From positions 55,947 through 119,946 of IMG/VR virus record IMGVR_UViG_3300021962_000036: 64,000 nucleotides of DNA. One strand, 5' to 3'. This document shows positions 1 to 64,000 of the stretch, in pieces. The notes beneath the pieces were generated by a model that worked only from the letters and a program-made list of their open reading frames with translations, was not told the origin of the DNA and did not search any database. This DNA is from a virus. Both the position numbers and the translations under genes were made by a program. Numbering within the stretch: the stretch's first letter is position 1; each line of letters starts with the position of its first letter.

Positions 1-2793
1 TTATCACAAGCATTTGGAAAAGGAGCAGAAGAACAATTTACAAAACAAGGTTTAAAGACATTCTTAATGGGTGCTTTAACAGGTTCTGTAATCAGACTCC
101 CAACAGCTGTTGCATCACGTTCTTTAGATGCTGCAAATAAAGCTGTTATCAGTAATCAATATAAAAATGATCCAACGTCAAATCCTATTGTAAAAGCTGA
201 AAAGCAATTAGATGAGGACTTGGCACAAATGAACTCATTGTTTAAACAAGCTCATGAGGGTAAGTTTGAACAAAAAGTATTTAACTTTAATGCACAAATG
301 AATGCTGCTCAAGAAGTAGCAGAAGGCGCAGCGCAGGGTTCAAGATATGATTTTGAAAATGGTAAAGATAACTCATTGTTATCTGCTGTAGCAAGTGCAA
401 AACGTACACACTCAATTGACATGCTTTACAAAGCTGTAAAGGATATGGGTGTAGAAATGACTGCTGAAGATTTTGAAAAATCATTTGGTTACAAATTAGA
501 AAACACAAAATATGCTACAGCTCAAGACTTTTCTGAATCTGTAGCTAGAGATATTAAAAAGTATTCTGATACTATTGATAATGTAACAAGTCACGTTAAG
601 AATAAATTAGCCAATCCAATGGCTTATTCTGCAGGTAGTAGAGGTAAATTTGTTACAAGTTTAACAAGACAAGCACAAGAAGATGCTATTCAGGTAATTG
701 CATTGAATAGTGTTAAAGGTGAAATGGCTGCAAATCGTGCTAAACAAGTTGCAAGTGAAATACTAGCTATGCCTAACATGGGCATTTCTGCAGATTTTGC
801 ATTAAGAACTTTGACAAATGCAGGATCAGTTGACGCTGAAGTAGGTAATATTGTTGCAGAACTTAAGATTTTAAATACAAACATGCAGGCAGAAGGTCTT
901 GAACCTGACGCAAAGAAAGCATTGGCTGAACAGATTGCAAATAAACAAGAAGAACTTGCATTAGTTAACAAATGGAAAACATTCTGGGACACTAGAAAAA
1001 ATGTAATAGGGAAAGACTCTGAAGGCAATGATATTGCAGAAGATGAATCTGACTTGTTTGTAGGCCAAAAGTATAGAGGAAAACTTGAAACTCAAGATGA
1101 AAATGGTGACTTTATTTTATCAGAAGAGGAACAGGACTTATTTAGTATAGACCATCCTGAAGTTATAAACACATTCAGAAAGTTAATGTCTATTAAAAAT
1201 AAACAAGCTGGTAACAATACTGAAATATCTGAACAAACACTAAGAGATTCTTTTGAAAAGGTTTATGACTACATGAGATTAGACCAAGACACTAAAGACT
1301 ATATGAGGTCTGTAGATGTGTTAATGAATCCTGAAAATTTCCAAAGAGCATTAGCTAGAATGGCTGATGGTAAGTTTAAACATAAGTTAATCAATTATGT
1401 AGATACAGTATCAGCGCGTTATTCAGTCGCTGCTATGTCTGCTGCAGTAGAACTTGGATTAAATCAACAAGAGTACATAAATCTATTAGCTGATATTGGA
1501 ACTGCTGTAACGTCAAGTGAAGCATACAATAACATTCTTACTTTGGCAGTAGATCCAAATGTTGGTATTGAAAACGCAGAGTATGCTCAAAAATTATCAG
1601 AGCAGATAAATGAAACCATTAAAACTGCAGTTAAAGAAGGTATTGCAAAATACAAGTCTGATGGCATATCTGATTTGTCAGTAGAAGAATTAGATGAAAT
1701 TATTGCAGCTGGTACAATAGATGATGCAAGTGTTAGAAAGTTAGTTATTCTTGACAAGTTAGTAAAGAATCAACCTTTACTTCCTAATGAACAAAAGGTT
1801 TATGATTTGTTTAAAGAAGATTTTGACAAAGAAGCAGAAGCACAGAAAGCTGCACAACCTGTTGCGCAAGAACCTATTATTCCTGTAAATCAAGAAGAGT
1901 TGCCTGAAATTGGCCCTGATGGTGAGTTAGTTGATAGAGTTCCTGTAAATGGTGGTGATCAAGTAGAGGAAGAAGCACCTGTTACATTTGTAGATGAAAA
2001 TGGTGAAGTTGCAGAAGAACCTGCACCTATTGAAACAGAAGTAGAAACTTTAACTCCAGTAGAACCAGCTCAAACACAAACAACAACTGAGGAGGGTGTT
2101 GAAGGTGTTGGTGCTCAAGATGCGTCTAGCATGCTTGCTGGACTACTTGGTATTGAACCTGTAGAGAATGAAGAACCATTTGTTGTTGAAGGTACTACAG
2201 AGTCAGGATTTGATGTTGTAGACAAAAGCAATACTCCAGTAACAAATGAGAAGTTTGAAACAGAAGATAAAGCTCAAGAACTTTCTGACAGTTTAAATGC
2301 TACAAGATTGAACTTAGAGTTTGCTAAACAATTTATATCTCCAATGTTAGAAGATCTTTCTGACAATGGTAAAATTGTAGAGATGCATGATCGTGCGATG
2401 AAATCAATGAAAAGATTTAACAGCATGAACAAGACAAACTTTGAAACTCTTGAAGAATATTACAAGACTCCAAAAGGTAAAGAGTTGTTAAATGGTATTA
2501 GAGATTCTGTCATTTCAGGTCAACCTGTTAAGTATGGTAAACCTAAAGCAATTGTTGTTACAACAAATGATGAGAATCAACCAACATTATTTGATACAAC
2601 AACATCACCAGCAACTTCTGCAAGTTTAACTCTTGAAAGTTTACAAGCATTACACAGTAAAATCCAAGGTTCAATTTCTACACCAGAAGTACAACAAATA
2701 TCAGAAAAAAATAGTAAATTTGTAGAGGGAGGAATTGTCACAGAAGAATCAATTTTAGATGAGTTGAGGAAGATAACTGACTGTTTCTCTTAA
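1..2793 (+). CDS. giant virion cargo/ejection protein 1 (5'-truncated by window edge)
   Basis: Frame is open from position 1 (LSQAFGKGAEEQ... into MGALTG). Helical/acidic protein with a Pro/Glu-rich linker, directly upstream of the virion RNAP as in crAss-like cargo triplets. Only Cys lies in the terminal DCFS. Confidence 0.7.
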   Translation, partial: LSQAFGKGAEEQFTKQGLKTFLMGALTGSVIRLPTAVASRSLDAANKAVISNQYKNDPTSNPIVKAEKQLDEDLAQMNSLFKQAHEGKFEQKVFNFNAQMNAAQEVAEGAAQGSRYDFENGKDNSLLSAVASAKRTHSIDMLYKAVKDMGVEMTAEDFEKSFGYKLENTKYATAQDFSESVARDIKKYSDTIDNVTSHVKNKLANPMAYSAGSRGKFVTSLTRQAQEDAIQVIALNSVKGEMAANRAKQVASEILAMPNMGISADFALRTLTNAGSVDAEVGNIVAELKILNTNMQAEGLEPDAKKALAEQIANKQEELALVNKWKTFWDTRKNVIGKDSEGNDIAEDESDLFVGQKYRGKLETQDENGDFILSEEEQDLFSIDHPEVINTFRKLMSIKNKQAGNNTEISEQTLRDSFEKVYDYMRLDQDTKDYMRSVDVLMNPENFQRALARMADGKFKHKLINYVDTVSARYSVAAMSAAVELGLNQQEYINLLADIGTAVTSSEAYNNILTLAVDPNVGIENAEYAQKLSEQINETIKTAVKEGIAKYKSDGISDLSVEELDEIIAAGTIDDASVRKLVILDKLVKNQPLLPNEQKVYDLFKEDFDKEAEAQKAAQPVAQEPIIPVNQEELPEIGPDGELVDRVPVNGGDQVEEEAPVTFVDENGEVAEEPAPIETEVETLTPVEPAQTQTTTEEGVEGVGAQDASSMLAGLLGIEPVENEEPFVVEGTTESGFDVVDKSNTPVTNEKFETEDKAQELSDSLNATRLNLEFAKQFISPMLEDLSDNGKIVEMHDRAMKSMKRFNSMNKTNFETLEEYYKTPKGKELLNGIRDSVISGQPVKYGKPKAIVVTTNDENQPTLFDTTTSPATSASLTLESLQALHSKIQGSISTPEVQQISEKNSKFVEGGIVTEESILDELRKITDCFS

Positions 2794-2821
2794 TCTTCGT
2801 AAAATCAAAGAATATAAAGGT

Positions 2822-5800
2822 ATGGCATGTCAAATACAAACTGACAAGTACACTTCAGTTGTACTTAACTTAATTAAATTAGACCCTTCAGTATATAGTA
2901 ATTTTGATAACGCTTCAAAGTTTATACTTGGCAGTGCATTGACACCTGAGCAAAAGATGATGTCATTGCATAACATGGCATATATCTACAAGGGCCTGGC
3001 TGGTATTGATAATAAATTTTACAATGCTGGAAATGCTGAAGGTATCATTAGTGCTGTTGTATTAATGGATGATCCATCAAAGTATGTGTCAAGTGTTAGT
3101 GAAATATTAGGTGTCAAGAAACCTTCAGCTTTAAAAGTTGAGAGTATTTCTAAAGCAATTGATAAGCTATCTTCTAAGAAGAACATCACACGTCAAGATT
3201 TAATTTCTTCTGAAGGTATACTTACATCTGTAAAAAACTATTTCAGTGTTACAGTATTTCCTACTAACGAAGAAAGAGAGCAATTACTAAATGAATTTTC
3301 TACTGCAATTAAAACTGCAATTACAGAACATGATTCACCTCAAGCTCACAAAGACTTCTTAATCAAGCAAGTAGATGAAGCAATAAATTCTTTAAGAAAA
3401 TCTTCTAGTTTTATTCCATTGTCAGATATTGCTAATCTAGCAGATTTGAACAATGTATTGATTACTTTGACAAATGGTCAAATGGTTGAGGGCGTTAGAC
3501 AAGATGAGCAATTTAAAATTATTACAAGTGATGGTTCATTACAAACAGTAGAAGCATCACAGATTCTTACAGCAAAAGATGCACGTGTTGCAGATAACTC
3601 AAGAAGTAATGCTGGAGAACAAGTATTTCAAGAACACACTTTACTTTCTAGTTTTTCAATTAAAGCTGTTGATTCAGCGGATCAATTTGAATTAGAAAAG
3701 AAATTGGCTAACATGAAAAATCCACAAGCTGGTATTAAAATTCATGCAGTCAAGTTAAGCGATGTAGCAGATAGAAGAGTAGAACGTATACAAGAAGCTG
3801 CAAAACAAAATCCTAAGTATTCATCTCTAGAGAATAGAGAACATGAGACTTTTGAAAATGCTACACAAATAAAAGCATTACAATCATCTTCTTCTAAGAA
3901 GATTATGACTGTGTCTAGACCTAAAGCAAGTGAACAACAGTTTGTTCTTGTTGGTGAGATTATTGGAAGTGGTGAGAAATTTTATATGTATTCTTCTGAC
4001 AACTTTGTTTTTGTTAGTAGTGATAACACAACAGAAAGAGTTGACTTTACAAATCCAGAACATATGGAATTGGTTAAGTCTCTTGCTGTAAAGAACACAA
4101 AAGAAGGAAACAAATCATTGTCTGATACAGATATCATTGCAATGTCTGAGTCTAATAAATTATTCCAAGGTTTTAAAGCAAGTCTTTCTGACAAGGTTGC
4201 AAGTTTATCTGATAACTCACTTGATGTTACTAGTGAATTTTTTAATGCTTATGAAGCTAGTTCAAAAAGAACAGACATAAACAAAAAACAATTATTAAAG
4301 AATGAGATTGAAGTAGATACTACTTTATCTAAACCTTTGACAGTTGTTACAATGGTAGATGGAGTTATTGCTAATACAGAAGTAGTTAGTGTACCATTCA
4401 TTTATACAAAAGTAAAAAATGACCCATACATCTTAAAACCATTCTTGGCAAAAGGGCAACTTATTCAATTAGAAAATGGTGCTACTGTTTCTCAAGAAGT
4501 ATACGCAAGTGATGTGTTAGGTATTAATCCTTCTGAGATACAAGGTAAAATTGTAAAACCAGAGCATGGTAATCAACTAAACATATTGTTACGTTTCAAC
4601 AATGATGGTACAATTGGATATAGAAGTATTGCTCCTGTATTACAAATGTCTCAGCAAGTAGAGTTTGCAAAATTCATTGTATCATTGGCTAATATTCTTC
4701 AGACATCTGCAAACAGAACTGGTGATATTAGAAACTTTGATAGAAACTCATATGGTTTTAAGTTTTACAATAAAGCAAAACAAGGACCTAATGATGACAA
4801 TAGAGCACCATTGCGTGTAAACTTTGCAACATCAAAAGCAGGACAGTTACAAATAGAAATAAGACCAATGGACAAACAAGGTCCTTATGGTTTTATTGCT
4901 GAAACAGAAAACAAGAATCAATTTAACTTTCCAGTTAATGAAGCTATTATAACAAACTTAGCTAAAGCATTACTAGGAAAGGGTAATTTAGTTAATCAAG
5001 TAAAAGAAGCATATCCTGCTTTGAAGACTTTGGATTTAACAAATACAAAAGACTTAGTTACATTCTATGAGCAGGTAAACAAATTAAGTAATTCAGAAAC
5101 TGCACTTCCTGTTTTAAAACAGTTAAGTGATAGTATTGAGAAAGCTCAAAAAGAATTTGCTGAATACTTGGTTAATAATATTATAAACAAACTTGCTGAA
5201 AGAACAACAATGTTCCCAGAGTTTGTAGAACAATTAAAGAAAGACTTTACATTCAATGGTGTGTACAGACCAGAATTGTTAGTGGCTGACACTGATGAAT
5301 CAGGTGTATTATATCCTAGAATAGAATATGCACAACCTGCAGAACGCAAAGAGTATCGTGAAGATCTTGCAAACTTTAAAATATTACAAGCAAACAGTAA
5401 GAAGTTTACAGTAGTACCAAAAGCTGCAACTCCACAAGTTACAAAATCACAAGAAGTATTAACTCCAATTGTAGAAAGTGAAAAGATTCACAAACAAGAA
5501 CCTTTAAATACAATTGAAGATGACACTACAGATATTCCTGATATTGAAGTATTCTCTTTAGTTGGGGATGAGAATGTTATTGTAGAGACAGATGAACAAA
5601 GATTAGCAGCATCTGAGTGGTTGTCACAATCTTTACCACAATTTGAAATTGATAATGGTTCTCTAGCAGACATTATTGATCTTACTAAATTAGACGGTAC
5701 TGTTCTTGGTGCATTTAAAGATAGAGTTATCTATTTAAATAATGCATTAAAAGGACAAGGTGTAATTTATCATGAAGCTTTCCACGGTGTATTCAGATTC

Positions 5801-8800
5801 TTAATGAGTTCTGAAGAAAGACAAAATCTTATCAATGCTGTTTCTGATAATAAAAAGCATGCTGGTAAGTTCACAGAAAGCGCTCTAAAGGAGTTTGCAC
5901 GTCAACGCAACTATGTGTATAACAAAGAAGAAATGACGCGCTTACAGGCAGAAGAAATTCTAGCTGATGGATTCCAAAACTACATGTTAAAGAATACTAA
6001 ACCAAAAGGTATTCTTGGTCAGTTTATGGCAATGCTTAAAAAGTTATTGGCAATGTTTGCTTCTAAAGGAGCTTACATTGATAACGTGTATGGTAAAATC
6101 AAAAACGGTCAATATAGAAATGAGGTAATCTCTTCTGGTATACATGAAGGTCAAATAGCTTATGAATTAATACCAGGACTTAAGCAGGTAGTATCAACCC
6201 CAGCAGGTGTTGGGCAAAGAACAAGTGTCTTGTCTAAAGCAGATCAAGATCAACTTGTAAACATGCTTGCAGGATATGTAATTGAAGATGGTCAAAAAGA
6301 AGCATTCTCTACAAAATTTGATAGAATTGCTCAGTTAGTATTAGACTATGAATATAACATGGATGTTTTGTTAAGAACAAACTCTGAGTTATTTAAGTCT
6401 AACCCTGGCCTTAAGGAAAAAGTAATCAAAACAATGGGACCTTTGTATGCTAACTACAGATTTATGTTGGGAGCTAGAGCAAAAGGTGAAGCATTGTATG
6501 ATTTAAATACAACAGATAATCCATCTTATGACAACAGGTTTAACAAAAACAATTCTGTTAAAGTATATGGTGAAGAAGAAGCACAGGATAATCACTTGGG
6601 TCAAGTGTCATATGAGATGCTTAAAAAACAAGTTAAAGAGCAAGTTGATAAAGTAAACTCTATTCTTGATGGTACTGAAAAGACTTCTGATAAAGATGTT
6701 GTTGAAAAAGAAATAGCTGGTGCAAATGAAAATACAATTGCAAATGATGATGCAGAAGACGAACAAGAAGTTTCAGAATCATCTGATTTTGATGCTTCAT
6801 TCAATGAGATAAATGCATTAGAGTCTTTGCCAAGACAAATTAGAAAGTTCTTAGCAGTAGTAAGATATGACCAAGTTCACCCAACATTAGGAATTAAAGT
6901 TCCAAGAATGATTGCAGGTGAACAATTGTTTGGTTCACTTATTAAAGTATCTGCAGAGATGGACCCAAGAAATATTATTGAGCACATCAAGATTGTTGCA
7001 GAACAACAAATTGAAGATGGGTACTTTAATTCTGGAAATGACCTAATGGCTGTTTATGACAAGTTAAGTCGTTACACCAAAATGGATGAGTCAGGAACAC
7101 CTCAATCTAATAAGCAATTATATAACATGATAGTTGATGTCTTACATAAGACTGAGATTGATTATGTAATGATTGATGTAAAAACATCACAAACTTTCTT
7201 GGAAGGGGATGAGGTTCTTACAGATACAAGAAACTTTACACTTGTTGATAAAGTACATTCACAAGATGTAAATAATAAGAAAAGAAATTTAGTTACATCT
7301 GTTATTGAGATGTACAAAGAAAATAAAAATAATCCTGAGTACTTAGCTGCAGTAAATAAATTGTTGCAATTGTCACGTACAATTAAGACAAGCAGTTTTA
7401 TTTTAAGTGATGTTACATCTCAAAATGCAAAATTAGAAAGTATTACTACTGAACTACAAAAAGCATTTGAAGATGTAGGCATGAAGTTTCCTAAGTCTTT
7501 GATTAGAATGTCTGTTATGGCAATTGATCAAGTTGATAATAAAGCAACTTTAAATATTACAGGAACTCCATTAACACATTATAATAATCACTCTAAATTT
7601 ATTTCTGAGAAGAAGTATTTAGAAAAAGATTTCTTTACAGATGTGATTAATATATTTGAAAAGATAAGTGTAAACAAAATCTCTTCAAATGACTTTGCAG
7701 TATTGCTTGATGAAAAGAATAGCAAAAGTGATACAGTTAATCGTTTTAACTCAATCATTAAAAAAGCTGCAGAATATATTGTTAAGTATGATCCTAATGA
7801 ATTACCAAGTACTGTGCGTAACGCAGAGGGTAAACCAATTTACAGATACGTAAGTTATACTCCTGCAACTATTATTGCTCAGTCTATACGTACAAAAGGT
7901 TTACTTGAAACTTTAAAAGAAGATCCTTTCTATGCAGATTTCTTAGAATCTTTCTATGCTGATAATGCAATGTTAGGTGACTTACTTAAAGGATTAGATA
8001 CACAAAAAGCAAGAGAAATGAAATTGTTTATGGACAACTTCAAAGTATCATTGTTTGGAGGTGTATCTCAAACTATTGGAGAAAAACAAAAAGAAGGTAA
8101 AAGTTTTAAAAACATTGATGAAAAATCATTGTACATCACAAACATACTTACATTCTTACAAAGAACTACTGAGGCTAGTTTCAAACAAGAACTAGATGAA
8201 AATGGAAAAGTAAAAGATGTAGCTACAAAGATACAAACATATGTACGTTCCTTCTCTCAGTTAGAAGCATCTCAAACAAACTTCTTAGTGACAGCATTGT
8301 ATAATCAATTTGCTGATTCTAAAGGTCTTGTTATGAATGCTGACAAACGTCTTAAAATTGTAGATACTCTTGAGGCTGTTGTAAAACAAGAATACAACCG
8401 TATTGCAAAAGAGTGGGCAAGAAGTGGTGAAAATAAAACAAACTTTGATAATGCTGACTCTAACAAAATCATTAATAAATATAATGGTGAGTTAGATAAG
8501 AATGATAAATCAAAAGCTGTTACAGATAGTTCATCATTAAGAGCTTACAAATTTAATAAGATTGCAGATTTCTTTAGTGCAAATCCAGAGTTAGAGTCTA
8601 ATGAAACTAAAACTGGTTTAGCAGATTTTGCAAAAGAAGGAATTGCATTTGAAGATCTTGATCAAGAGGTTAAAGATGCATTGCTAGATACATTGGAGAA
8701 CTACGCAAAAGAACAGTTAAACAAACATGCTACTAAGCTTATTGATTTAGGTATCCTGCAAAAAGCAATACAAAAACAAAGAAACTCTAAAGGCGATGTA

Positions 8801-11800
8801 ATTACAAGAGGAGTAGGTGGGCCAGAAGCAGAAGCAATTACTTACTATACTTCTACACTTATACCTTCTGTATTAAAAGTTGACAGTGCTCCTGCGGTAT
8901 CTATTGATGGACTTTACCAAAAGACTAAAGAGAACTACAATGAGGCTGGATTTAAAATAGATTCTTCAACTGATTTAAGAGGGTTAGTTGCTGATGCTTT
9001 CTTTAATAACTGGATGAACGCATTACAATTTAATGAGATCATTGATGGTGACATTGCAATGAACGTTAAAGATGCAACTGATTACTTTAAACGTAATAAA
9101 AAATTATTAGCTGGAGGTAGCACAATGAAAGAAGGTTACCATAAAGTAGCTTTCTTAAATACTATTGAAGGATACATCAATGAGAGCTATCCACAGTATG
9201 GTCCTTACTATTCTAAGCAAGAAGTTATTGAAGATGAATCTATTAAGTCAGATGCAGTAAGAGAAAAGATTCTTAAAGAATATGGCTCTTCTATGTATGA
9301 AATATTTGATGGTCAAAGTGTATCATCCCTTATGCATCAAATTGACATGCATGAGTCCATGGGTAGATTGAGTCCTGAAATATTACACTCTCTTATTGCT
9401 AAGCATTACCGTGAGCTTTCTGAAACAGAAATACGCGTAATGGAAGCGGGTAAGGTTGTAAACAATCCTAAGAAGACTGTTACAGCTGCAAGAAATAGTT
9501 ATCATAAACAATCTGAGAACTATATTGACAGAAATGACGTAAGTGTTCTTACACCAAAAGCTGGTCAAAAGGTTAATGATGCTTATGAAGCATTGCATGG
9601 TTTATACATGGACATTTATAACTTGCGTGGACAACGCCAAGATTTAGTTCTTGCTGGTGAATTAGGCGCTCTTACAGATATAGATAACGCTATTATAAAG
9701 AATGTAGAAGAAATTCATACATACTTTAAACCATTACCACACCGTGAGATTTTACATAACATTTTAAATGCTATGGAGTATCATCAAGTTGATCAACTTA
9801 TGGATACCACTGCATCTAAAAATGCTACAATGCTTCCTGTAGATTATGCAACAGAATCAGAAAGAATTGCAGGAAAAGATAGTTATATTAATCTTGCAAT
9901 GTCTTCTTTGAGTGTAGATAATAAGTTCAAGTTCTTACAAGTAGAGACTTCTGGTGTTAAAGATAAAGCTAAGTTTTCTGTACAAAGTAAGGCCCTTATT
10001 GCTGCTGACTTAATTAATCTTGCTGAGATTGCTAGAGTTAGTGGATTAGACATTACAGATTCTGAACAAAAAGCAATTGATAACATTGCTAGTGTTCTTG
10101 AAAATTATCAAAGCACATTAAAAGAAATTGGTGTTTCTAACTTAGCTAATTTAAAAACTATCTTGAGAAAAGATGGTGACTTTGAAGTAGGTAAAATATT
10201 TACACTTATACGTACAAGTTTAGAAGAACAGGGTGCTCCAACAGCAACATTAAAGTTATTTGATGTAGATGCTTCTGGTAAGCCAGTTCATAGTGCAAAC
10301 CTTCCAGGTGTGCGCAACATGCTTGAGTATTATTTCTTTTCACAATATTCTAAAAATGTTACAGATGAAAAAGGTTCTGGTTTTAAAAATATACATATCT
10401 CTTCTTTTGGTTATAATGTACTTGAAGATGAAAATGGAAATGTTATCACTACAGAACAATATCGTAAGAATCCTACAGCTTTTGGTATAGTAAGATCAAG
10501 ACCATTAGGTGTTACCATTGAAGAAGTAAATGGTGTTAAGACTTACTTTGTAGAAACAATCATGCCTAAGCCTTTATTTAAAAGTGCTGCACATGAAAGA
10601 TTTTACATGGAAAACTTAACCAAAATGTTTGGTGTACGTATTCCTACAGAAGATAAGCGTTCAATGATAGCAATCAAAGTAGTTGACTTTATTGATAGTT
10701 CTAACTTGAATGGTGTAATTGTACCACACTTTGTACATTTGCTTGCTGGTTCTGACTTTGACGTAGATGCTTTATATGGTCAAACATTTGCACACTACTT
10801 TGATTTATCAGGTAATCCTAAGTTATATGGTGAGTATCAAGATGGAAAGAATACAAACTTAAACAAGTATGCTGAGTTTGTTCAGTACATGAGTAAGGAT
10901 GCTGATCTAAAAGCGTTAATTAAAAAAGAAACAAAAGGACTACTTGAAAATAGTTCTTATGAAATAACAGAAGAAGCTTTAAGTATTCTATACCATTCTG
11001 GATTTGATGAGTCAGATTATAATGGTGCAATGAATTTTGCAGAACTTAAAGAATCTTATGATAATCTTGTTATTGACATTGAGGAATTGATGGAAATAAG
11101 AGATGAAGCTAAAGAAGAGTTTGTTGATGCTATTAGAAGAAATGAAGTTAATCCTTCAGATAGACGCGCACTACAAGATAGACTTGATTTAGGCAAAGAG
11201 GTAGGTGAGTATAATGAAGAACTTGGACAGAAACGTGATCAAAGAAATCAATATGGTAGAGAAGTAAGTAGAGCTAAGCGTTTTACATTTGCAGGACTGA
11301 AAGTTGCTGCTACATTACAAGCGTTTACTAAGATGGGATTACCAACAAGTGCACAAGCATTTGAAGCAAATCCTAACTATGCATTATCTGTACGTCCTAT
11401 ATTCCAAAATAAAAACTTACAAGCTAAATTAGACATTGTTTCTAATGAGGCTGTACACAAATTCTTGTACATTCACGAAAGATCTTCTACTCAACGTTTT
11501 GAAGATATCTTAGAATCATTTGGTATTGACATTAAAGATTTCTCTACCAAATATAATATGTACACAACTGATGGTGTAGTTTCCACAAAAGTAGGAAACG
11601 CCATGAACAAGGATGGTATTGGTATTACAGCAAACATTAACAAGTTCTTGGCTCTTGCATCTCAATATGGTTTGGAATTAAAACCTGAAAATGTTATTTG
11701 GGCATTTAAAAATGCAGATTTAGACCAAGTAAACTTGAATAAATTTGGTACATTAAATGCTGAAGATCAACGTGTTATAGCATTAATTGGTAACATTCTT

Positions 11801-14143
11801 GGTATGTTTGCGGATGGTGCTAAGAAACCTATTCCTGCAGCATTGCAAATGAATGAGGTAAATGCTGGTGTTACACTTGCTATGATTGGTGTAGGTATGT
11901 CACCTGAGTTTGCTATTGGATTTAACTTTATACCTGAGATTAAAAAAGCAGTACAAAGTGTTCAGTCTACAAAATATGCTATCAGTGAGTCTATGGCTAC
12001 TGCATATAAATTCTTAAACAATGAGGTAGCTGAACAAATAAAATTGTTAGCTGCTGATAACAAAGATGCATTGAACAACTTAATCAGTTCAGGTTTAATA
12101 TCTCCAAGATCAAATCCTTATAACATTATTATCAATAAAGACAAACTCTTAATTGATTTTAAAGCAAGAGCATTAGATCCAAAAGCAGTATTAAGTAATA
12201 CATTATCTTCTACAGATATTGGTTACAAAGTATCTGCAATTGTAGAATCTAAGTCTGAAGAAAATGCTGCAGAAAAAATATTGAACAGAGTTGAACTATC
12301 TGAGGTTGAACAAAAAATGATTTTGTTACAGCTTTATAAAGAACAGGCTCAACAAACATTTGACATTAAACGCGCAGGTTCTCTTATTGACTTATTCAAA
12401 AAACTTAATCCATCTTTTGTAAACTTTGATAAGTTACTAACTAACGTTAGAAATTTACAAGCAGGTGAAAGTATCTTTACAAGAGAAACAAGTGATAAAA
12501 TATTTGAAGGCAATCAAGTATGGCCACAATTGTTAGAAGCTATTGAAGACTTAAATGAGCAATCATCTAAAATATTCTTAGAAAGAACAGAGTTCTTTGC
12601 TCCAATTAAAAAAGCATTTGAAAGTGTATTTACTGATCAAGCTAATATTGCTAAGATTATCACAAGCTTTGTAGCATTAAGAAAATACCAAATGTCTATG
12701 CCAGGTAGCAGGATTACAGGTACAGCAATGGATGCTTTGATACAAGAAGATGATCAAAACTTAATACAATCATTTACTCCTGAGTTCTGGTTTACAAATG
12801 ATTTAGCAGGAGAATTAGAGGATATGCAAAAAAGATATCCTCAGAATAAGTTCTTGCAATTACTAAGACCTGATATATCTGATAACAAAGTATTCTTGAA
12901 GTCTGGTGGTTATCTAAATGAAAGAAGTATTAAGATGATCAACAAATCTAAGATTTCAGGTAAGTTGGCAGACGAGGTATCAGATGACGCAGATTTCTTA
13001 TTGAGAAATGAGAATATGTTTATGAAGAAGTTATTCTATCATGAGCTTGCTAAAACTGGTATGCAATACAAATCAGGTTCTTTCTTACAGTATATGAATC
13101 CTGAAATGCAATTAGATTTATCTGGTTACATTGAAACATTCATTTCTAAACTTGAAGAAACAAAGGGTGACCGTTACAAGTTAATTAGTGCTATTCAAGA
13201 ATTTTTAGGTAAAGAAGTTACTGAGAAAGAAGTTTATGATTTGTTTGATGAACTGTTTGTTCAAATGGCTCAAGCTGCAAGTAAAGAAGTTGGTAATACC
13301 AAAATTAAAATTGCAGATCCACTATCATTGAACAACATGTCAAACATAATGACATCACTTCAGTTTGAAGAAGGGACCAAAGATAGAGAACGCAGAGCTG
13401 TTGCTAGAGAAGTAATAGCTAGAGTTACAGGTCAACTTACAGAAGGTGATGCTATGCGTGTAAGATTGGTTGACACAATAGATAAAAAACCAGTAGAAAT
13501 ATTGGATATTAACATGGATGTACCTAAAGATGTTGCACAAGCATCTAAGAAAACTGTAGATGAGATTGGCAAGAAGTTGGGTATTAGATTTAATCCTATT
13601 GATGAGGTATATCAATTTCCATTAATGATTTCTATTGGTAGAAGTAAATACTTACTGCAAGGTGTTGATGATGAGATTGGTAATAATAGTTTTGGTAAAA
13701 CAGTTATCAATTCTATTGTAGGGAAGGGAGAATACATCAGTAAAGGTATGTCTGCTAGATATGCATTGATTCCATCACAACTTACAGCTGGAACATTAAG
13801 TCCTATTGGGTTTACAAAAGAGAACACTAAGAAATATATGGATTATGTTTCTGGCAAGGAAAAAATGGAGTATATTGCACCAGAGATTAAAAAGTCTGAA
13901 GAATCAGTAGCAAAACTACCAGAATCTACAGAAAAACAAACTCAAGAATCTGTAACTAAATCTCAGTTGCAAATTGATATGGACAACTTAAACTTAACTG
14001 ATGAGGTTGTTAATTCTTTATATTCAGAAAGTAGTAAGAGAATGGCTCCAGATGTATTTAAAGCTGCAGCGCAAGGTATGATTGCTAACCTAAGAGCAAC
14101 AATGTCAAATGAACAAATTATAGATAAAATTAAGTGCTTATAA
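2822..14143 (+). CDS. virion-associated single-subunit (crAss-type, double-psi beta-barrel) RNA polymerase with N-terminal zincin metallopeptidase-like domain, 3773 aa
   Basis: GVRIPT...NGVIVP...AGSDFDVDALY catalytic DxDxD motif (DFDVD at 10754-10768), a DGQS motif and DGAK further along. HEAFH...EEILAD zincin motif starts at 5771. Size and context match phi14:2 gp66-like polymerases. Confidence 0.9.
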   Translation: MACQIQTDKYTSVVLNLIKLDPSVYSNFDNASKFILGSALTPEQKMMSLHNMAYIYKGLAGIDNKFYNAGNAEGIISAVVLMDDPSKYVSSVSEILGVKKPSALKVESISKAIDKLSSKKNITRQDLISSEGILTSVKNYFSVTVFPTNEEREQLLNEFSTAIKTAITEHDSPQAHKDFLIKQVDEAINSLRKSSSFIPLSDIANLADLNNVLITLTNGQMVEGVRQDEQFKIITSDGSLQTVEASQILTAKDARVADNSRSNAGEQVFQEHTLLSSFSIKAVDSADQFELEKKLANMKNPQAGIKIHAVKLSDVADRRVERIQEAAKQNPKYSSLENREHETFENATQIKALQSSSSKKIMTVSRPKASEQQFVLVGEIIGSGEKFYMYSSDNFVFVSSDNTTERVDFTNPEHMELVKSLAVKNTKEGNKSLSDTDIIAMSESNKLFQGFKASLSDKVASLSDNSLDVTSEFFNAYEASSKRTDINKKQLLKNEIEVDTTLSKPLTVVTMVDGVIANTEVVSVPFIYTKVKNDPYILKPFLAKGQLIQLENGATVSQEVYASDVLGINPSEIQGKIVKPEHGNQLNILLRFNNDGTIGYRSIAPVLQMSQQVEFAKFIVSLANILQTSANRTGDIRNFDRNSYGFKFYNKAKQGPNDDNRAPLRVNFATSKAGQLQIEIRPMDKQGPYGFIAETENKNQFNFPVNEAIITNLAKALLGKGNLVNQVKEAYPALKTLDLTNTKDLVTFYEQVNKLSNSETALPVLKQLSDSIEKAQKEFAEYLVNNIINKLAERTTMFPEFVEQLKKDFTFNGVYRPELLVADTDESGVLYPRIEYAQPAERKEYREDLANFKILQANSKKFTVVPKAATPQVTKSQEVLTPIVESEKIHKQEPLNTIEDDTTDIPDIEVFSLVGDENVIVETDEQRLAASEWLSQSLPQFEIDNGSLADIIDLTKLDGTVLGAFKDRVIYLNNALKGQGVIYHEAFHGVFRFLMSSEERQNLINAVSDNKKHAGKFTESALKEFARQRNYVYNKEEMTRLQAEEILADGFQNYMLKNTKPKGILGQFMAMLKKLLAMFASKGAYIDNVYGKIKNGQYRNEVISSGIHEGQIAYELIPGLKQVVSTPAGVGQRTSVLSKADQDQLVNMLAGYVIEDGQKEAFSTKFDRIAQLVLDYEYNMDVLLRTNSELFKSNPGLKEKVIKTMGPLYANYRFMLGARAKGEALYDLNTTDNPSYDNRFNKNNSVKVYGEEEAQDNHLGQVSYEMLKKQVKEQVDKVNSILDGTEKTSDKDVVEKEIAGANENTIANDDAEDEQEVSESSDFDASFNEINALESLPRQIRKFLAVVRYDQVHPTLGIKVPRMIAGEQLFGSLIKVSAEMDPRNIIEHIKIVAEQQIEDGYFNSGNDLMAVYDKLSRYTKMDESGTPQSNKQLYNMIVDVLHKTEIDYVMIDVKTSQTFLEGDEVLTDTRNFTLVDKVHSQDVNNKKRNLVTSVIEMYKENKNNPEYLAAVNKLLQLSRTIKTSSFILSDVTSQNAKLESITTELQKAFEDVGMKFPKSLIRMSVMAIDQVDNKATLNITGTPLTHYNNHSKFISEKKYLEKDFFTDVINIFEKISVNKISSNDFAVLLDEKNSKSDTVNRFNSIIKKAAEYIVKYDPNELPSTVRNAEGKPIYRYVSYTPATIIAQSIRTKGLLETLKEDPFYADFLESFYADNAMLGDLLKGLDTQKAREMKLFMDNFKVSLFGGVSQTIGEKQKEGKSFKNIDEKSLYITNILTFLQRTTEASFKQELDENGKVKDVATKIQTYVRSFSQLEASQTNFLVTALYNQFADSKGLVMNADKRLKIVDTLEAVVKQEYNRIAKEWARSGENKTNFDNADSNKIINKYNGELDKNDKSKAVTDSSSLRAYKFNKIADFFSANPELESNETKTGLADFAKEGIAFEDLDQEVKDALLDTLENYAKEQLNKHATKLIDLGILQKAIQKQRNSKGDVITRGVGGPEAEAITYYTSTLIPSVLKVDSAPAVSIDGLYQKTKENYNEAGFKIDSSTDLRGLVADAFFNNWMNALQFNEIIDGDIAMNVKDATDYFKRNKKLLAGGSTMKEGYHKVAFLNTIEGYINESYPQYGPYYSKQEVIEDESIKSDAVREKILKEYGSSMYEIFDGQSVSSLMHQIDMHESMGRLSPEILHSLIAKHYRELSETEIRVMEAGKVVNNPKKTVTAARNSYHKQSENYIDRNDVSVLTPKAGQKVNDAYEALHGLYMDIYNLRGQRQDLVLAGELGALTDIDNAIIKNVEEIHTYFKPLPHREILHNILNAMEYHQVDQLMDTTASKNATMLPVDYATESERIAGKDSYINLAMSSLSVDNKFKFLQVETSGVKDKAKFSVQSKALIAADLINLAEIARVSGLDITDSEQKAIDNIASVLENYQSTLKEIGVSNLANLKTILRKDGDFEVGKIFTLIRTSLEEQGAPTATLKLFDVDASGKPVHSANLPGVRNMLEYYFFSQYSKNVTDEKGSGFKNIHISSFGYNVLEDENGNVITTEQYRKNPTAFGIVRSRPLGVTIEEVNGVKTYFVETIMPKPLFKSAAHERFYMENLTKMFGVRIPTEDKRSMIAIKVVDFIDSSNLNGVIVPHFVHLLAGSDFDVDALYGQTFAHYFDLSGNPKLYGEYQDGKNTNLNKYAEFVQYMSKDADLKALIKKETKGLLENSSYEITEEALSILYHSGFDESDYNGAMNFAELKESYDNLVIDIEELMEIRDEAKEEFVDAIRRNEVNPSDRRALQDRLDLGKEVGEYNEELGQKRDQRNQYGREVSRAKRFTFAGLKVAATLQAFTKMGLPTSAQAFEANPNYALSVRPIFQNKNLQAKLDIVSNEAVHKFLYIHERSSTQRFEDILESFGIDIKDFSTKYNMYTTDGVVSTKVGNAMNKDGIGITANINKFLALASQYGLELKPENVIWAFKNADLDQVNLNKFGTLNAEDQRVIALIGNILGMFADGAKKPIPAALQMNEVNAGVTLAMIGVGMSPEFAIGFNFIPEIKKAVQSVQSTKYAISESMATAYKFLNNEVAEQIKLLAADNKDALNNLISSGLISPRSNPYNIIINKDKLLIDFKARALDPKAVLSNTLSSTDIGYKVSAIVESKSEENAAEKILNRVELSEVEQKMILLQLYKEQAQQTFDIKRAGSLIDLFKKLNPSFVNFDKLLTNVRNLQAGESIFTRETSDKIFEGNQVWPQLLEAIEDLNEQSSKIFLERTEFFAPIKKAFESVFTDQANIAKIITSFVALRKYQMSMPGSRITGTAMDALIQEDDQNLIQSFTPEFWFTNDLAGELEDMQKRYPQNKFLQLLRPDISDNKVFLKSGGYLNERSIKMINKSKISGKLADEVSDDADFLLRNENMFMKKLFYHELAKTGMQYKSGSFLQYMNPEMQLDLSGYIETFISKLEETKGDRYKLISAIQEFLGKEVTEKEVYDLFDELFVQMAQAASKEVGNTKIKIADPLSLNNMSNIMTSLQFEEGTKDRERRAVAREVIARVTGQLTEGDAMRVRLVDTIDKKPVEILDINMDVPKDVAQASKKTVDEIGKKLGIRFNPIDEVYQFPLMISIGRSKYLLQGVDDEIGNNSFGKTVINSIVGKGEYISKGMSARYALIPSQLTAGTLSPIGFTKENTKKYMDYVSGKEKMEYIAPEIKKSEESVAKLPESTEKQTQESVTKSQLQIDMDNLNLTDEVVNSLYSESSKRMAPDVFKAAAQGMIANLRATMSNEQIIDKIKCL

Positions 14144-14144
14144 T

Positions 14145-17100
14145 ATGAACACATGTCCAAATCCAAATAGTCCTGAGTGGAAAGAACTAGTAGCAAAACT
14201 AGGTGAAGGTCAGGCTATGACTGCTTATACTTTAAATGGAAACAACACTCCTTCTGTTGAAGAAGCTGAAGCATTATTAAGCAAACTTAAGGTTGAAGAA
14301 AAAGATGAACAAGTATCAAGATCTTCAGATGAGTTTAAACTACAACGTGCTGTACAACAAAGAACTTCTTTAGAAAAACTTAAGTTCCAGGCTAATCCTA
14401 AACAGAAAGCTACAATTGATCAGCTTATCACAATGAATGATAACTATCAAGAGTTCTTAAGAAAGAACATAGAACTTGCAAAGAATGGACAACCTATTAT
14501 AAAAACAGTAAGTGTTTCTAACTTTATTGGTTCTTCTGACTTTAATGTAGATCCTAAAGAGTATGAGGCGTTCAAATTATTTGGAACATTCATGCATGAG
14601 GTGTTAGAGTTGGGGCAACTTAAGTCTTTGGATACAGGAAAATCTATTTTTGAAATTGTTGATGAAGACTTCTTTAAAGAAGCTTATGATAACTACACAA
14701 AAAAGAATCCTTTCTTTATTGAAAACTTGGATGAGTCAACCATGTTTGATATGGCAAAGCGTTTAGCAATGCATGTATCTATACACAACGACAGAGGATA
14801 CATGATTCTTCCAGAGATTACAGTAACAGGTACTACCAGAACAGGGACTACAGTTATTGGACGTTTGGATTTAATGTTGGTAGATACTCAAGGACGCGTA
14901 AGTGTATTTGACTTTAAGACTAAGAAAGTAAAACGTCTTGTAGAGTATGATCCAATTGGTCAACCAGTAATGAATGAAGATTTAGCATTTGTTGATCTTG
15001 CAGAAAAATCATTTCCTGTTTCAAATAAAGAAGGAACATCTCCTGCGTTTAGAGGTCAGGGTAGAACAGCATATGATACTTGGACATTGCAATTAAAGGT
15101 GTATGAAAATATCTTGCAGCAAAGTGGTCTTGAGGTTAACGCTCAATCTATTGTTGCTCTTATGTATCAAACAGATGATAACAAGAAGTTTGTTGGAGCT
15201 ACTGTCCATGTATTTGATGAAGATAACTATTACAACTATGCAGGTTCAGCAGATATTCCAAATAATAATGGTCACTGGGTTGCAGATCCTACAAGAGGCG
15301 CAGACTTAATTAAAAGTCTAAGAGATGTTGTAGATAAAGAAATACCAACATCTGATGTAGAGGAAGAAGAAAAAGCAAAAAAGGAAGCAAAACTATTGGA
15401 GTTTGAACCTACTTCTAAAAATGATGAAACATTAAGAAATAGGTTAAAGCAAATTGTAGATGCAGAGTTAGATGAAATTGGCAAACAAATTAAAGAACTT
15501 GATTCTAACCAAAGTAATCCTGCACTTAGAGAAATATTAGCAACTAGACGTAAAACATTAAATGATTTTAATGCTATTATGTCAAGACCTCAATCTGAAG
15601 AAGATGTAAAGTATTCAGTAAACTTAGCATTAGCTATTGAATCTGTAGGTGTTGATTTGGAAACTTTATCAAGATTGTCAGATGAGGCAATTGTAAATTT
15701 TAAAATAAACAAAGATTCTTATACTTCAAAAGAAGGTGCACAAATTCTTGAAGCTTACAAAAAGTCTAAATCATTAGACATTATTGTAGACATTATCAAA
15801 GAAATTGTAGATGATGCTAGAAGTAATCCTGATAATAACATTACAGTTGACAGTGAAATAATGAAACGTCTTTCTGAGATGGAGTCTTCATTAGCTAGAG
15901 TACAATCAAACTTTGCAAAGGTTGCAATGCACAACAGCATTCAGGTATTAAAAACTCCTGGAAGCAAAGTATTTGCAGAAGTAAATGCTGACATAAAAGA
16001 GGCATTACAAGCTAAGTTAATCAGTTTAAAAAAACAACTTGAAAATTTAAAAGCTGGAAAAGCTAATAGTATATTTCAGTCTATTAAATCTTCTGCTCTT
16101 TCTTTTATGAGTAAAGAGTACAAACAAAAACTTGCAGAGAAACTAGAAAAGGATGGCAACAATGATACTCCAGGTTTAATGTTAGAGATTGAAAAGCTTG
16201 AAAAACAAATACTTACAGTTGAAGCTGTCATTGATGGTGGATTAGATTTTGATGACGCTGCTTTAGAAAGATATATTTCTGGTGTAACAACGTCAACGTC
16301 AAATCTTTATTTAGGTTCTAACACAGCATTCAATAGTAATAGTTGGTTACAAAACTTAATGTTAGATAAAGCAATTGCATCTGCTTCAAATAGTAGTGTT
16401 GAAATTGCAGCGTTTACAATGATGTTAAAAAATGCTGAAGGATTGGCTAGAATGGAAATTCAAAACAACCTTGCTGTGTTAAAGTTTGATCAGAAGAGAG
16501 ACTCTCTTTTAAAGAGAATGTCAGTTGAACAACTTAATGAAAGAGTATCTGAGTGGAGAAAAACTACAAGTATAGATAAAGAAGGCAATCCTGTAGAGAA
16601 GAACATTCTTTATATGACCAAACCTTTTGGTGAAGAGTATGAAAATACATACAGATCATTTAGTGCTACAATCAGACAGTTAAATAAAGAAATTTATGAA
16701 GCTAAGATTAAGTACAATGAAAACATTAAAACTGCAGAAGCACAACAATATAAAGATGCTTACCTAGCAAAGCAATCAGAAAGAGAAGCAGAAAATACCA
16801 AGTATATTAAATGGATGATGGACAATGCTCATTTACCTTTTAATGAGAAGTTTTATGAACTGCAACTTGGAATGCCTCATGATATTAAAGATAAGTTACA
16901 AGAGAAGTATCTTGAAATTGAAACAATAACCTTCCAGGTAGGTAAAGGTAATGAAGTGCTACTTGAGGATCATGACTTTGAACGTTTGCAAGAGTTGGAG
17001 ATTGAGATTAAAAAACTTAGAGTAGAAGCAAAAAAACTTAACCCAAAGTATGCAGATATGATAGATGAGTTTAACTCACTATTTGAATTTGATACTAACC

Positions 17101-20042
17101 AAGCATTCTTTGATAGAATGCAGTTCAATGCAAAATCTAGATATGAATCTGAGCATCCAGAACTATGGGAGAAATGGAAAAAAGATAATACTGTTAATAG
17201 ACCAACTTCTGAGTGGTATGAAGAACTTAGTGCTTTATATGAAGCAAGAGCTGCTATATTTGGTTCAGATCCACAGATTGCTGACCTTATGCAAAAGCGT
17301 AGAGACATACTTTCTCCTTACAAAATTGGTGGAAGAATTAAACCTCAGTATTTAAGTCAGTCTGAAATTGATTCTTTAAGTGAGATTGATGCAGAAATTG
17401 AAAGCATCATTGAACAAAATTCTAAATCTGGAGGCACGCTTACTGCTGATGAGAAAAAAGCATCAAGAGAAATAACAGATGCTATTAAAAGAATATCATC
17501 ACTTCAATTGAGTGAATCTTATAATGATACTTTTGAATCAAAAGTAAAATCATTGTACGCACATCAAAGATCAATCATTGATGCTGAAAATAAACTTGCT
17601 ACTGCTAGAACAGCAGGAGATAAGAAAGCAATTGAAGATGCAGAAGAAGCATTGATTTTTGAGGAAACTCAATATGGAATGCAAGAGGCTGAATTTGAGA
17701 CATGGTATAACATGCACCATGAAAACAAATATCAAAGTATTCTTAGTGGGTATGACATTAGAAATAATAGAGTACCAAAAAACTTTAACTTTGAAAAACT
17801 ACCTGCTGCAACTGTAAAGGATCAGTACATGGAAACTGTACCTCATCCTAAATATAAAATCAAACGCTTAAAAGAATCTTCTAAGAATCCTGAATTCTTG
17901 AAGTCACCTGACGGTGTTCCAATGCCAAAAGCAATTAGTAAAAACAAGGATGGCAATTATATAGTTACTCCTGGTTATGAGAACTCTCCTAACATTAATC
18001 CTAAGTATAAAGAGTTAATGAAAGACCAAGAGTTATTTAGTTTTTATAATGACACAATGAAAATGTTCTTTGAACTTCAAATGAAAACTGAAGGACGTAA
18101 GATTGGTTATCAAGTTCCAGGATTTGCTGCATCAACTGTTGAGAATATTTCTAGTAAAGGAATGTTAAGTTCTATTGATGCTGAATGGCAAAAGTTTGTT
18201 GACAAAAGTGTAAAAGTATATGGTTCACAAGATGCTGTTGAAAATGTATTTGGTGATCTTGGTTCTAAGATTAGACATAGATTTACAGATCAATTACCTG
18301 AAAACTTGCAGTCAAGAGATGCAATTGGATCAATTATAAAGTACACAACAGAAGCTCATTACAATATTGCAATGCAAAGTGTTGCTCCTCAAGCAGATAT
18401 GTACATTGAGCATTTAGAGTTTATGGCTGAACAATTACAAAAAAATATTCAGCAGGATAAACCTATGTTTCTTAGAGATGAAGCAACAGGTAAGGAAGTT
18501 AAAGTAGATATGTCTAAGCGTTTAGGTGAACTTAAAAATGTAATTAGCATTCTTCAGTTTGAACGCAGAAAATTCTTATACGGTCAAACAGAAAGTGGTA
18601 ATGACTTAAACAGAAAGCTTACCAAAAGAATGAACTCTGTATTTGCTTATACAAGTTTTATCAGAATTGGTTTTGATGTTGCCAACCAGGCAAAGAACTA
18701 CATCTCTGGAAACGTGCAAGCATTTATTGCTGCAGGTGGATTAGCAGGTGATAAGTATACACAAGCTGATTACATGTGGGCTAAATCTAAAGTATATGGA
18801 TACAATGGATTCTTGCATAACTATTTTGCTGATTGGGGTAAAGTAAGTGATGTTAGTGATTCTACAATGTTATATCGCTTTTTTAATCCTGCACAAAAAG
18901 ACTTTTTAAAATATGTTTCTGAAATTACAGGTACAAAAGGGCGTAGACTAAAAGGTAAAGCGTTGAATGTCCAAGAGTTAGGATACATGTTACAAGATAA
19001 AGGTGATACTGAAATTGCAGTTACAGTAATGTATGCTGTCATGAATCACCACAGATTTAGAGTTATTGATAGTTTTGACAGCCAAGGTAATCCTGTTTAC
19101 AAGAAAGATGCTAATGGTGAAGATGTAACAGTACCAGTTCATGAAATCTACATGAAAGATTCAGAAGGACGTATGGTTAAAAGAAGTGATGTAGAGTACA
19201 CTCAAGATGATGAAAACAGAATAAGAAACATTATCTATTCTGAAATGAGGCGTGCTCAGGGTAACTACGCTAAAGCTGACCAAACAAAGTTTGAAGAAAA
19301 CATGATTGGTAAAATGGTATTCTTCTTTAGAAAATACCTTGTGCCTCAGTTACTTAATAGATTTGGTTACTTAAGACCAAACTGGGAAGGTTCAGAAGCA
19401 GCAATGGGATACTGGAGTGCAGTAGCTACAGCATGGAAAGCATATGGTCCTCAAGAAGTTGGTAAACATTTATTACTAGGAAGTAAAAGAATGTCTAAAA
19501 ACAATAAGAATCAGATGGGTAGCTTTTTGACAAGAAAGGTTAACCAGGCAAGAAGAGATGCAATTGCAATGTTAGTATTGACTGTGTTAGGTATCTTGGC
19601 TAAGAGTTATGTTAATAAGAAAGATGATGATGATGAGGAACTAAGTTTCTTAGAAGGTAACGCCATTAGGGTTCTATGGGGCGTAAAAGGTGAAACTGTA
19701 TCAATGTTCCCTGTTGGTGGAGGTTCTGAAGAATACATCAGAAACTTTACAACTGTATCATCTTATACTAGAGAGTTAAATGCTCTTAAGAAGTTTGGTT
19801 CACACGCAATTAGTTATGGTATGGCTATGACAATAAATGGTGGTGAGGAGCCAGATCCAGATAATGACAGCGAACTTTACCAAGATATCTGGAAAGATGC
19901 ATTCTATGGACGTAAGTATGGAGCATACCAAAAAGGTGATGCTAAAATAGGAAAAGACCTTATGGATCTTACAGGTATTAAAAACTTTAGAGATCTAGTC
20001 AACCCTAATTACAGAATAGATCAGATGAAAGGCAAGCAGTAA
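14145..20042 (+). CDS. giant cargo/ejection protein 3 with N-terminal PD-(D/E)XK nuclease domain and C-terminal hydrophobic segment, 1965 aa
   Basis: GTFMHEVLE...PE...GRLDLMLVD...FDFKT...QLKVY (RecB/Cas4-like) at ~14580-15110, long coiled-coil body, and AIAMLVLTVLGILA near 19560-19610. Confidence 0.8.
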   Translation: MNTCPNPNSPEWKELVAKLGEGQAMTAYTLNGNNTPSVEEAEALLSKLKVEEKDEQVSRSSDEFKLQRAVQQRTSLEKLKFQANPKQKATIDQLITMNDNYQEFLRKNIELAKNGQPIIKTVSVSNFIGSSDFNVDPKEYEAFKLFGTFMHEVLELGQLKSLDTGKSIFEIVDEDFFKEAYDNYTKKNPFFIENLDESTMFDMAKRLAMHVSIHNDRGYMILPEITVTGTTRTGTTVIGRLDLMLVDTQGRVSVFDFKTKKVKRLVEYDPIGQPVMNEDLAFVDLAEKSFPVSNKEGTSPAFRGQGRTAYDTWTLQLKVYENILQQSGLEVNAQSIVALMYQTDDNKKFVGATVHVFDEDNYYNYAGSADIPNNNGHWVADPTRGADLIKSLRDVVDKEIPTSDVEEEEKAKKEAKLLEFEPTSKNDETLRNRLKQIVDAELDEIGKQIKELDSNQSNPALREILATRRKTLNDFNAIMSRPQSEEDVKYSVNLALAIESVGVDLETLSRLSDEAIVNFKINKDSYTSKEGAQILEAYKKSKSLDIIVDIIKEIVDDARSNPDNNITVDSEIMKRLSEMESSLARVQSNFAKVAMHNSIQVLKTPGSKVFAEVNADIKEALQAKLISLKKQLENLKAGKANSIFQSIKSSALSFMSKEYKQKLAEKLEKDGNNDTPGLMLEIEKLEKQILTVEAVIDGGLDFDDAALERYISGVTTSTSNLYLGSNTAFNSNSWLQNLMLDKAIASASNSSVEIAAFTMMLKNAEGLARMEIQNNLAVLKFDQKRDSLLKRMSVEQLNERVSEWRKTTSIDKEGNPVEKNILYMTKPFGEEYENTYRSFSATIRQLNKEIYEAKIKYNENIKTAEAQQYKDAYLAKQSEREAENTKYIKWMMDNAHLPFNEKFYELQLGMPHDIKDKLQEKYLEIETITFQVGKGNEVLLEDHDFERLQELEIEIKKLRVEAKKLNPKYADMIDEFNSLFEFDTNQAFFDRMQFNAKSRYESEHPELWEKWKKDNTVNRPTSEWYEELSALYEARAAIFGSDPQIADLMQKRRDILSPYKIGGRIKPQYLSQSEIDSLSEIDAEIESIIEQNSKSGGTLTADEKKASREITDAIKRISSLQLSESYNDTFESKVKSLYAHQRSIIDAENKLATARTAGDKKAIEDAEEALIFEETQYGMQEAEFETWYNMHHENKYQSILSGYDIRNNRVPKNFNFEKLPAATVKDQYMETVPHPKYKIKRLKESSKNPEFLKSPDGVPMPKAISKNKDGNYIVTPGYENSPNINPKYKELMKDQELFSFYNDTMKMFFELQMKTEGRKIGYQVPGFAASTVENISSKGMLSSIDAEWQKFVDKSVKVYGSQDAVENVFGDLGSKIRHRFTDQLPENLQSRDAIGSIIKYTTEAHYNIAMQSVAPQADMYIEHLEFMAEQLQKNIQQDKPMFLRDEATGKEVKVDMSKRLGELKNVISILQFERRKFLYGQTESGNDLNRKLTKRMNSVFAYTSFIRIGFDVANQAKNYISGNVQAFIAAGGLAGDKYTQADYMWAKSKVYGYNGFLHNYFADWGKVSDVSDSTMLYRFFNPAQKDFLKYVSEITGTKGRRLKGKALNVQELGYMLQDKGDTEIAVTVMYAVMNHHRFRVIDSFDSQGNPVYKKDANGEDVTVPVHEIYMKDSEGRMVKRSDVEYTQDDENRIRNIIYSEMRRAQGNYAKADQTKFEENMIGKMVFFFRKYLVPQLLNRFGYLRPNWEGSEAAMGYWSAVATAWKAYGPQEVGKHLLLGSKRMSKNNKNQMGSFLTRKVNQARRDAIAMLVLTVLGILAKSYVNKKDDDDEELSFLEGNAIRVLWGVKGETVSMFPVGGGSEEYIRNFTTVSSYTRELNALKKFGSHAISYGMAMTINGGEEPDPDNDSELYQDIWKDAFYGRKYGAYQKGDAKIGKDLMDLTGIKNFRDLVNPNYRIDQMKGKQ

Positions 20043-20084
20043 TTGAGCAACTGGTTGCAACATGTGACCAGTTATTCTCAAATT
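20041..20084 (+). terminator. stem-loop right after the cargo operon (possible terminator or processing site)
   Basis: AACTGGT(20049-55) pairs with ACCAGTT(20067-73), extended by TTGAG/CTCAA. No strong U-tract. Confidence 0.5.
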
Positions 20085-20094
20085 ATGGAAGTAT

Positions 20095-20136
20095 TTTATA
20101 GATATTTCTGGATTATTTCTTATATTATAATAGAGG
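20095..20136 (+). promoter_or_regulatory. putative late promoter (TATATTAT box)
   Basis: TATATTAT at 20121-20128 upstream of the tail module. The same octamer precedes 32158 and 38270. Confidence 0.5.
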
Positions 20137-20205
20137 ACACCATTTCTTTAGGAATCTCTGTTCTTATACAGATTTGTAACATTTAACATATAAAAATAAA
20201 ACATT

Positions 20206-21384
20206 ATGGCATCAAAATTCTTAGTGCCTTTACAGCTCCCTGAACTAAATGGTGCTACCATTGCTAATCCAGGTGCAGGTTTTGTGAAGGCTTACATCTT
20301 AAATGGTTGGTTAACCAAGAAAGACAGTGCAGGTACAGTCATTGATTTGGTACTTGACAGAACATTGACAACTTATTCTGTTGCAGCAACAGCTGCAGCA
20401 ATTTCATCTGCTGATACTCTTGTAGTAGCATTGGGTAAATTGCAAAAAAGTTTAAACAGTATCAATCTTACAGGTGATGTTACTGGTTCAGCGTCTTATG
20501 TGTCTGGAGCATTAACAATTTCAGCAACAATTGCAGCAAATAGTGTTACTCTTGGTGCTGATACTACAGGTGATTATGTAGCAGGTGTTGCATCTGGTAC
20601 AGGTATTACTGTATCTTCTTCTGGTGGTGAAGGTTCAACTCCAAGTGTAGCATTGAAAAATGCAGCTAACTTGAGTGACAATACTTTACCTATCTGGGAT
20701 GGTGCTGCAGGTAATTTAAAAAATTCACCTATTCAGTTTAATGGTAGTGATATTATTATCAATGCTAACTTTGTAGTAAACGGAACTACCACAACTGTAA
20801 ATACAGAAACTGTACTTCTTGCTGATAATATTATCACATTAAACAGTAACTATACAGGATCAGCTCCTACAGAAAATGCAGGTATTGAAGTAGAACGTGG
20901 AACATTAGCAAATGTTTCTTTACGTTGGAATGAAACTACTGATAAGTGGGAACTGACTTCTGATGGTACAACTTTTTACACAATCACAACTTCACAGGAT
21001 TCTCCTAATGTTGTTGCGGGTGCTGGTATTACAGTATCAACTGTTGGTAATCAAGTTACTGTATCACATACAGATACATCATCTGCAGCTACAACATCAA
21101 ATACTTTAAGTCAAGTTGTACAAAATATTACAGTAGATACTTTTGGTCACGTTACTGCAATAGGTACATCAACATTAAAGTATAGTGCATTAGTTGGCGA
21201 TGGTACAGCAACTACATTTAACATCACTCACAGTAAAGGAGACAACGTTTTGGTACAAGTTTATGAAGCTGCATATCCTGCTGAATTAGTTGAGTGTGAA
21301 GTTATTGCTACATCTGCAAATGTTGTTCAATTGATATTTGCTTTGCCACCATCATTGAATGAATTTAAAGTTGTTATTATCTAA
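20206..21384 (+). CDS. tail fibre/baseplate-type structural protein
   Basis: G/T/S/A-rich with fibre-type repeats (LTGDVTGSA, DNIITLN...NAGIEVERG, VDTFGHVT). Confidence 0.7.
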   Translation: MASKFLVPLQLPELNGATIANPGAGFVKAYILNGWLTKKDSAGTVIDLVLDRTLTTYSVAATAAAISSADTLVVALGKLQKSLNSINLTGDVTGSASYVSGALTISATIAANSVTLGADTTGDYVAGVASGTGITVSSSGGEGSTPSVALKNAANLSDNTLPIWDGAAGNLKNSPIQFNGSDIIINANFVVNGTTTTVNTETVLLADNIITLNSNYTGSAPTENAGIEVERGTLANVSLRWNETTDKWELTSDGTTFYTITTSQDSPNVVAGAGITVSTVGNQVTVSHTDTSSAATTSNTLSQVVQNITVDTFGHVTAIGTSTLKYSALVGDGTATTFNITHSKGDNVLVQVYEAAYPAELVECEVIATSANVVQLIFALPPSLNEFKVVII

Positions 21385-21428
21385 TTGGATAACAATAAAT
21401 AATGTCTTAGACATAAAACAATACTTAC

Positions 21429-21998
21429 ATGAGTCGTAGAGTAGAAGCAGATTTATTAATAAGAGGAATGCTGTCAGTTCACAATCTCCCTAATTTGGGG
21501 ATTGTGGCTGACAAATTTTTAGTTTATGACCCTTCCACCAAAGGAGTAAAATTTAGAACAGCTGTTCAAATGCTTTCTGATCTTGGTGCTGCGTCTTCTA
21601 GTATTGGAATTGATCAGGTATTAGCTAACGATAACATCACTAGTTTAAGCTTAACTCTTGGTGGACTTGCTGTTAATGGTGCTGTTGCTTTTACATCATT
21701 AAGTAATGGTGTATTAAAAGTTGATGTAAATGGTAATGTTTACGCAGATGCATCATCAATAGTTGATATTACTGATTATGATTATGACATCATTGGTGTC
21801 AGAAATGGAGTTAATTCAGCTTTTCAATTAAGAAACGTGTATGTGCCTGATAGCACAAGAGTATACATTAATGGTATTAGACAAACACTTGGTGTAGGAT
21901 ATGATTATGATGAGGCTGGTCCAAACATGATTCAATTTTTTACTCCACCTGCAGTAGACGATTTGCTAACTGTTGATTACAAAATAACCATACCATAA
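21429..21998 (+). CDS. putative structural (tail) protein
   Basis: C-terminal Ig-like module GVNSAF...VYINGIRQ...DY...F..PP..DDLL.VDY, located in the fibre operon. Confidence 0.6.
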   Translation: MSRRVEADLLIRGMLSVHNLPNLGIVADKFLVYDPSTKGVKFRTAVQMLSDLGAASSSIGIDQVLANDNITSLSLTLGGLAVNGAVAFTSLSNGVLKVDVNGNVYADASSIVDITDYDYDIIGVRNGVNSAFQLRNVYVPDSTRVYINGIRQTLGVGYDYDEAGPNMIQFFTPPAVDDLLTVDYKITIP

Positions 21999-22021
21999 CA
22001 AAAATTATAATTACTTAAGAT

Positions 22022-25000
22022 ATGTCAATAACTCTAGTTAGGAAGTCTCAGATAAGACCTCTGAACATTATAAGAAGTGATATAAACACTACTACTTCAG
22101 GTTCAGCTTTGATTACAAAAGTCATAGCTGGAACAGGATTGACGTTGTCTTCTTCAACTGGAATTAATTCAGGTACAGGTGATGTAACAATTGCATTAAG
22201 TATTGCGTCAGCTTCTGTATTAGGTGGTGTTAAAATAGGTTCAGGATTAAGCATTGCTGTTGATGGTACAATTAGTGTAATAAGTACATCTACAACATGG
22301 GGTTCTATAACAGGAAATCTCCCTAGTCAACTAGATTTACAAACAGCACTTAATGCAAAGTACAATAATCCTACAGGAACAACTTCTCAGTACATTGATG
22401 GTACTGGTGCTTACCGCTCATTTCCAACTTTTCTTTCTTCTAACTCAATAAGTCATGAAGTAAAAGCAGGTGTAGCAATAAATAAAGGACAAGCAGTTTA
22501 CGTGACAAGTGCTGATGGAACCAATATGATTGTTGGTTTAGCGTCTAATTCTTCTGAAGCAACATCTTCTAAAACAATGGGTTTACTAGATGCAACTGTT
22601 TCTACAAATGGTTTTGCTAGAGTTGTAACTGAAGGTCTTTTAGCTGGTTTAAACACAAATGGTGCAAATGCTGGAGATCCTGTTTGGTTAGGTACTGGCG
22701 GAAACTTAATTTATGGTTTAGCAAACAAACCTTACGCTCCTGCACATTTAGTATTTATTGGTATTGTTACAAGAGCAAACTCTAGTAATGGTGAAATCTT
22801 TATAAAAGTACAGAATGGCTTTGAGTTTGGCGAATTACATGATTATGTACAAAATGGCGTACAAGATAATTTTGTAATATCATATGAAGCATCTACAAGT
22901 TTATACAAACCCAAATCAATTGCAACTCTTTTAGGATACACTGCTGCAAACGATGCAAACGTAGTTCATAAAACTGGTGCAGAAAGCATTGCAGGTGTTA
23001 AAACATTTTCTGATACTACCCAATCAACTTCAGTTTCAAGTGGAGCAGTTGTTGTTAGTGGAGGTGTTGGCATAACAAAAAATTTATATGTTGGTGGTGA
23101 CATTAACATTTCAGGTAATTTAACAATTGGTGGTACAAACACAATTATAAATGCCCAAAACTTATCAGTTTCAGATAACATGATTTATCTGAACAATGGT
23201 ATTGAAACAACAATTACAAATGTTGTAGCTAATGGCACAACAATAGTATATACAACTCAACAAGTTCACAACTATTCTATTGGAATGGTTGTAACAATTT
23301 CTGGAGTAACTCCAGCAGGATTTAATTTAAATAACCAAGCAATAACTGCAGTAGGTACAAATTCATTTACTATTGCAAGTTCTGTTACAGGATCTTATGT
23401 TTCTGGTGGTACTGCTAGAGCTAAATCATCAGCAAATCCAGATCTTGGTTTTGCAGGTGGATACAACGATGGTACTTATGGACATGCTGGTTTATTTAGA
23501 GATGCTACAGACAATGTTTGGAAATTTTTTAAAGGATATACTCCTGAACCAGACGCATCTCCTTTTATAGATACATCACATGCATCTTTTGCATATGCTG
23601 ATTTACGTGCTTTTAATATTACAGGTAATTCTTTTGTTAAAGTAGGAGGGACTTCTTCTCAATTTCTAAAAGCAGATGGTAGTATTGATAGTTCAACTTA
23701 TGCAACTACATCTCAATTACATAATGCTGTAACTATTGGTACAGCAAATGGCCTTAGTTTAAGTACTCAAGTGTTATCTTTAGGATTAGCTAGTGGTTCT
23801 GCAACTGGAGCTTTAAGTTCTGGAGATTGGACTACTTTTAACAATAAACAGGCAGCATTAAATGGTACAGGTTTTGTAAAAATATCTGGTACAACAATAT
23901 CTTATGACAACAGTGTTTATCAATTAGCTAGTACAGCTATAACAACAACTAACATTGGAAGTCAATCAGTAAGCTATGCTACCACAGCAGGTAGTGCAAC
24001 TGTTCTTCAAACAGCAAGAAATATTAATGGTACAAGTTTTAATGGTTCTGCAGATATTACAACAGCCAACTGGGGTACAGCAAGAACTATCACAATTGGT
24101 GGTACAGGAAAATCTATAAATGGTTCTGCTAACGTGTCATGGACTCTTGCAGAAATTCAAGCAGAATATGAAGTTCCTTTGAATACTTTAAGAACTAATC
24201 TTGGATCTCCAACTGTTCGCGAAGCTGCCCTTTTTCATGGTCAATTTAATAATAAATTTAGATTTATAGTTCCAACTTTACAAGAAGAAAGTACAGATGG
24301 AACAACTTGGGTAACATCAACAAGAGCCAGTGCATCTGTACTTGGAGATATGATGATTGGTGAAGGTCAAGGTACTAGTTTTAATGCAATACCTACTGGT
24401 ACAGTTGGTACATATGGAGCGTACCGTTTAACTTGGAATGTTGTTGGTTCTACAGGATATGTATTCTTAAATGCTTTATATATTTATAACTCAACAAATG
24501 GTAATAATGTAACCGTTACTATTGAAGCGTTTCATAATACAAATGGTTGGCAAGTAATCACAGGTCCTCACACAACAAATAACTGGCCTGGTCACTCTTA
24601 TATTCCACATTCAAATATTCCATATAGTAATAGTGCTGCTCAGTATAGTCAAGTACGAGTAACATTTACTACGACTCATAATGCTAACACAAATGCTTTT
24701 AATATTAATGGGATTGAATGGTTTGGTGGATATCCTCAAGGTAGAAGAAATGCAGAGTCTTATGACAGACTAAAGAATGTAACTTTCCCAGCTGCAATTA
24801 CTGGTACTAATATTATAAAATCAGGTGGAACATCTTCTCAGTTTTTGAAGGCAGATGGTTCTGTAGATTCAAGTGCTTATATTACATCTAGTGCATTGAC
24901 AGGATATGCAACTCAATCATGGGTTACATCTCAAGGATATTTATCAGCTGAAATAGATACACTGGCAACAGTAACATCTCGTGGTAATTCTACATCAACT

Positions 25001-27607
25001 GCTGTTGTTGTCAATAATACATTAACAGTAAATAACACTTCACACTATGATTCAACTCAATTCTCATTAGATGTTAATGGTGGATTGTTAGTAAAGAACT
25101 CTGGTAAAGTAGCTCAGTTTGTTTTAATAAACTCAGACCCTGCTTCTGGTGGTAATGCTGGATTTGTTGTGCACACTGTTGGTGGTGCAACTACAACTTC
25201 ATATGTAGATATTCAAGGATATTATGGAGCGTCTATTGCAGGTAGCACTACACTTAGATTAAATGCGTTAGGTGGTGCTGTCACAATTAATGGAAATACA
25301 GCTTATCATGCTGGTAATTTAACCAATCTAAATCAGCTTGCCAATGGACCTGGTTACATTACATCATATACAGAAACAGATCCAACTGTACCTTCTCATG
25401 TAAAATCAATTACTACTACAAATATAAGTAATTGGAATACAGCATTTGGTTGGGGCAATCATGCAAGTCAAGGATACTTAACAAGTGTTACAAATATTTC
25501 AGGATATGCTGGAACTTTAAATAGAGAAGATAATAGAACAATATCTCCTAGTGAGTTGACAGCTGGCCAAATGAAATTTGGTTTTACATCTTGGAATAAT
25601 AATAATTCAACTCCTTATGCAGATTTCATACACATGCGTTCTTATACTGACGCTTCTGGTGGGTCAGATAATCTCATCATGTTTAAGAAGACTGGTATTG
25701 GTATGCGTATTTGGCAACAAACTTGGGGTTCTTCTACTGCTTATTCTGGATTTGTTGATGTATGGACAACTGGAAACTTTACACAAACAGATGTAGATAC
25801 TTGGAACACTGCATACTCTTGGGGAAATCATACAAGTGGAGGTTATTTAACCTCTGCAATTGCTGCTACAACATATGTATCTCTTACAGGAAGTTACACA
25901 AACCCATCATGGATAACTAATTTAAATTATTCTAAGATTACAGGTGGAACAGCCTCTCAATTTTTGAAAGCTGATGGTACTGTTGATAGCAACATTTATG
26001 CTCTAGATAGTGCTGTAGTCCATTTAACTGGTAATGAAACTGTTGCTGGAGTTAAAACATTTACAAACACTGGGAATTCTCAAACTAACGGAGTAAGATT
26101 TATTAATAACGGTGTTGCTGCAAGTTTCTCATTGTACACTAACAATTCTAATGCAGGATATGGTGTATGGACAACCAACGGTGGTTCAGGTACAGGTTTA
26201 TATTCTCAGAACTCAGGTACTGGAAATGCAATTGTTGCAGAAAACGTAGCTCCTAATGGAATTGCTTTAAAAGCAAGAAATCAGTTTGGTGGTAAAGGGA
26301 TAGAATTAACCAATGAAGGGGCTGGCTTAGGTTTAATAATTAACAATCTTACTGCAGCAACTGGAATGCCTTTTAGCATTCAAAAAAATGGTTCTGACAA
26401 ATTTACTATCAATGACGCAGGAGACGCAACCGCAACTAAATTTGTAAAATCAGGTGGTACATCCGCTCAATACTTAATGGCAGACGGAACTGTTTCTACA
26501 GGTCCTAACTTAGCTGGGTATTTAGCATTAACTGGAGGTACTCTTACAGGTGTGTTGAATGGTACTAGGCTATCTTTTACACAGTCATCAGCTTTTGATA
26601 CATTGTATGCTTACAATGGTTCAGTTGGTGCAATAGCTATTAGTGGTGGTGCTGCTAATGGAACAGGTGGTTATTTTGTCAACAACTCAACTACATATCC
26701 TGTACTTAAAGTATTAGGTTTATCTGGCACTACATTAATTGAAGGTAGAAGTACTAGTGATGCAATTATATTTTCTGTTACATCTACTGGTATAGTAACT
26801 GGTTCTTCTTTTGTTAAAAGTGGTGGTACAGCTGCTCAAATACTTGCAGCTAACGGAACTGTTATTACAGCTGGTACAGGAATTACAATTAGTGGAGGAA
26901 CAATTTCAGCTTCTGCTGTAGGTGGAGTTTCTTCGTTTAATACAAGAACTGGAGCTATAACATTAACATTAGCAGATGTCACAGGAGCTTTAGGGTACAC
27001 ACCATACAACAGTTCAAATCCATCAAGTTACATAAGTTCATACACTGAAACAGATACATTTGCTAGTGTTACAGGTAGAGGAGCTACAACTTCAACTCCA
27101 ATAACCATAACTGGTACTGAAGGAAGAGAAGTTGCTGTATACATGCCTTCATCATATACCACAAATGATTTAGTTTCTGGTCATGAATATGGATGGTATA
27201 GTGATCATTGGAGACTTGGAATGACTCGTTCAGGAGCTGCTGCTGGTGCTGATTTTGTAGTTCAATGGAATGGAGCTAGAAAACTTTCATTAAGTAACGC
27301 AGGTGACATCATTGTAACTGGAACTGTTACTGAACAGTCATCAAAAAGATACAAAGAAAACATTATAGATTTAGAACCAATTTCTGAGAAAGTAAACAAA
27401 CTTAGACCTGTTAGATATAACAAAATAGGATTTGCAGAACAAGAAATTGGATTAATTGCAGAAGAGGTTGGTGAGTTATTTCCAGAATTTGTAAATTACA
27501 ATGATGCTGGTCAAGCTGAATCACTTAACTATACAAGATTGTCAGTGCTATTATTACAGACAGTAAAAGAATTATCAGATAAAATCAAAAAATTAGAAAC
27601 TAAATAA
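22022..27607 (+). CDS. long tail fibre 1 with C-terminal intramolecular chaperone (peptidase S74), 1861 aa
   Basis: Repetitive G/T/S-rich body, then SSKRYKENI...LRPVRY...IGLIAEEV...LNYTRL and a terminal coiled coil. Confidence 0.88.
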   Translation: MSITLVRKSQIRPLNIIRSDINTTTSGSALITKVIAGTGLTLSSSTGINSGTGDVTIALSIASASVLGGVKIGSGLSIAVDGTISVISTSTTWGSITGNLPSQLDLQTALNAKYNNPTGTTSQYIDGTGAYRSFPTFLSSNSISHEVKAGVAINKGQAVYVTSADGTNMIVGLASNSSEATSSKTMGLLDATVSTNGFARVVTEGLLAGLNTNGANAGDPVWLGTGGNLIYGLANKPYAPAHLVFIGIVTRANSSNGEIFIKVQNGFEFGELHDYVQNGVQDNFVISYEASTSLYKPKSIATLLGYTAANDANVVHKTGAESIAGVKTFSDTTQSTSVSSGAVVVSGGVGITKNLYVGGDINISGNLTIGGTNTIINAQNLSVSDNMIYLNNGIETTITNVVANGTTIVYTTQQVHNYSIGMVVTISGVTPAGFNLNNQAITAVGTNSFTIASSVTGSYVSGGTARAKSSANPDLGFAGGYNDGTYGHAGLFRDATDNVWKFFKGYTPEPDASPFIDTSHASFAYADLRAFNITGNSFVKVGGTSSQFLKADGSIDSSTYATTSQLHNAVTIGTANGLSLSTQVLSLGLASGSATGALSSGDWTTFNNKQAALNGTGFVKISGTTISYDNSVYQLASTAITTTNIGSQSVSYATTAGSATVLQTARNINGTSFNGSADITTANWGTARTITIGGTGKSINGSANVSWTLAEIQAEYEVPLNTLRTNLGSPTVREAALFHGQFNNKFRFIVPTLQEESTDGTTWVTSTRASASVLGDMMIGEGQGTSFNAIPTGTVGTYGAYRLTWNVVGSTGYVFLNALYIYNSTNGNNVTVTIEAFHNTNGWQVITGPHTTNNWPGHSYIPHSNIPYSNSAAQYSQVRVTFTTTHNANTNAFNINGIEWFGGYPQGRRNAESYDRLKNVTFPAAITGTNIIKSGGTSSQFLKADGSVDSSAYITSSALTGYATQSWVTSQGYLSAEIDTLATVTSRGNSTSTAVVVNNTLTVNNTSHYDSTQFSLDVNGGLLVKNSGKVAQFVLINSDPASGGNAGFVVHTVGGATTTSYVDIQGYYGASIAGSTTLRLNALGGAVTINGNTAYHAGNLTNLNQLANGPGYITSYTETDPTVPSHVKSITTTNISNWNTAFGWGNHASQGYLTSVTNISGYAGTLNREDNRTISPSELTAGQMKFGFTSWNNNNSTPYADFIHMRSYTDASGGSDNLIMFKKTGIGMRIWQQTWGSSTAYSGFVDVWTTGNFTQTDVDTWNTAYSWGNHTSGGYLTSAIAATTYVSLTGSYTNPSWITNLNYSKITGGTASQFLKADGTVDSNIYALDSAVVHLTGNETVAGVKTFTNTGNSQTNGVRFINNGVAASFSLYTNNSNAGYGVWTTNGGSGTGLYSQNSGTGNAIVAENVAPNGIALKARNQFGGKGIELTNEGAGLGLIINNLTAATGMPFSIQKNGSDKFTINDAGDATATKFVKSGGTSAQYLMADGTVSTGPNLAGYLALTGGTLTGVLNGTRLSFTQSSAFDTLYAYNGSVGAIAISGGAANGTGGYFVNNSTTYPVLKVLGLSGTTLIEGRSTSDAIIFSVTSTGIVTGSSFVKSGGTAAQILAANGTVITAGTGITISGGTISASAVGGVSSFNTRTGAITLTLADVTGALGYTPYNSSNPSSYISSYTETDTFASVTGRGATTSTPITITGTEGREVAVYMPSSYTTNDLVSGHEYGWYSDHWRLGMTRSGAAAGADFVVQWNGARKLSLSNAGDIIVTGTVTEQSSKRYKENIIDLEPISEKVNKLRPVRYNKIGFAEQEIGLIAEEVGELFPEFVNYNDAGQAESLNYTRLSVLLLQTVKELSDKIKKLETK

Positions 27608-27608
27608 T

Positions 27609-30600
27609 ATGGCTACTTTATTAATTGGTACAACAATAGGTGGGTATGCTGCCATACATGCTGGAAACATTGCTTCTCAGTCAGTTAATTATGCCAATAC
27701 TTCAGGGTCCACAACAGGTAATGCTGCAACAGTTTCAAGTATAACTGCTAACACTGGATTATTGAGGGATAGGCTTGCAGCGTCTGCTGTAATAGATGGA
27801 CTTACTGCATCTAACTTTAGAACTACTTTATTTGGATCTACTACTAGTGGTTATCAAATATCAACAGCAAGATGGAACACTGTTCCAGCACCTTTATCAG
27901 GCATTAACTCTTATGGCACAATGATAGCTTGGGCTGGCTCTGACACTCATGGTTTTTTAGCTGTAAATTATAATGATGCAGGAGCAATAATAGGTGGAGG
28001 TAATGGTGATCTTATTAGCTGGAGTAAAAAATTAGCATTTGCAGATGGTACTTCCGCTTCAGGAACATGGGGAATAAACATAACTGGTAACGCATCTTCA
28101 GTAAATACTACTTACGTAACAACAAATGCTGAGTACTATTTAACTTTTGTAGACGCAAACAATGGTTCACCATCAGCTGAATTTCTTTATACAATTGGTA
28201 CAATAAAAGTAAACCCTAGTACTGGAAATTTAACAGCAGCAACTTTTACAGGCGCTGGTACAGGATTGACAGGAACAGCAGCATCATTAAATATTGGTGG
28301 TAATGCAGGTACTGCAACAACTCTTCAAACAGCTAGAACAATCAATGGTGCATCTTTTAATGGGTCTGCTAACATAGTTGCTACAGAAAGAATACATTCT
28401 GATAGAGATTTTCCTAATGGAACATTAATAACAACAAGTATAGACTATTCTGTTACTAATGGTGACCCTTTTATTTTAGAAATAACAGGTAATAGTTATG
28501 GTAATATCATACCACTTGACTTACAAGTTCAAGGGTATATTTATTCTAATACTATTATAAACGTAGGTGGTTTAAGTAATGGTAGAAACATAACAGGACT
28601 AGTTGCGTTAAATGTTGGTGGTAATTTATGTTTCTGGTTTCCTAGTCAAGGTTACTGGAATGGTTATAATGTTAAAGCATACACTGCATATGCAACAAGA
28701 GCTGTTAACAAAGTAACGTCTATAACAGGGCAAGCAAAACCATCTGGTACAAAAGAGGTTGATTTGTCATCGCAAATTAGACAATCATTACATTCTGATA
28801 ATTATACATCATATGCCGTACCTACAACTAGAACAATAACTATTAATGGTACTACATTAGATTTATCAGCTAACAGAAGTTGGACTATTACAGCTAATGC
28901 TGTTGAAACAGATACTCTGGCAACTGTAACAGCTAGAGGAAACACAACAACAACCTCAATAAGAGCAGAAAGATATATAGGTAATAATAGTTTAATATTA
29001 AATTCTTATACAACGGTTAATCCAGCGTCCAATGTATTTTTATATAGTCAACCTAATGACAGGGATTCTTGGCTATATTTAGATAGTGCTGATACAGGAA
29101 GTAACTGGGGTATATACCATAGACAAATTGATTCTGCTGTTTCAGGATTAGAAGGTAATGCAATTGGATTTATTGGTGGAGGAAATAGTGCATTAAAAGC
29201 ATTTATAGGACTATCAACAGGTAATGGATATTTTGCAGGTACATTGAATGCTGTAACATTACAGCAAAATGGAACAGCAGTTGTAACAAATAACGGTGGA
29301 GTTTGGGGTATAAATATTACAGGTTCATCTTCATCAGCTAATAGTGCAACTTATGCTAATTACTTACCAACAGCTTATGCAGGAGGTCAACAGACTAATC
29401 CTCAAGTATATTTCAATAATGGTATTGGAGTAAAAGCTGCTATGACAGGAGCTTGGTCAGTATGGTCTGATACTCTTTGGATTAATGGTTATTCTGGTTC
29501 TGATGTAAAACAAATGTGTGCATTGCATACATTAAGAAATGGTACACCAAGAATGGCTATTAGTGTTCAAGCACATGATGCAACATCTTACGGTACATTT
29601 TATGAATTTATTACAGCATACAATATTGCATCTCAAACTGTTGCTTCTGCAGGTAATGCAACAACAGCAGGTGGGTTAGCAGTACATGGTGGAAGAAACA
29701 ATGAGGTTAATAAAATTGTCAGAACAGACGCTAATGGTTATATTCAAGCAGGTTGGATTAACACAACTTCAGGTTCTTTTGGAAGTGCTATAAATAAAAT
29801 ATACTGTTCTGATGACGACTATATGCGTTATCAAACTCCAGCAAGTTTTATATCAAACTTAGGTTTAATTACTACTTCTAGTATAGGTTCTCAATCTGTA
29901 AACTATGCGTCTAGCGCAGGTTCTGTAGCATGGGGTAACGTTTCCAGTAGACCTTCTTGGATGACAAGTGCTTCTTTAATAGCAAGCCATTCAAATGCAA
30001 ATGAGTGGAGAAACTCTGGATTCTATGAAAATGATGGTGGTGGATCAAATTGGCCTAGTGGAACATGGTATAATTCAATAAACGTAAGACATAGTAATCA
30101 AGGTAACTATCATGGATTCCAAGTAGCAATGAGTTACTATGACAATCTATTATGGTTTAGAAGTTATCAAGGTTCTGGTACTTTTCAATCATGGGCATAT
30201 GCAATATCAAATCAAAATATTGGTTCACAATCTGTTGCGTATGCATCTAACGCAGGAACTTTAAGTGGTTATGCATGGGATTCTGCTGGTAAAGTGATTC
30301 GTGGTTCTGATATTTATGCTGATAGTTGGTTAAGAAACTATAATATTAACACAGGTCTTTATAATCAAGCTACAGGAACGCACTTTTATTCAAATTCTTC
30401 TGAAGGTTTTGCAATAACTGGTTCAGGTGGAATTGTACAATTACAATTTAGAAGTAATCATCAGAGTACCTTAAGAGGATATGTTTATGGAGATACTTCA
30501 TCAAACTTTGGTTTATTAAATGATCAAGGTGGATGGTCAGTACGTTGTTATGCAGGTACTGGTTATGGTGGTGCTTTGACAGGATCATGGACTGCTTCTG

Positions 30601-30896
30601 GTGACTTGATTGCATATTCTGATGCACGTGTTAAAACAGATGTATCTACTATAGAAAATGCTTTAGAAAAAGTATTATCTTTGAGAGGTGTTACATATGT
30701 ACGTACAGATGGAGAAGATCATTCTCAAAAAATTGGTGTAATTGCACAAGAGGTTCAAAAAATATTACCTCAAGTAGTACATGAACAACAAGACGGAATG
30801 CTTGGTGTATCATATGGAAATATAGTTGGAGTTCTGATTGAAGCAATCAAAGAACAACAAAAAGAGATTGAGGAACTTAAAGCAAAACTAAACTAA
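27609..30896 (+). CDS. tail fibre 2 with C-terminal intramolecular chaperone (peptidase S74), 1095 aa
   Basis: SDARVKTDV...LRGVTY...IGVIAQEV...VSYGNIVGVLIEAIKEQQ. Shares hinge repeats with fibre 1. Confidence 0.88.
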   Translation: MATLLIGTTIGGYAAIHAGNIASQSVNYANTSGSTTGNAATVSSITANTGLLRDRLAASAVIDGLTASNFRTTLFGSTTSGYQISTARWNTVPAPLSGINSYGTMIAWAGSDTHGFLAVNYNDAGAIIGGGNGDLISWSKKLAFADGTSASGTWGINITGNASSVNTTYVTTNAEYYLTFVDANNGSPSAEFLYTIGTIKVNPSTGNLTAATFTGAGTGLTGTAASLNIGGNAGTATTLQTARTINGASFNGSANIVATERIHSDRDFPNGTLITTSIDYSVTNGDPFILEITGNSYGNIIPLDLQVQGYIYSNTIINVGGLSNGRNITGLVALNVGGNLCFWFPSQGYWNGYNVKAYTAYATRAVNKVTSITGQAKPSGTKEVDLSSQIRQSLHSDNYTSYAVPTTRTITINGTTLDLSANRSWTITANAVETDTLATVTARGNTTTTSIRAERYIGNNSLILNSYTTVNPASNVFLYSQPNDRDSWLYLDSADTGSNWGIYHRQIDSAVSGLEGNAIGFIGGGNSALKAFIGLSTGNGYFAGTLNAVTLQQNGTAVVTNNGGVWGINITGSSSSANSATYANYLPTAYAGGQQTNPQVYFNNGIGVKAAMTGAWSVWSDTLWINGYSGSDVKQMCALHTLRNGTPRMAISVQAHDATSYGTFYEFITAYNIASQTVASAGNATTAGGLAVHGGRNNEVNKIVRTDANGYIQAGWINTTSGSFGSAINKIYCSDDDYMRYQTPASFISNLGLITTSSIGSQSVNYASSAGSVAWGNVSSRPSWMTSASLIASHSNANEWRNSGFYENDGGGSNWPSGTWYNSINVRHSNQGNYHGFQVAMSYYDNLLWFRSYQGSGTFQSWAYAISNQNIGSQSVAYASNAGTLSGYAWDSAGKVIRGSDIYADSWLRNYNINTGLYNQATGTHFYSNSSEGFAITGSGGIVQLQFRSNHQSTLRGYVYGDTSSNFGLLNDQGGWSVRCYAGTGYGGALTGSWTASGDLIAYSDARVKTDVSTIENALEKVLSLRGVTYVRTDGEDHSQKIGVIAQEVQKILPQVVHEQQDGMLGVSYGNIVGVLIEAIKEQQKEIEELKAKLN

Positions 30897-30897
30897 C

Positions 30898-31827
30898 ATG
30901 CCAATAGGAAGTGGATCAGTTGCTGCAACAGGTATAAATATGGAGTTAGGTAGATCATCTAACTCTAACTTATCTATTGATGCTGCAGAAAATGGAGGAT
31001 ATGGTGCTATAAACACTTGTAGTCCATCATATCCAAGTGGGTCAAATCCTGCATCTTTTAGTGAATGGAGAAATTATAATCATGGATTTGCGTGTTGTAA
31101 TGCTCCTTCTATATCTGCTGGTAACGTAGGTTCTGGTAGTGTAGGTGTTTCAATAAGTTATTCTAACTGTTCTTCTATGCATTTTGAGTACAGCTCAAAC
31201 TATGGAAGTAGCTGGAGTACAAACTCTGGAGGATGTACTTCTTTTTGGACACAAAGTGGTTTGGCATCTAGTACAACGTATTTAATCAGAGTAAGAATAA
31301 TATGCGCAAGCACAGGTGGTTATTCAGGATATTCTAACACAATATCAATGACCACTTCTGGAAGTTATCCTGCATATGGTACATACTTGTCACAATATTG
31401 TTCAGGGTGTACATTATACTATAGATATGCAAATGGATCTGGAGGTACGTATGATGTAAGTCAAGGATGTACTACTGCATGTGGTGGATGCTGCTGTGCT
31501 CCTGCATATGGAACATATCAGTATGCTGGTTGTTCTGGTTGTGATTATAACTATTATTATGCAGATGGATGTTATGGAGTATATGCTTCTTTAATAGAAT
31601 CAAATTCAACAAGTTGTGGATGTGGTGGCGGAGGAGGAGCGTGTTTTTTTGCGTATTCTGATGGAAGTGGACGTATGAGAGGGGCATACTGCGATGGTTC
31701 TATTTATTCTGGTTTCTCTTTTAGTTATGGAGAACCTACAGGAGCGTGTATAAATTTTGATCAAGGTACTGTTGGACTATATCACGAAGGTCAATCTTGT
31801 AGTCCTGGTGAACTAATGCCATTTTAA
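30898..31827 (+). CDS. Cys/Gly/Ser/Tyr-rich fibre-associated protein with FN3-like segment (candidate receptor-binding tip)
   Basis: About 22 Cys. GLASSTTYLIRVR...GYSGYSN is FN3-like. Two PAYGTY-x3-CSGC-x5-A[ND]G repeats. Confidence 0.55.
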   Translation: MPIGSGSVAATGINMELGRSSNSNLSIDAAENGGYGAINTCSPSYPSGSNPASFSEWRNYNHGFACCNAPSISAGNVGSGSVGVSISYSNCSSMHFEYSSNYGSSWSTNSGGCTSFWTQSGLASSTTYLIRVRIICASTGGYSGYSNTISMTTSGSYPAYGTYLSQYCSGCTLYYRYANGSGGTYDVSQGCTTACGGCCCAPAYGTYQYAGCSGCDYNYYYADGCYGVYASLIESNSTSCGCGGGGGACFFAYSDGSGRMRGAYCDGSIYSGFSFSYGEPTGACINFDQGTVGLYHEGQSCSPGELMPF

Positions 31828-31838
31828 AACATAAAATT

Positions 31839-32093
31839 ATGACAAACTTAAACTCATATACTATTGAAAATCACCTATATAGGATAGGTGATGAATATTT
31901 ATTTGGTAGAGACCAACTAAAAATAGAATCTATAATCAGTGTTATAGACACAGTTTTCTTTTTTTGTAGTAAAAAAGAAAGTAAATTTACAATCAGAATT
32001 ACCACAAATAGGACAGTTGCATCTGATATTATGCCTATAAATGCAATGGTGTTTCACCATAATATTAAGGCAATCCTTGAAGAACAGCAATAA
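31839..32093 (+). CDS. hypothetical protein
   Basis: 84-aa ORF with an A-rich leader, in operon. Confidence 0.55.
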   Translation: MTNLNSYTIENHLYRIGDEYLFGRDQLKIESIISVIDTVFFFCSKKESKFTIRITTNRTVASDIMPINAMVFHHNIKAILEEQQ

Positions 32094-32132
32094 TTTGCTT
32101 ATTTGATAGACTTTTTGTATATTATTAATGTA
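32094..32132 (+). promoter_or_regulatory. putative late promoter TTTG-N20-TATATTAT
   Basis: TTTG at 32094-97 and TATATTAT at 32118-25. Confidence 0.55.
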
Positions 32133-32157
32133 GAAATTAACTTAAAAAACATAAAAA

Positions 32158-32676
32158 ATGGCACTAAAAATCACATCTGAAATTGGTACAGATCAAGGAA
32201 TTACCAGTGAAGCGTATGTTCGTATTGTAAATTACAATATCAACAAAACTGGTAGCGCAAACTTTGCGTTACAAATTTTTAATTCAGAAGCTGAGGCAAC
32301 TGCTTTATCAGCAGGATCTCCACTTGTAGGATCTTTTCAAAATGGCATTGCTAAAAATGTTCAAATTGGAGATAACTTTAGCATTGGTTTGACAAAAGAA
32401 GTAACTGAGACTATCACTGTACAACGTAGTATCCCAACAGAAGTTGAGGTTACTGAAGAAGTTATTGTACCTGGAGTAGATAGTTCTGAGTCAACTATTG
32501 AAACTATTACAAAAACTGTTATTCAATCTGTATTGACAGATGTTCAAGAAGAAAGAGTAGTAGTAGTACCTGATTTGTCTTCTTTAGCAGAAGTTGATAT
32601 CTTTACATTTGCTTATGGTAAATTAAAAGAAAAATTAGAAGCTGCTTTTGGAGAAGGAAACGTTATTGATTGCTAA
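32158..32676 (+). CDS. putative tail-fibre assembly/structural protein
   Basis: MALKI...AYVRI N-terminus and AY.KLK...VIDC C-terminus resemble small fibre-associated phage proteins. Contains a T/E/V-rich insert. Confidence 0.5.
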   Translation: MALKITSEIGTDQGITSEAYVRIVNYNINKTGSANFALQIFNSEAEATALSAGSPLVGSFQNGIAKNVQIGDNFSIGLTKEVTETITVQRSIPTEVEVTEEVIVPGVDSSESTIETITKTVIQSVLTDVQEERVVVVPDLSSLAEVDIFTFAYGKLKEKLEAAFGEGNVIDC

Positions 32677-32679
32677 CAT

Positions 32680-32829
32680 ATGGCAGCTAAAAAAGGTGGT
32701 GCAGTTAACTCTGTGGTACACAAAGTTAAGCCCAAAATAAAAAGACCAGGTGTTCATTCTAAAAATAAACATTCTGTTGGCAAAAACTCAAAAAATTATG
32801 TAAAGCCTTACAGAGGTCAAGGTAGATAA
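32680..32829 (+). CDS. small highly basic protein (49 aa, ends KPYRGQGR); not in ORF track
   Basis: MAAKKGGAVNSVVHKVKPKIKRPGVHSKNKHSVGKNSKNYVKPYRGQGR*, read directly from the sequence. Confidence 0.75.
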   Translation: MAAKKGGAVNSVVHKVKPKIKRPGVHSKNKHSVGKNSKNYVKPYRGQGR

Positions 32830-32830
32830 A

Positions 32831-32861
32831 TTTGCATTTATCAAACATTTGACTATCTTTG
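32831..32861 (+). promoter_or_regulatory. Bacteroidota sigma70-type promoter
   Basis: TTTG(32831-34)-N19-TATCTTTG(32854-61). Confidence 0.7.
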
Positions 32862-32891
32862 TAAAGACTTTTAATATTAAAAAATCAACTT

Positions 32892-33329
32892 ATGGCAGAA
32901 TCAACTAAAATCAAATTCAATGTTGCAGAGATCTTAACATTGGATGCGGAACTTAATGGAACTGAGAAGTTTCAGGGATTGTTATCCCAAAAAATGGGAC
33001 TGGCAATAAAGTATCAACTTACTAAAATTGCTAAAATTACTGGTGAAGAAAAAGAAACATTTGAAAAAATGCGTCTTGATCTTATTAAAGAACTAGGTGT
33101 AGAAAAAGATGGTCAGATTTCTATTCCAGAAATTGAAACTATCAAAGGTGAAAATGGTGAAGCAGACAAAGTTCAGTTACACCCTAACTACATTAAATTT
33201 AGAGAACAGCTTGAAGAGTTGTTTGTTCAAGAAAAAGAACTTGATCAACCAAGTTTTAAAATTGAAGACTTTAGTGAATTAGAAACTGAAGGAAACTTCC
33301 CTGCATTTTTTAAGTTGCTTGGATTATAA
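32892..33329 (+). CDS. hypothetical helical protein
   Basis: 145-aa ORF between a promoter and a terminator. Confidence 0.7.
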   Translation: MAESTKIKFNVAEILTLDAELNGTEKFQGLLSQKMGLAIKYQLTKIAKITGEEKETFEKMRLDLIKELGVEKDGQISIPEIETIKGENGEADKVQLHPNYIKFREQLEELFVQEKELDQPSFKIEDFSELETEGNFPAFFKLLGL

Positions 33330-33353
33330 TAGTAGATTTGTTTGTAGTAATTT

Positions 33354-33386
33354 AAAAGGGCCCTGTTTTGCAAGGCCCTTTTTTTA
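33354..33386. terminator. bidirectional intrinsic terminator
   Basis: AAAAGGGCC-loop-GGCCCTTTTTTT between convergent genes. Confidence 0.8.
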
Positions 33387-33533
33387 TTTACTTTCTTCAG
33401 CTTTAAACTTATTGAGATAGTTGTGAATTGTTTTTGATGTAACTCCTAGTTCTTTTGCAGCTTTTGTTTTACTATTGTTATGCTTTATAAGAGCTTTTTT
33501 AATCATCTCTTCTCTTAGCTCTAACAGTGTCAT
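33384..33533 (-). CDS. stand-alone Fis-family helix-turn-helix protein (49 aa); not in ORF track
   Basis: MTLLELREEMIKKALIKHNNSKTKAAKELGVTSKTIHNYLNKFKAEESK*. ATGA overlap with the thyX stop. Confidence 0.8.
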   Translation of the reverse strand: MTLLELREEMIKKALIKHNNSKTKAAKELGVTSKTIHNYLNKFKAEESK

Positions 33534-34237
33534 AATTCAAATGCTTTAATAGTTTTCTCAAAAGGATTACCTGGAATATCTTTTACAATCTGCAACATCT
33601 GCTGCGCTAATTCTCTAACTTCTTTTTGAGCGTGTTCTGAATTACGTAGTTTTAAAAAGTGAGCAAAACTTCTCCAGTTAAACATTATATCCATAGTAAT
33701 TTGTGAATTAAAAGTCTTAAAGAATCTTGCAGACTCTTTTGCACGTTTACGTCCTATCAATGGCGTTAGATCTGTTAAGGCGTTATGGTAAAGGTAGTTG
33801 CCAATTTCTGTGTAGTCTTGCAGTAAAGAAGCCCAATCAGTTCCTTTTTTCCAAGACAATTCTCCTCCTTCTTCATTTCCATTTGAGTCTTCGTCATGAA
33901 TAAACAATTCTTCAGATGTTTTTAAGCCTTTCCAATCTTCTGGAATATAAAACTTATCTTCCTTAAGTTCTTTGTATCTGGCAGACTCACCGTTGATACT
34001 TACACCAACGCGATGCTTTAATAAATGTATGTGTGTAGCTTGATCTACAGTCACAAGAAAATGCAATGATGATTTTTCAAAAGGAGTATGATGTCCTTCA
34101 GAAGCAAGCATTGCTAATAGTTTGCCAACTCTTTCTAGTTTGTCTTCTGACAAATCTCTGGAAGTACTGGTCCATGCTGATTGTGCATGAACCAGATCTG
34201 TTCCATAGTATCCTAATAATTCTACTTTGTTATCCAT
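33530..34237 (-). CDS. thyX: flavin-dependent thymidylate synthase
   Basis: GHHTPFE, KHRVGVSINGESARY, NWRSFAHFLKLRNSEHAQKEVRELA. Confidence 0.93.
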   Translation of the reverse strand: MDNKVELLGYYGTDLVHAQSAWTSTSRDLSEDKLERVGKLLAMLASEGHHTPFEKSSLHFLVTVDQATHIHLLKHRVGVSINGESARYKELKEDKFYIPEDWKGLKTSEELFIHDEDSNGNEEGGELSWKKGTDWASLLQDYTEIGNYLYHNALTDLTPLIGRKRAKESARFFKTFNSQITMDIMFNWRSFAHFLKLRNSEHAQKEVRELAQQMLQIVKDIPGNPFEKTIKAFEL

Positions 34238-34632
34238 TAGAATGAAAATATTTGTGGGGGTTTTGTTAGATGTTCCTGATACAGTTTTATTTCTTCTTCA
34301 TCAAGAAATTGTATCATATCAGAAACTTGTTCAACTGTGAATGTAGTATCAGCGTTACCTCCTTCATCATCTGTACCTACTATAAGAGCATGACCAAACA
34401 ATGGTTGTGCAGGATAGATATCAATAAAGAAAGCACCTGGAATTTTGTCAAGAGGTTTCATTAAACCTTCATCATCTACATAGATAACTTCTGATGTAGG
34501 TTCTACTGTTTGCGGATATGCAACAGTCATAATGTTACATTCAAGTAACTCATAAATGTCACTGAGTTGTGGACCTAAATCCACAATCTCAATGCATCTA
34601 TTTTTTGCGTCAATTTTAATTGCTTTAACCAC
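34237..34632 (-). CDS. DUF3846-like hypothetical protein
   Basis: IYVDDEGL...LFGHALIVG motif. Likely GTG start at 34632 (the track starts at 34689, overlapping the upstream gene). Confidence 0.6.
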   Translation of the reverse strand: MVKAIKIDAKNRCIEIVDLGPQLSDIYELLECNIMTVAYPQTVEPTSEVIYVDDEGLMKPLDKIPGAFFIDIYPAQPLFGHALIVGTDDEGGNADTTFTVEQVSDMIQFLDEEEIKLYQEHLTKPPQIFSF

Positions 34633-34642
34633 TGTATTATAT

Positions 34643-35266
34643 TTAAGGGCCAAAATAATGATAACCAGATTCTGAAACATCTTCATCATTTCCTTCAGCT
34701 ATGTTATAACATATACCTGCAAGATTTGAAATTGTGTTCTTACTCTTGTCATCTTTTTTAATAAAGTATCTTGATGTTTGCATGTATGTATAGTCTGAAT
34801 TAGATTCAAAGCTTTCTACATACTTTTTAGTTGCATTAAAAACATCATCCCAAGTGTATTCAGGATATTCTTTAAAGAACCATACAAATGCAGCAACAAG
34901 TTCTTTAGGATTTGTACGAAACGCCAAGCTTGTACCAGCTTTCTTACCAGCAGGAAATAACTGATTGTATTCAGCAATCTTATCATCCCATTCAGCAAGA
35001 GCAATTGGATTTTTCTTAGCACGTTTTGCTTTGTTTAGGATGTGTTCACATTCTTTTAAAAGGTGCTCACCTGTCAGAGTTATTTTGTAAATATCATTTA
35101 CACCTGTACTTTCTTTTACAAGATGTCCTGTAGTTTCAAGACGGTATTGTTCTGTCTTAAAATTCACATAGGATGGATACATGTAATTGTTAAAGGTGCA
35201 ATGCAATACAAACAATCCATTAGGGCTTACCTTGTTCTTCACTAAGTAATCATATAGATCTTTCAT
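34643..35266 (-). CDS. hypothetical protein (possible winged-HTH DNA-binding protein)
   Basis: 207 aa. N-terminal LETTGHL...YKITLTGEHLL is wing-like. Has its own promoter upstream. Confidence 0.6.
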   Translation of the reverse strand: MKDLYDYLVKNKVSPNGLFVLHCTFNNYMYPSYVNFKTEQYRLETTGHLVKESTGVNDIYKITLTGEHLLKECEHILNKAKRAKKNPIALAEWDDKIAEYNQLFPAGKKAGTSLAFRTNPKELVAAFVWFFKEYPEYTWDDVFNATKKYVESFESNSDYTYMQTSRYFIKKDDKSKNTISNLAGICYNIAEGNDEDVSESGYHYFGP

Positions 35267-35285
35267 GTTGTTGGTTTTACTTTTA

Positions 35286-35317
35286 CAAAGTTAATTATCC
35301 TGCACAAGACTCACAAG
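35286..35317 (-). promoter_or_regulatory. Bacteroidota-type promoter
   Basis: Minus strand TTG-N20-TAACTTTG (plus strand CAAAGTTA 35286-93, CAA 35314-16). Confidence 0.6.
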
Positions 35318-36950
35318 AAAGAATGTCTCTAGCAAATTCTTGAGCAGCGTTTTGCCCCAATTGATAGTACAATGTTTTGATACCCAACTCATGGGCTTTC
35401 AGTAACAAAGTATTAATATCTCTTGTTGGCGTTTGTGGATGGATCATAAGATTCAATGACTGTCCTTGGTCAACAAATTTCTGACGCGTAGATGCTTGAA
35501 TAATAATTTCCATCTGGGAGATTTCCATGAATGTTCTAAACACAAGTTTCTCATCTTCTGATAAGAAAGATAAGTGTTGAACACTACCTGCGTTTTGCAG
35601 AATTGATTGCCAAACTTCAAAAGTATCCTGGCCTTTTTCTTCTAAGAGTGTTTTAAGATAAGGATTCTTAACAGAATGCTTAACTTTTGCAGTCTTCTTA
35701 ATATAGTAATTACTAGTGTAAGGTTCTATACTTTGGGATTGTTGTCCCATGATAAAAGAAGAAGAAGTGTTTGGAGCTATTGCAGTAAGAGTAGCATGAC
35801 GTCTGTCATAATTGTCAGAAGCAAGAACATCAGGTTTACCAAAGCGTGACGCCATTTCACGACTTGCTGCCCAGCATTGATCTTGTATTGTTTTGAAAAT
35901 CAAAGTATTTGCAAGTTTAGCTTGCATTGATTCAAAAGGAATCATATTACTTTGCAAGTAAGAATGATAACCAGATGCTCCAATACCAATAGCTCTATGT
36001 CTTTCTGCAAAATGTATAGCTCTACTAATAAAAGGTACGTCTCTGTACTTATTTATAAATTCTGTAAGTACAGCATCAGCAATGTAAACAGCAATACGCA
36101 CAGCGTCTGTATTTTTCCATTCATCAAACTTTACTAGGTTCATACCTACTAAGTCACATACAAAAGATTCTTCTTCTGTAGAAGGAAGTAATATTTCTGT
36201 ACACATGTTAGAAGAATTTATAATAGACTTACTGTCTTTGTAAACATCAACAGTTCCATTGTTTACATTATCAGTATAGAATATGTAAGGAAAACCTGTT
36301 CTGTTTCTACTGTCAATTACCATGGCCCAAAGCTCACGTTTGTCCATGTCGCCAGCTTTCATGTCTTCAAGCCATTTGTCAGAAACACAAACACCAAAAG
36401 GAAAACGTTGAAGTTTGTGGCCCTCACCATTGATTCTTAAGAAATCTTTAATATCACCATGATCAATGTCAAGATACGCAGCAAACTCACCACGTCTAAC
36501 ATTACCTTGGGAAATTACATTTTTTGTTGTGTCAAACATTTGCATAAAGTGAACAGCTCCATAGGTTTCACCACCTGTTGAAACAGCACTACCTGCAGGG
36601 CGTAATTCACCAAAATAACCAGATGTTCCACCTCCTATTTTACAAAGCATTCCAACTTCAGCATTGGCCTTTACAATAGATTCAATACTATCACTGACAT
36701 GTGTGTTAAAACAAGAAATACCAGAACCACGACCAGTACCTACATTACTCCATACAGGTGACGGAAGCACATAGTAACCTTTTTCAATGTAATCTTTTAC
36801 TTTGTCTTTTACCTCTTCATCTTTAAATGTTTCACCAACTAAGTTAGCAATAGAATTGATTCTATCTTCAATAGATTCATTGTTGTGAAAATACCCTCTT
36901 CCCATGAATTCTTCACTGAGGGGTGTGTACCAGTCCATTTTTGTTGTCAT
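35295..36950 (-). CDS. nrdA: ribonucleotide reductase class I alpha subunit (compact, no ATP cone)
   Basis: SCF, GGGTS, SNMCTEI (NxCxE), AIAPNTSSS, KTLYY and the C-terminal CESC pair. Confidence 0.95.
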   Translation of the reverse strand: MTTKMDWYTPLSEEFMGRGYFHNNESIEDRINSIANLVGETFKDEEVKDKVKDYIEKGYYVLPSPVWSNVGTGRGSGISCFNTHVSDSIESIVKANAEVGMLCKIGGGTSGYFGELRPAGSAVSTGGETYGAVHFMQMFDTTKNVISQGNVRRGEFAAYLDIDHGDIKDFLRINGEGHKLQRFPFGVCVSDKWLEDMKAGDMDKRELWAMVIDSRNRTGFPYIFYTDNVNNGTVDVYKDSKSIINSSNMCTEILLPSTEEESFVCDLVGMNLVKFDEWKNTDAVRIAVYIADAVLTEFINKYRDVPFISRAIHFAERHRAIGIGASGYHSYLQSNMIPFESMQAKLANTLIFKTIQDQCWAASREMASRFGKPDVLASDNYDRRHATLTAIAPNTSSSFIMGQQSQSIEPYTSNYYIKKTAKVKHSVKNPYLKTLLEEKGQDTFEVWQSILQNAGSVQHLSFLSEDEKLVFRTFMEISQMEIIIQASTRQKFVDQGQSLNLMIHPQTPTRDINTLLLKAHELGIKTLYYQLGQNAAQEFARDILSCESCAG

Positions 36951-36951
36951 T

Positions 36952-37926
36952 TTAAAATAAGTCTTTACTTGTTATAGATTTTTGGAATTTAGTGTAGTTA
37001 GTTCCTTGTGTATTGAAAAAGTCATTACGCACATAACCATAGATAGCTTCAACCATCCAATAAAGTTCTGCAAGTTTTTCTTGATCAATTTCAAAAAGTT
37101 CTTTACCACCAATAGCAACTAATGAATCATTAAATCTTGACTTAATAAATTCAATAACAGCTTCTTTTGAAATACTATCAATTGCACCTTCTTCAAATAT
37201 CCAGTCAATGATTTTTACTTCTGCCTCAAAAGCTTTTTTACAAGCTCTATAGATTTTGTCATAAAAGTCTTGTCCAAACCATTCAGGATATTCCTTCTTA
37301 ATAAGATTGATAACATGCATACCAAGCTGCGCATGTATAATTTCTTCTTTCATTGTTGCTTCAATAACAGTGTCTACTTCTTTCAACATGTTTTTCTTTT
37401 CAATAAAAGACTTTACAATGGCAAACTGGCTAAATAATGATACGTTCTCAATAAACATAGAGAAGAGAGCAAGGTTTAGAGTATAGACCTGTTTAGCATT
37501 TTCTCCACTGTTTTTAAGATATTTTGTCAAGTAATCAACGCGTCCTCCAATAACTGGATTCTGCAAGAGCATGTCAAATTCATTGTTTAATCCTAAAACT
37601 TCTAGCAACTTGCTATATGCTTCAGAGTGTACAACTTCATTTTCTGCAAATGTAATCCCTACTGAGTTAAATTCTGGTTTTGGAATATGTTCACCAAGCT
37701 TTGACCAAAATGTTTTTACAGATACTTCTATCTGTGAGATTGCCAAAAGTGTTCTTTTGATTGCCTCTTTTTCATGAGGACTTAATTTGTGTTTGAAGTC
37801 AAAAGCATCAGAGTCAAAGTTGAACTCTTCTACATCCCAACGACTGTGTTTGATTGCATCCCTGAACTTGATAATTTCAGGATACTCATAGGGCTTAAAA
37901 GCCACACGTTTGTCAAAAATACCCAT
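36952..37926 (-). CDS. nrdB: ribonucleotide reductase class Ia beta subunit
   Basis: KPYEYP, ENEVVHSEAY, ENVSLFSQF, EEIIH and DFF ferritin-like di-metal motifs. Confidence 0.95.
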   Translation of the reverse strand: MGIFDKRVAFKPYEYPEIIKFRDAIKHSRWDVEEFNFDSDAFDFKHKLSPHEKEAIKRTLLAISQIEVSVKTFWSKLGEHIPKPEFNSVGITFAENEVVHSEAYSKLLEVLGLNNEFDMLLQNPVIGGRVDYLTKYLKNSGENAKQVYTLNLALFSMFIENVSLFSQFAIVKSFIEKKNMLKEVDTVIEATMKEEIIHAQLGMHVINLIKKEYPEWFGQDFYDKIYRACKKAFEAEVKIIDWIFEEGAIDSISKEAVIEFIKSRFNDSLVAIGGKELFEIDQEKLAELYWMVEAIYGYVRNDFFNTQGTNYTKFQKSITSKDLF

Positions 37927-37987
37927 AGTTGTTTATATTTGTTGTTAATTATTAATTTTTAGTTAGTGATTACCAATACTTATTGGC

Positions 37988-38021
37988 AAAAAAACCTGGC
38001 AAAGTTATCACTTCCCAGGTT
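37988..38021 (-). terminator. intrinsic terminator-like hairpin in the nrdB leader
   Basis: Minus strand AACCTGG...CCAGG followed by T7. Confidence 0.6.
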
Positions 38022-38182
38022 GTGTATAGATAAAGTCATATTCTGACTTCACTTATATAAGATACAAAAAACACTATTCTTTACCAAGAATAAGAGTGTT
38101 AAGTTTTGTGCTTGTTTTGATATTTCATAGAGTGCAAAGATGATAAAAATATTTGAAAAGTGATATATTAATTTGAGATTCT

Positions 38183-38220
38183 TTTGTGATTTCTGAATTA
38201 TTCTGTATATTATATATGAG
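38183..38220 (+). promoter_or_regulatory. putative late promoter of the lysis cassette
   Basis: TTTG(38183-86)-N19-TATATTAT(38206-13). Confidence 0.55.
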
Positions 38221-38269
38221 AGAGGTAGGGGTATAATTTATCTTATGAAAACTTATATTCTTACATAAA

Positions 38270-38596
38270 ATGAGCACAAATAAAACAGAATACCCTAAAG
38301 AACAGGTTATTAGCATCCTTAAGGAGTGGGCTAGTCCTGCTCTAATTGGCCTTGTAGGCATGTTACTCTGGAGAGATGTAACAGAAATGCGTTCTGACGT
38401 AAAACTTTTGCTTACACAGCAAAGCGCAGATAGGGTGAAAATTGAACAGCTTGAAGATGATGTCAAGCTATTAAAAACGTATGTACTTACACCTATAAGT
38501 GCACCTTCAAAGTCAGTTCCTCCAGCAAAATCAGAAGAGAAAGTATCAGCAATGATAAAAGATGAGGAGTACGAGCTAGTACCAAAGAAGAAGTAG
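38270..38596 (+). CDS. membrane protein with coiled coil (holin/antiholin or spanin-like)
   Basis: ALIGLVGMLLW TM segment followed by heptads. First gene of the lysis cassette. Confidence 0.55.
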   Translation: MSTNKTEYPKEQVISILKEWASPALIGLVGMLLWRDVTEMRSDVKLLLTQQSADRVKIEQLEDDVKLLKTYVLTPISAPSKSVPPAKSEEKVSAMIKDEEYELVPKKK

Positions 38597-38614
38597 TAAC
38601 TTAAAACAAACCAA

Positions 38615-39220
38615 ATGAACCAACGTATATATTTAATTGTGATTGCTGTACTAGTGTGCATTATACTTTTACAGAGATCATGTAGCTCACCAGGAAAAGT
38701 ATTTGTTCCAGGTAAAGATAAAGTAGTGTATGACACAGTTTGGAAAAATGTTGTCAAAACTCAGGTTAAAAAAGTACCTTTTATTGTAAGAGATACTGTT
38801 CCTTTACCAGGAGATAGTATTTTTATTCCAGATGCTAATTATGCCAATCTTAAATTACAATTTGAAAATCTAGCTAAAAACTATGGCGTCAGAAATATAT
38901 ATCGTGATTCAGTACAAGTGGATACTCTTGGATTTATTGTCATAACAGATACACTTCAGTACAACGCTTTAAAGTCTAGGTTCTATCAGCATAATTATAA
39001 AATACCTACAGTTACAGGATATGTACAACAAGAACAACGCAGGCAGTTGTATATAGGAGGTGGAATTTCTATAAACAAAAGTCTTGAGTTAGCTAATCTT
39101 CAAGTAGGTTTACTTTACAAAACTAAAAAGGATCAAATTTATGGAATACAAACAGGTATCTCACAAAATTTGCAACCTTACTTTGGCGTTTCTTCATACT
39201 GGAAAATCAAATTAAAATGA
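38615..39220 (+). CDS. envelope protein of the lysis cassette (spanin-like)
   Basis: N-terminal signal/TM segment ending LLQRSC, DT/DS-rich middle, and C-terminal amphipathic beta strands ending YWKIKLK. Confidence 0.55.
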   Translation: MNQRIYLIVIAVLVCIILLQRSCSSPGKVFVPGKDKVVYDTVWKNVVKTQVKKVPFIVRDTVPLPGDSIFIPDANYANLKLQFENLAKNYGVRNIYRDSVQVDTLGFIVITDTLQYNALKSRFYQHNYKIPTVTGYVQQEQRRQLYIGGGISINKSLELANLQVGLLYKTKKDQIYGIQTGISQNLQPYFGVSSYWKIKLK

Positions 39221-39474
39221 AAAACTTATTAGGATTTTTTAAGTCAATGCTTTCAGATGAAAAAGGATCTGTTAGTTCTAAGCGTGTTGTTGGAATAATG
39301 TGTTCTATTACACTTTGTTTTACACTAGCTTATAGTTTATTCACAAAAACAAATAACACAATATCTCCTACACTTATTGAAAGTGTAGCTTTATTAGCGT
39401 TTGGTTGTTTAGGTTTAACAAGTTTGGACAAGTTTACTTTTGGTAAAAGGTCTGAAGATAAAACAGAGATATAA
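39217..39474 (+). CDS. putative holin
   Basis: 85 aa, SSKR followed by two TM helices and a charged tail, adjacent to the endolysin. Confidence 0.7.
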   Translation: MKNLLGFFKSMLSDEKGSVSSKRVVGIMCSITLCFTLAYSLFTKTNNTISPTLIESVALLAFGCLGLTSLDKFTFGKRSEDKTEI

Positions 39475-40127
39475 TGAATATTAAACAAGTAGCTTTTCCA
39501 ATAAGTCAATACTTTCAGGAAGAGCATCCAAAGAAACAAATCTATTTACATCACACTGCAGGTAATGCAAGTGGTGAAGCTGTGTTTTTAGGATGGTCAT
39601 CAAACTCTGAAAGAATTGCAACATGCGTTTCTATTTCTGGTATAGGTAAGAATTGTGTAGATGGTCAAATTGTACAGGGTTTTAGCTCTAAATATTGGGC
39701 ATATCACCTGGGATTAAAACAAGATGTGTTTACAAAAGCTGGCGTTAAGTATCAGAGCATAGATAAGATATCAATTGGTATTGAGATTTGTAACTGGGGA
39801 CAGTTAACATTAAAAGACGGTAAGTTTTACAACTATGTAAATAGAGAAGTGCCTGCTAGTGAGGTTTGTACACTTGAAAAACCTTACAAAGGATTCAAAT
39901 ACTACCATAACTATACAGACGCACAGATTGCTAGTGTAAAAGAATTATTACTTTTATGGAAGGAAACTTACAAAATTCCCTTATCTTATAATGAAGACAT
40001 TTGGGACATCAGTAAAAGAGCTTTGTCTGGTGAACCTGGAGTTTACACTCATAATTCTGTAAGAAAGGATAAGGTAGACATCTATCCCCACCCTAAAATG
40101 ATTGAAATGCTGAAAAGCTTATCATAA
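39474..40127 (+). CDS. endolysin, N-acetylmuramoyl-L-alanine amidase (Amidase_2)
   Basis: IYLHHTA, WAYHLG, SIGIEI, YTDAQI, THNSVRKDKVD. Confidence 0.9.
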   Translation: MNIKQVAFPISQYFQEEHPKKQIYLHHTAGNASGEAVFLGWSSNSERIATCVSISGIGKNCVDGQIVQGFSSKYWAYHLGLKQDVFTKAGVKYQSIDKISIGIEICNWGQLTLKDGKFYNYVNREVPASEVCTLEKPYKGFKYYHNYTDAQIASVKELLLLWKETYKIPLSYNEDIWDISKRALSGEPGVYTHNSVRKDKVDIYPHPKMIEMLKSLS

Positions 40128-40177
40128 AATATAAAAAAAGCTATACTTAATAGTTTAGTTGGTTTCTTCTTCTGTTA

Positions 40178-40205
40178 GAAAGTCCCCCTTTTCAGGGGGA
40201 TTTTC
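40178..40205. terminator. bidirectional intrinsic terminator
   Basis: GAAAGTCCCCCT-TTTC-AGGGGGATTTTC between convergent genes. Confidence 0.8.
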
Positions 40206-40207
40206 GT

Positions 40208-40537
40208 TTACATTACTTCAACTATGTCATCAGAATCCACAATGTTGTACTTATCAGGCATTCTGGAGACGTTATTTACAAAATTAAGCATAATAGTCAG
40301 CTCAACAACTTGAGAGTAATCTAGGACCTTATCTGGCTTTGTTTCCCACTTGATTTTTAAGCCATTACCTGAGTCTAAAATTGTAAGTATTACTTCATCT
40401 CTTACATGTTCTGACCATGTACTACTAGAAGAACGTCTTAGAACATACATGTCTTCATCTTCTGGAACATGAATTGTATATTCTACATTGTCATTTTTTT
40501 GGTCTAAAACCAAATATAATTTGTTTTTATTATACAT
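40208..40537 (-). CDS. hypothetical protein
   Basis: 109-aa ORF in the minus-strand operon. Confidence 0.65.
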   Translation of the reverse strand: MYNKNKLYLVLDQKNDNVEYTIHVPEDEDMYVLRRSSSSTWSEHVRDEVILTILDSGNGLKIKWETKPDKVLDYSQVVELTIMLNFVNNVSRMPDKYNIVDSDDIVEVM

Positions 40538-40550
40538 AACACTTAGCTTT

Positions 40551-41195
40551 TTAAAAGAAACCTTCAGTATGTGGAGGATATTCTTCTATATCATTTAACA
40601 AATTTAATTCATTACACAACTCTCTGGCCTTATCAATAAGTTCAGACAATGTTCCAGTGTTTTTAATAACAATTGGAAAGTCAAAATCATCAAGGGCTGT
40701 TTCAGAAGGATGATCACCTGTATCAGAATTTCTTTCAAGGCGTACAAGAATACCTCCTTTGTCTAGTACAGCAGCAGCTTCATTTGGAAAACGTACATCT
40801 GTTATTAACCATCTTGAAGATGCATTAAAATTTGCAAATGTTGCGTTTACCCAAGTATCAGTATGCAAGCCATTTCTCATAGCGTCTGTACCTAACTTTT
40901 GAAGGAATTCTCTGTATGTCATATTCCATTCAGGTCCCATCATAGTTTTCTTAAACTCTTGATCCTCAAACTTATATGCAGGAACTCCACATAAAATAGA
41001 AGCAATTTCTTTAAGCTTGTTTGCAAACTTTTTAATAACCCAGTCAGTTTTTGTAACATATGGATTAGGGTTATGCAAATAATGCTCAACAGTTTGATTT
41101 GTCATGTAAGGTGCTGCAATAAGCAGTCTAATAATTTCAGCAAAAGTATCTTTACCAGATCCTATTTTGCCAGAGATTCCAATTAGATTTTTCAT
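40551..41195 (-). CDS. deoxynucleoside monophosphate kinase
   Basis: GISGKIGSGKDT P-loop, REFLQKLGTD, ITDVRFPNEA, HPSETALD. Confidence 0.9.
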   Translation of the reverse strand: MKNLIGISGKIGSGKDTFAEIIRLLIAAPYMTNQTVEHYLHNPNPYVTKTDWVIKKFANKLKEIASILCGVPAYKFEDQEFKKTMMGPEWNMTYREFLQKLGTDAMRNGLHTDTWVNATFANFNASSRWLITDVRFPNEAAAVLDKGGILVRLERNSDTGDHPSETALDDFDFPIVIKNTGTLSELIDKARELCNELNLLNDIEEYPPHTEGFF

Positions 41196-41356
41196 ATTTT
41201 TTCTGTTTTCCAGGTTTTAAGTCTGCTGATAAGGCTTGATCTAGAGATGTGAAGACGGTACTTCATTCTCAAGTATCTTCTGAGAAGTAACACTTTGTTT
41301 ACGCCTGGCTTTCTGTTTCTAACTTTCAAGTAGGCATCTTTAATTATATCAGTCAT
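41192..41356 (-). CDS. small basic hypothetical protein
   Basis: Likely start MTDII at 41356. ATGA overlap with the kinase gene. Confidence 0.6.
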   Translation of the reverse strand: MTDIIKDAYLKVRNRKPGVNKVLLLRRYLRMKYRLHISRSSLISRLKTWKTEKI

Positions 41357-41383
41357 AAGTTTATAGTTTACTGTTAATAGTAA

Positions 41384-41424
41384 ATAGTAAACAGAGGGAC
41401 GTCTCAATGTCCCCCTGTAACTAT
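41384..41424 (-). terminator. stem-loop/terminator
   Basis: ACAGAGGGAC pairs imperfectly with GTCCCCCTGT, downstream of the DUF932-like gene. Confidence 0.55.
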
Positions 41425-41432
41425 CTTAACAA

Positions 41433-42272
41433 TTAAAAAGGATGTAGTTCTTCTACTTCTTCAACTAAAAATACATCAGGCTCAACTTCAGATGACTCCA
41501 CAGTGTAGTCAACTTCAATGTCAGTTGGGTCTTCAATATCTTCAGTTTCTAATCCTAGCATGTTTGCAAAAACCTCATGCACCGCAGTCTGGTCGTCCAT
41601 CCAGGTTGCAGGATGTGAATCTTTTAGGGACAATGTAATGTGATTATAAAGTGCCCATGCAGAATCATTGTCAACCTTGTACTCAAAAGTTGGCTTTTCC
41701 ATCTCAGAACGTATTTGGTTAAGCTGCATTGTGTTCAAAATTTTACGTTTGAAAAACAATTCACCTAACAAATCATGTTGAGTTGTGCTTGTCAATAATA
41801 CGTCCTTCATTTTATCTTTATGCTCTACTAGATTTTCCCAGTACACTTCAGAATCTTTAATAAAGTCTGCAATTTTACCTTCAGCTAATAAATCAGCAGC
41901 ACCTTTATGCACGCGTTTGTACGCACCAAACTTGTTATTGTTTAGCATCATACCATTGTTGCATACTTTTACTAAACCACCAAGGTTAAAGCGAAAGGCG
42001 TATTGCTTGTTGTAAGAGTTTAAAAAGTTGGCAGACAACTCAATGTCTGGATCAGCTTTATAATTCATTCTGAAGGTTCCTATGGCTACCTGAGCATCGT
42101 TTGAACAACGATACTCTTCACCTGTAATAATGAAACCAGCATTTGTGATTTCAGAACGCACTCTATTAATCACATTACTGTGAGCAATAGGCGTGTATGT
42201 GTCAGTTTTTGCAGGCAAAGCTGCTCCAATCATTCTGGAATAAGCATTCATTCCGTTTATTGTTCTTTTCAT
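41433..42272 (-). CDS. DUF932/DUF945-like protein
   Basis: TYTPIAH, NSYN...VCNNGM, KRVHKG, SAWALYNHIT. Likely start MKRTING at 42272. Confidence 0.7.
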   Translation of the reverse strand: MKRTINGMNAYSRMIGAALPAKTDTYTPIAHSNVINRVRSEITNAGFIITGEEYRCSNDAQVAIGTFRMNYKADPDIELSANFLNSYNKQYAFRFNLGGLVKVCNNGMMLNNNKFGAYKRVHKGAADLLAEGKIADFIKDSEVYWENLVEHKDKMKDVLLTSTTQHDLLGELFFKRKILNTMQLNQIRSEMEKPTFEYKVDNDSAWALYNHITLSLKDSHPATWMDDQTAVHEVFANMLGLETEDIEDPTDIEVDYTVESSEVEPDVFLVEEVEELHPF

Positions 42273-42273
42273 T

Positions 42274-44244
42274 TTAAAAGAGTGTAAGTTGATTAACTTG
42301 ATTGTGAGAAGGAAGTACAAGCGATGTGCTTTCTATCTTTTTAATTTCTTCATAGATCTTATCTAGATAGAATTTTTCATCTATATTGTAGTCTTCCCAT
42401 TTTTTATCTTCAAACTTATTGAAGAGTGTCTGGAGTGTTTTACCACTTTCCAGTTGAATTTCCCTGCCATCTGGGTTACATTTGATTATCTTAATACCTT
42501 TCTCAGAGATATAGTAACGCACAAGCTTCTGCAGCTTTGTTGCTACATATTCATTGTTCTTAATACCTCTTTCTTCAAAGTACCAGTTTCCTCTTAGTTT
42601 TGCACCAGCACAATAGTCAAAGATGTTGCGGTTCTCTTTCAAGAATTCAACAGGGTCTTTTCCATGTACAAAATATGCGTACCAAGCTTTGGAGATAATC
42701 AACAAAGACTTGTTCTTATGAAGAGGTAACTCCTCAAATTCAAAACGTCCTTTGCATTTAGTCTTGCCATCTTTGTAAACTGCTATATAGTTGTTTACAT
42801 CACCAATGATCATTTTCTGATACTCTACAGTTTCAAGTTGAAGCTGTGTAAGTTCTTCCCATTCTTTACAAATCTCATAAAATCTGGCTTCATGCTCATC
42901 ATCTACAAGAAATTCTAAACCATCTGTATTCTGCATCAGAGGAATTGCTGTAGGAATTCTAGTAGCAATCATTTCATAAAGCATACTTAACAACAACTGA
43001 CCATTGATTGTAATTCTAAAAGTAAACTCTGGATCATAAAGAAAAGAATATTTATTCTTACTTAAACCATAAGTTGAGTTTAGAATAATCTTGAACAGAT
43101 AGTTTAGTGGAGAAGATTTTGGGTACTTCTTGCGTTCTTCAAAGAACCATTCATACAGTTCACAGAAATCATGTTTAGGTATGTGAGCTGGAGACCATCC
43201 ATTTTTAATAGCTAGGTTAGGATAGAATGAAGTAACATCTGCACTTAATATCTTCTTTCCATTACCTGCTTCATAAATACCAGACTTGGTACAGCCATGC
43301 AAACCACCTAAACCATAATCAGTAGGTGTGTTTTTGTAATTCATCCTATACTTAGGACCAGATTCTTCCTTTTCAGAATCAATTGCAGTATCTACAACAA
43401 GGCTTTTAAACCAGTTGTGTACAGCATTAAACTCAGGTGTATGAAACTTTACAGAAGGTAATATGATATCTCTAACAGTTACAGTTTCCCTTTCTGTTTT
43501 CATCACTTTGATTTCCTTCTTATTCTTACTCAGCTTTTCGCTTAAGAAGTGCAAAAACATCTCTTTGCTAATTCTTGGCTCACTAGCACTGTGTAAGGAT
43601 AGTTCATACTCAGAACTTAACTCAGCTCTTAAGTTTATCTGACTAGCCATTATCTGTTCACCTTTAGGATTTCTAAGTGTAAAAATCTGTTTGGTAGATA
43701 ACACGTCATTAATACAATAGTTGATTACCATATCTAAAGTAGCTTGGTCTTCAACTCTCTCCCCGTGAGGGTGAGGCATTTCTTCTACATTGTGCCAGTC
43801 CATAGAGAACTGAACCCATTTAAGAGAAGTACGTTTTGCATTACTGTCCCAGTGATTTAACTTAAAAATGTCAAGGCATGGAATAGTCAGTCTAAATTCT
43901 GGATAATCAAGAAATTCACCTTTATTTGATTTGTCAATAATAGTTTTTACATAAGCATATATTCTACCAGCAATCTCTTCACCATCTCTGGAAGAATAGA
44001 ATTCTAAGTTTTCAAGTATATGCTCAGTAATTTGCGCGTCAAACGCAAGATTGTTGTAACCAAAATGCCAATCTTTATTCTGTTGATTCTCTAATAAAAA
44101 CTTGATGTACAAGTGAATATCATTACGGTGTTTACCAATAACAAATATGTGTTGTTCATCAGAATCATAAGAGCGAAAAACAGCAATAAAACAATTGACA
44201 ATGGTTTCATAGTCCATTATCCAAAATTTACGCTGTCTATTCAT
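42274..44244 (-). CDS. DNA polymerase family B
   Basis: Exonuclease motifs DYET, GYNNLAFD, YCINDV. Polymerase motifs DVTSFYPN, KIILNSTYG, NTDG. Confidence 0.95.
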   Translation of the reverse strand: MNRQRKFWIMDYETIVNCFIAVFRSYDSDEQHIFVIGKHRNDIHLYIKFLLENQQNKDWHFGYNNLAFDAQITEHILENLEFYSSRDGEEIAGRIYAYVKTIIDKSNKGEFLDYPEFRLTIPCLDIFKLNHWDSNAKRTSLKWVQFSMDWHNVEEMPHPHGERVEDQATLDMVINYCINDVLSTKQIFTLRNPKGEQIMASQINLRAELSSEYELSLHSASEPRISKEMFLHFLSEKLSKNKKEIKVMKTERETVTVRDIILPSVKFHTPEFNAVHNWFKSLVVDTAIDSEKEESGPKYRMNYKNTPTDYGLGGLHGCTKSGIYEAGNGKKILSADVTSFYPNLAIKNGWSPAHIPKHDFCELYEWFFEERKKYPKSSPLNYLFKIILNSTYGLSKNKYSFLYDPEFTFRITINGQLLLSMLYEMIATRIPTAIPLMQNTDGLEFLVDDEHEARFYEICKEWEELTQLQLETVEYQKMIIGDVNNYIAVYKDGKTKCKGRFEFEELPLHKNKSLLIISKAWYAYFVHGKDPVEFLKENRNIFDYCAGAKLRGNWYFEERGIKNNEYVATKLQKLVRYYISEKGIKIIKCNPDGREIQLESGKTLQTLFNKFEDKKWEDYNIDEKFYLDKIYEEIKKIESTSLVLPSHNQVNQLTLF

Positions 44245-44636
44245 TACATGGGTGTTTCTGTTGTTAGGTCAATAGGTTCATTGATAATATTCAATGCTTC
44301 ATGATCACTGTTTACTGCAAAAGTCAAGATAAATTTTTCAATATCTGTTTTGTTATCAATGTAGTACTCATAATAAGTCTCCATGATTCTGCGTTCTTCA
44401 ACAATTTGTTGACCTTCAGCGCCTCTTAATTGAATTACTTGACCTTTGTCTGATAACTTAGGTAACATTTGAGGTTTGTCTTTTTTATCCTTACTGATAA
44501 CAGCAAGAACTCTTGTGTTAGGATCATAAATTACCTCATTAAATGGGCATTCATGTGACATTGGCATCATACGGAAGCTTTTGCGTCCATACCAGTCTGT
44601 GCTATACACAAACATACATTTGGTTTCTTTTTGCAT
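44244..44636 (-). CDS. hypothetical protein
   Basis: 130 aa, with stop/start overlap to the PolB gene. Confidence 0.7.
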   Translation of the reverse strand: MQKETKCMFVYSTDWYGRKSFRMMPMSHECPFNEVIYDPNTRVLAVISKDKKDKPQMLPKLSDKGQVIQLRGAEGQQIVEERRIMETYYEYYIDNKTDIEKFILTFAVNSDHEALNIINEPIDLTTETPM

Positions 44637-44661
44637 TTGGTTTTTATTAGTATTTAAAGTT

Positions 44662-45222
44662 TTAATTAATCCATTCTAACCCATCAGGGCATTCTTCCAT
44701 AAAGCATTCTTTTTGCTTATCATAATGATCACAAAGTTCACCAACACTTTTAATAAACTCTTCTTCTACATCTAGTATCTGAGCGTATTGTTTAAAGTAT
44801 TTGGTAGGGAACAAGAATGATTCAATGTAAACCCACTCAGGGGTGTGTACTCCATAATAGTCAGTGAGAGCTTTCTTTACAAAAGGAGATAGCTCTGAAT
44901 ACTTTCCTGAAAGAAAAGCATCATAGTCACTTGCCATAGAGTTAAAATCAAAGATATATACAATCTTGTTATTGTCAAGAGGCACACACATGTCTAACAT
45001 TTTGTGTGTGATTAAGTATTCTCTTTCAAATACTTTCCAGTCTTCAGTATTTTTTATCTCATACACACAAATTAGTTTTCTGGAAGAGGCATCATAAGCT
45101 GTCCCACTCCAAGACAAATATGTCTGGAGAGGACGCTGATGTTTGTCTTTTTTGAATCCTAATAATGGATACAAGAAAGTCATAGACTTTTGGAAATACT
45201 TGTTGTATATCTGTGATATCAT
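44662..45222 (-). CDS. hypothetical protein
   Basis: 186 aa, in the replication operon. Confidence 0.7.
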   Translation of the reverse strand: MISQIYNKYFQKSMTFLYPLLGFKKDKHQRPLQTYLSWSGTAYDASSRKLICVYEIKNTEDWKVFEREYLITHKMLDMCVPLDNNKIVYIFDFNSMASDYDAFLSGKYSELSPFVKKALTDYYGVHTPEWVYIESFLFPTKYFKQYAQILDVEEEFIKSVGELCDHYDKQKECFMEECPDGLEWIN

Positions 45223-46265
45223 AGTACTATTTCACCGTTGACTAAAAATTCATAAGGAAGCTCAAAAGATTTATTTTCAAAATGAAAATTAGCTCTGTTA
45301 AGCATCTCATCTGTTTTAACTAACCACTCTTTCATTGTATCATCTGATACTCTGATTGGTGCAATTTGCATATAAGGATCAACAACAACAAATCTAAAAG
45401 ATATTTTGTAGTCTGCATATTCAGCTTTGCTTAAATAAACATGCTCAACCATCTTATAGTACATTGCTGCTTGCATCCAGTAACGATAATACTCAATGCT
45501 GTCTGTAAAAGAACCAATGTCTTTAGAAGTTTTCTTCAAGTCATTAACTCTAATTTCTTTAGCATTACTATCAAATACTAGATTGTCAATAAATCCTCTG
45601 AAACCAAATAAGAAGTTTTCATCAAACATTGCAAGTTCAATTTCATTTTGTTTGGTAATACCATTAAAGCTATCACCAAAGAATCCCATAACATCCATGA
45701 CGTTAGGTTTACTTTTAATTTTGTCAACTACAGAAGTCGCAAAAGTATGTGTGTCATGATCAATAACAGTACGTCCTTCAGCTTTCTTCATGTATTCCCA
45801 ATAAGCAACGTGGTCCTCAGTAATAATTTTATCAAGGCGTTGTGCATCAGTCTTTAAAGATTGGTAAAGGTTCATGTCTGTTAGAATGTCAAGGATTGCA
45901 GGATTAAATTCATGCAATTCTTCTCTTGTATCTCCAGAACTTTTTAGTTCTTTATAATGTGCAAATAAAGTTTGCAATAACTTTTTAGGGTTATCACTTG
46001 GTGTGTTTACTGCACTTAGAACAAACTCTTCATCAAACGATTCAGGTTTGAGTAATAGACAATGAATAAGTTTACCTTCCACCATGTTCTTGTCTTCAGT
46101 GTCTTCTCTTTGACCTAAAACATAGTGACTGTAAAATAAAGCAGGGCTAAACAATAATTTGTTAAGTCCTGAATAGGATAATAAGAAGGGCTTTGAAAAA
46201 AACGCTTCTTCTTTTTGCATACGTTCTGCGAATGCAACATCTGTGGTAAATCTAGCTACTGCCAT
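45219..46265 (-). CDS. PD-(D/E)XK exonuclease (RecE/exonuclease VIII-like)
   Basis: LSYSGL, GKLIHCLLL, RGFIDNL...NDLKKT, YWMQAAMY. Confidence 0.85.
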   Translation of the reverse strand: MAVARFTTDVAFAERMQKEEAFFSKPFLLSYSGLNKLLFSPALFYSHYVLGQREDTEDKNMVEGKLIHCLLLKPESFDEEFVLSAVNTPSDNPKKLLQTLFAHYKELKSSGDTREELHEFNPAILDILTDMNLYQSLKTDAQRLDKIITEDHVAYWEYMKKAEGRTVIDHDTHTFATSVVDKIKSKPNVMDVMGFFGDSFNGITKQNEIELAMFDENFLFGFRGFIDNLVFDSNAKEIRVNDLKKTSKDIGSFTDSIEYYRYWMQAAMYYKMVEHVYLSKAEYADYKISFRFVVVDPYMQIAPIRVSDDTMKEWLVKTDEMLNRANFHFENKSFELPYEFLVNGEIVL

Positions 46266-46269
46266 TTTT

Positions 46270-46725
46270 TTAACATTTACAATTTTCCATATCTCTTGTA
46301 AAGTATCTACCTAAAATATTACCATTGTATGTGTTTGCTTTAAGCACATCATTTTTTACTTGATGTGAAAGTTCACAATAGTTTAAATACTTTTTAGTAC
46401 AACATACTTCCAAGATTTCTCTTTTGAAATTTTCAGGTCCCATTCTAGTTACATCTTCTTTTAAATCTACAGATGAACCATAGTAGGTCATCCAATCAGA
46501 TTCTTTGACTGTTTGCTTGAATATTTTTCTAGTACCTGTTTGTGTTTTTTCTCTTTTGGAGATCCTAGTCTTACGCTTATGGTAAAGACTCTTTTGGCCA
46601 ATGTAAAACTTACCAGTTTTTAAGTTGGTTATTCTGTATATAAAACCAATGACTTCCTCATGATTTGGGATGTCTTCAACTTTTAATACCTTCTTCTTAA
46701 GAGAAGGATAATACCAGTTTGTCAT
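46270..46725 (-). CDS. GIY-YIG endonuclease
   Basis: GFIYRITNLKTGKFYIGQK, YYGSS, ENFKREIL, YNGNI. Confidence 0.85.
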   Translation of the reverse strand: MTNWYYPSLKKKVLKVEDIPNHEEVIGFIYRITNLKTGKFYIGQKSLYHKRKTRISKREKTQTGTRKIFKQTVKESDWMTYYGSSVDLKEDVTRMGPENFKREILEVCCTKKYLNYCELSHQVKNDVLKANTYNGNILGRYFTRDMENCKC

Positions 46726-46760
46726 AAAATAAAGTGTTAAGTTCTACAAAAATAATGAAA

Positions 46761-47768
46761 TTAATCATCATCTGAATGCAATTTTGCATATTTGTCACAA
46801 GCATTATCAAGCTTTGGAACAAACTCATATATTGCTTTTTTAATACCATGTTGTTTGACAATGTCAGCAATGTCTTTTTCTAATGGTAAATAGCAAAATG
46901 GTAGCTTATACTTTTCTTCATAAGCTTTCATTGCTTTAATTCCAGCATCATCGCTGTCAAAAATAGTAACAACAGATTGATATTCTTCTTTAAGTTCAAA
47001 GATAACATCTGGATGTAGCATGCTGTTCTCACTGTCTGGTGCTATAACATCAATGTTTAAGCCCATACTTTTAATTGCCATACAATCTTTTAGTGAAGAA
47101 GCAATCACAATAATTGGTTTCTTTTCTAACTGATCATAACCTTGAATATAATCACAAATTTTAATAAACTTGCGTTCTCTATTCATTGGTTGGTAGATTT
47201 TATAGAGGACGCCATCACTTGTAAAATAACCATATACATACTTACTTACCACTGTGAATTCATCTTCTATTTCATTGTCATTCAATACTTTTTGCATTGT
47301 ATATCTATCCAAAGGAATTACATTGTAATTATTTAGAATTTTACTTGATATATTATATGCAGACCAAAACTTAGCGTCATTTTCATTCCAACCTCTGGTT
47401 CTCCATTTATCAACTTTCCATTTAGAATGTTGAGTTATGTTTGTTTCACATATCTTACCAGTTTTTACGTAGTCAACATAGTCTTTAATCACTCTGTGAG
47501 AAGCATCAGCAAAACTGAGATTCCACATGTGCATCATTAAATCTATTGCACCTCCACCTTTTCCAGTGGAAAAACATTTATACTTATATACCTTATTATC
47601 AGCATTGTAGTATATGTACATGGAAGGTGTTTTGTCATTCAGATTAAAAAGACTATTAATTCTTACACTTTGACCTGTTAATTTTTGTGGTAGACCAAGA
47701 TAGTTTTCAAATATCCAAGCAGATGGTATTGTATTGATATCTGTTATGTAGTGTTTGGATGAAAACAT
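46761..47768 (-). CDS. DNA primase (TOPRIM)
   Basis: DKTPSM...KCFSTGKGG N-domain, SSLKD, FDSDDAG, KDIAD. Confidence 0.88.
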   Translation of the reverse strand: MFSSKHYITDINTIPSAWIFENYLGLPQKLTGQSVRINSLFNLNDKTPSMYIYYNADNKVYKYKCFSTGKGGGAIDLMMHMWNLSFADASHRVIKDYVDYVKTGKICETNITQHSKWKVDKWRTRGWNENDAKFWSAYNISSKILNNYNVIPLDRYTMQKVLNDNEIEDEFTVVSKYVYGYFTSDGVLYKIYQPMNRERKFIKICDYIQGYDQLEKKPIIVIASSLKDCMAIKSMGLNIDVIAPDSENSMLHPDVIFELKEEYQSVVTIFDSDDAGIKAMKAYEEKYKLPFCYLPLEKDIADIVKQHGIKKAIYEFVPKLDNACDKYAKLHSDDD

Positions 47769-47783
47769 AGTTTACAAAAGTAT

Positions 47784-47815
47784 AAAAAAAAAGGGAGAAC
47801 CAAAGTCCTCCCCTT
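47784..47815 (-). terminator. intrinsic terminator overlapping the primase promoter
   Basis: GGGAG/CTCCC stem with A9 on the plus strand (U-tract on minus). A TACTTTTG -7 box lies at 47775-82. Confidence 0.7.
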
Positions 47816-47840
47816 AATTATGTATAGAACAACTCAGATA

Positions 47841-48641
47841 TTACAAATTCAATCCTTCAGGGACGCTAGATGTAACTTCCATTTCTGGAAATGCTGCTGT
47901 GTTTGTCACAGTAGTTCCAGGAAACCCGTTAAGAGTTGATGTAGTACTTGTACCTGTTACAGAAAACATGTCATTTGCAGATTGTCCACCAAACTCAGTT
48001 ACTGGAGCAGCAACTTCTTCAGTTTTTACAATGATGTGTTTAGCAGCATCATACTGAATAAAGTTTATCATGTTACCTTCAGCATCTTCCAATACAGAGT
48101 AAGGGAAGTCTTTACCTTCTTGTTTAGGGAAGAATAAACGGTAGTTAGCTTTGTCATAACCTTCAGTAAAGTATTCTTGACCACCAATAGTAAAACTAGC
48201 AAATGGACCATTCTTCAAAATAAAGCTACGTACTGCTTCTACATACTCTTCAATTGTTGCAGCAGAGATACCGTCACCAGCATTCATTGCGTTAAACACA
48301 TTAAGTTGTTTAGCCAAGTTGTTAATCCAACGGAAGATTTGCTCATCACGTTTGATTTCTGTACCATTGTAAGTGTAGTCACTAAAAGGGTAACGTCCAT
48401 TGCGTACATTACCAATCTGTCCTTTGTAGTTTCCTAGTGCAGGATTCATTTTGTCAATAGGTAGTCCAACAAAATCAGGACGCTCAGGACCTTCTAAAGT
48501 TACAACTACAAAATACGCATCTTTTTTGTAAGCTGGTGCGTCAAGCTTAATGTCTACAATACGACATACATGTGTACCTGGAGTTAGGATTTTTGGTGCA
48601 TTTGCACCTGCGTTTGGGTTGAAATTACTAGATTTAAACAT
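47841..48641 (-). CDS. putative single-stranded DNA-binding protein
   Basis: N-terminal PGTH.CRIVDI beta-rich part and a low-complexity acidic tail. Lies between the Sak4-like ATPase and primase (context inference). Confidence 0.5.
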   Translation of the reverse strand: MFKSSNFNPNAGANAPKILTPGTHVCRIVDIKLDAPAYKKDAYFVVVTLEGPERPDFVGLPIDKMNPALGNYKGQIGNVRNGRYPFSDYTYNGTEIKRDEQIFRWINNLAKQLNVFNAMNAGDGISAATIEEYVEAVRSFILKNGPFASFTIGGQEYFTEGYDKANYRLFFPKQEGKDFPYSVLEDAEGNMINFIQYDAAKHIIVKTEEVAAPVTEFGGQSANDMFSVTGTSTTSTLNGFPGTTVTNTAAFPEMEVTSSVPEGLNL

Positions 48642-48675
48642 ATTTATTTGATTTTAATTGTTTACTTGTTATTAA

Positions 48676-49431
48676 TTAGTCAATGAATATTTTGTCCCAT
48701 GAGGTAGTGACAGAACCATCAGCGTTTACTTCAGAAACTACAATCTCTGCGTTTCTCAAATGTTCTGGACGTGCGCCACAAGCAATCTCATCTGCAGTTT
48801 TAAAACTTAAGATGTTCTGATTTCCTTTGCGATATAAATATCCAATAGCATCTGAGTTAGAAGTTGTGATACGTTTCAACTTACCTGTCAAGTCAAGGTC
48901 AAGAGAATTAAATTCTGCACCATTCTTTTCAAGAAGTGTATCTTTAATGTGCCCTACAAGAATAACATGTGGAGCAAGTGTCTTGATGTAGTCAACAATT
49001 TTCTCAAATGCTTGACGTAACCAAGGATAACCAGCACCATTTGCCATGTTTAAAATAGAACCATATTCTGCTTTGCCTTTGGTAAACCATGATTTACCCA
49101 TTGCACTTTTAGAATAAAGCTCTTCTGCATATGGAATACACATTTCTTCCAATGCTGTGATTGTGTCTACAGCAATAAACTTGTAAGGTTTTCCTGCATC
49201 TGTAATTGCTTTACCAATCTTGGCAATATCAGCAACGCTGTTTGCTTTGACCTTAAGAGCATCTACATAGTCAGTACCATTTTCCAAGTCAATAATCAAA
49301 CAGTTATCAAGTTGGGCCAGCAAAGTTGTTTTTCCAACTTTAGGCTTACTGAAGATAATCATGTTCTTTGGACTTTTTGTTGTTGCCTTCACAATTTTAG
49401 TAGGAAGGACAAACTCAGTTGATTCTGCCAT
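48676..49431 (-). CDS. AAA ATPase, Sak4-like recombinase
   Basis: SKPKVGKTT, IIDLENG, AVDTIT, ILVGH, DAIGYL. Confidence 0.85.
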   Translation of the reverse strand: MAESTEFVLPTKIVKATTKSPKNMIIFSKPKVGKTTLLAQLDNCLIIDLENGTDYVDALKVKANSVADIAKIGKAITDAGKPYKFIAVDTITALEEMCIPYAEELYSKSAMGKSWFTKGKAEYGSILNMANGAGYPWLRQAFEKIVDYIKTLAPHVILVGHIKDTLLEKNGAEFNSLDLDLTGKLKRITTSNSDAIGYLYRKGNQNILSFKTADEIACGARPEHLRNAEIVVSEVNADGSVTTSWDKIFID

Positions 49432-49436
49432 TTTGT

Positions 49437-50078
49437 TTACTTGTTTTTAGAAATTAATTGATTTAACCATTTTTTGTTAGACATTGGCACATTTTGTATC
49501 ATACAATAAATATCTCTTATTGTCAATGATGTATAGTGGTTGTCTTCTTTTTCTGCAAAAGCCTCGTCAAAAGACTGTTCATTAAATGGATCTTCTAAAT
49601 TGTCAAACAAACTGCTGTTAGAAGACTTAAACATTCCAGGAGCAGATTCTTTATGAACTGTTGGAATAATAGCTGTAACATCACTTTTGTTTACAATCTC
49701 AAGATCGCTCAACCTAACAGCATATGTTGATGTAGGTAGTTTGTCAGATGGAATTTCTACATACTTCTCAGGTTCACTTTTCCAATGAGGATTGTGAGGA
49801 AGTTTGTACAAAGTTCTATGATTTGGGGTAAAATAATACTGATCCCAGTCAAATAGTTCAGTGTAATAGTCATTTCCACTATTAAGTTCACTAGGAAAAA
49901 ATCTAACACATGCTTCGCGTGTGCCATCATTACTAAATTCTTTGCCCATGTAGCAAAGTTTAGCTCCAAAAGTAGGATTGTCAATTGCCAAATCCTTAAA
50001 TAGTGGTTGCCAGAAAGGCTTGTAATCAGCAGTGATCTCAGAGATATGCTTTTTAGGTTTGTCTGTTGCGTTACTCAT
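49437..50078 (-). CDS. hypothetical protein
   Basis: 213 aa, between DnaB and the ATPase. Confidence 0.7.
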   Translation of the reverse strand: MSNATDKPKKHISEITADYKPFWQPLFKDLAIDNPTFGAKLCYMGKEFSNDGTREACVRFFPSELNSGNDYYTELFDWDQYYFTPNHRTLYKLPHNPHWKSEPEKYVEIPSDKLPTSTYAVRLSDLEIVNKSDVTAIIPTVHKESAPGMFKSSNSSLFDNLEDPFNEQSFDEAFAEKEDNHYTSLTIRDIYCMIQNVPMSNKKWLNQLISKNK

Positions 50079-50099
50079 TTGCGTTTGCGTTTTAAATTA

Positions 50100-51200
50100 T
50101 TAAGTTGTTCTTTTTGGTTTCATTCTAGGTGCTGGAACTTCTTCCAATCCCATTACTTTATAGTTTGCGTAATACCATTGCACACTAACATCACCAAAAC
50201 GATTCTTCAATACATGAAGAGCAAGGTGATTTTCCATAGATGGTTCAATAATATACTGATTAGGACCATACAAACTAATGTTATATTTAGCAGGTCTATT
50301 CATTGCAATCATTACATCAGCACATTGTAACAAAGAGTCACTGCCAAATACATCAGCTTCTGTAGGATAGTTAGATAACTTTCCAGGAATTTGACGTTCA
50401 GCATTGTCAATGTCACGATTTAACTGTGTCAATACAATAAAAATAACAGGATACCTATTTTTTATCATTGTCATCATAGTAGCCAACTTCTCTAAAGTTT
50501 GTTGCTTGCTTGTTTCAGAAGCACCTTGCTTTATTAAAAGGGTATGATCCAATGTAACAATAAATGGTTTTTTAGTCTCATGATAAAACTTCTCAATTAT
50601 CTCTTGCATTTGAGCAACATTAGTAGCAGTATCAACTACATACTCTTGCCTATCTGATTGCTTACCTGCATATTCTGCAAGTTTTTTGAAATCAGTTTCT
50701 GATAATGGTGGTAATCCATCATCTTGAGCAGACTGAATGTATCTAACATTTAGATTAGAGGCATTTGATAATTCTCTAATTGCCATGTTTCTACCAAGCA
50801 TCTCAAATTGAAAATGTAATACAGAGAAATCTTGTTCTGGATTTAATCTTTGCAAATCTCTTGTAATAGAAGATGCAAAAAGTGTTTTACCAACACCAGG
50901 TCTAGCACCAACTACATAAAGTGATTGCCATTCTAATCCATTAAGACCAATTTTGTTAAAACCACTCCATTGAGTTTTGAGTGATGTAGCGCGTCCTGAC
51001 TTGCGTTGTTCTAAATAGTTAACGCCTTCTGCCATAAGATCACCATAACGTTTCCATATTTTACTATGAGGTGGGTGATTGGCTGGTTTTGTAGCAGGAT
51101 TGCTATAAGAGACAGGTGGTGAAGTTGTTTTAGGTGCGTCACCAGCACCTTGATCAGCCACAGATCTTTCTGCAGATAATCCTGACTTTGAATTAAACAT
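50100..51200 (-). CDS. dnaB: replicative DnaB-like helicase (C-terminal ATPase domain)
   Basis: GARPGVGKT, FQFEM, LDH, LTQLNR, ADV, LKNRFG. Confidence 0.92.
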   Translation of the reverse strand: MFNSKSGLSAERSVADQGAGDAPKTTSPPVSYSNPATKPANHPPHSKIWKRYGDLMAEGVNYLEQRKSGRATSLKTQWSGFNKIGLNGLEWQSLYVVGARPGVGKTLFASSITRDLQRLNPEQDFSVLHFQFEMLGRNMAIRELSNASNLNVRYIQSAQDDGLPPLSETDFKKLAEYAGKQSDRQEYVVDTATNVAQMQEIIEKFYHETKKPFIVTLDHTLLIKQGASETSKQQTLEKLATMMTMIKNRYPVIFIVLTQLNRDIDNAERQIPGKLSNYPTEADVFGSDSLLQCADVMIAMNRPAKYNISLYGPNQYIIEPSMENHLALHVLKNRFGDVSVQWYYANYKVMGLEEVPAPRMKPKRTT

Positions 51201-51232
51201 GTACGTTGCGTTAAGCGTTTGCGATTGAGTTA

Positions 51233-51263
51233 CAAATATACAAAAACATTCTCAATTTGCAAA
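51233..51263 (-). promoter_or_regulatory. Bacteroidota-type promoter for dnaB
   Basis: Minus strand TTTG-N19-TATATTTG (plus strand CAAATATA 51233-40, CAAA 51260-63). Confidence 0.7.
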
Positions 51264-51989
51264 TCACCAAATGATATTTTTACCATCCATTTTAGTAATT
51301 TCTTCATTGATTTTGTTAAATATATCATTACAATCCCACTCTTGTTGCTTTTGATATGCAGCAGATGCAGGATGAGTTGCATATAGTTTAACATGTTTGT
51401 CAGAAATTAGTTCTTCATACTCTTGCGCTTTCTTTCCTAAGAAAACAAAAATGACTGACTTATCCATAGAGTTTATCATGTCAAGTACATAATTAGTAAA
51501 GGGTTCCCATATACTAAAATGTTTGCCAATCTTGCCAATTTCTGTTGTAAGAGAAGTATTTAGCATTAGAATACCTTGATTAGCCCATGGAGTTAAATCT
51601 GCAGATAAATCTTTTGCTTGTACTTTGTCTTGATAAACAGTTTTTGCAATTGCGTTATGGATATAACGTAGAGATGCTTCTTTTTTCATTGTGTTACCAC
51701 AAGAAAAAGAAATACCATCTGCCACATTTAATTGTGGATAGGGATCTTGCCCTATAAATACCACTTTTAAGTCATTAGCAGGACATTCCTGAAAAGATCT
51801 AAATACTTGTTTTAAAGGAGGTGTAAAACGTTTATCATTTTCTACCTGATCTTTTAAAGCCAAGATGACCTTTTCAAAATCTTCAGACAGCAAAAATCCT
51901 TTTAGGACATTATGCCAACCTGATAATTTTAATGATTCTGCCAGCTTAAAACTGATATCTTTTGGATCAATAACAATTTTTTCTGCCAT
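51264..51989 (-). CDS. ung: uracil-DNA glycosylase (family 1)
   Basis: VVFIGQDPYP, GISFS, WANQGILMLN, HPAS. Confidence 0.93.
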   Translation of the reverse strand: MAEKIVIDPKDISFKLAESLKLSGWHNVLKGFLLSEDFEKVILALKDQVENDKRFTPPLKQVFRSFQECPANDLKVVFIGQDPYPQLNVADGISFSCGNTMKKEASLRYIHNAIAKTVYQDKVQAKDLSADLTPWANQGILMLNTSLTTEIGKIGKHFSIWEPFTNYVLDMINSMDKSVIFVFLGKKAQEYEELISDKHVKLYATHPASAAYQKQQEWDCNDIFNKINEEITKMDGKNIIW

Positions 51990-51992
51990 TTT

Positions 51993-52023
51993 TTTGATAC
52001 TTTGAATTATTTGTTTATTTTTG
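51993..52023 (+). promoter_or_regulatory. Bacteroidota-type promoter
   Basis: TTTG(51993-96)-N19-TATTTTTG(52016-23). Confidence 0.6.
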
Positions 52024-52043
52024 TTGAAATTAAACTACACAAC

Positions 52044-52382
52044 ATGTCTGAAGTAAATCAAACTAATGAAAGTGCTGAAAACCTACCGTCAATGGTTGAG
52101 GTTATTATGCCAAGTGCAATTGTTGAAATTAAGATGAGTACAGGATACTATCAAAAGATTCAAGCAATTGTTGGTTTTTTTGTAAAAGGTAAGACTCCTG
52201 AACAAATGCAGGATGCACATAACCAAATAAAAGACCAAAACATTACAGAAGAATGGGTTGGTCACTATGAGACAATCTTAATTCTTTGTAGAGAATTTGA
52301 ATCTAAAGCACAAGAACAAGGATTTGTTCAAAAAGTTACTTTAGAAGAAGCCCAAAAGCTTATTGGAGAAACTGAAGATTAA
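52044..52382 (+). CDS. hypothetical protein (lone + strand gene in the replication block)
   Basis: Start MSEVNQ at 52044, downstream of its own promoter. Confidence 0.7.
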   Translation: MSEVNQTNESAENLPSMVEVIMPSAIVEIKMSTGYYQKIQAIVGFFVKGKTPEQMQDAHNQIKDQNITEEWVGHYETILILCREFESKAQEQGFVQKVTLEEAQKLIGETED

Positions 52383-52771
52383 TATAAGTTGCAACCAAAC
52401 ATGTGACCTACTTCAATGCAGGTTTCAATAGCAGCAGATAATTCTTCCTTAGAACAATCACCAAAACTTTTTAATTGTTTATCAGATGAGCTGGTTCCTG
52501 TAATAACATACAGACCAGCTTTTTCTTTTATAACATCTTTCATTTCTTCAAAAGTGTGACCAGTAAAAGCAGCAAGTTCTCTAATTAATGCATGAGCTTT
52601 TGCAAGTTGCCCAGCAGTTTTGTCAACGTTGTTTGTCATGGACATGTAAACTTCTATGTTTGTCCCTTCTTTCAAAGACATTGCAAAAAGTTTCAACTTG
52701 CCCGCATCAGATTCAGACGCGGGAACAAGTTGTCCATCTTTCTTGATGAATTTAACTATTGTATTGTGCAT
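52379..52771 (-). CDS. NinB-like hypothetical protein
   Basis: Q.AK.HALIRELA..TGHT.EE.K...KS....SKEELS..IE pattern. Confidence 0.5.
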   Translation of the reverse strand: MHNTIVKFIKKDGQLVPASESDAGKLKLFAMSLKEGTNIEVYMSMTNNVDKTAGQLAKAHALIRELAAFTGHTFEEMKDVIKEKAGLYVITGTSSSDKQLKSFGDCSKEELSAAIETCIEVGHMFGCNLY

Positions 52772-52773
52772 AA

Positions 52774-53889
52774 TTAATTAATAGGATCTGTGTAAACTAT
52801 TTTTTCAGGGTCTAGATCTCTTAATGCATCTTGTACCCAATCTTCATCTACAGTGTTACCATACATAAGAATATGAATTACAGCTTTATCATCAGGATTC
52901 AAACGCAATAAACGTCCTATTCTTTGACTAGCTTTTCTTTCATTAGAATATGCATGAAGTATAATACCATACTTTAGATCAGGAATGTTGATACCCTCAT
53001 TCAATTGTTGAACACATGTAAGTTCATCTATTTTCCCTTCTTTAAAAGCTAACAAAGCATCTTCACTCATAGAGTTTTTGCTATGGTATCTATTTACAGA
53101 TATTCTATCAGCTTGATCAGTAGTATTACAGAATACTAGGCATTTTTCATGCATCATATTTAACAATTCTCTGGCGTATTTTTCTTTAGATCTAAATTGC
53201 ATTAGAGCTTGCATTCTCATAATCCTAAAGATTTTAGTCTGTGCAGGATTAGTAGCAGAAGCAAGTCTTCCACACCAGTAATCATAGTTCTGAGACTCAG
53301 ACGTCATAAAGAATCCACCTTTTTTGGTTTCTACTCTGTGTGTCTTTGCATTGGATAATGGAATCCTGTGTACTAAGATTTTGTAATCATTAAGAATTTT
53401 ATCATCTACAGCGTCATCTGTAATGTAAGTGTAAACAATGGGACAGTATCTGTTAACCATCTCACCTTTTTCAGAGTTCTTGTAACGTGGTGGAGTACCA
53501 CTTAAACCAAGAATCTTACCTGTATATGTAGCCAAATAGTAATCATGAGTAAAAAGAAGACTGTGACATTCATCTAAATAGATGACATCATAATCTCTTG
53601 TTCTTTTACTTAATGATATGTACGTTGTGAAGTCAATATAATCCAACAAGTATTCTAGTCCAAACTTTTTAGCATCATCTTTCCAGCTTTCAAAGATTGA
53701 AACTTTTGGAGCTACTACCAGAAATCTGGTTTTTAAATTTGGAAACTCTTTTTCCATGTGACGTAAACCAATTAATGTTTTACCTACACCCATGGAAATG
53801 CCAAGACCACATCTGTAATGGGAGGCAGATGCGGTCAAAGCTTCCTGTTGAATCAACTCTCTCTTGGTTAATTCAATTGTGTCGCTCAT
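52774..53889 (-). CDS. superfamily 2 DEAD/DEAH-type helicase
   Basis: MGVGKT, DECH, LSGTP, EGINIP, QRIGRLLR. Confidence 0.92.
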   Translation of the reverse strand: MSDTIELTKRELIQQEALTASASHYRCGLGISMGVGKTLIGLRHMEKEFPNLKTRFLVVAPKVSIFESWKDDAKKFGLEYLLDYIDFTTYISLSKRTRDYDVIYLDECHSLLFTHDYYLATYTGKILGLSGTPPRYKNSEKGEMVNRYCPIVYTYITDDAVDDKILNDYKILVHRIPLSNAKTHRVETKKGGFFMTSESQNYDYWCGRLASATNPAQTKIFRIMRMQALMQFRSKEKYARELLNMMHEKCLVFCNTTDQADRISVNRYHSKNSMSEDALLAFKEGKIDELTCVQQLNEGINIPDLKYGIILHAYSNERKASQRIGRLLRLNPDDKAVIHILMYGNTVDEDWVQDALRDLDPEKIVYTDPIN

Positions 53890-54215
53890 TACTTGTTTGG
53901 TTTTACTCTAGGAGTTTGCCTTGGCTTTCTTGGAGCTTCTTGTAACTTAGGTTTTTCTACTTCTGCAACAACAGATTTATCATCTTTAACTTTTGCAAGT
54001 TCTACAGGTTGATCTTGTGCTTGCATAGTTTTACCTTTGTCTTGACCACCAACAATTCTGTCTTTGTCTACCCAGTAGATACCTAACAATGTTTCATTTA
54101 ACCAACGTTTAAGTGCGTTTGGTTTGTTTGGAGACCAAAGCATTAAACCTTTTTCATTTTGTGCGTCTTCTTGTGTGTTTGCACCAATGATGTAATAACC
54201 AATGAATTTTTTCAT
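53889..54215 (-). CDS. hypothetical protein
   Basis: 108 aa with a basic tail. Confidence 0.65.
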   Translation of the reverse strand: MKKFIGYYIIGANTQEDAQNEKGLMLWSPNKPNALKRWLNETLLGIYWVDKDRIVGGQDKGKTMQAQDQPVELAKVKDDKSVVAEVEKPKLQEAPRKPRQTPRVKPNK

Positions 54216-54227
54216 TTTCTTCTTTTT

Positions 54228-54644
54228 TTATAATCTAGATTGTGACAAATTGAGTTCTTTTGCTTGCGCAGGGTGCTCTTCTACCCATTGATGACATGTC
54301 ATGCACAAAGGAATCCATGTAGTACTATCAAGATAGTATCTTCCACGTCCTTTTGTATGATGTATTGTGAGATTTTCTGCCATGGAATTGAGACATCCAG
54401 GGAGCTTTGCAAAACATGTGGAGTTTTCAGGTTTAGACAAGAATTCCTTTCTCATCTTGCTATAAAGTAAGTCCAAAGGTTTCTTTTTGTCAGAAGTCAG
54501 TTTTAATATTCCTGTCTTCTTTGGATATTTCACTGGGGATTGTCTGTTCCAGCAATCTTTGCAGAACTTTTCACCCTCATGATTCTTCCATATTACTTTG
54601 TCTTCACCACAAGCTGAGCATGTTTTTAATTTTGGTTGCAGCAT
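54228..54644 (-). CDS. HNH/zinc-finger endonuclease (NinG-like)
   Basis: CxxC...CxxC, then C-x5-C...HH...LCMTCH. Confidence 0.75.
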   Translation of the reverse strand: MLQPKLKTCSACGEDKVIWKNHEGEKFCKDCWNRQSPVKYPKKTGILKLTSDKKKPLDLLYSKMRKEFLSKPENSTCFAKLPGCLNSMAENLTIHHTKGRGRYYLDSTTWIPLCMTCHQWVEEHPAQAKELNLSQSRL

Positions 54645-54659
54645 TCTTATTAAATAAGG

Positions 54660-54950
54660 TTACTGTTCTAAGTTGTCGTAGTCAATGTATTCATCATCAT
54701 AAAGCTTTTCTTCAGGAAGTACATCTGTTAAATCTTCTACGTATTCTTCCTCTTCTATAATTGAGTCTTCATCAATAATTTCTTCTTTTTCAGATGCGTT
54801 TCCATATTTTAAAACGCTTAAAGCAAAAGGATCATTAACTTCTTCACCATAGTTAAAGGCAACATACATGTTTAATTCATCATCTGTCATCCTCAAATAT
54901 TGCTCAATTGAGATTTCTATACATTTACCATTTGGCAATTGATATAGCAT
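54660..54950 (-). CDS. acidic hypothetical protein
   Basis: 96 aa with a D/E-rich C-terminal half. Confidence 0.7.
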   Translation of the reverse strand: MLYQLPNGKCIEISIEQYLRMTDDELNMYVAFNYGEEVNDPFALSVLKYGNASEKEEIIDEDSIIEEEEYVEDLTDVLPEEKLYDDEYIDYDNLEQ

Positions 54951-55060
54951 TTGAGTGTCAGTGTTTATTATCTGCCACTAAAATACAATTTTTCTCAGAA
55001 CATTGAATATGTAAAGATAAATATTTAAAATTAAAATAGTACTATATTGCTATGATTTTT

Positions 55061-55429
55061 TTAGAAACTTGCTTTATTAGCATATGATTCAATAAAGTCT
55101 TCAAAAGTAAGCATGATTTTGTCATACTTATCTTCCATTGAATGTATTGTTATTGTTTGCTGAACAGTATTGACTGTTATAAGTAAATTTACATCATTGT
55201 ACAATTGAGTACCAATTCCAAAACCTTTATCTTCCAACCAACATTCTAATGGTAACATTCTACAGAAAATCATTTTAGATAAGTAATCAGGGTCATCCCA
55301 TCTTTTACCTACTTTTAATGCATCATAGACATCACTTACAAGTGTGTTTGCTGTATCATGTGTATATAAATATACGCTGCCATATAGTCCAATTATTTGA
55401 ACTTGACCACTGTTTTTATTTATATTCAT
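55061..55429 (-). CDS. hypothetical protein
   Basis: 122 aa, VYLYTH...RWDDPDYL. Confidence 0.7.
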   Translation of the reverse strand: MNINKNSGQVQIIGLYGSVYLYTHDTANTLVSDVYDALKVGKRWDDPDYLSKMIFCRMLPLECWLEDKGFGIGTQLYNDVNLLITVNTVQQTITIHSMEDKYDKIMLTFEDFIESYANKASF

Positions 55430-55440
55430 AAATAAAAGTT

Positions 55441-55587
55441 TTACTGTAGAAATTTAACTCCAACTTCAAACCACAAGAAATGTATAAACAACTTGTGTTT
55501 AAATTCAGAAGAAGCATACTGTTTTTCATGCAGTAAAGCAAATCCAAATTTTCTTGAGTTAAATTCTAAAAATAATTTAAAAATCAT
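55441..55587 (-). CDS. small hypothetical protein (48 aa); not in ORF track
   Basis: MIFKLFLEFNSRKFGFALLHEKQYASSEFKHKLFIHFLWFEVGVKFLQ* exactly fills the gap after dUTPase. Confidence 0.55.
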   Translation of the reverse strand: MIFKLFLEFNSRKFGFALLHEKQYASSEFKHKLFIHFLWFEVGVKFLQ

Positions 55588-56013
55588 TTAATTACCTGTT
55601 GAGCCATGACCTCCATCACCTCTTTCAGTTTCAGATAATTTATCAACTTCTTCAAAGTCAATGTGAGGATAAGGCATGATGATTAATTGTGCAATCTTTT
55701 CACCTACTTTGTATTTTACATCTGCGTAAAAACGTGAGTTAAAAGTTGCTTGAATCTCTCCACGATAACCTGAATCAATAACACCAACTGAATTGCTGAG
55801 GTATTGTTCATATTTGCGTATTGAGCTGCGCGGGAATACAAGTCCTACATATCCTTCTGGAATTTCTACTGCAAGTCCAGTTCCATATACAACTTGTTCT
55901 TTGTCATAACTAATGATGTGTGTAGCTACTAAATCTAAACCAGCGTCTCCTGGTTTTGCATATACAGGAACTACAGCATCTTTGTGTAAACGTTTGATTT
56001 TAACTTTCATCAT
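55588..56013 (-). CDS. dut: dUTPase (trimeric)
   Basis: GDAGLDL, PRSS, GVIDSGYRGEI, IAQLI, RGDGGHGSTG. Confidence 0.95.
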   Translation of the reverse strand: MMKVKIKRLHKDAVVPVYAKPGDAGLDLVATHIISYDKEQVVYGTGLAVEIPEGYVGLVFPRSSIRKYEQYLSNSVGVIDSGYRGEIQATFNSRFYADVKYKVGEKIAQLIIMPYPHIDFEEVDKLSETERGDGGHGSTGN

Positions 56014-56227
56014 CGCTATTTTTGTATTTTTCTAAATCTTTTAGTTCTTCAGCTTGTTCTTTTATAAAGTTTTCAATACCATCATTGTGAAATCCATCTG
56101 CTACAAGGAGTCCTTGTATTGCTTGAAAGATTTCTTCTAATGGAGAATCCCATGGAAGTTCTGCTGTTAATGTTTTATCATAGTGCTTTACTGTGATAAT
56201 CATTGGTGAAGGTGTTCTGTAAGACAT
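56000..56227 (-). CDS. hypothetical protein
   Basis: 75 aa, coupled to its neighbours. Confidence 0.6.
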   Translation of the reverse strand: MSYRTPSPMIITVKHYDKTLTAELPWDSPLEEIFQAIQGLLVADGFHNDGIENFIKEQAEELKDLEKYKNSDDES

Positions 56228-56397
56228 TATTTTTTCTTCTTGTGTTTTCTTTTTAAAACTATTTCTTCAGGTTCATCATCTTCTGTTACAAAGTGAAGAG
56301 TTAAATCTTCATCTGATGGTTCAGTTTTTGGTTCAACGCCATTCTTGATCATATCTACTATAAGTAGTAGTTCTGTCATAGAAATTTCTATTTTCAT
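56227..56397 (-). CDS. hypothetical protein
   Basis: Likely start MKIEIS at 56397, preceded by TTTG-N19-TATTATTG (56446-56416). Confidence 0.6.
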   Translation of the reverse strand: MKIEISMTELLLIVDMIKNGVEPKTEPSDEDLTLHFVTEDDEPEEIVLKRKHKKKK

Positions 56398-56440
56398 AAT
56401 AGTCAGTTTTAATTGCAATAATACAAAAAATATTTTAATA

Positions 56441-56493
56441 CACAAAACAGAGCTTAAGGTCACAAATTGCAACCTTAAACCCTTGTTTTTGTG
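56441..56493 (-). terminator. long imperfect hairpin ending the accessory operon
   Basis: CACAAAACA..TTAAGGT pairs with ACCTTAA..TGTTTTTGTG. Confidence 0.5.
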
Positions 56494-56509
56494 ATTTTTT
56501 CACAATTTC

Positions 56510-56761
56510 CTAGTCAAAAACGTAAGAAACTGTGTTGTTAAATGGATTAAACTCCACTTGATTTGTTTTGTAATAAGTGCCTGGTTTCAACACAATTGTA
56601 CCATGTTCTTCATGAGTAATCAAAGCTTGTTCTTTAACATGCATTTTGATTGTCTGATTTCCCATGTCACTATATTCAACAGGTACTTTACTGTTTAGAG
56701 CATGTGTATTTGCTCCTTCTCCTGTGGCTAACACCACGCGTTTTGCTGATTTTGTTTCCAT
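56510..56761 (-). CDS. small His-rich beta protein (LAxGE...H...HEEH...GxY family)
   Basis: LATGEGANTH, ITHEEHGTIVLKPGTY...QVE. Confidence 0.65.
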   Translation of the reverse strand: METKSAKRVVLATGEGANTHALNSKVPVEYSDMGNQTIKMHVKEQALITHEEHGTIVLKPGTYYKTNQVEFNPFNNTVSYVFD

Positions 56762-56762
56762 G

Positions 56763-57014
56763 TTACAATTTTGATTCAGGTAATTGTTCTTTTTCTTTAT
56801 ACTCTTTACAATCTTCTGTCATCCATACTGGATCATAATCATAAGGAAACTCCCACCATCCATTTTTTATAGCATGTTCGCTACCTTTTGGATGAGCAGA
56901 TTTGTTCTTTTTGTAATATGACCAGTATAGTTTGCAATGCACATGAGCTGAGTTCACAAAAGAATTGCTTCTTGAGTGAACACAGTTGTGACAATTTGTT
57001 TTTGATAAACTCAT
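56763..57014 (-). CDS. Cys-containing hypothetical protein
   Basis: CHNC...HC...GWWEFP.DYDP.W..C. Confidence 0.65.
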   Translation of the reverse strand: MSLSKTNCHNCVHSRSNSFVNSAHVHCKLYWSYYKKNKSAHPKGSEHAIKNGWWEFPYDYDPVWMTEDCKEYKEKEQLPESKL

Positions 57015-57712
57015 GATTGTGATTTTAAAAGTTTAAGATACATGTCCTTTTCAATGTGATAAGGACGAGACAACTCTCTTGAATTTACACCTGCTTTTGC
57101 AATAATGATATCACCTTGGCGATACAATGCTTCAGGTTCAGAAATGTTTAATTGAAAAGTCCAGGCAATTGCTTCAATTGCATCTTTCTTTTCACCAACA
57201 TGTCTTGGAACATAAATCCAATACTCACGCCCTGTTGTTGTACACCAACAACGTACAGCATAAATATCAGCATTAGCTCTACGCCAATCAGATTTTTCTT
57301 CTGGAAACAATTTATCACCTTTGATCAAGTATAATTCATACTTGTCATGAATGATTTTTACATCCATACTGTTGTCTGATTCATTCCAAACAGCATTATT
57401 AAACACAATAGTTTCTTCTGCTACAAGAGAAGGTTCAAGTTCTTGAAACATTTTTTCAATTCCAATAGCTTTGAAGAATAGTCTACGCATTTCTAGATTT
57501 TCTTGTCCAAAAGCATCTTGGGCAGTTGCAACTTCAATGTCTTTCCAGACTGAAGCACAATGATCACCAAAATCTTTCATAGAATCATATCTGATTACAT
57601 TTGTCAAAAAAGCATTGAAGTCTTTGTACATTGTTTTCCAAAGAATCAACGCATTTTTATAAGAGACACCATGCTGGTTCTCTACTGTGTACTTTAAGTC
57701 TTGATAATTCAT
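57011..57712 (-). CDS. DUF6745-like protein
   Basis: NLEMRR...IG.E...VRCWCTTTGREYWIYVP...AIEAIAWTF...RQGD. Confidence 0.6.
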   Translation of the reverse strand: MNYQDLKYTVENQHGVSYKNALILWKTMYKDFNAFLTNVIRYDSMKDFGDHCASVWKDIEVATAQDAFGQENLEMRRLFFKAIGIEKMFQELEPSLVAEETIVFNNAVWNESDNSMDVKIIHDKYELYLIKGDKLFPEEKSDWRRANADIYAVRCWCTTTGREYWIYVPRHVGEKKDAIEAIAWTFQLNISEPEALYRQGDIIIAKAGVNSRELSRPYHIEKDMYLKLLKSQS

Positions 57713-57714
57713 GA

Positions 57715-58398
57715 TTATTCAGTTTCGTCTTCTAAAAGTTGTTTAAGATCAATTTCTACATAATTTTCTGTAGTAGAACGTCTTGAGTATTCAACATCTT
57801 CTAAGATGTAAACAATTTCATTTCCTTCTTCAGTAAAATCAGTTCTAAATATTTGGTAGTTACCCCAATATCCATCAATCTCATCTTCATCATCAACGTC
57901 CAGTTTAGCAGCTTCTACAATCTTTTCTTGTATCATTTCTGATAATTGTTTTGCTACACTTTCTGTTTCAGGATGATCAAAACCATTTCTAATACCAAAA
58001 GTTACGTCAACATTACACTCTTCGTCTTGAGTATTGATATCAATATCATCAAAATGAATATGTTTTGGAATTCTGATTTCAATTTTAGTTTTTACACTTT
58101 CAGTATCAGTTTCTGTATAATAGTCAGTACCTTGAAACATTTGTGTTTCAGGATCAAATGGAGCTTCACCAGATGCAGAGAACTCACCAGCCCATGAACC
58201 ATAATCAAGTTGATCATACATCATGTCTATTAGTCTTTCTGCTTCAGGATCATTACTGTCTTCACCATCTACTTCAAGATGAACCCATCCTGAATCTCCT
58301 CCACCATCCCATTGTAGGATAACTTCAGATCCTTCTTCTGTTTTTTTTAAACACCAATCAAGGATTTGTTTGATTGTAATATCTTTTTCTTCACTCAT
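57715..58398 (-). CDS. acidic DUF6878-like protein
   Basis: WDGGGDSG motif. Confidence 0.55.
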   Translation of the reverse strand: MSEEKDITIKQILDWCLKKTEEGSEVILQWDGGGDSGWVHLEVDGEDSNDPEAERLIDMMYDQLDYGSWAGEFSASGEAPFDPETQMFQGTDYYTETDTESVKTKIEIRIPKHIHFDDIDINTQDEECNVDVTFGIRNGFDHPETESVAKQLSEMIQEKIVEAAKLDVDDEDEIDGYWGNYQIFRTDFTEEGNEIVYILEDVEYSRRSTTENYVEIDLKQLLEDETE

Positions 58399-58802
58399 AA
58401 CAATTGTGGTTTTTCTTGTTTAACAAAATCTGATTTGTCTTTTGACATTTCTTTTAACATTTTTCTTCCATCACCTGGTTTAAACATCCAGCCTTGTACA
58501 ACCATGTGGTCAAGGTAATCTTTAATTGTTGGAATCCAACCAAGGTCTTCCATACAATGTTGTTCACCAATTGCTCTTACAGGAACCATGCGTCCTTCAG
58601 AGTTAGTGATATATGTGCCAAATTCATGCTCACAAAAGAAGATACCTTCTGAGTGATGTCTTAATGCCCTATGACGCATGTCAGGGTAGTGCATTTTAGT
58701 TTCGTCAAACCAGTTGTGAATGGGCAAGTAGTCATCTACATGCCCACCCCATTTTTTCTGGCTTGAAATACTATGATGTAAAGGATGACTCATTGTTTTC
58801 AA
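58395..58802 (-). CDS. DUF6915-like protein
   Basis: HPLHHSISS.KKWGG...HNWFDETK...RHRALRHHSEGIF...IGEQH..EDLG.IPT..DYL. Confidence 0.7.
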   Translation of the reverse strand: MKTMSHPLHHSISSQKKWGGHVDDYLPIHNWFDETKMHYPDMRHRALRHHSEGIFFCEHEFGTYITNSEGRMVPVRAIGEQHCMEDLGWIPTIKDYLDHMVVQGWMFKPGDGRKMLKEMSKDKSDFVKQEKPQLL

Positions 58803-59100
58803 GTTCTAAAGTTTCAACTGCAAATTCAATAGCTGCTGATATACAACGTGTTGTTGCACGCCACATATTATATTTGTGAGAACCAGTAACAAAACCAAAT
58901 TCAGTTCTGCCGTCACCTGGAACAACTTTAAAAGTTTTACGTAAAACATCCATTTCTAAATAAACAGCTGCATGTTTCTTAATACCTTTTTCATCTTCAT
59001 AAGAATGAGAGAATTGGTATTTTTGTTCTACTAAAGATTGTTGTACTGGAGAATCTATTTTTTCTAGAAACTCATCAATTGGTAAATTATTCATGCTCAT
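58771..59100 (-). CDS. hypothetical protein
   Basis: 109 aa, in the accessory operon. Confidence 0.6.
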   Translation of the reverse strand: MSMNNLPIDEFLEKIDSPVQQSLVEQKYQFSHSYEDEKGIKKHAAVYLEMDVLRKTFKVVPGDGRTEFGFVTGSHKYNMWRATTRCISAAIEFAVETLELENNESSFTS

Positions 59101-59323
59101 CTTCTTGAGTTATTATATCAAAATGATCACCTATTTTTCTAAGAGTGTTGGCAAGGTGTTTAGCCAAATTTTTAACTGCTTCAGGATCAAGTGAATTTAA
59201 CCATTCATCTTGTCTAGATTCTGGGCAATCTTCAAAGCATGTTGGTTCACGCTTTTCTTCATTGTCAAACTTGTGGAATATATAAACTCCACTAAGATTT
59301 CTGCGATTTAGAGTTGCTTCCAT
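59087..59323 (-). CDS. hypothetical protein
   Basis: 78 aa, RRNLSGVY...CFEDC. Confidence 0.65.
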   Translation of the reverse strand: MEATLNRRNLSGVYIFHKFDNEEKREPTCFEDCPESRQDEWLNSLDPEAVKNLAKHLANTLRKIGDHFDIITQEDEHE

Positions 59324-59574
59324 TAGTTAATTAGTTCAAAAAAGTTTTCATTAATGTAATCATCAACTGCATCTATATCACGTGGTTGTCTATCTAACCA
59401 AATGATTTCTTCTAAATGATAAGATTGATTGTCATTGTCATGAGTTACTACTACAGTAAACTCATAAACTTCTTCTTGATATTCATCTTCCCACTGAGAA
59501 CAGTCACAAGTGTAAGTACCAGAATAATGTTTTGTTTCGCTGAATGGTTTCTTTTCTATTTTTAAATCTTTCAT
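59323..59574 (-). CDS. acidic hypothetical protein
   Basis: Likely start MKDLK at 59574. Confidence 0.6.
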   Translation of the reverse strand: MKDLKIEKKPFSETKHYSGTYTCDCSQWEDEYQEEVYEFTVVVTHDNDNQSYHLEEIIWLDRQPRDIDAVDDYINENFFELIN

Positions 59575-59578
59575 GTTC

Positions 59579-60028
59579 TTAAAATTCAACTGTTACTGAT
59601 TTTAATATTCCATCACTGCCATACTTTGCGTATACAGGATAATAGCCATCACCAAATGCTGTTGCAAATGCAACTCCAACACCAGGATGTCCAAGATCAT
59701 AGTTTAGTTGACCATGTCCATCATTTGACAATGTAGCATGACAGCAAGAATTGTAACTGAAAGAATGTTCTGTTGAATCGCTTACATCAACTTTTTTCCA
59801 TTCACCAGTTTCATTTAATTCATTCATTGTCTTACCATATTTAGGTATTTCAATGGCGTAATGAGGAAAGTCTACTCTGTATTGTAGTCTTTCTTTAGTT
59901 GTCACATGTTCATAGATTCTGATATCTTCAAAATCTTCTTTTTTCCATTGAGAATCAATGTAGCAGGGATCACACATTAATAGTTGACCTGAATCAACTC
60001 CAACATGTCCAATTAATACTTTTTTCAT
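59579..60028 (-). CDS. DUF4241-like protein
   Basis: VGVDSGQL..CDP and TAFGDGYYPVY motifs. Confidence 0.6.
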   Translation of the reverse strand: MKKVLIGHVGVDSGQLLMCDPCYIDSQWKKEDFEDIRIYEHVTTKERLQYRVDFPHYAIEIPKYGKTMNELNETGEWKKVDVSDSTEHSFSYNSCCHATLSNDGHGQLNYDLGHPGVGVAFATAFGDGYYPVYAKYGSDGILKSVTVEF

Positions 60029-60030
60029 AA

Positions 60031-60591
60031 TTATCTTACAATAAATTGATTTGGTGGAAGTTCGTAAGTTCTAAAAACTCTCATGCCTTTATAAAATATC
60101 TTAGCTTCAGCATCAATATTAATCATTGTACTGCTAAAACTGTTACTCATTACTTCTTGAGCAATTTCTTTAAAAGTATCAGGATTACACATAATGATAA
60201 ATTCTTCAGCAGAATAATGTCCACCTTTGCGATATGCTTCTACAATAGCTTTTTCTAGTAATACATATGGAGTTGTAAGGTCTGACATATAAGTTTCATA
60301 ACCTACAGGTACTTTAACCTTTTTAAATCCATAGTTTGGAGCTGTCATAGCTTTTAATTGATGATGCTGATTTTGGATCTGATCATAGATGTTTTGATAA
60401 TAGTCAATGTTTCTTTTAACAGATTCCATTCCAGCTTCTAAATTGACAAGTTCTTCAACCATTTGGTTGTTGTAAGAACTTGAATGCTCAGCTTCTGCAT
60501 ATCCTTTTTCAGATTCAGCATGCCATAAAGCGTGCTTATATGCTTCAGCTTGCATCATATACATGTACTCAGCTTCATCATGTGGTTCCAT
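60031..60591 (-). CDS. hypothetical protein
   Basis: 186 aa with a coiled-coil N-terminal half. Confidence 0.65.
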   Translation of the reverse strand: MEPHDEAEYMYMMQAEAYKHALWHAESEKGYAEAEHSSSYNNQMVEELVNLEAGMESVKRNIDYYQNIYDQIQNQHHQLKAMTAPNYGFKKVKVPVGYETYMSDLTTPYVLLEKAIVEAYRKGGHYSAEEFIIMCNPDTFKEIAQEVMSNSFSSTMINIDAEAKIFYKGMRVFRTYELPPNQFIVR

Positions 60592-60923
60592 TACTTTAAA
60601 TTTTCAAGTTCTTTAATAATAGATTCCATTTCAACACCAATTTGTTTGTGTAATTTGTGCTGACTCTTTGGTTCATGAAGTTCACTAAGCGTTCTGTAAC
60701 GAATTTTGAGTTCTTGTTCTCTTTTTGATTTTTCTTTTGCTGCTTCTTGATGTTTTACAAGAATTTCAACAGCAGATTTTACATCAAATTGTAAACCCAT
60801 TCTGTCAATTGCCAAGACTGTGTCAAGAATAATACTTGCTGTATTTTCATTTACACCTATGTCTACTAATCCAAGAGCTACTCTGAACTCTTGTGGTTTA
60901 ATTTTCTTTAATGCTGATGCCAT
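60591..60923 (-). CDS. hypothetical protein
   Basis: 110 aa. Confidence 0.65.
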   Translation of the reverse strand: MASALKKIKPQEFRVALGLVDIGVNENTASIILDTVLAIDRMGLQFDVKSAVEILVKHQEAAKEKSKREQELKIRYRTLSELHEPKSQHKLHKQIGVEMESIIKELENLK

Positions 60924-61299
60924 GTTCTTTTCTGTATTGAATTTCTTTTCTAATAAGATCTAAATGCCAGTCTGGTCCACCATAATCTAATACAGCTTCT
61001 AACCAGTTATCATTCATATCGCATATTGCAATCCACGATAATGGTTGTTTACCATCAACGCCTCTTCCTCCACGCGTAGCATACTTGCGTACAAGTTCAA
61101 AATCATCATCTGCATAAACAGCATAGATTTTTATTTTTGTCATATCTTTTGCACCATATCTTAAATAAGAAGTGCCACCATCTACCATTGCGTTGTTAGG
61201 ACAAGAACATGTTTTGTAATCATGTCTGTGATAACTTACAATAGTTTCATTACACTCTTGACATGTCACAGAGTTGTAAACTAATTGTTTATCTTGCAT
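60898..61299 (-). CDS. Zn-ribbon hypothetical protein
   Basis: CQEC...SYHRHDYKTCSC...VDGG. Confidence 0.7.
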   Translation of the reverse strand: MQDKQLVYNSVTCQECNETIVSYHRHDYKTCSCPNNAMVDGGTSYLRYGAKDMTKIKIYAVYADDDFELVRKYATRGGRGVDGKQPLSWIAICDMNDNWLEAVLDYGGPDWHLDLIRKEIQYRKEHGISIKEN

Positions 61300-61513
61300 T
61301 TTCTAATGGAATAAAAGTTTTGTTAAAATATTCTTCTGATACTATTTTTTTGATTTTTTCATAGCAATCAGAGTTTGTTGTAAGTTTATTGCCTACTTTT
61401 TTAAAAGTTACACAAACATCACTATTTATATAACGTATGCCATACTCATGATTACTTTCTAGCATCCTGTCAAATAAAAATTCTTGTATTTTTTTTTCTG
61501 ATTCACTAATCAT
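61289..61513 (-). CDS. hypothetical protein
   Basis: 74 aa. Confidence 0.55.
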   Translation of the reverse strand: MISESEKKIQEFLFDRMLESNHEYGIRYINSDVCVTFKKVGNKLTTNSDCYEKIKKIVSEEYFNKTFIPLENAR

Positions 61514-61596
61514 AAAAACATTAACATTACGCCAGCAAATCCAATACCTGCAAAGAAGTATATAAGATTATTTAGCCATTGAGGATAATTTTCCAT
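61510..61596 (-). CDS. 28-aa single-TM peptide; not in ORF track
   Basis: MENYPQWLNNLIYFFAGIGFAGVMLMFL*, with ATGA overlap to the next gene. Confidence 0.6.
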   Translation of the reverse strand: MENYPQWLNNLIYFFAGIGFAGVMLMFL

Positions 61597-61605
61597 ATGA
61601 GATCT

Positions 61606-62463
61606 TTAAAAAATGTATCTAATTTTATTCCAAGGAATAATTTCATCATGAAGGTTTGTGAACTCTTCTATGTACTGTGATTTCAAACCATGCTTGTAGC
61701 GTAGATTCAATCCTCCATATTGAGATACTTTATCTTCTTGAATAGAAGGATTCCATAGCAAGTCTTCACCTGTCAAGTTATTCTTTAAATTATAAAAGTG
61801 TTTATCACGATTATGTGTTAAGAATATAACCTCAGCTTTGACTTGTTCTTTGTACTTTCTATCTACAAGAGCATCCACACCTTCAAAAAGCATTCTATAT
61901 TGTTCTAACCAATCATCTTTTACAATAACAGGTGAAAAATTGATATGAACATCATAACCTGCTTCAATAAAGTCATTAATAGCTTTAATTCTATCAATGA
62001 TTTTACTGGTGTTTGGCTCTAGCAAATCTGCATACTTTTGAGGCATCAATGAAAATCTTATACGTATCTTTCCTTCAGGATTGTACGTACAAAGTTCTTC
62101 ATTAACATACTTTGTTGCAAAAGAACCCATGGCAATTTCACTTTGCTTAAAAAAGTCAAAAATATACTGCCATTTGTGGTACTTAAGATGCAATGCGAAG
62201 TCTTCATTACATGAAATGTCATAAGTAACAAACTTCTCATGAGTTTGATTAGGTTTATCTACAGTAGAAAACCAGCTATGATTATTAATTTCTGTAAGAA
62301 TCTCACTGGTATTCTTGGCAATGTCTAATCCTTCAGGTTTATGACGTTTCATGTAACAATAAGTACAGTTAAATAGACAACCATGCCCAAAGCTTGGTGA
62401 TATAAAGTCTGTACTTCTGCCACTCTCACGTATGAGCATTGATTTTCTAATTACTTGTTCCAT
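61606..62463 (-). CDS. spore photoproduct lyase-like radical SAM enzyme
   Basis: GCLFNCTYCYM (CxxxCxxC), SCNED, FATK, RIRFSLMP, EPNTS....RI.A, NFSPVI. Confidence 0.85.
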   Translation of the reverse strand: MEQVIRKSMLIRESGRSTDFISPSFGHGCLFNCTYCYMKRHKPEGLDIAKNTSEILTEINNHSWFSTVDKPNQTHEKFVTYDISCNEDFALHLKYHKWQYIFDFFKQSEIAMGSFATKYVNEELCTYNPEGKIRIRFSLMPQKYADLLEPNTSKIIDRIKAINDFIEAGYDVHINFSPVIVKDDWLEQYRMLFEGVDALVDRKYKEQVKAEVIFLTHNRDKHFYNLKNNLTGEDLLWNPSIQEDKVSQYGGLNLRYKHGLKSQYIEEFTNLHDEIIPWNKIRYIF

Positions 62464-62465
62464 TA

Positions 62466-62798
62466 CTAATCTTTTTTAGTAAGTTCTGAGATGTAAGTAT
62501 CCCATCCTAATTTCTTAGCATAAAAAGCATGCTTAACAGTATGACCAACCATACCTCCAGTTTGCCCATCACCACCTGCAATCATATGATTTACAAGAGG
62601 TTCAAGTTCTGGATCAAATGCATTTTTGCCACCACCATTAATAATGTTAAACATTTCTTGATTATCATCAAAATATTCAACTCCTTTGATTACCATACGT
62701 TGGCATTCAAGTTCATAGTCACATGGATTTGTGTCATCGTCTGAAAATCCACTTAAAAAGTCTCCTACAGGATACTTGTACTTTGATTCTTTTATCAT
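62466..62798 (-). CDS. hypothetical protein (cassette array)
   Basis: Start ATG supplied by the 19-bp repeat at 62795. Confidence 0.7.
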   Translation of the reverse strand: MIKESKYKYPVGDFLSGFSDDDTNPCDYELECQRMVIKGVEYFDDNQEMFNIINGGGKNAFDPELEPLVNHMIAGGDGQTGGMVGHTVKHAFYAKKLGWDTYISELTKKD

Positions 62799-63004
62799 TG
62801 TTCTTGTTGTTTAAAGGTTTCAATTTCTATTACTTCACAATAACTACTTCTCCCACCATATCTTGTCCAGTAATCAGAGTAAGATATCAACCTTAATTGG
62901 TAAGCATTATCATTAAACGAACGTTTATACCAAGTTCCTTTTCTTAATTTTCTATACCACTTAAATCTACCGAGATAAGTGTCAATCCAAGTTTGTTTCT
63001 TCAT
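62795..63004 (-). CDS. hypothetical protein ending KQQEQ (cassette array)
   Basis: Bounded by the repeats at 63001 and 62795. Confidence 0.65.
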   Translation of the reverse strand: MKKQTWIDTYLGRFKWYRKLRKGTWYKRSFNDNAYQLRLISYSDYWTRYGGRSSYCEVIEIETFKQQEQ

Positions 63005-63372
63005 TGTTCTTGTTGTTTAGTTTCTACAATCTCAATTATTTTCTCAAGACAAGCAAGTTCTGTTTCTTCATAAGTATCATAAGCATCTGAAAGAATTGAT
63101 TCTGAAAGAGTGGTGCTATCTGGCATTGACCATTTAATATAGAAATCATGATTATTATAATTATGGGTGGAAAAACTGACAAAAAACCCTTTCTCCCTAA
63201 ACCATCTAAATGCTTGTGAAAATATTGGTGCTTTTACGGCATAAGAATAATCATATTCCTCTGACTCTAGGTCTAAATAGTTTTCATTATGGTATGCACC
63301 AAAACATTCTTCATTAAATCCAATTGCTTTGAGTTTAACCGCCAACTCATAAGGTACAAATTCTTTTATCAT
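63001..63372 (-). CDS. hypothetical protein ending KQQEQ (cassette array)
   Basis: MIKEFVPYELAVKLK..GF...AP..SQAFRWFREK...TYEE. Bounded by repeats. Confidence 0.7.
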   Translation of the reverse strand: MIKEFVPYELAVKLKAIGFNEECFGAYHNENYLDLESEEYDYSYAVKAPIFSQAFRWFREKGFFVSFSTHNYNNHDFYIKWSMPDSTTLSESILSDAYDTYEETELACLEKIIEIVETKQQEQ

Positions 63373-63384
63373 TGTTCTTGTTGT

Positions 63385-63609
63385 TTAAAAGGTTTCATCC
63401 CAATACTCTTCAAATGTTTGCCAATTTTCTTCTGCAATACCTTTGCCTTCAAATCTACCCGCTTGATGTGCTATATCCCAAGTTTCTTTGTGTGATTGCT
63501 TCTCCATTCTTCTTGCGTGGTTATAAATTGAAACTTCACTAAAATATTCACTAATACCTTTTCCGTAATTATCTAACTCTTTTATTAACCATTCTACTGC
63601 TGTTTTCAT
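63385..63609 (-). CDS. hypothetical protein, MKTAVEWL family (cassette array)
   Basis: MKTAVEWL...ARRMEKQ...EEYWDETF. The ATG is at 63607-09. Confidence 0.7.
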   Translation of the reverse strand: MKTAVEWLIKELDNYGKGISEYFSEVSIYNHARRMEKQSHKETWDIAHQAGRFEGKGIAEENWQTFEEYWDETF

Positions 63610-63797
63610 TATCCTTGTTGTTTAGGTATATAACCATAGTTTTCAATTCCCTTTTGGTACATATCTACCATTTGCTTTTTCTCCATTGACCTTGCTTTTT
63701 CAAAGATTTGGTCAAAGGTCATCTTTTCATACCAATACTCATCGCACATTAATTTCTCTTTAATGTACTCTACTGCTGTTAATTGTTCTTCTTTCAT
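63609..63797 (-). CDS. hypothetical protein, TAVE family, ends KQQG (cassette array)
   Basis: LTAVEYI...FEKARSMEKKQ. Confidence 0.7.
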   Translation of the reverse strand: MKEEQLTAVEYIKEKLMCDEYWYEKMTFDQIFEKARSMEKKQMVDMYQKGIENYGYIPKQQG

Positions 63798-64000
63798 TGT
63801 TCTTGTTGTTTAGTTATCATTTCGTGTTTCACTCCGAATTCATCATACCCATCTTTGTACTCTGGCGAAAGATGGCTAAACTCCACACTATCGTCCACTA
63901 TCTGAAGGTTACCAGTGAAGCAGTACCCCGTACATTTTAGAAGATTTTCGAGTATCTCTAGCATCTGCTCCATATTCAAATCGTTGTATGGTACTTCGTA
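63794..64000 (-). CDS. hypothetical protein ending KQQEQ (5' end beyond window)
   Basis: Frame is open to 64000 (YEVPYNDLNMEQ...). Confidence 0.6.
   Translation of the reverse strand, partial: YEVPYNDLNMEQMLEILENLLKCTGYCFTGNLQIVDDSVEFSHLSPEYKDGYDEFGVKHEMITKQQEQ

Follow-up and report, generated by a model that had tools for sequence, protein, structure and literature searches.

The three giant cargo proteins P1, P2 and P3 of this phage contain only four cysteines, and all of them lie a few residues from the termini at which one protein faces the next in gene order. The terminal-Cys pattern is non-random and under protein-level selection in related phages, and the Cys pairs appear from sequence to follow the gene architecture, being gained where a gene is split and absent where a fusion is verified. 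With a little better than an even chance, in our estimate, the facing Cys form head-to-tail disulfides, yielding a redox-cleavable chain that would stand in for a polyprotein. The window analysed is a 64,000-nt stretch (positions 55,947 to 119,946) of the 119,946-bp virus genome IMGVR_UViG_3300021962_000036, and the features concerned are as follows.

1..2793, + strand: C-terminal 930 of the 1478 residues of P1, a giant cargo protein whose sole Cys is residue 1476
2782..2784, + strand: TGT codon of the only Cys of P1, at -3 from the C-terminus (...ITDCFS)
2822..14143, + strand: P2, 3773 aa, a virion RNA-polymerase-type giant with Cys at residues 3 and 3772 only
2828..2830, + strand: TGT codon of P2 Cys3 (MACQI...), invariant column C3 in alignment A1
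5771..5785, + strand: HEAFH, residues 984-988 of P2, zincin-like HExxH (motif only)
10754..10768, + strand: DFDVD, residues 2645-2649 of P2, the RNAP catalytic DxDxD motif of crAss-like virion RNAPs
13919..14143, + strand: C-terminal module of P2 (...LNLTDEVVNSLY...IIDKIKCL), a separate small protein (P2b) in 13 related loci
14135..14137, + strand: TGC codon of P2 Cys3772, second residue from the end (...KIKCL), invariant column C3772
14145..20042, + strand: P3, 1965 aa, a cargo protein whose sole Cys is residue 4
14154..14156, + strand: TGT codon of P3 Cys4 (MNTCPN...), invariant column C4 in alignment A4
14559..14930, + strand: PD-(D/E)XK nuclease-superfamily domain, residues 139-262 of P3 (Pfam PF12705, E 1.6e-5)

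The P1 gene starts 1643 nt before the window, at genome position 54303, and a single nucleotide separates the stop codon of P2 from the start of P3. By programmatic count, P1, P2 and P3 together have 4 Cys among 7,216 residues (0.055%), compared with 414 Cys in 31,003 residues (1.34%) for the other ORFs of the same genome (121 non-nested ORFs). The four Cys are placed at P1 -3, P2 +3, P2 -2 and P3 +4, and both the N-terminus of P1 and the C-terminus of P3 are without Cys. Under random placement, four Cys would fall in four different 5-residue facing-terminus windows with p ~5.5e-12. The first-pass annotation had described a 1C-2N, 2C-3N arrangement with no C-terminal Cys in P3, had put the four codons at 2782, 2828, 14135 and 14154, and had stated that cytoplasmic genes of this genome use Cys normally. 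The count bears out the arrangement and every coordinate, and detected no overlooked internal Cys in P2, P3 or full-length P1. Its total of ~6,650 aa has to be raised to about 7,200 aa because P1 runs off the window, and the similarity that it saw between the C-terminal helices of P1 (EESILDELRKITDCFS) and P2 (NEQIIDKIKCL) is real at the sequence level. The genome is AT-rich, with 33.7% GC, and the downstream tail-fibre-like proteins contain 0-4 Cys each.

The phage is crAss-like, as was first proposed, though distantly so. Its TerL matched 133 records in tblastn with 24-26% identity (best E 1e-42), each of them from a crAss-like, Flavobacterium or Cellulophaga phage, and PHROG matches were obtained for TerL (6681), portal (6547) and major head protein (11589). 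In tblastn, a 701-aa region around the DFDVD motif of P2 matched 70 crAss records (best E 7e-14) at annotated subunits of the RNAP. With a TerL only about 25% identical, the phage is not called a member of the order Crassvirales; FpV4, an equally distant TerL match, is classified outside Crassvirales. The first 20 kb of the window gave no megablast match to phage records, and a profile comparison showed a weak similarity of P1 to gp67 of phi14:2 (hhalign probability 67.6%, E 5e-5). P1, P2 and P3 are named here as the putative RNAP-associated cargo of a distant crAss-like phage, probably matching gp67/gp66/gp65 of phi14:2 and gp47/gp50/gp49 of crAss001, respectively. Mass spectrometry has identified phi14:2 gp65-67 and crAss001 gp47/49/50 as virion proteins (PMC10172136; bioRxiv 10.1101/2020.03.07.982082; record notes). 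These orthologues travel in the capsid and are ejected into the host cell.

Searches of P1 and P2 against PHROG and Pfam returned no family match, and a PDB sequence search gave none at E <= 0.05 for P2 (best E 0.57) or P3 (best E 0.082). The PF12705 match in P3 scored 25.4 bits, above the cut-off of 22. In an alignment of 34 homologues, D2645, D2647 and D2649 of the putative catalytic motif are invariant columns, and so are H984, E985, F987 and H988 of the HExxH motif, which has no Pfam or PHROG match. The locus resembles the RNAP cargo of Crassvirales in that the gene block follows the tail and cargo genes and includes a DFDxD giant and the terminal-Cys pattern. It differs in that P2 joins zincin-like and RNAP motifs in one 3773-aa protein and in the genome size of 120 kb.

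The terminal Cys are kept in homologues down to 24-30% identity. A C-terminal Cys (-2/-3) is present in 119 of 120 P1 homologues, 116 of which have exactly one Cys; for P2, the N-terminal Cys is found in 68/70 and the C-terminal Cys in 70/70 homologues, although the latter figure includes a truncated gene call (P0167) whose Cys is really internal. The N-terminal Cys of P3 is retained in 102/105 homologues; P0105, a distant homologue of P3 at 24% identity, lacks Cys altogether. Across 57 IMG/VR loci, Cys stood on both sides of all 108 visible junctions (42 P1|P2, 40 P2|P3, 13 P2a|P2b and 13 P2b|P3), comprising 68 distinct terminal-sequence pairs. These 108 junctions amount to far fewer independent events, since many loci are close relatives, including near-duplicates (e.g., L026/L039, L025/L041/L058, L056/L065 and L068/L071). 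The free ends of the same loci lack Cys throughout (P1 N-termini, 0/37; P3 C-termini, 0/53), as does the whole of the 874-aa protein encoded directly upstream of the cargo giants (zero Cys in 38/38 loci). TGT and TGC are both used at each terminal site (e.g., 22/20 at the P1 C-terminus) and the gaps between cargo genes vary from -16 to +32 nt across loci, which indicates selection at the protein level. The conservation and co-variation that had been suggested as a check are therefore present, with terminal Cys kept in homologues and tracking gene architecture at 108/108 junctions.

The same pattern is seen in cultured phages. In phi14:2, the last residue of gp67 is Cys, gp66 has Cys3 and Cys2179 of 2180, and gp65 has Cys3; in crAss001, Cys is found at -3 in gp47, at 5 and -9 in gp50, and at 5 in gp49. 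The position of the gp50 Cys, 9 residues from the end, was counted against the chain. The purge of internal Cys is not absolute, and the fused RNAP giants of gut crAss phages keep 5-16 of them.

The Cys pairs also follow gene fission and fusion. In the 13 loci in which P2 is split, its last ~70-residue module sits in a separate protein of 149-744 aa, P2b, which has Cys near both ends only, and the shortened P2 now ends in Cys. The unsplit P2 of the window has no Cys where the split of its relatives falls. Conversely, P1 and P2 are fused in L075 (4639 aa) and L074 (4019 aa), whose N-terminal parts are P1-like (hhalign 99.5%, E 4e-23, and 97%, E 5e-11, respectively); each giant has a single C-terminal Cys, and the P3 that comes next has one at its N-terminus. 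A candidate fusion in L063 reached an hhalign value of only 15% (E 0.0017), and L070 seems to carry this gene with its frame broken. FpV4 gp32 (4287 aa) has Cys at -2 only and the next gene, gp33, has Cys3. In p-crAssphage, cr3_1, cr107_1 and cr8_1, a P1-like protein with Cys at -1/-2 precedes a fused RNAP giant with Cys at 3-5 and no C-terminal Cys. In lineages with just two conserved Cys, as in FpV4 and the p-crAssphage type, the partners are thereby fixed. The extra ~300-400 N-terminal residues of P3 in the distant loci L042, L053, L055, L062 and L066 were considered as a possible fused P2b module, an idea that was rejected as the alignment gave no convincing similarity.

A census with a P1-core profile, covering the best 150 of 2,405 matches and taking proteins of 3800 aa or more as fused forms, gave a similar picture. 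Among the 106 stand-alone P1 in these best 150 of 2,405 matches, none had an N-terminal Cys, the final 10 residues included a Cys in 99, and 93 had no Cys elsewhere; among the 35 fused forms, the N-terminal Cys was again absent (0), the C-terminal Cys was present in 32 and internal Cys were lacking in 12. Of the exceptions without Cys in the last 10 residues (7/106 stand-alone, 3/35 fused), several have one further in, 12-58 residues from the C-terminus, and others may reflect truncated gene calls. Like the single polyproteins of crAss phages, P1 and P2 occur fused in L074, L075, FpV4 gp32 and 35 of the best 150 of 2,405 census matches, and P2 and P3 form one polypeptide in p-crAssphage and crAss002.

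These observations suggest the following sequence of events for the proposed chain, in which we infer the S-S bond, its timing, the threading in gene order and the reductive release. Selection has purged nearly all Cys from the cargo proteins and kept one at each terminus facing the next protein, and the pairs of P1 C-terminus with P2 N-terminus and P2 C-terminus with P3 N-terminus would become inter-protein disulfides. The bonds may form once the particle has left the reducing cytoplasm, so that three separate translation products would become a single covalent chain that is almost linear and corresponds in function to the fused polyprotein of other lineages. The chain could then cross the ejection channel as one unfolded polypeptide would, and the reducing cytoplasm of the host would cut the links and free the enzymes. 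Since the Cys are at most 5-6 residues from the ends, the stubs protruding beside each disulfide would be very short, and passage through the channel would be possible. The cargo of crAss001 must partly unfold at constrictions narrower than 50 Å (PMC10172136). Speaking against the chain, genome searches with working controls found neither thioredoxin nor glutaredoxin, and with a reducing cytoplasm at assembly, oxidation would therefore be spontaneous or post-lysis; in the Erv1/Alr search of the genome, the control was silent throughout. A complex prediction for P3(1-280) with P2(3640-3773), with alignments as input, gave ipSAE values of 0.09 and 0.11 against a mark of 0.32 and is neutral on binding. 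The AlphaFold model of P2b (A5, 193 aa; pLDDT 74, pTM 0.52) has a helix, 183-192, that ends at the Cys, and a Foldseek search with this model found nothing in the PDB at E <= 0.001.

Other explanations of the facing Cys were weighed against such disulfides. The probability of chance, compositional bias or an annotation artefact is close to nil: the AT-rich genome and generally Cys-poor structural proteins lower the expected number of Cys, but the placement probability given above and a pattern kept through distant homologues with both Cys codons speak against it, and it is refuted by homologue conservation, the junction counts of 57 loci and the P1-core census. It is unlikely that the facing Cys interact through a bridging metal ion or a non-covalent terminal clasp, for co-packaging or as part of an RNAP holo-complex. 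The co-variation of facing termini indicates partnership and not chemistry, the conserved C-terminal amphipathic helix and the alternating pattern after the N-terminal Cys (CKIKIKQ, CQIQTDKY) could dock, and the HExxH in P2 points to metal handling within the system. However, each junction offers two thiols only, with no conserved His or further Cys nearby in the terminal sequences, and two-coordinate Cys-metal-Cys sites are rare. In addition, the number of Cys steps by two with the architecture (2, 4 or 6 per chain), so a single shared four-Cys site is excluded.

A bond to some other partner is rather improbable, whether this be the same protein in another copy, a component of the capsid, portal or tail lumen, or a thiol-disulfide enzyme that the phage meets in the host periplasm during entry. 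Homotypic partners would be at hand, as an estimated ~6 copies of every RNAP-associated protein are present in crAss001 (PMC10172136), and lone terminal Cys are found nearby in a p-crAssphage 861-aa protein (-2), crAss002 gp30 (-8) and FpV4 gp30 (Cys5). Independent partners do not, however, predict Cys on both sides of every junction, joint gain at a split and joint absence at a fusion, and the Cys-free 874-aa upstream protein also argues against them. A role of the terminal Cys without any pairing, as a site of chemical modification, a processing or capsid-targeting signal, or a redox switch that keeps the packaged RNAP from working before it reaches a reducing cytoplasm, is also improbable. 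A position near protein ends is typical of targeting and processing signals, and this was counted in favor of such a role. For phi14:2, a need for activation of the virion RNAP and a possible zincin-like protease role have been discussed (10.1101/2020.03.07.982082). However, if the Cys were a targeting or modification signal, each cargo protein should carry it, and so should the free ends; the 874-aa C2-like protein contains no Cys, and the P1 N-termini (also 0/141 in the census of the best 150 of 2,405 matches) and P3 C-termini lack it as well.

Returning to the disulfide chain, its elements have parallels in other systems. In AB toxins, such as diphtheria toxin, a single disulfide holds the chains together and is reduced once the membrane has been crossed. 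By analogy, a redox-cleavable covalent link may carry an unfolded part through a narrow channel, and cytosolic reduction would free the enzyme; the two systems are not homologous, the toxin chains are cut from one precursor and their setting is not a virion. The polymerase of N4 is a T7-like single-subunit enzyme and not of the DFDxD two-barrel type. Membership of the phage in the N4-like group (Schitoviridae) was rejected, as P2 has the two-barrel-type DFDxD, matches crAss and not N4 RNAP subunits, and retains terminal Cys. N4-like phages (N4 gp50-52, DEV gp71-73) likewise eject a virion-packed giant RNAP with helpers in which Cys is suppressed; unlike here, their ejection proteins are reported without any Cys, and hence have no terminal pairs. 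It is reported that Cys makes up 0.00075% of gp71 homologues versus 0.865% proteome-wide, which was explained by passage through the periplasm (PMC11445570). Covalent cross-links and disulfides are reported from the tail-tube rings of siphoviruses (PMC13576161), and crAss001 virions contain structural disulfides in tail hub and ring proteins and in a gp57 dimer (PMC10172136). Disulfides thus do form in tailed-phage virions, a crassvirus included, but those bonds stiffen a static shell, whereas the proposed ones would join mobile cargo that leaves the particle.

Cys suppression in ejected proteins is therefore already known from N4-like phages, whereas the terminal pairs are apparently undescribed. 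The overall interpretation of the first-pass annotation, in which internal Cys are purged against mis-oxidation in the periplasm and terminal ones join the proteins, stands as to pattern, conservation and co-variation with gene architecture, while its periplasm-related purge had been published before for N4-like phages. No description of terminal Cys or a disulfide chain in crAss-like cargo was found in the literature searched, which left aside subscription papers and supplements; Extended Data Tables 2 and 3 of PMC10172136, with the disulfide list and MS coverage, may bear on this. The available searchable or partial texts on crAss001 and phi14:2 make no mention of cargo cysteines. It is reported that some phages fuse all three proteins into one polyprotein, which was proposed to be cleaved into parts (bioRxiv 10.1101/2020.03.07.982082). 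In contrast to this cleavage, the split forms here appear to re-create covalent continuity via a Cys pair, so continuity itself would be the selected trait, in the opposite direction.

Extended to Crassvirales and their relatives, which include the most abundant human-gut phages, the proposal would be that the virion RNAP and its two partners are delivered as one redox-cleavable covalent concatemer, with links formed extracellularly, pulled through the tail as a single thread and released by reduction, and that fusion by a peptide bond and fission with a Cys pair are interchangeable routes to covalent continuity. We see an even prospect that this generalization holds. If the chain exists, it would explain why the three genes fuse and split so frequently without apparent cost. 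The question bears on how proteins totalling several megadaltons get through the narrow tail of crassviruses, and in what order; a Cys pair at each cargo junction that tracks architecture gives a testable hypothesis for the order and for co-delivery in fixed proportion. It would also refine the published rule of Cys avoidance in ejected phage proteins: Cys would be avoided everywhere except where it joins proteins. As a simple signature in sequence, the terminal-Cys pattern is of practical use in unannotated crAss-like contigs, where it can reveal the cargo chain and help to correct start codons. Cultured phages carrying the relevant cargo genes are phi14:2, crAss001 and crAss002, and MS runs of crAss001 virions, reduced and non-reduced, already exist.

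The three consecutive giant cargo proteins, P1, P2, and P3, are encoded on the plus strand of an IMG/VR virus record of 119,946 bp with an estimated completeness of 99%, of which the window covers bases 55,947–119,946. The first-pass annotation had claimed that cysteine occurs in them only at four sites, all at facing termini (the P1 C-terminus with the P2 N-terminus, and the P2 C-terminus with the P3 N-terminus), and a programmatic count agrees exactly.

Genes and cysteines of the three giant cargo proteins (window positions unless marked genome; cysteines by programmatic count)
genome 54,303 to window 2793, plus strand: P1, 1478 aa
2822–14143, plus strand: P2, 3773 aa
14145–20042, plus strand: P3, 1965 aa
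TGT at 2782, plus strand: sole cysteine of P1, residue 1476
TGT at 2828, plus strand: N-terminal cysteine of P2, residue 3
TGC at 14135, plus strand: C-terminal cysteine of P2, residue 3772
TGT at 14154, plus strand: sole cysteine of P3, residue 4

No further cysteine was found in the full proteins, P1 residues encoded upstream of the window included. The cysteine content is thus 4 in 7,216 residues (0.055%), compared with 414 in 31,003 (1.34%) across the genome's remaining 121 non-nested ORFs. Were four cysteines placed at random, the probability of one landing in each of the four 5-residue windows at the facing termini would be ~5.5e-12, and chance is excluded as an explanation.

Sequence comparison places the virus among distant crAss-like phages and identifies P1-P2-P3 as its putative RNAP-associated cargo block, because the terminase, portal, and major head protein matched crAss-type PHROGs, the TerL shared 24–26% identity with those of crAss-like, Flavobacterium, and Cellulophaga phages (133 records, best E 1e-42), the 701 residues around a DFDVD motif of P2 matched RNAP subunits annotated in 70 records of crAss phages, crAss001 gp50 among them (best E 7e-14), and the P1 profile aligned weakly with phi14:2 gp67 (hhalign 67.6%, E 5e-5). 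In PHROGs and Pfam, neither P1 nor P2 matched any family, and the sole match among the three was a PD-(D/E)XK nuclease domain at P3 residues 139–262 (E 1.6e-5). An alignment of 34 P2 homologues revealed an invariant zincin-like motif, HEAFH (984–988), and an invariant D-x-D-x-D, the DFDVD at 2645–2649. According to the portions of the phi14:2 and crAss001 reports consulted and to record notes, the orthologues of P1–P3 are proven virion proteins in these phages (PMC10172136; bioRxiv 10.1101/2020.03.07.982082). P1 and P3 each have a single hydrophobic stretch, at P1 residues 205–223 (genome about 54915–54971, upstream of the window; Kyte-Doolittle 19-residue mean 1.65) and P3 residues 1805–1823 (window about 19557–19613; mean 1.76). 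The P1 stretch is rich in glycine (G204, G208, and G229 are invariant), and the chain's first protein may insert into a membrane through it.

The terminal cysteines are conserved among homologues, which were retrieved by searching each protein against 5.8 billion proteins. Cysteine occurs within the first 8 residues in 102/105 P3 homologues (100–24% identity), mostly as M-x-x-C-P-N. The three homologues without it are P0009 and P0041, whose gene calls are short at the N-terminus, and P0105, which is the most distant match and has zero cysteines. For P2, 68 of the 70 homologues (94–30% identity) carry cysteine at residue 3 or 4, the other two (P0116, P0145) being N-terminally short calls, and all 70 have one in the last 4 residues, although in the truncated gene call P0167 (2652 aa) this cysteine is really internal. 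Among the best 120 of 171 P1 homologues, 119 have cysteine at −2 or −3, the exception being labelled partial, and 116 contain exactly one. Many of the P2 homologues P0120–P0169 are 100–750 residues longer than the P2 of the window, and precomputed Pfam annotation places inserted domains in them (PF00075 in 8; PF08719, PF18760, and PF25176 in 2–3 each). About half of this set share one recurrent internal cysteine (YFVE-C-I) near residue 2620–2670, not far from the catalytic motif.

Scanning IMG/VR with the alignment of P2 homologues yielded 57 distinct loci (92–23% identity, flanks up to 10 kb), whose ORFs were labelled by BLAST against the proteins of the window. When the last 10 residues upstream and the first 14 residues of the longest ORF downstream were considered, cysteine was present on both sides at 108/108 visible chain junctions (42 P1|P2, 40 P2|P3, and 13 each of P2a|P2b and P2b|P3, where P2a and P2b are a shortened P2 and a separate protein carrying its C-terminal module), a count comprising 68 distinct terminal-sequence pairs and, like that of the free ends, overstating independent observations since many of the loci are closely related. 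No cysteine was found at the free ends, in 0/37 complete P1 N-termini and 0/53 P3 C-termini. The N-terminal cysteine lies at residue 3–6 from the nearest Met and the C-terminal one at −1 to −5. Internal cysteines are exceedingly scarce, at 2 in 57,879 residues for P1, 28 in 175,844 for P2 with P2b, and 25 in 107,913 for P3. Since each terminal site is found with either codon, TGT or TGC, and the spacing between genes ranges from −16 to +32 nt, it is the amino acid that is constrained and not a nucleotide signal. The spacing is mostly 1–3 nt at the P2|P3 and P2b|P3 junctions: the gap is 1 nt in the window (P2 stop to P3 start, 14141–14147), 1 or 3 nt in 22/40 direct P2|P3 junctions, and 0–1 nt in 13/13 P2b|P3 junctions. 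This suggests translational coupling, which would favour equal synthesis of neighbouring chain members.

The most telling result is that the cysteine pairs co-vary with gene fission and fusion. In 13 loci, P2 stops early in a terminal cysteine (e.g., ...DENNC) and is followed by P2b (149–744 aa), in which the final stretch of ~70 residues aligns to the C-terminal module carried by the window's unsplit P2 (...LNLT.EVV..LY...KIKCL). P2b carries one cysteine near its N-terminus (M-K-C, M-P-C, or M-A-L-K-C), one at −2, and none elsewhere, and the unsplit P2 has none at the point matching the split. In two other loci, a single giant ORF (L075, 4639 aa; L074, 4019 aa) follows the upstream gene of the 874-aa type and shows P1 homology over its N-terminal part (hhalign 99.5%, E 4e-23, and 97%, E 5e-11, respectively). 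Each of these giants contains one cysteine in total, near the C-terminus, and precedes a P3 with an N-terminal cysteine. Loci L063 and L070 resemble them in architecture, but their P1 homology was not significant. A P1-core profile (24 sequences, 386 positions) searched against 1.84 billion representatives retrieved 2,405 proteins at E <= 0.001, and the best 150 of these were analysed. None of the 106 stand-alone forms (1100–3000 aa) has an N-terminal cysteine; in 99 a cysteine lies among the final 10 residues (for 95, the final 5), and 93 carry no other. The 35 fused forms (>= 3800 aa; literal DFDxD in 25) also lack an N-terminal cysteine; 32 have a C-terminal one and 12 no internal one. Ten stand-alone and fused forms are exceptions without the expected C-terminal cysteine, and the nine short fragments in this set have neither an N- nor a C-terminal cysteine.

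Eleven records of named or cultured phages were compared. In phi14:2, the single cysteine of gp67 (1797 aa) is its last residue, the crystallised RNAP gp66 (2180 aa) has Cys3 and Cys2179, and gp65 (1421 aa) has a single cysteine at residue 3. In crAss001, gp47 (2341 aa) has a single cysteine at −3, gp50 has Cys5, Cys1334, and one at −9, and gp49 has one only, at residue 5; the published masses of these three proteins (262.5, 276.9, and 154.5 kDa; PMC10172136) add up to about 694 kDa. A P1-like protein with cysteine at −1 or −2 precedes a fused RNAP giant with Cys3–5 and no C-terminal cysteine in p-crAssphage LMMB, cr3_1, cr107_1, and cr8_1. In ctcc615, only the giant (Cys3) is visible, its neighbour being cut by the record start, and in FpV4, outside Crassvirales, a 4287-aa giant with a single cysteine at −2 is followed by gp33 with Cys3. 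The pattern fits cr116_1 when an intron-borne endonuclease splitting the RNAP gene is allowed for. In that genome (L083, NC_055882.1, 15700–16700), the annotated RNAP gene gp051 terminates immediately past ...GSDFD, within the catalytic motif; next come a 215-aa ORF with LAGLIDADG-like sequence (gp050) and then gp049. An intron carrying a homing endonuclease seems to interrupt the DFDxD motif, which would make gp051 and gp049 parts of a single gene. The pattern also holds for crAss002 if the giant begins at Met33 (M-S-C), the start annotated in the near relative cr107_1; M33-S-C of crAss002 gp33 (L078, NC_055828.1, 12278–12400) is identical to the annotated start of cr107_1 gp41 (MSCTPSN). In cr110_1 gp40 (L084, 11050), the first cysteine is at annotated residue 17. 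In crAss002 and cr110_1, the starts annotated for the giant RNAP genes seem too far upstream, and the N-terminal M-x-C signature could serve to correct such starts. The observation made on one contig is confirmed and extends to crAss-like phages at large, cultured ones included.

The two cysteines that face each other at a junction stay, appear, and disappear as a pair, and the chain is kept free of cysteine at its outer ends. Since paired thiols in a particle that meets the outside environment would most simply form a disulfide, we give slightly better than even weight to the proposal that the three (or two, or four) cargo proteins are joined head to tail by disulfides in the virion as a redox-cleavable chain, for which we infer bond formation, its timing, the threading order, and release. 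With overhangs of <= 5–6 residues, the joined chain would pass a narrow channel like one polypeptide, which fits the published need, in the consulted part of the crAss001 atlas, for crassvirus cargo to unfold partly at constrictions < 50 Å (PMC10172136). Reduction in the host cytoplasm would then free the enzymes, and fused genes and cysteine pairs would be alternative routes to the same covalent continuity. The proposed disulfide chain passes the comparative tests run.

An alternative pairing, of the P2 N-terminus with its own C-terminus and of P1 with P3, is argued against by the two-protein lineages, which retain just one conserved cysteine pair, in every case made up of facing residues. 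A metal or non-covalent clasp would occupy the same facing cysteines and is unlikely. Bonds to other partners, or homotypic bonds, are a shade less likely than the clasp; in their favour are lone terminal cysteines in the cargo region, each the only cysteine of its protein and without a facing partner, which are not explained by the chain model and may reflect homotypic links or another partner. They occur in an 861-aa protein of p-crAssphage LMMB (L077 1177–3762, at −2), crAss002 gp30 (L078 1583–3256, at −8), and FpV4 gp30 (L087 15854–17650, Cys5). An unpaired role in modification, processing, or a redox switch is the least probable of these.

The first-pass annotation also proposed that internal cysteines were purged in connection with periplasm passage. 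This is not new, because cysteine suppression in ejected proteins of N4-like phages has been published and attributed to that passage in the part of the report consulted (PMC11445570). In the consulted passages and MS methods section of the crAss001 atlas, virion samples were run reduced and non-reduced, disulfides are reported only in tail and portal-vertex proteins, and cargo cysteines are not mentioned (PMC10172136). The words "cysteine," "disulfide," and "Cys" do not occur in the consulted text of the phi14:2 preprint (bioRxiv 10.1101/2020.03.07.982082), and full-text searches covering the main text of freely accessible papers gave no description of terminal cysteine pairs. The pairs are a new and conserved feature of an already known cargo module, and are directly testable at the bench.

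Directly before P1, an 874-aa protein (genome 51661–54285; L003:13661–16285; starting MATFIKG...) has zero cysteines, as do 38/38 labelled counterparts in loci L019–L075. It looks like a cysteine-free cargo protein outside the chain and, by position and cysteine absence, may correspond to crAss001 gp46 (534 aa, 0 Cys). In sharp contrast to the chain proteins, a 309-aa protein right after the tail-fibre genes (window 30898–31827, plus strand) has 22 cysteines (7.1%), and a consecutive trio (genome 31149–35149, plus strand) of 520, 533, and 260 aa has 25, 37, and 14; no PHROG match was found for those of the cysteine-rich proteins tested. The genome itself gave no thioredoxin or glutaredoxin match. 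A thioredoxin-family protein is encoded on the opposite strand about 1.3–1.6 kb past the end of the giant RNAP gene in cr8_1 (gp04, L085 25339–25608) and ctcc615 (L086 14396–14665).

Follow-up and report, generated by a model that had tools for sequence, protein, structure and literature searches.

A start-associated repeat as a candidate connector and exchange point between small accessory genes of uncultured phages

Variable arrays of small accessory genes in uncultured phages carry at their junctions a short repeat that forms part of the start of the downstream open reading frame (ORF). The repeat holds a fixed position regardless of the frame of the gene before it, is conserved at the nucleotide level, is rich in A and predicted to be accessible, and marks the points at which the mosaicism of the arrays breaks. 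On this sequence evidence we favor, at a probability of about 0.6, the reading that the repeat is a portable stop-leader-start connector that also serves as a homology patch for cassette exchange. It is poorly understood how phages obtain so many small accessory genes and how they express them, notably in Bacteroidota phages, and Bacteroidota hosts ignore Shine-Dalgarno (SD) sequences.

Results

A repeat punctuates a small-gene array at the end of a virus record

The window (the whole 64,000-nt stretch of virus DNA that was analysed) contains the repeat TAAACAACAAGAACAATGA on the minus strand, exactly at 62795, 63001, 63369 and 63794 and with two mismatches at 63606. A preliminary description of this DNA had given these positions, the mismatched copy and the copy-to-copy spacings of 206, 368, 237 and 188, and all were reproduced, as was its statement that each interval holds one small ORF (69, 123, 74 and 62 aa). 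When up to three mismatches were allowed, seven matches were obtained in the window against 0.26 expected, a number reached in 0 of 100 shuffles. The remaining two (52304 and 56781, three mismatches each) are chance-like, in keeping with the earlier remark that no further copies were seen in the window; a sixth exact copy lies outside the window, at bases 104-120 of the same virus record. A separate repeat search of the window recovered the same repeat family. The features of the array are:

62466..62798, minus strand: gene X, 110 aa, no Pfam or PHROG family
62693..62819, no strand assigned: 127-nt block (5' end of X, connector and 6 further nt, AACCTT), identical to record bases 1-127
62795..62813, minus strand: connector copy 1 (exact); ORF69 stop (KQQEQ, then TGA overlapping the ATG), 15-nt leader, gene X ATG
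62795..63004, minus strand: cassette ORF69, 69 aa, a singleton among motif-led ORFs
63001..63019, minus strand: connector copy 2 (exact); ORF123 stop (after KQQEQ), leader, ORF69 ATG
63001..63372, minus strand: cassette ORF123, 123 aa, phrog_25117 (function unknown)
63369..63387, minus strand: connector copy 3 (exact); ORF74 stop at the opening TAA (other frame), then non-coding leader and ORF123 ATG
63385..63609, minus strand: cassette ORF74, 74 aa, in F0, the largest motif-led family (56 members)
63606..63624, minus strand: connector copy 4 (2 mismatches, ...CAAGGATAATGA); ORF62 end (KQQG, then stop), TAATG overlap, ORF74 ATG
63609..63797, minus strand: cassette ORF62, 62 aa, a paralogue in family F0
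63794..63812, minus strand: connector copy 5 (exact); stop of a 5'-truncated ORF, leader, ORF62 ATG
63794..64000, minus strand: 3' part of an ORF cut by the record end, 81 aa at full length in contig L286

Most copies encode the KQQEQ or KQQG end of the upstream gene together with its stop, as had been described, but the 63369 copy does not: there ORF74 terminates on the repeat's opening TAA (...ETF, stop) and not in KQQEQ. Two reading frames of the repeat are therefore used within one array.

A Pfam search of the proteins of X, ORF69, ORF123, ORF74, ORF62 and the truncated ORF yielded no family, and in a PHROGs search of the cassette proteins ORF123 alone matched, to PHROGs of unknown function. 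Relatives of ORF123 number 143 in IMG/VR, and this leader is present in 6 of the 80 examined. The ORF74 cassette shows ~82% nucleotide identity, repeat to repeat, with seven other contigs, and the ORF62 cassette 88% with L051, starting at the repeat. In L286 the leader of the 81-aa ORF is an ordinary one, not the motif. Tandem duplication of one gene family was considered for the array and rejected: only ORF62 and ORF74 are paralogous, and the 276 motif-led downstream ORFs among the matches listed form 110 families, 68 of them singletons.

The repeat is widespread and belongs to the start of the downstream ORF

The wider scan that had been proposed, of the rest of the genome and of related contigs, found the 18-mer TAAACAACAAGAACAATG in at least 120 IMG/VR stretches, in at least 119 contigs. 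The matches listed comprise 312 copies at three mismatches or fewer, 224 of them identical at all 18 positions, and the copies lie on a single strand in 119 of 120 loci. Motif-bearing complete genomes measure 32-174 kb, and the motif is present in two genomes, G001 and G004, that have no polymerase or capsid homologue in common with this phage. The arrays are chiefly found directly downstream of a NinG-ERF-o223-o87 module that one lineage of uncultured phages carries, and scattered motif copies occur in other phages of 65-174 kb; motif-led arrays hold small accessory genes in an early, replication-side context.

Cellular genomes (596 Gb) gave 58 stretches with one exact copy each and no arrays; about 20 of these 58 matches coincide exactly with the start of an ORF (~60 to 695 codons, most >90), all in Bacteroidota. 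In GenBank phages, 44 records matched at one place each with E-values of 0.1-4, and none of the matches listed spans the whole 18-mer. A text search of the literature for the 16-mer AACAACAAGAACAATG gave no match, most subscription journals and supplements lying outside its coverage, and a literature search on intergenic repeats, gene cassettes and start codons in phages and Flavobacterium returned nothing on the element among the matches listed.

The repeat belongs to the start of the ORF that follows it. In loci retrieved through protein homology, an ATG follows the exact 15-nt leader in 28 of 28 cases; in loci retrieved through the motif it does so in 224 of 233 among the matches listed. 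Downstream ORFs have a median length of 65 codons, and 21 of 279 (again among the matches listed) are shorter than 30 codons. Upstream ends are mixed. Of the 311 copies in the matches listed, 133 terminate the preceding ORF at their TGA and 57 at their TAA, 13 are read through in the third frame, and 108 are not preceded by any ORF of at least 40 codons. No conserved sequence was found upstream of the motif in the listed loci, and the flanks are not conserved. In variant copies among the matches listed, changes counted in the KQQEQ frame fall on first codon positions 97 times, on second positions 21 times and on third positions 9 times; the A's are almost invariant, and T1, C5, C8, G11 and C14 mutate mostly to A. 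The preliminary description had taken conservation at the protein level only as the mark of a peptide tag. Here the synonymous third-codon positions are the best conserved, and this, together with the frame usage at mixed upstream ends, leads us to reject a KQQEQ tag.

The leader resembles SD-less Bacteroidia initiation regions

The motif carries A at -3, -6, -12, -13 and -14, and it has no SD. In this record, an SD-like 4-mer lies upstream of 2 of 121 genes, against a background of 9.7%, and the record-wide upstream profile has A peaks at -14..-11, -6/-5 and -3. Over positions -18..+6, the mean predicted unpaired probability is 0.75 at motif starts, 0.58 at other starts and 0.47 at internal sites (p = 1e-34, Mann-Whitney test).

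The positive determinants measured in Flavobacterium johnsoniae are, in the excerpted account, A at -3, -6, -12 and -13 (Baez et al., 2019; PMC6847099), and the motif holds all positive determinants reported there for a Bacteroidia-type initiation region. Shared with such regions, as far as the excerpt goes, are the lack of an SD, an A run at -14..-11, A at -3 and -6, low secondary structure (predicted here) and no extra AUG near the start (PMC6847099). Cellular Bacteroidia regions are degenerate, whereas here hundreds of unrelated genes share one exact 18-mer at their starts. A further difference from them is that this motif carries stop codons in two frames. By predicted function, the element is first of all a start-associated leader of the SD-less Bacteroidia type; it would drive translation and would probably couple genes.

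Exact identity at the C and G positions exceeds the needs of a generic A-rich leader. These positions may reflect common descent, homogenisation or a sequence-specific factor. The Bacteroidota promoter consensus word TAnnTTTG occurs at 95 plus-strand and 93 minus-strand sites, against 64 and 91 for its reversed control, the word being too degenerate for so AT-rich a genome.

The array probably derives from another phage lineage

At the 127-nt block the record closes into a circle of 118,638 bp, from which the array (62820-64000) branches as a tail. Gene X has two alternative upstream neighbours, ORF69 in the window and gene Y at the record start and in six related contigs, and these part 6 nt upstream of the 19-nt repeat. 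The array had been described as running off the window edge; that edge is the record end too, and the array does continue upstream, in the independent metagenome contig L286. (An exact search of IMG/VR for the window's end sequence gave no match, and a metagenome scan then gave L286.) This contig departs from the window just after the ORF69 ATG at connector copy 2 (63001) and places the array after a NinG-ERF module, with NinG and ERF just upstream. A GenBank phage DNA search with window positions 61000-64000 returned a single 73-nt match.

Because the record circularises at the motif and L286 puts the array after NinG-ERF, the array in the window is probably foreign to the 119-kb phage. It most likely belongs to another phage lineage with NinG and ERF just upstream, and the virus record appears to carry a 1.2-kb tail from another genome. 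The earlier suggestion that the phage's own Sak4-like ATPase and RecE-like exonuclease could drive the exchange is not supported under this probable reassignment. G008, a 98% complete genome and the nearest full-length relative of the 119-kb phage, lacks the motif, which is therefore dispensable for that lineage. The phage's DNA polymerase is at most 34% identical to that of any GenBank phage, and the hosts of the matched phages are mixed; solely from the leader signature, we infer that the host group is Bacteroidota.

Exact copies lie no more than 500 nt from an end in 25 of the 119 contigs among the matches listed; a crude uniform null would predict 11.4. As a practical warning, such repeats make assembly branch points.

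Cassettes are reshuffled and homology often ends at the repeat

With 110 unrelated families behind it, the repeat is supported as the standard connector, at the DNA/RNA level, that had been postulated, and array orders are permuted. Contig L051 has the order F7-F6-F11-F20-F0 and L043 the order F6-F11-F7-u-F0, the F6-F11 block being 99.1% identical between them from repeat position 0 to 7 nt past the next ATG; similarly, the F22 cassette is 91.9% identical between L067 and L073 from -2 to +2. In nine relatives of the native module (~81-88% nucleotide identity over the main aligned segments), the cassettes differ and only 25-55-nt matches are found at motif copies. As the preliminary description had anticipated, whole cassettes have thus been gained, lost or reordered between relatives, whose homology stops at the repeat, and gene content varies rather than being fixed in kind and order.

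Homology stops at motif junctions in 205 of 232 comparisons and at other tight junctions in 1103 of 2435; within the same 134 contig pairs, breaks fall at 86 of 144 motif junctions and 152 of 513 other junctions (Mantel-Haenszel odds ratio 2.9), all counts being based on BLAST HSPs, non-independent contigs and crude ORF calls. Motif junctions sit in hyperplastic regions, which alone could lift break rates.

Recombination between copies, also part of the earlier proposal, finds support in this odds ratio and in one indel: L046 and L098 (96-99% identical) differ by 416 nt between two motif copies, with L098 having one motif copy at the site and the HSPs overlapping by 24 nt. However, of the 18 rows of cassette-sized indels between contigs at least 93% identical, just one runs from motif to motif and two more have one motif edge; the remaining 15 fall on gene boundaries elsewhere, in several cases with short direct repeats of another kind. 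As most indels of near-identical contigs lie elsewhere, the motif is not needed for cassette turnover. Between L125 and L014, the motif comes as the 3' end of a 678-nt insertion and takes the place of an ordinary leader. The allele difference of X between G000 and L275 was considered as a motif-bounded swap and rejected, its divergence being centred inside the gene. Lengths of 18-25 nt are short for classical homologous recombination. We infer that the motif is where recombination takes place and not just a marker of gene boundaries.

Discussion

The element is a start-associated connector, of the SAS and PeSL kind in a new variant, and not an integron. SAS (start-associated sequences) are repeats of Cluster K mycobacteriophages (Pope et al., 2011; PMC3203893). 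In the excerpted account they are short, asymmetric, one-orientation repeats by start codons, mostly with ATG following, that precede non-structural genes of unrelated families, sometimes contain the upstream stop and seldom occur in host genomes; the authors suggest, without proof, that they take part in translation initiation (PMC3203893). The present motif matches this picture in its single strand (119 of 120 loci), its 110 ORF families (both among the matches listed) and its early, replication-side genes. SAS, however, are 13 bp long with an AGGAG SD core and lie 3-7 bp from the start, whereas the element here consists of 15 nt plus ATG, is fused to the start and has no SD; and SAS are confined to one phage cluster (PMC3203893, as excerpted), whereas this motif occurs in complete genomes of 32-174 kb, some with no homologue of the polymerase and capsid of this phage. 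Nor are SAS presented as a recombination junction in that excerpt. The SAS consensus GGGATAGGAGCCC with its SD core is not matched by the motif. Since the motif has no SD core and the record is SD-poor (2 of 121), we regard the element as an analogue of SAS and not a member.

PeSL (promoter-early stem-loop) cassettes, known from hyperplastic regions of T4-type phages, are, in the portions drawn on here, likewise small regulatory repeats between non-essential small genes in hypervariable regions, where insertions, deletions and replacements end at the repeat and the regulatory signal is also the exchange point (Arbiol et al., 2010, PMC2839356; Comeau et al., 2014, PMC4122927). A PeSL is a transcription unit (sigma-70-like promoter and terminator stem-loop), whereas the element here is translational (stop, leader, start) and, at 18-25 nt, far shorter; mini-circles have been demonstrated for PeSLs (PMC2839356, PMC4122927, same portions). 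In our material a promoter scan of the sigma-70 type, not the Bacteroidota type, gave 10 promoter-like sites against 13.8 +/- 3.6 in shuffles, one weak 9-of-12 match overlapping a copy (62795); terminator-like sites numbered 0, and no inverted repeat was found at the motif. With sites at or below chance, a PeSL-type promoter or terminator was rejected.

These data bear on the remaining explanations. It is very improbable that the repeat is a C-terminal KQQEQ tag or a PeSL-like promoter/terminator unit, even though 133 of 311 upstream ORFs (matches listed) finish in the KQQEQ frame and the weak promoter match falls on the 62795 copy: 57 upstream ORFs terminate at the TAA, 108 copies lack an upstream ORF, conservation is highest at synonymous positions, promoter- and terminator-like sites are not in excess, and the motif has no conserved upstream sequence. 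Rated lowest, as next to negligible, is a cassette-boundary site of a recombinase-driven, integron-like capture system. Integron attC arrays do share the one-orientation layout, promoterless single-gene cassettes and variable content, but an integron has IntI and an imperfect-palindrome attC, whereas here the boundary is a translation start, fused to ATG at a constant spacing (28 of 28 cases in the loci retrieved without bias), with no inverted repeat, hairpin or palindrome at or beside the motif and no conserved flanks. A PF00589 profile search found no tyrosine recombinase in the record, with 14 of 14 control genomes scoring, and the 2 kb of L286 hold NinG and ERF. The preliminary description's comparison with an integron is therefore dropped, being already contradicted on two defining features.

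T4 RegA and RegB, a translational repressor and an mRNA endonuclease, act at initiation regions. That the 18-mer is an operator of this sort, a binding or cleavage site at which a phage or host RNA-binding protein would switch small early genes together, seems unlikely. It would suit the conservation beyond an A-rich leader's needs, the fixed start-codon position and the limitation to small accessory early-region genes, and the same possibility is raised by the authors on Cluster K SAS in the excerpted text (PMC3203893); yet the motif occurs in phages without a polymerase or capsid homologue of this one (G001, G004), its absence from G008 leaves no co-inherited phage factor evident from motif distribution alone, and the most variable positions go mostly to A, as for a composition-driven signal. 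More plausible, though still doubtful, is that the motif is a translation leader only, the best initiation region for small early genes: cassettes would move by illegitimate recombination, selection for intact genes would put breakpoints at gene boundaries, and the motif would mark those boundaries without causing exchange. All the initiation-region evidence fits (ATG tie, frame usage, A profile, predicted accessibility), as do the 15 of 18 indel rows at non-motif boundaries, the many breaks at other junctions (1103 of 2435) and the ordinary leader replaced by the motif at the 3' end of the 678-nt insertion in L125 against L014. What tips us away from it is that motif junctions break about twice as often even in the same contig pairs (odds ratio 2.9), that one clean motif-to-motif indel has a 24-nt overlap, and that 224 of 312 copies (matches listed) are fully identical, change-tolerant C/G positions included, which is easier to explain by homogenisation or recombinational spread.

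In the portable-connector reading that we prefer, a stereotyped 15-nt SD-less A-rich initiation leader is fused to ATG, with built-in stops in two frames, a 5' TAA and a TGA overlapping the ATG. On the mRNA it would terminate translation of any small gene upstream, and ribosomes would initiate or reinitiate at its unstructured Bacteroidia-type site and translate the gene that follows, independently of the frame used before it. Since every junction of the hypervariable small accessory gene arrays holds the same 18-25 nt, the connector would double as a homology patch by which whole cassettes are deleted, inserted or reordered within and between phages.

A bolder extension, which we offer tentatively and at less than even odds, is that small phage genes across a whole community use the 18-mer as a 'standard plug', a self-contained stop/start module that would let any cassette be expressed wherever it landed. 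Its identity in unrelated phages of one host group would allow co-infecting phages to trade accessory genes by recombination across short homologies, perhaps with the help of the ERF annealing protein, whose gene lies immediately upstream of most arrays; the join of the 119-kb phage and a NinG-ERF-type array at the 127-nt block, which looks chimeric, would be a trace of such exchange, and other phage groups would use other plugs (TAAATCAGAATAAT-ATG, GGAGGTAACAA-ATG).

An exact leader at hundreds of unrelated genes is a testable natural candidate for a high-efficiency initiation and reinitiation module in Bacteroidia expression tools, and the 18-mer offers a simple tag to find hypervariable accessory gene arrays in metagenomes. 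For the phages themselves, the connector would be a translational counterpart of the transcriptional PeSL model of modular shuffling.

A repeated connector joins small genes at the end of the record

On the minus strand of the window, the 19-mer TAAACAACAAGAACAATGA occurs exactly at 62795, 63001, 63369 and 63794 and with two mismatches at 63606. Seven matches at three or fewer mismatches were found in the window against 0.26 expected, none of 100 shuffles reached seven, and an independent repeat search of the window recovered the same repeat family, so that the array with one small ORF per interval noted in the preliminary description is borne out.

Features of the array
Before the first repeat copy: a 5'-truncated ORF
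Intervals between copies, minus strand: one ORF each, of 69, 123, 74 and 62 aa (ORF69, ORF123, ORF74 and ORF62)
After the last copy: gene X, 110 aa
62820-64000, 1,181 bp: tail with the array, a putative side branch of the assembly

The C-termini K-Q-Q-E-Q and K-Q-Q-G ascribed to the repeat in that description hold for four of the five upstream ORFs, which read through it to end in K-Q-Q-E-Q-stop (three) or K-Q-Q-G-stop (one), and fail for ORF74, which ends at the TAA opening the repeat. Two reading frames are thus in use within the window array.

The motif is widespread in phage contigs

At least 120 IMG/VR stretches, drawn from at least 119 contigs, contain the 18-mer formed by the 15-nt leader and ATG. 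Within the 120 stretches listed (1.06 Mb), 312 copies with an intact ATG were counted at three or fewer mismatches: 224 match exactly, and 51, 17 and 20 differ at one, two and three positions, respectively. They are placed on a single strand in 119 of the 120 loci at a typical spacing of 130-400 nt. Bacterial and archaeal genomes (596 Gb) gave 58 stretches with one exact copy each, two or three of them also with one looser match, and no motif arrays. A 34-nt query around the motif matched 44 of 50,697 GenBank phage records at a single place per record, with E-values between 0.1 and 4; in none of these 44, as listed, was the full 18-mer aligned, and the motif's 16-mer was not found in the searched literature. 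The observation is confirmed, and its extent is much larger than could be seen from the window. Records of very different size carry the motif.

Motif copies counted over whole records rated complete by CheckV
32-kb genome with direct terminal repeats (DTR): 11 copies within 2.8 kb
65-kb genome: 3 copies
67-kb DTR genome: 3 copies
174-kb genome: 22 copies in five clusters
290-kb genome: 2 degenerate copies

The DNA polymerase of the virus record has homologues (54% identity) in only two of five records tested, and its capsid protein has none in either of the two complete records tested. At one end of a 173.8-kb record (L008), the cassette pair F23-F8 is repeated around F24 (F23-F8-F24-F23-F8; F-numbers denote families of motif-led ORFs) in an array at the contig end, through tandem duplication or else through an assembly loop at the motif; copies lie at the opposite end of this record too. 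Two short low-GC contigs with the motif, L152 and L156, are binned in a Phycisphaerales and a Flavobacteriia metagenome-assembled genome, and both are probably pieces of phage DNA that ended up in cellular bins; at the L156 copy, ACCTT before and MK after form the flank typical of phage copies.

The motif is tied to start codons and conserved as nucleotides

Loci retrieved by protein homology are free of selection for the motif; in them the exact 15-nt leader was followed by ATG in 28 of 28 cases, and in motif-fetched loci in 224 of 233. The ORF starting at the motif has a median of 65 codons (fewer than 30 in 21 of 279), and its second codon is AAA in 204 of 311 copies. On the upstream side, the ORF ends at TGA in 133 of 311 copies and at TAA in 57, reads through in the third frame in 13, and is absent at a threshold of 40 codons in 108; with a 30-codon threshold, the counts become 131, 60 and 101 of 292. 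A long upstream ORF, where there is one, thus ends inside the motif in 190 of 203 copies.

Conservation beyond the 18-mer is only partial (AACCTT in 79 of 292 copies), and random pairs of copies from different loci have a median of 21 exact nucleotides in common, with at least 23 in 32%. Among non-exact copies, in loci found via an exact copy and with variants admitted only to three mismatches, changes within the K-Q-Q-E-Q codons fall 97 times in first, 21 times in second and nine times in third positions; the motif's A's are nearly invariant, and T1, C5, C8, G11 and C14 are altered mostly to A. A peptide reading of K-Q-Q-E-Q is rejected, since constraint at the protein level would give the opposite codon-position pattern, and the connector idea of the preliminary description is right at the level of DNA or RNA.

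The leader resembles a Bacteroidia-type initiation region

Only two of 121 predicted genes of the record have a Shine-Dalgarno (SD)-like 4-mer at -20 to -4, against 9.7% at random positions. Upstream of the record's genes, A is instead enriched at -14 to -11 (0.51-0.68), -6/-5 (0.59) and -3 (0.62), the same profile that Baez et al. (PMC6847099) describe in Flavobacterium johnsoniae, where, according to their ribosome profiling and reporters, A at -3, -6, -12 and -13 stimulates initiation and structure also tunes it. The motif has A at -14, -13, -12, -10, -9, -7, -6, -4, -3 and -1. The predicted mean unpaired probability from -18 to +6 is 0.75 at motif starts (n = 224), compared with 0.58 at other starts (n = 250) and 0.47 at internal sites (n = 250). 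By our reading of the matches, an ORF of about 60-695 codons (mostly more than 90) begins exactly at the motif for about 20 of the 58 cellular copies, all of these in Bacteroidota (Prevotella, Chitinophagales, Flavobacteriia and others), and copies in other phyla lie mostly within ORFs. From the SD-poor, A-rich profile and these start-positioned copies, we infer a putative Bacteroidota host. Judged from sequence, the primary role of the motif is most likely translational, in termination followed by SD-independent initiation.

The array probably derives from another phage

The virus record has 119,946 bp (CheckV 99%, GC 34%), of which the window is the final 64 kb. Its bases 1-127 are identical to 118639-118765, that is, window 62693-62819, a stretch that spans the start of X and the repeat plus six more bases. 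The largest k in a usual metaSPAdes run is 127. The identity would thus be an assembly-graph signature, the record closing as a 118,638-bp circle in which the motif joins X to Y, its alternative upstream neighbour, with the array as a side branch. Of the 17 loci with a relative of X, which lie on 16 distinct contigs, 11 have further neighbouring genes in common with the record; the array is absent from all 11, six having Y-motif-X and five having X with a different leader and without Y. No motif copy is present in the full-length genome (123.7 kb, 98% complete) most closely related to the 119-kb phage.

An independent metagenome contig of 3,057 nt, L286, is 100% identical to window 63000-64000 and carries the array 2,042 nt further upstream, through NinG (PF05766, 1e-36), ERF (PF04404, 2e-31), a 223-aa ORF (o223) and an 87-aa ORF (o87) to a complete 81-aa first ORF. 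The two diverge just past the motif behind ORF123, five bases into ORF69, in place of which L286 has an F0-type gene start. Homologues of ERF and NinG were not found in the virus record. A large insertion variant of the 119-kb phage is a less likely source of the array than a different, co-occurring phage, to which it most likely belongs; the tail at window 62820-64000 would then be from another genome and the record probably partly chimeric. The join between the array and the 119-kb genome would have formed at an identical block of motif plus X start; such a shared block is plausible, since X is 90-97% identical over its first 100 nt even between alleles with 55% shared residues. The link drawn earlier to this phage's Sak4 and RecE is therefore probably misplaced, the array appearing to come from a NinG-ERF phage.

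At the Y-X junction of contig L275 (about 2930-2975), a 42-nt insert separates the Y stop from the motif and resembles what would be left of a cassette's 3' end after its loss. The gene directly downstream of X in the window is found in relatives either after X or several genes ahead of it, right behind the phosphoesterase gene, so that it is a mobile block in its own right. In the three relatives L267-L269, a putative tRNA-gene-3'-end-like sequence lies immediately upstream of X, and the near-identical contigs L220 and L219 differ by an 836-nt indel bordered by direct repeats of such putative sequence.

Other features of the window
61606-62463, minus strand: 285-aa spore-photoproduct-lyase-like radical SAM gene (PF20903, 2e-23), directly downstream of X
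46270-46722, minus strand: 150-aa ORF with homing-endonuclease PHROG matches (phrog_314, 5e-14; best phrog_447), between an exonuclease VIII-like gene and a primase gene
2822-14143, 14145-20042 and 22022-27607, plus strand: very long ORFs of 3773, 1965 and 1861 aa, all three within the genome's structural half

Cassettes are shuffled, with the motif as at most a preferred junction

Homologues of o223 or o87 are encoded in 74 of the 120 motif loci listed, in 67 of which the first motif copy follows on the same strand at a downstream distance of at most 1.5 kb (median 160 nt); NinG, ERF, o223 and o87 are all present in 39. Judging from these module-adjacent copies, the motif resides chiefly in a hypervariable region that occupies a fixed place in one phage lineage, directly behind the recombination module, with scattered copies in other phages.

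In the loci listed, 276 motif-led ORFs form 110 families, 68 of them singletons and the largest with 56 members, including ORF62 and ORF74. Family order is permuted from contig to contig. In L051 the order is F7-F6-F11-F20-F0, in L043 F6-F11-F7-u-F0; over 336 nt, starting at repeat position 0 and ending 7 nt past the next ATG, the two F6-F11 blocks are 99.1% identical, with F7 (92.7%) on the opposite side. Similarly, F22 is 91.9% identical between L067 and L073 from -2 to +2 with different neighbours, and F11-F20 is 99% identical between L051 and L108, beyond which F0 stands against F1. The ORF74 cassette matches seven contigs at about 82%, from repeat to repeat in five, with different downstream neighbours, and ORF62 matches L051 at 88% from the repeat onward. 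Nine relatives of the native module are about 81-88% identical in nucleotides over its main aligned segments; their arrays match that of L286 only over 25-55 nt at motif copies, and the intervening cassettes differ.

Junctions at which homology ends no more than 45 nt ahead of the ATG were counted with simple ORF calls on related, non-independent contigs. Over all contig pairs, 205 of 232 motif junctions are broken in this way, compared with 1103 of 2435 other tight same-strand junctions; with more loci the values are 271 of 355 and 1406 of 3232, and within the 134 contig pairs having both kinds they are 86 of 144 and 152 of 513 (Mantel-Haenszel odds ratio 2.9). Cassette-sized indels between contigs at least 93% identical gave 18 entries, some being one event seen in two partners. 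One runs from motif to motif: opposite the single copy of L098 stand two copies in L046, separated by 416 nt, and the overlap is 24 nt. Two more entries have one edge at the motif, and the remainder are located at gene boundaries away from the motif, several of them with short direct repeats of other kinds. Cassettes therefore turn over without the motif as well, and it is at most a preferred junction. The breakpoint statistics and a few clean cases support a role in recombination that is neither exclusive nor proven.

Stereotyped leaders and known elements

Only six of 80 ORF123 homologues carry the motif leader; other recurrent leaders there are TAAATCAGAATAAT-ATG (25 copies in 13 loci), which by its letters again shows A at -3, -6, -12 and -13 together with two stops in different frames, and AAAATTGAAGACTG-ATG (11 in seven). 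In the 97 protein-fetched loci, with 1,256 predicted genes, the 11-mer found most often before ATG is the motif's (29 genes, 16 loci), followed by the SD-type GGAGGTAACAA (23 genes, 14 loci), which also borders an indel between L259 and L246. These three other leaders were found in related contigs L186-L282 (for example L188, L194, L197, L198, L204, L211 and L244). Stereotyped leaders at small-gene junctions thus look like a general habit, for which this sequence neighbourhood uses the motif most often.

The integron analogy of the preliminary description is rejected, as the record has no PF00589 recombinase and the motif no hairpin. As described in PMC3203893, the start-associated sequence (SAS) of Cluster K mycobacteriophages is the closest element in build, but the motif lacks its SD core; the promoter-early stem-loop (PeSL) of T4-type phages, as outlined in PMC2839356 and PMC4122927, is closest in evolutionary behaviour, but the motif has neither promoter excess nor terminator. 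The connector is an element distinct from both, nearest to SAS in build and to PeSL in behaviour.
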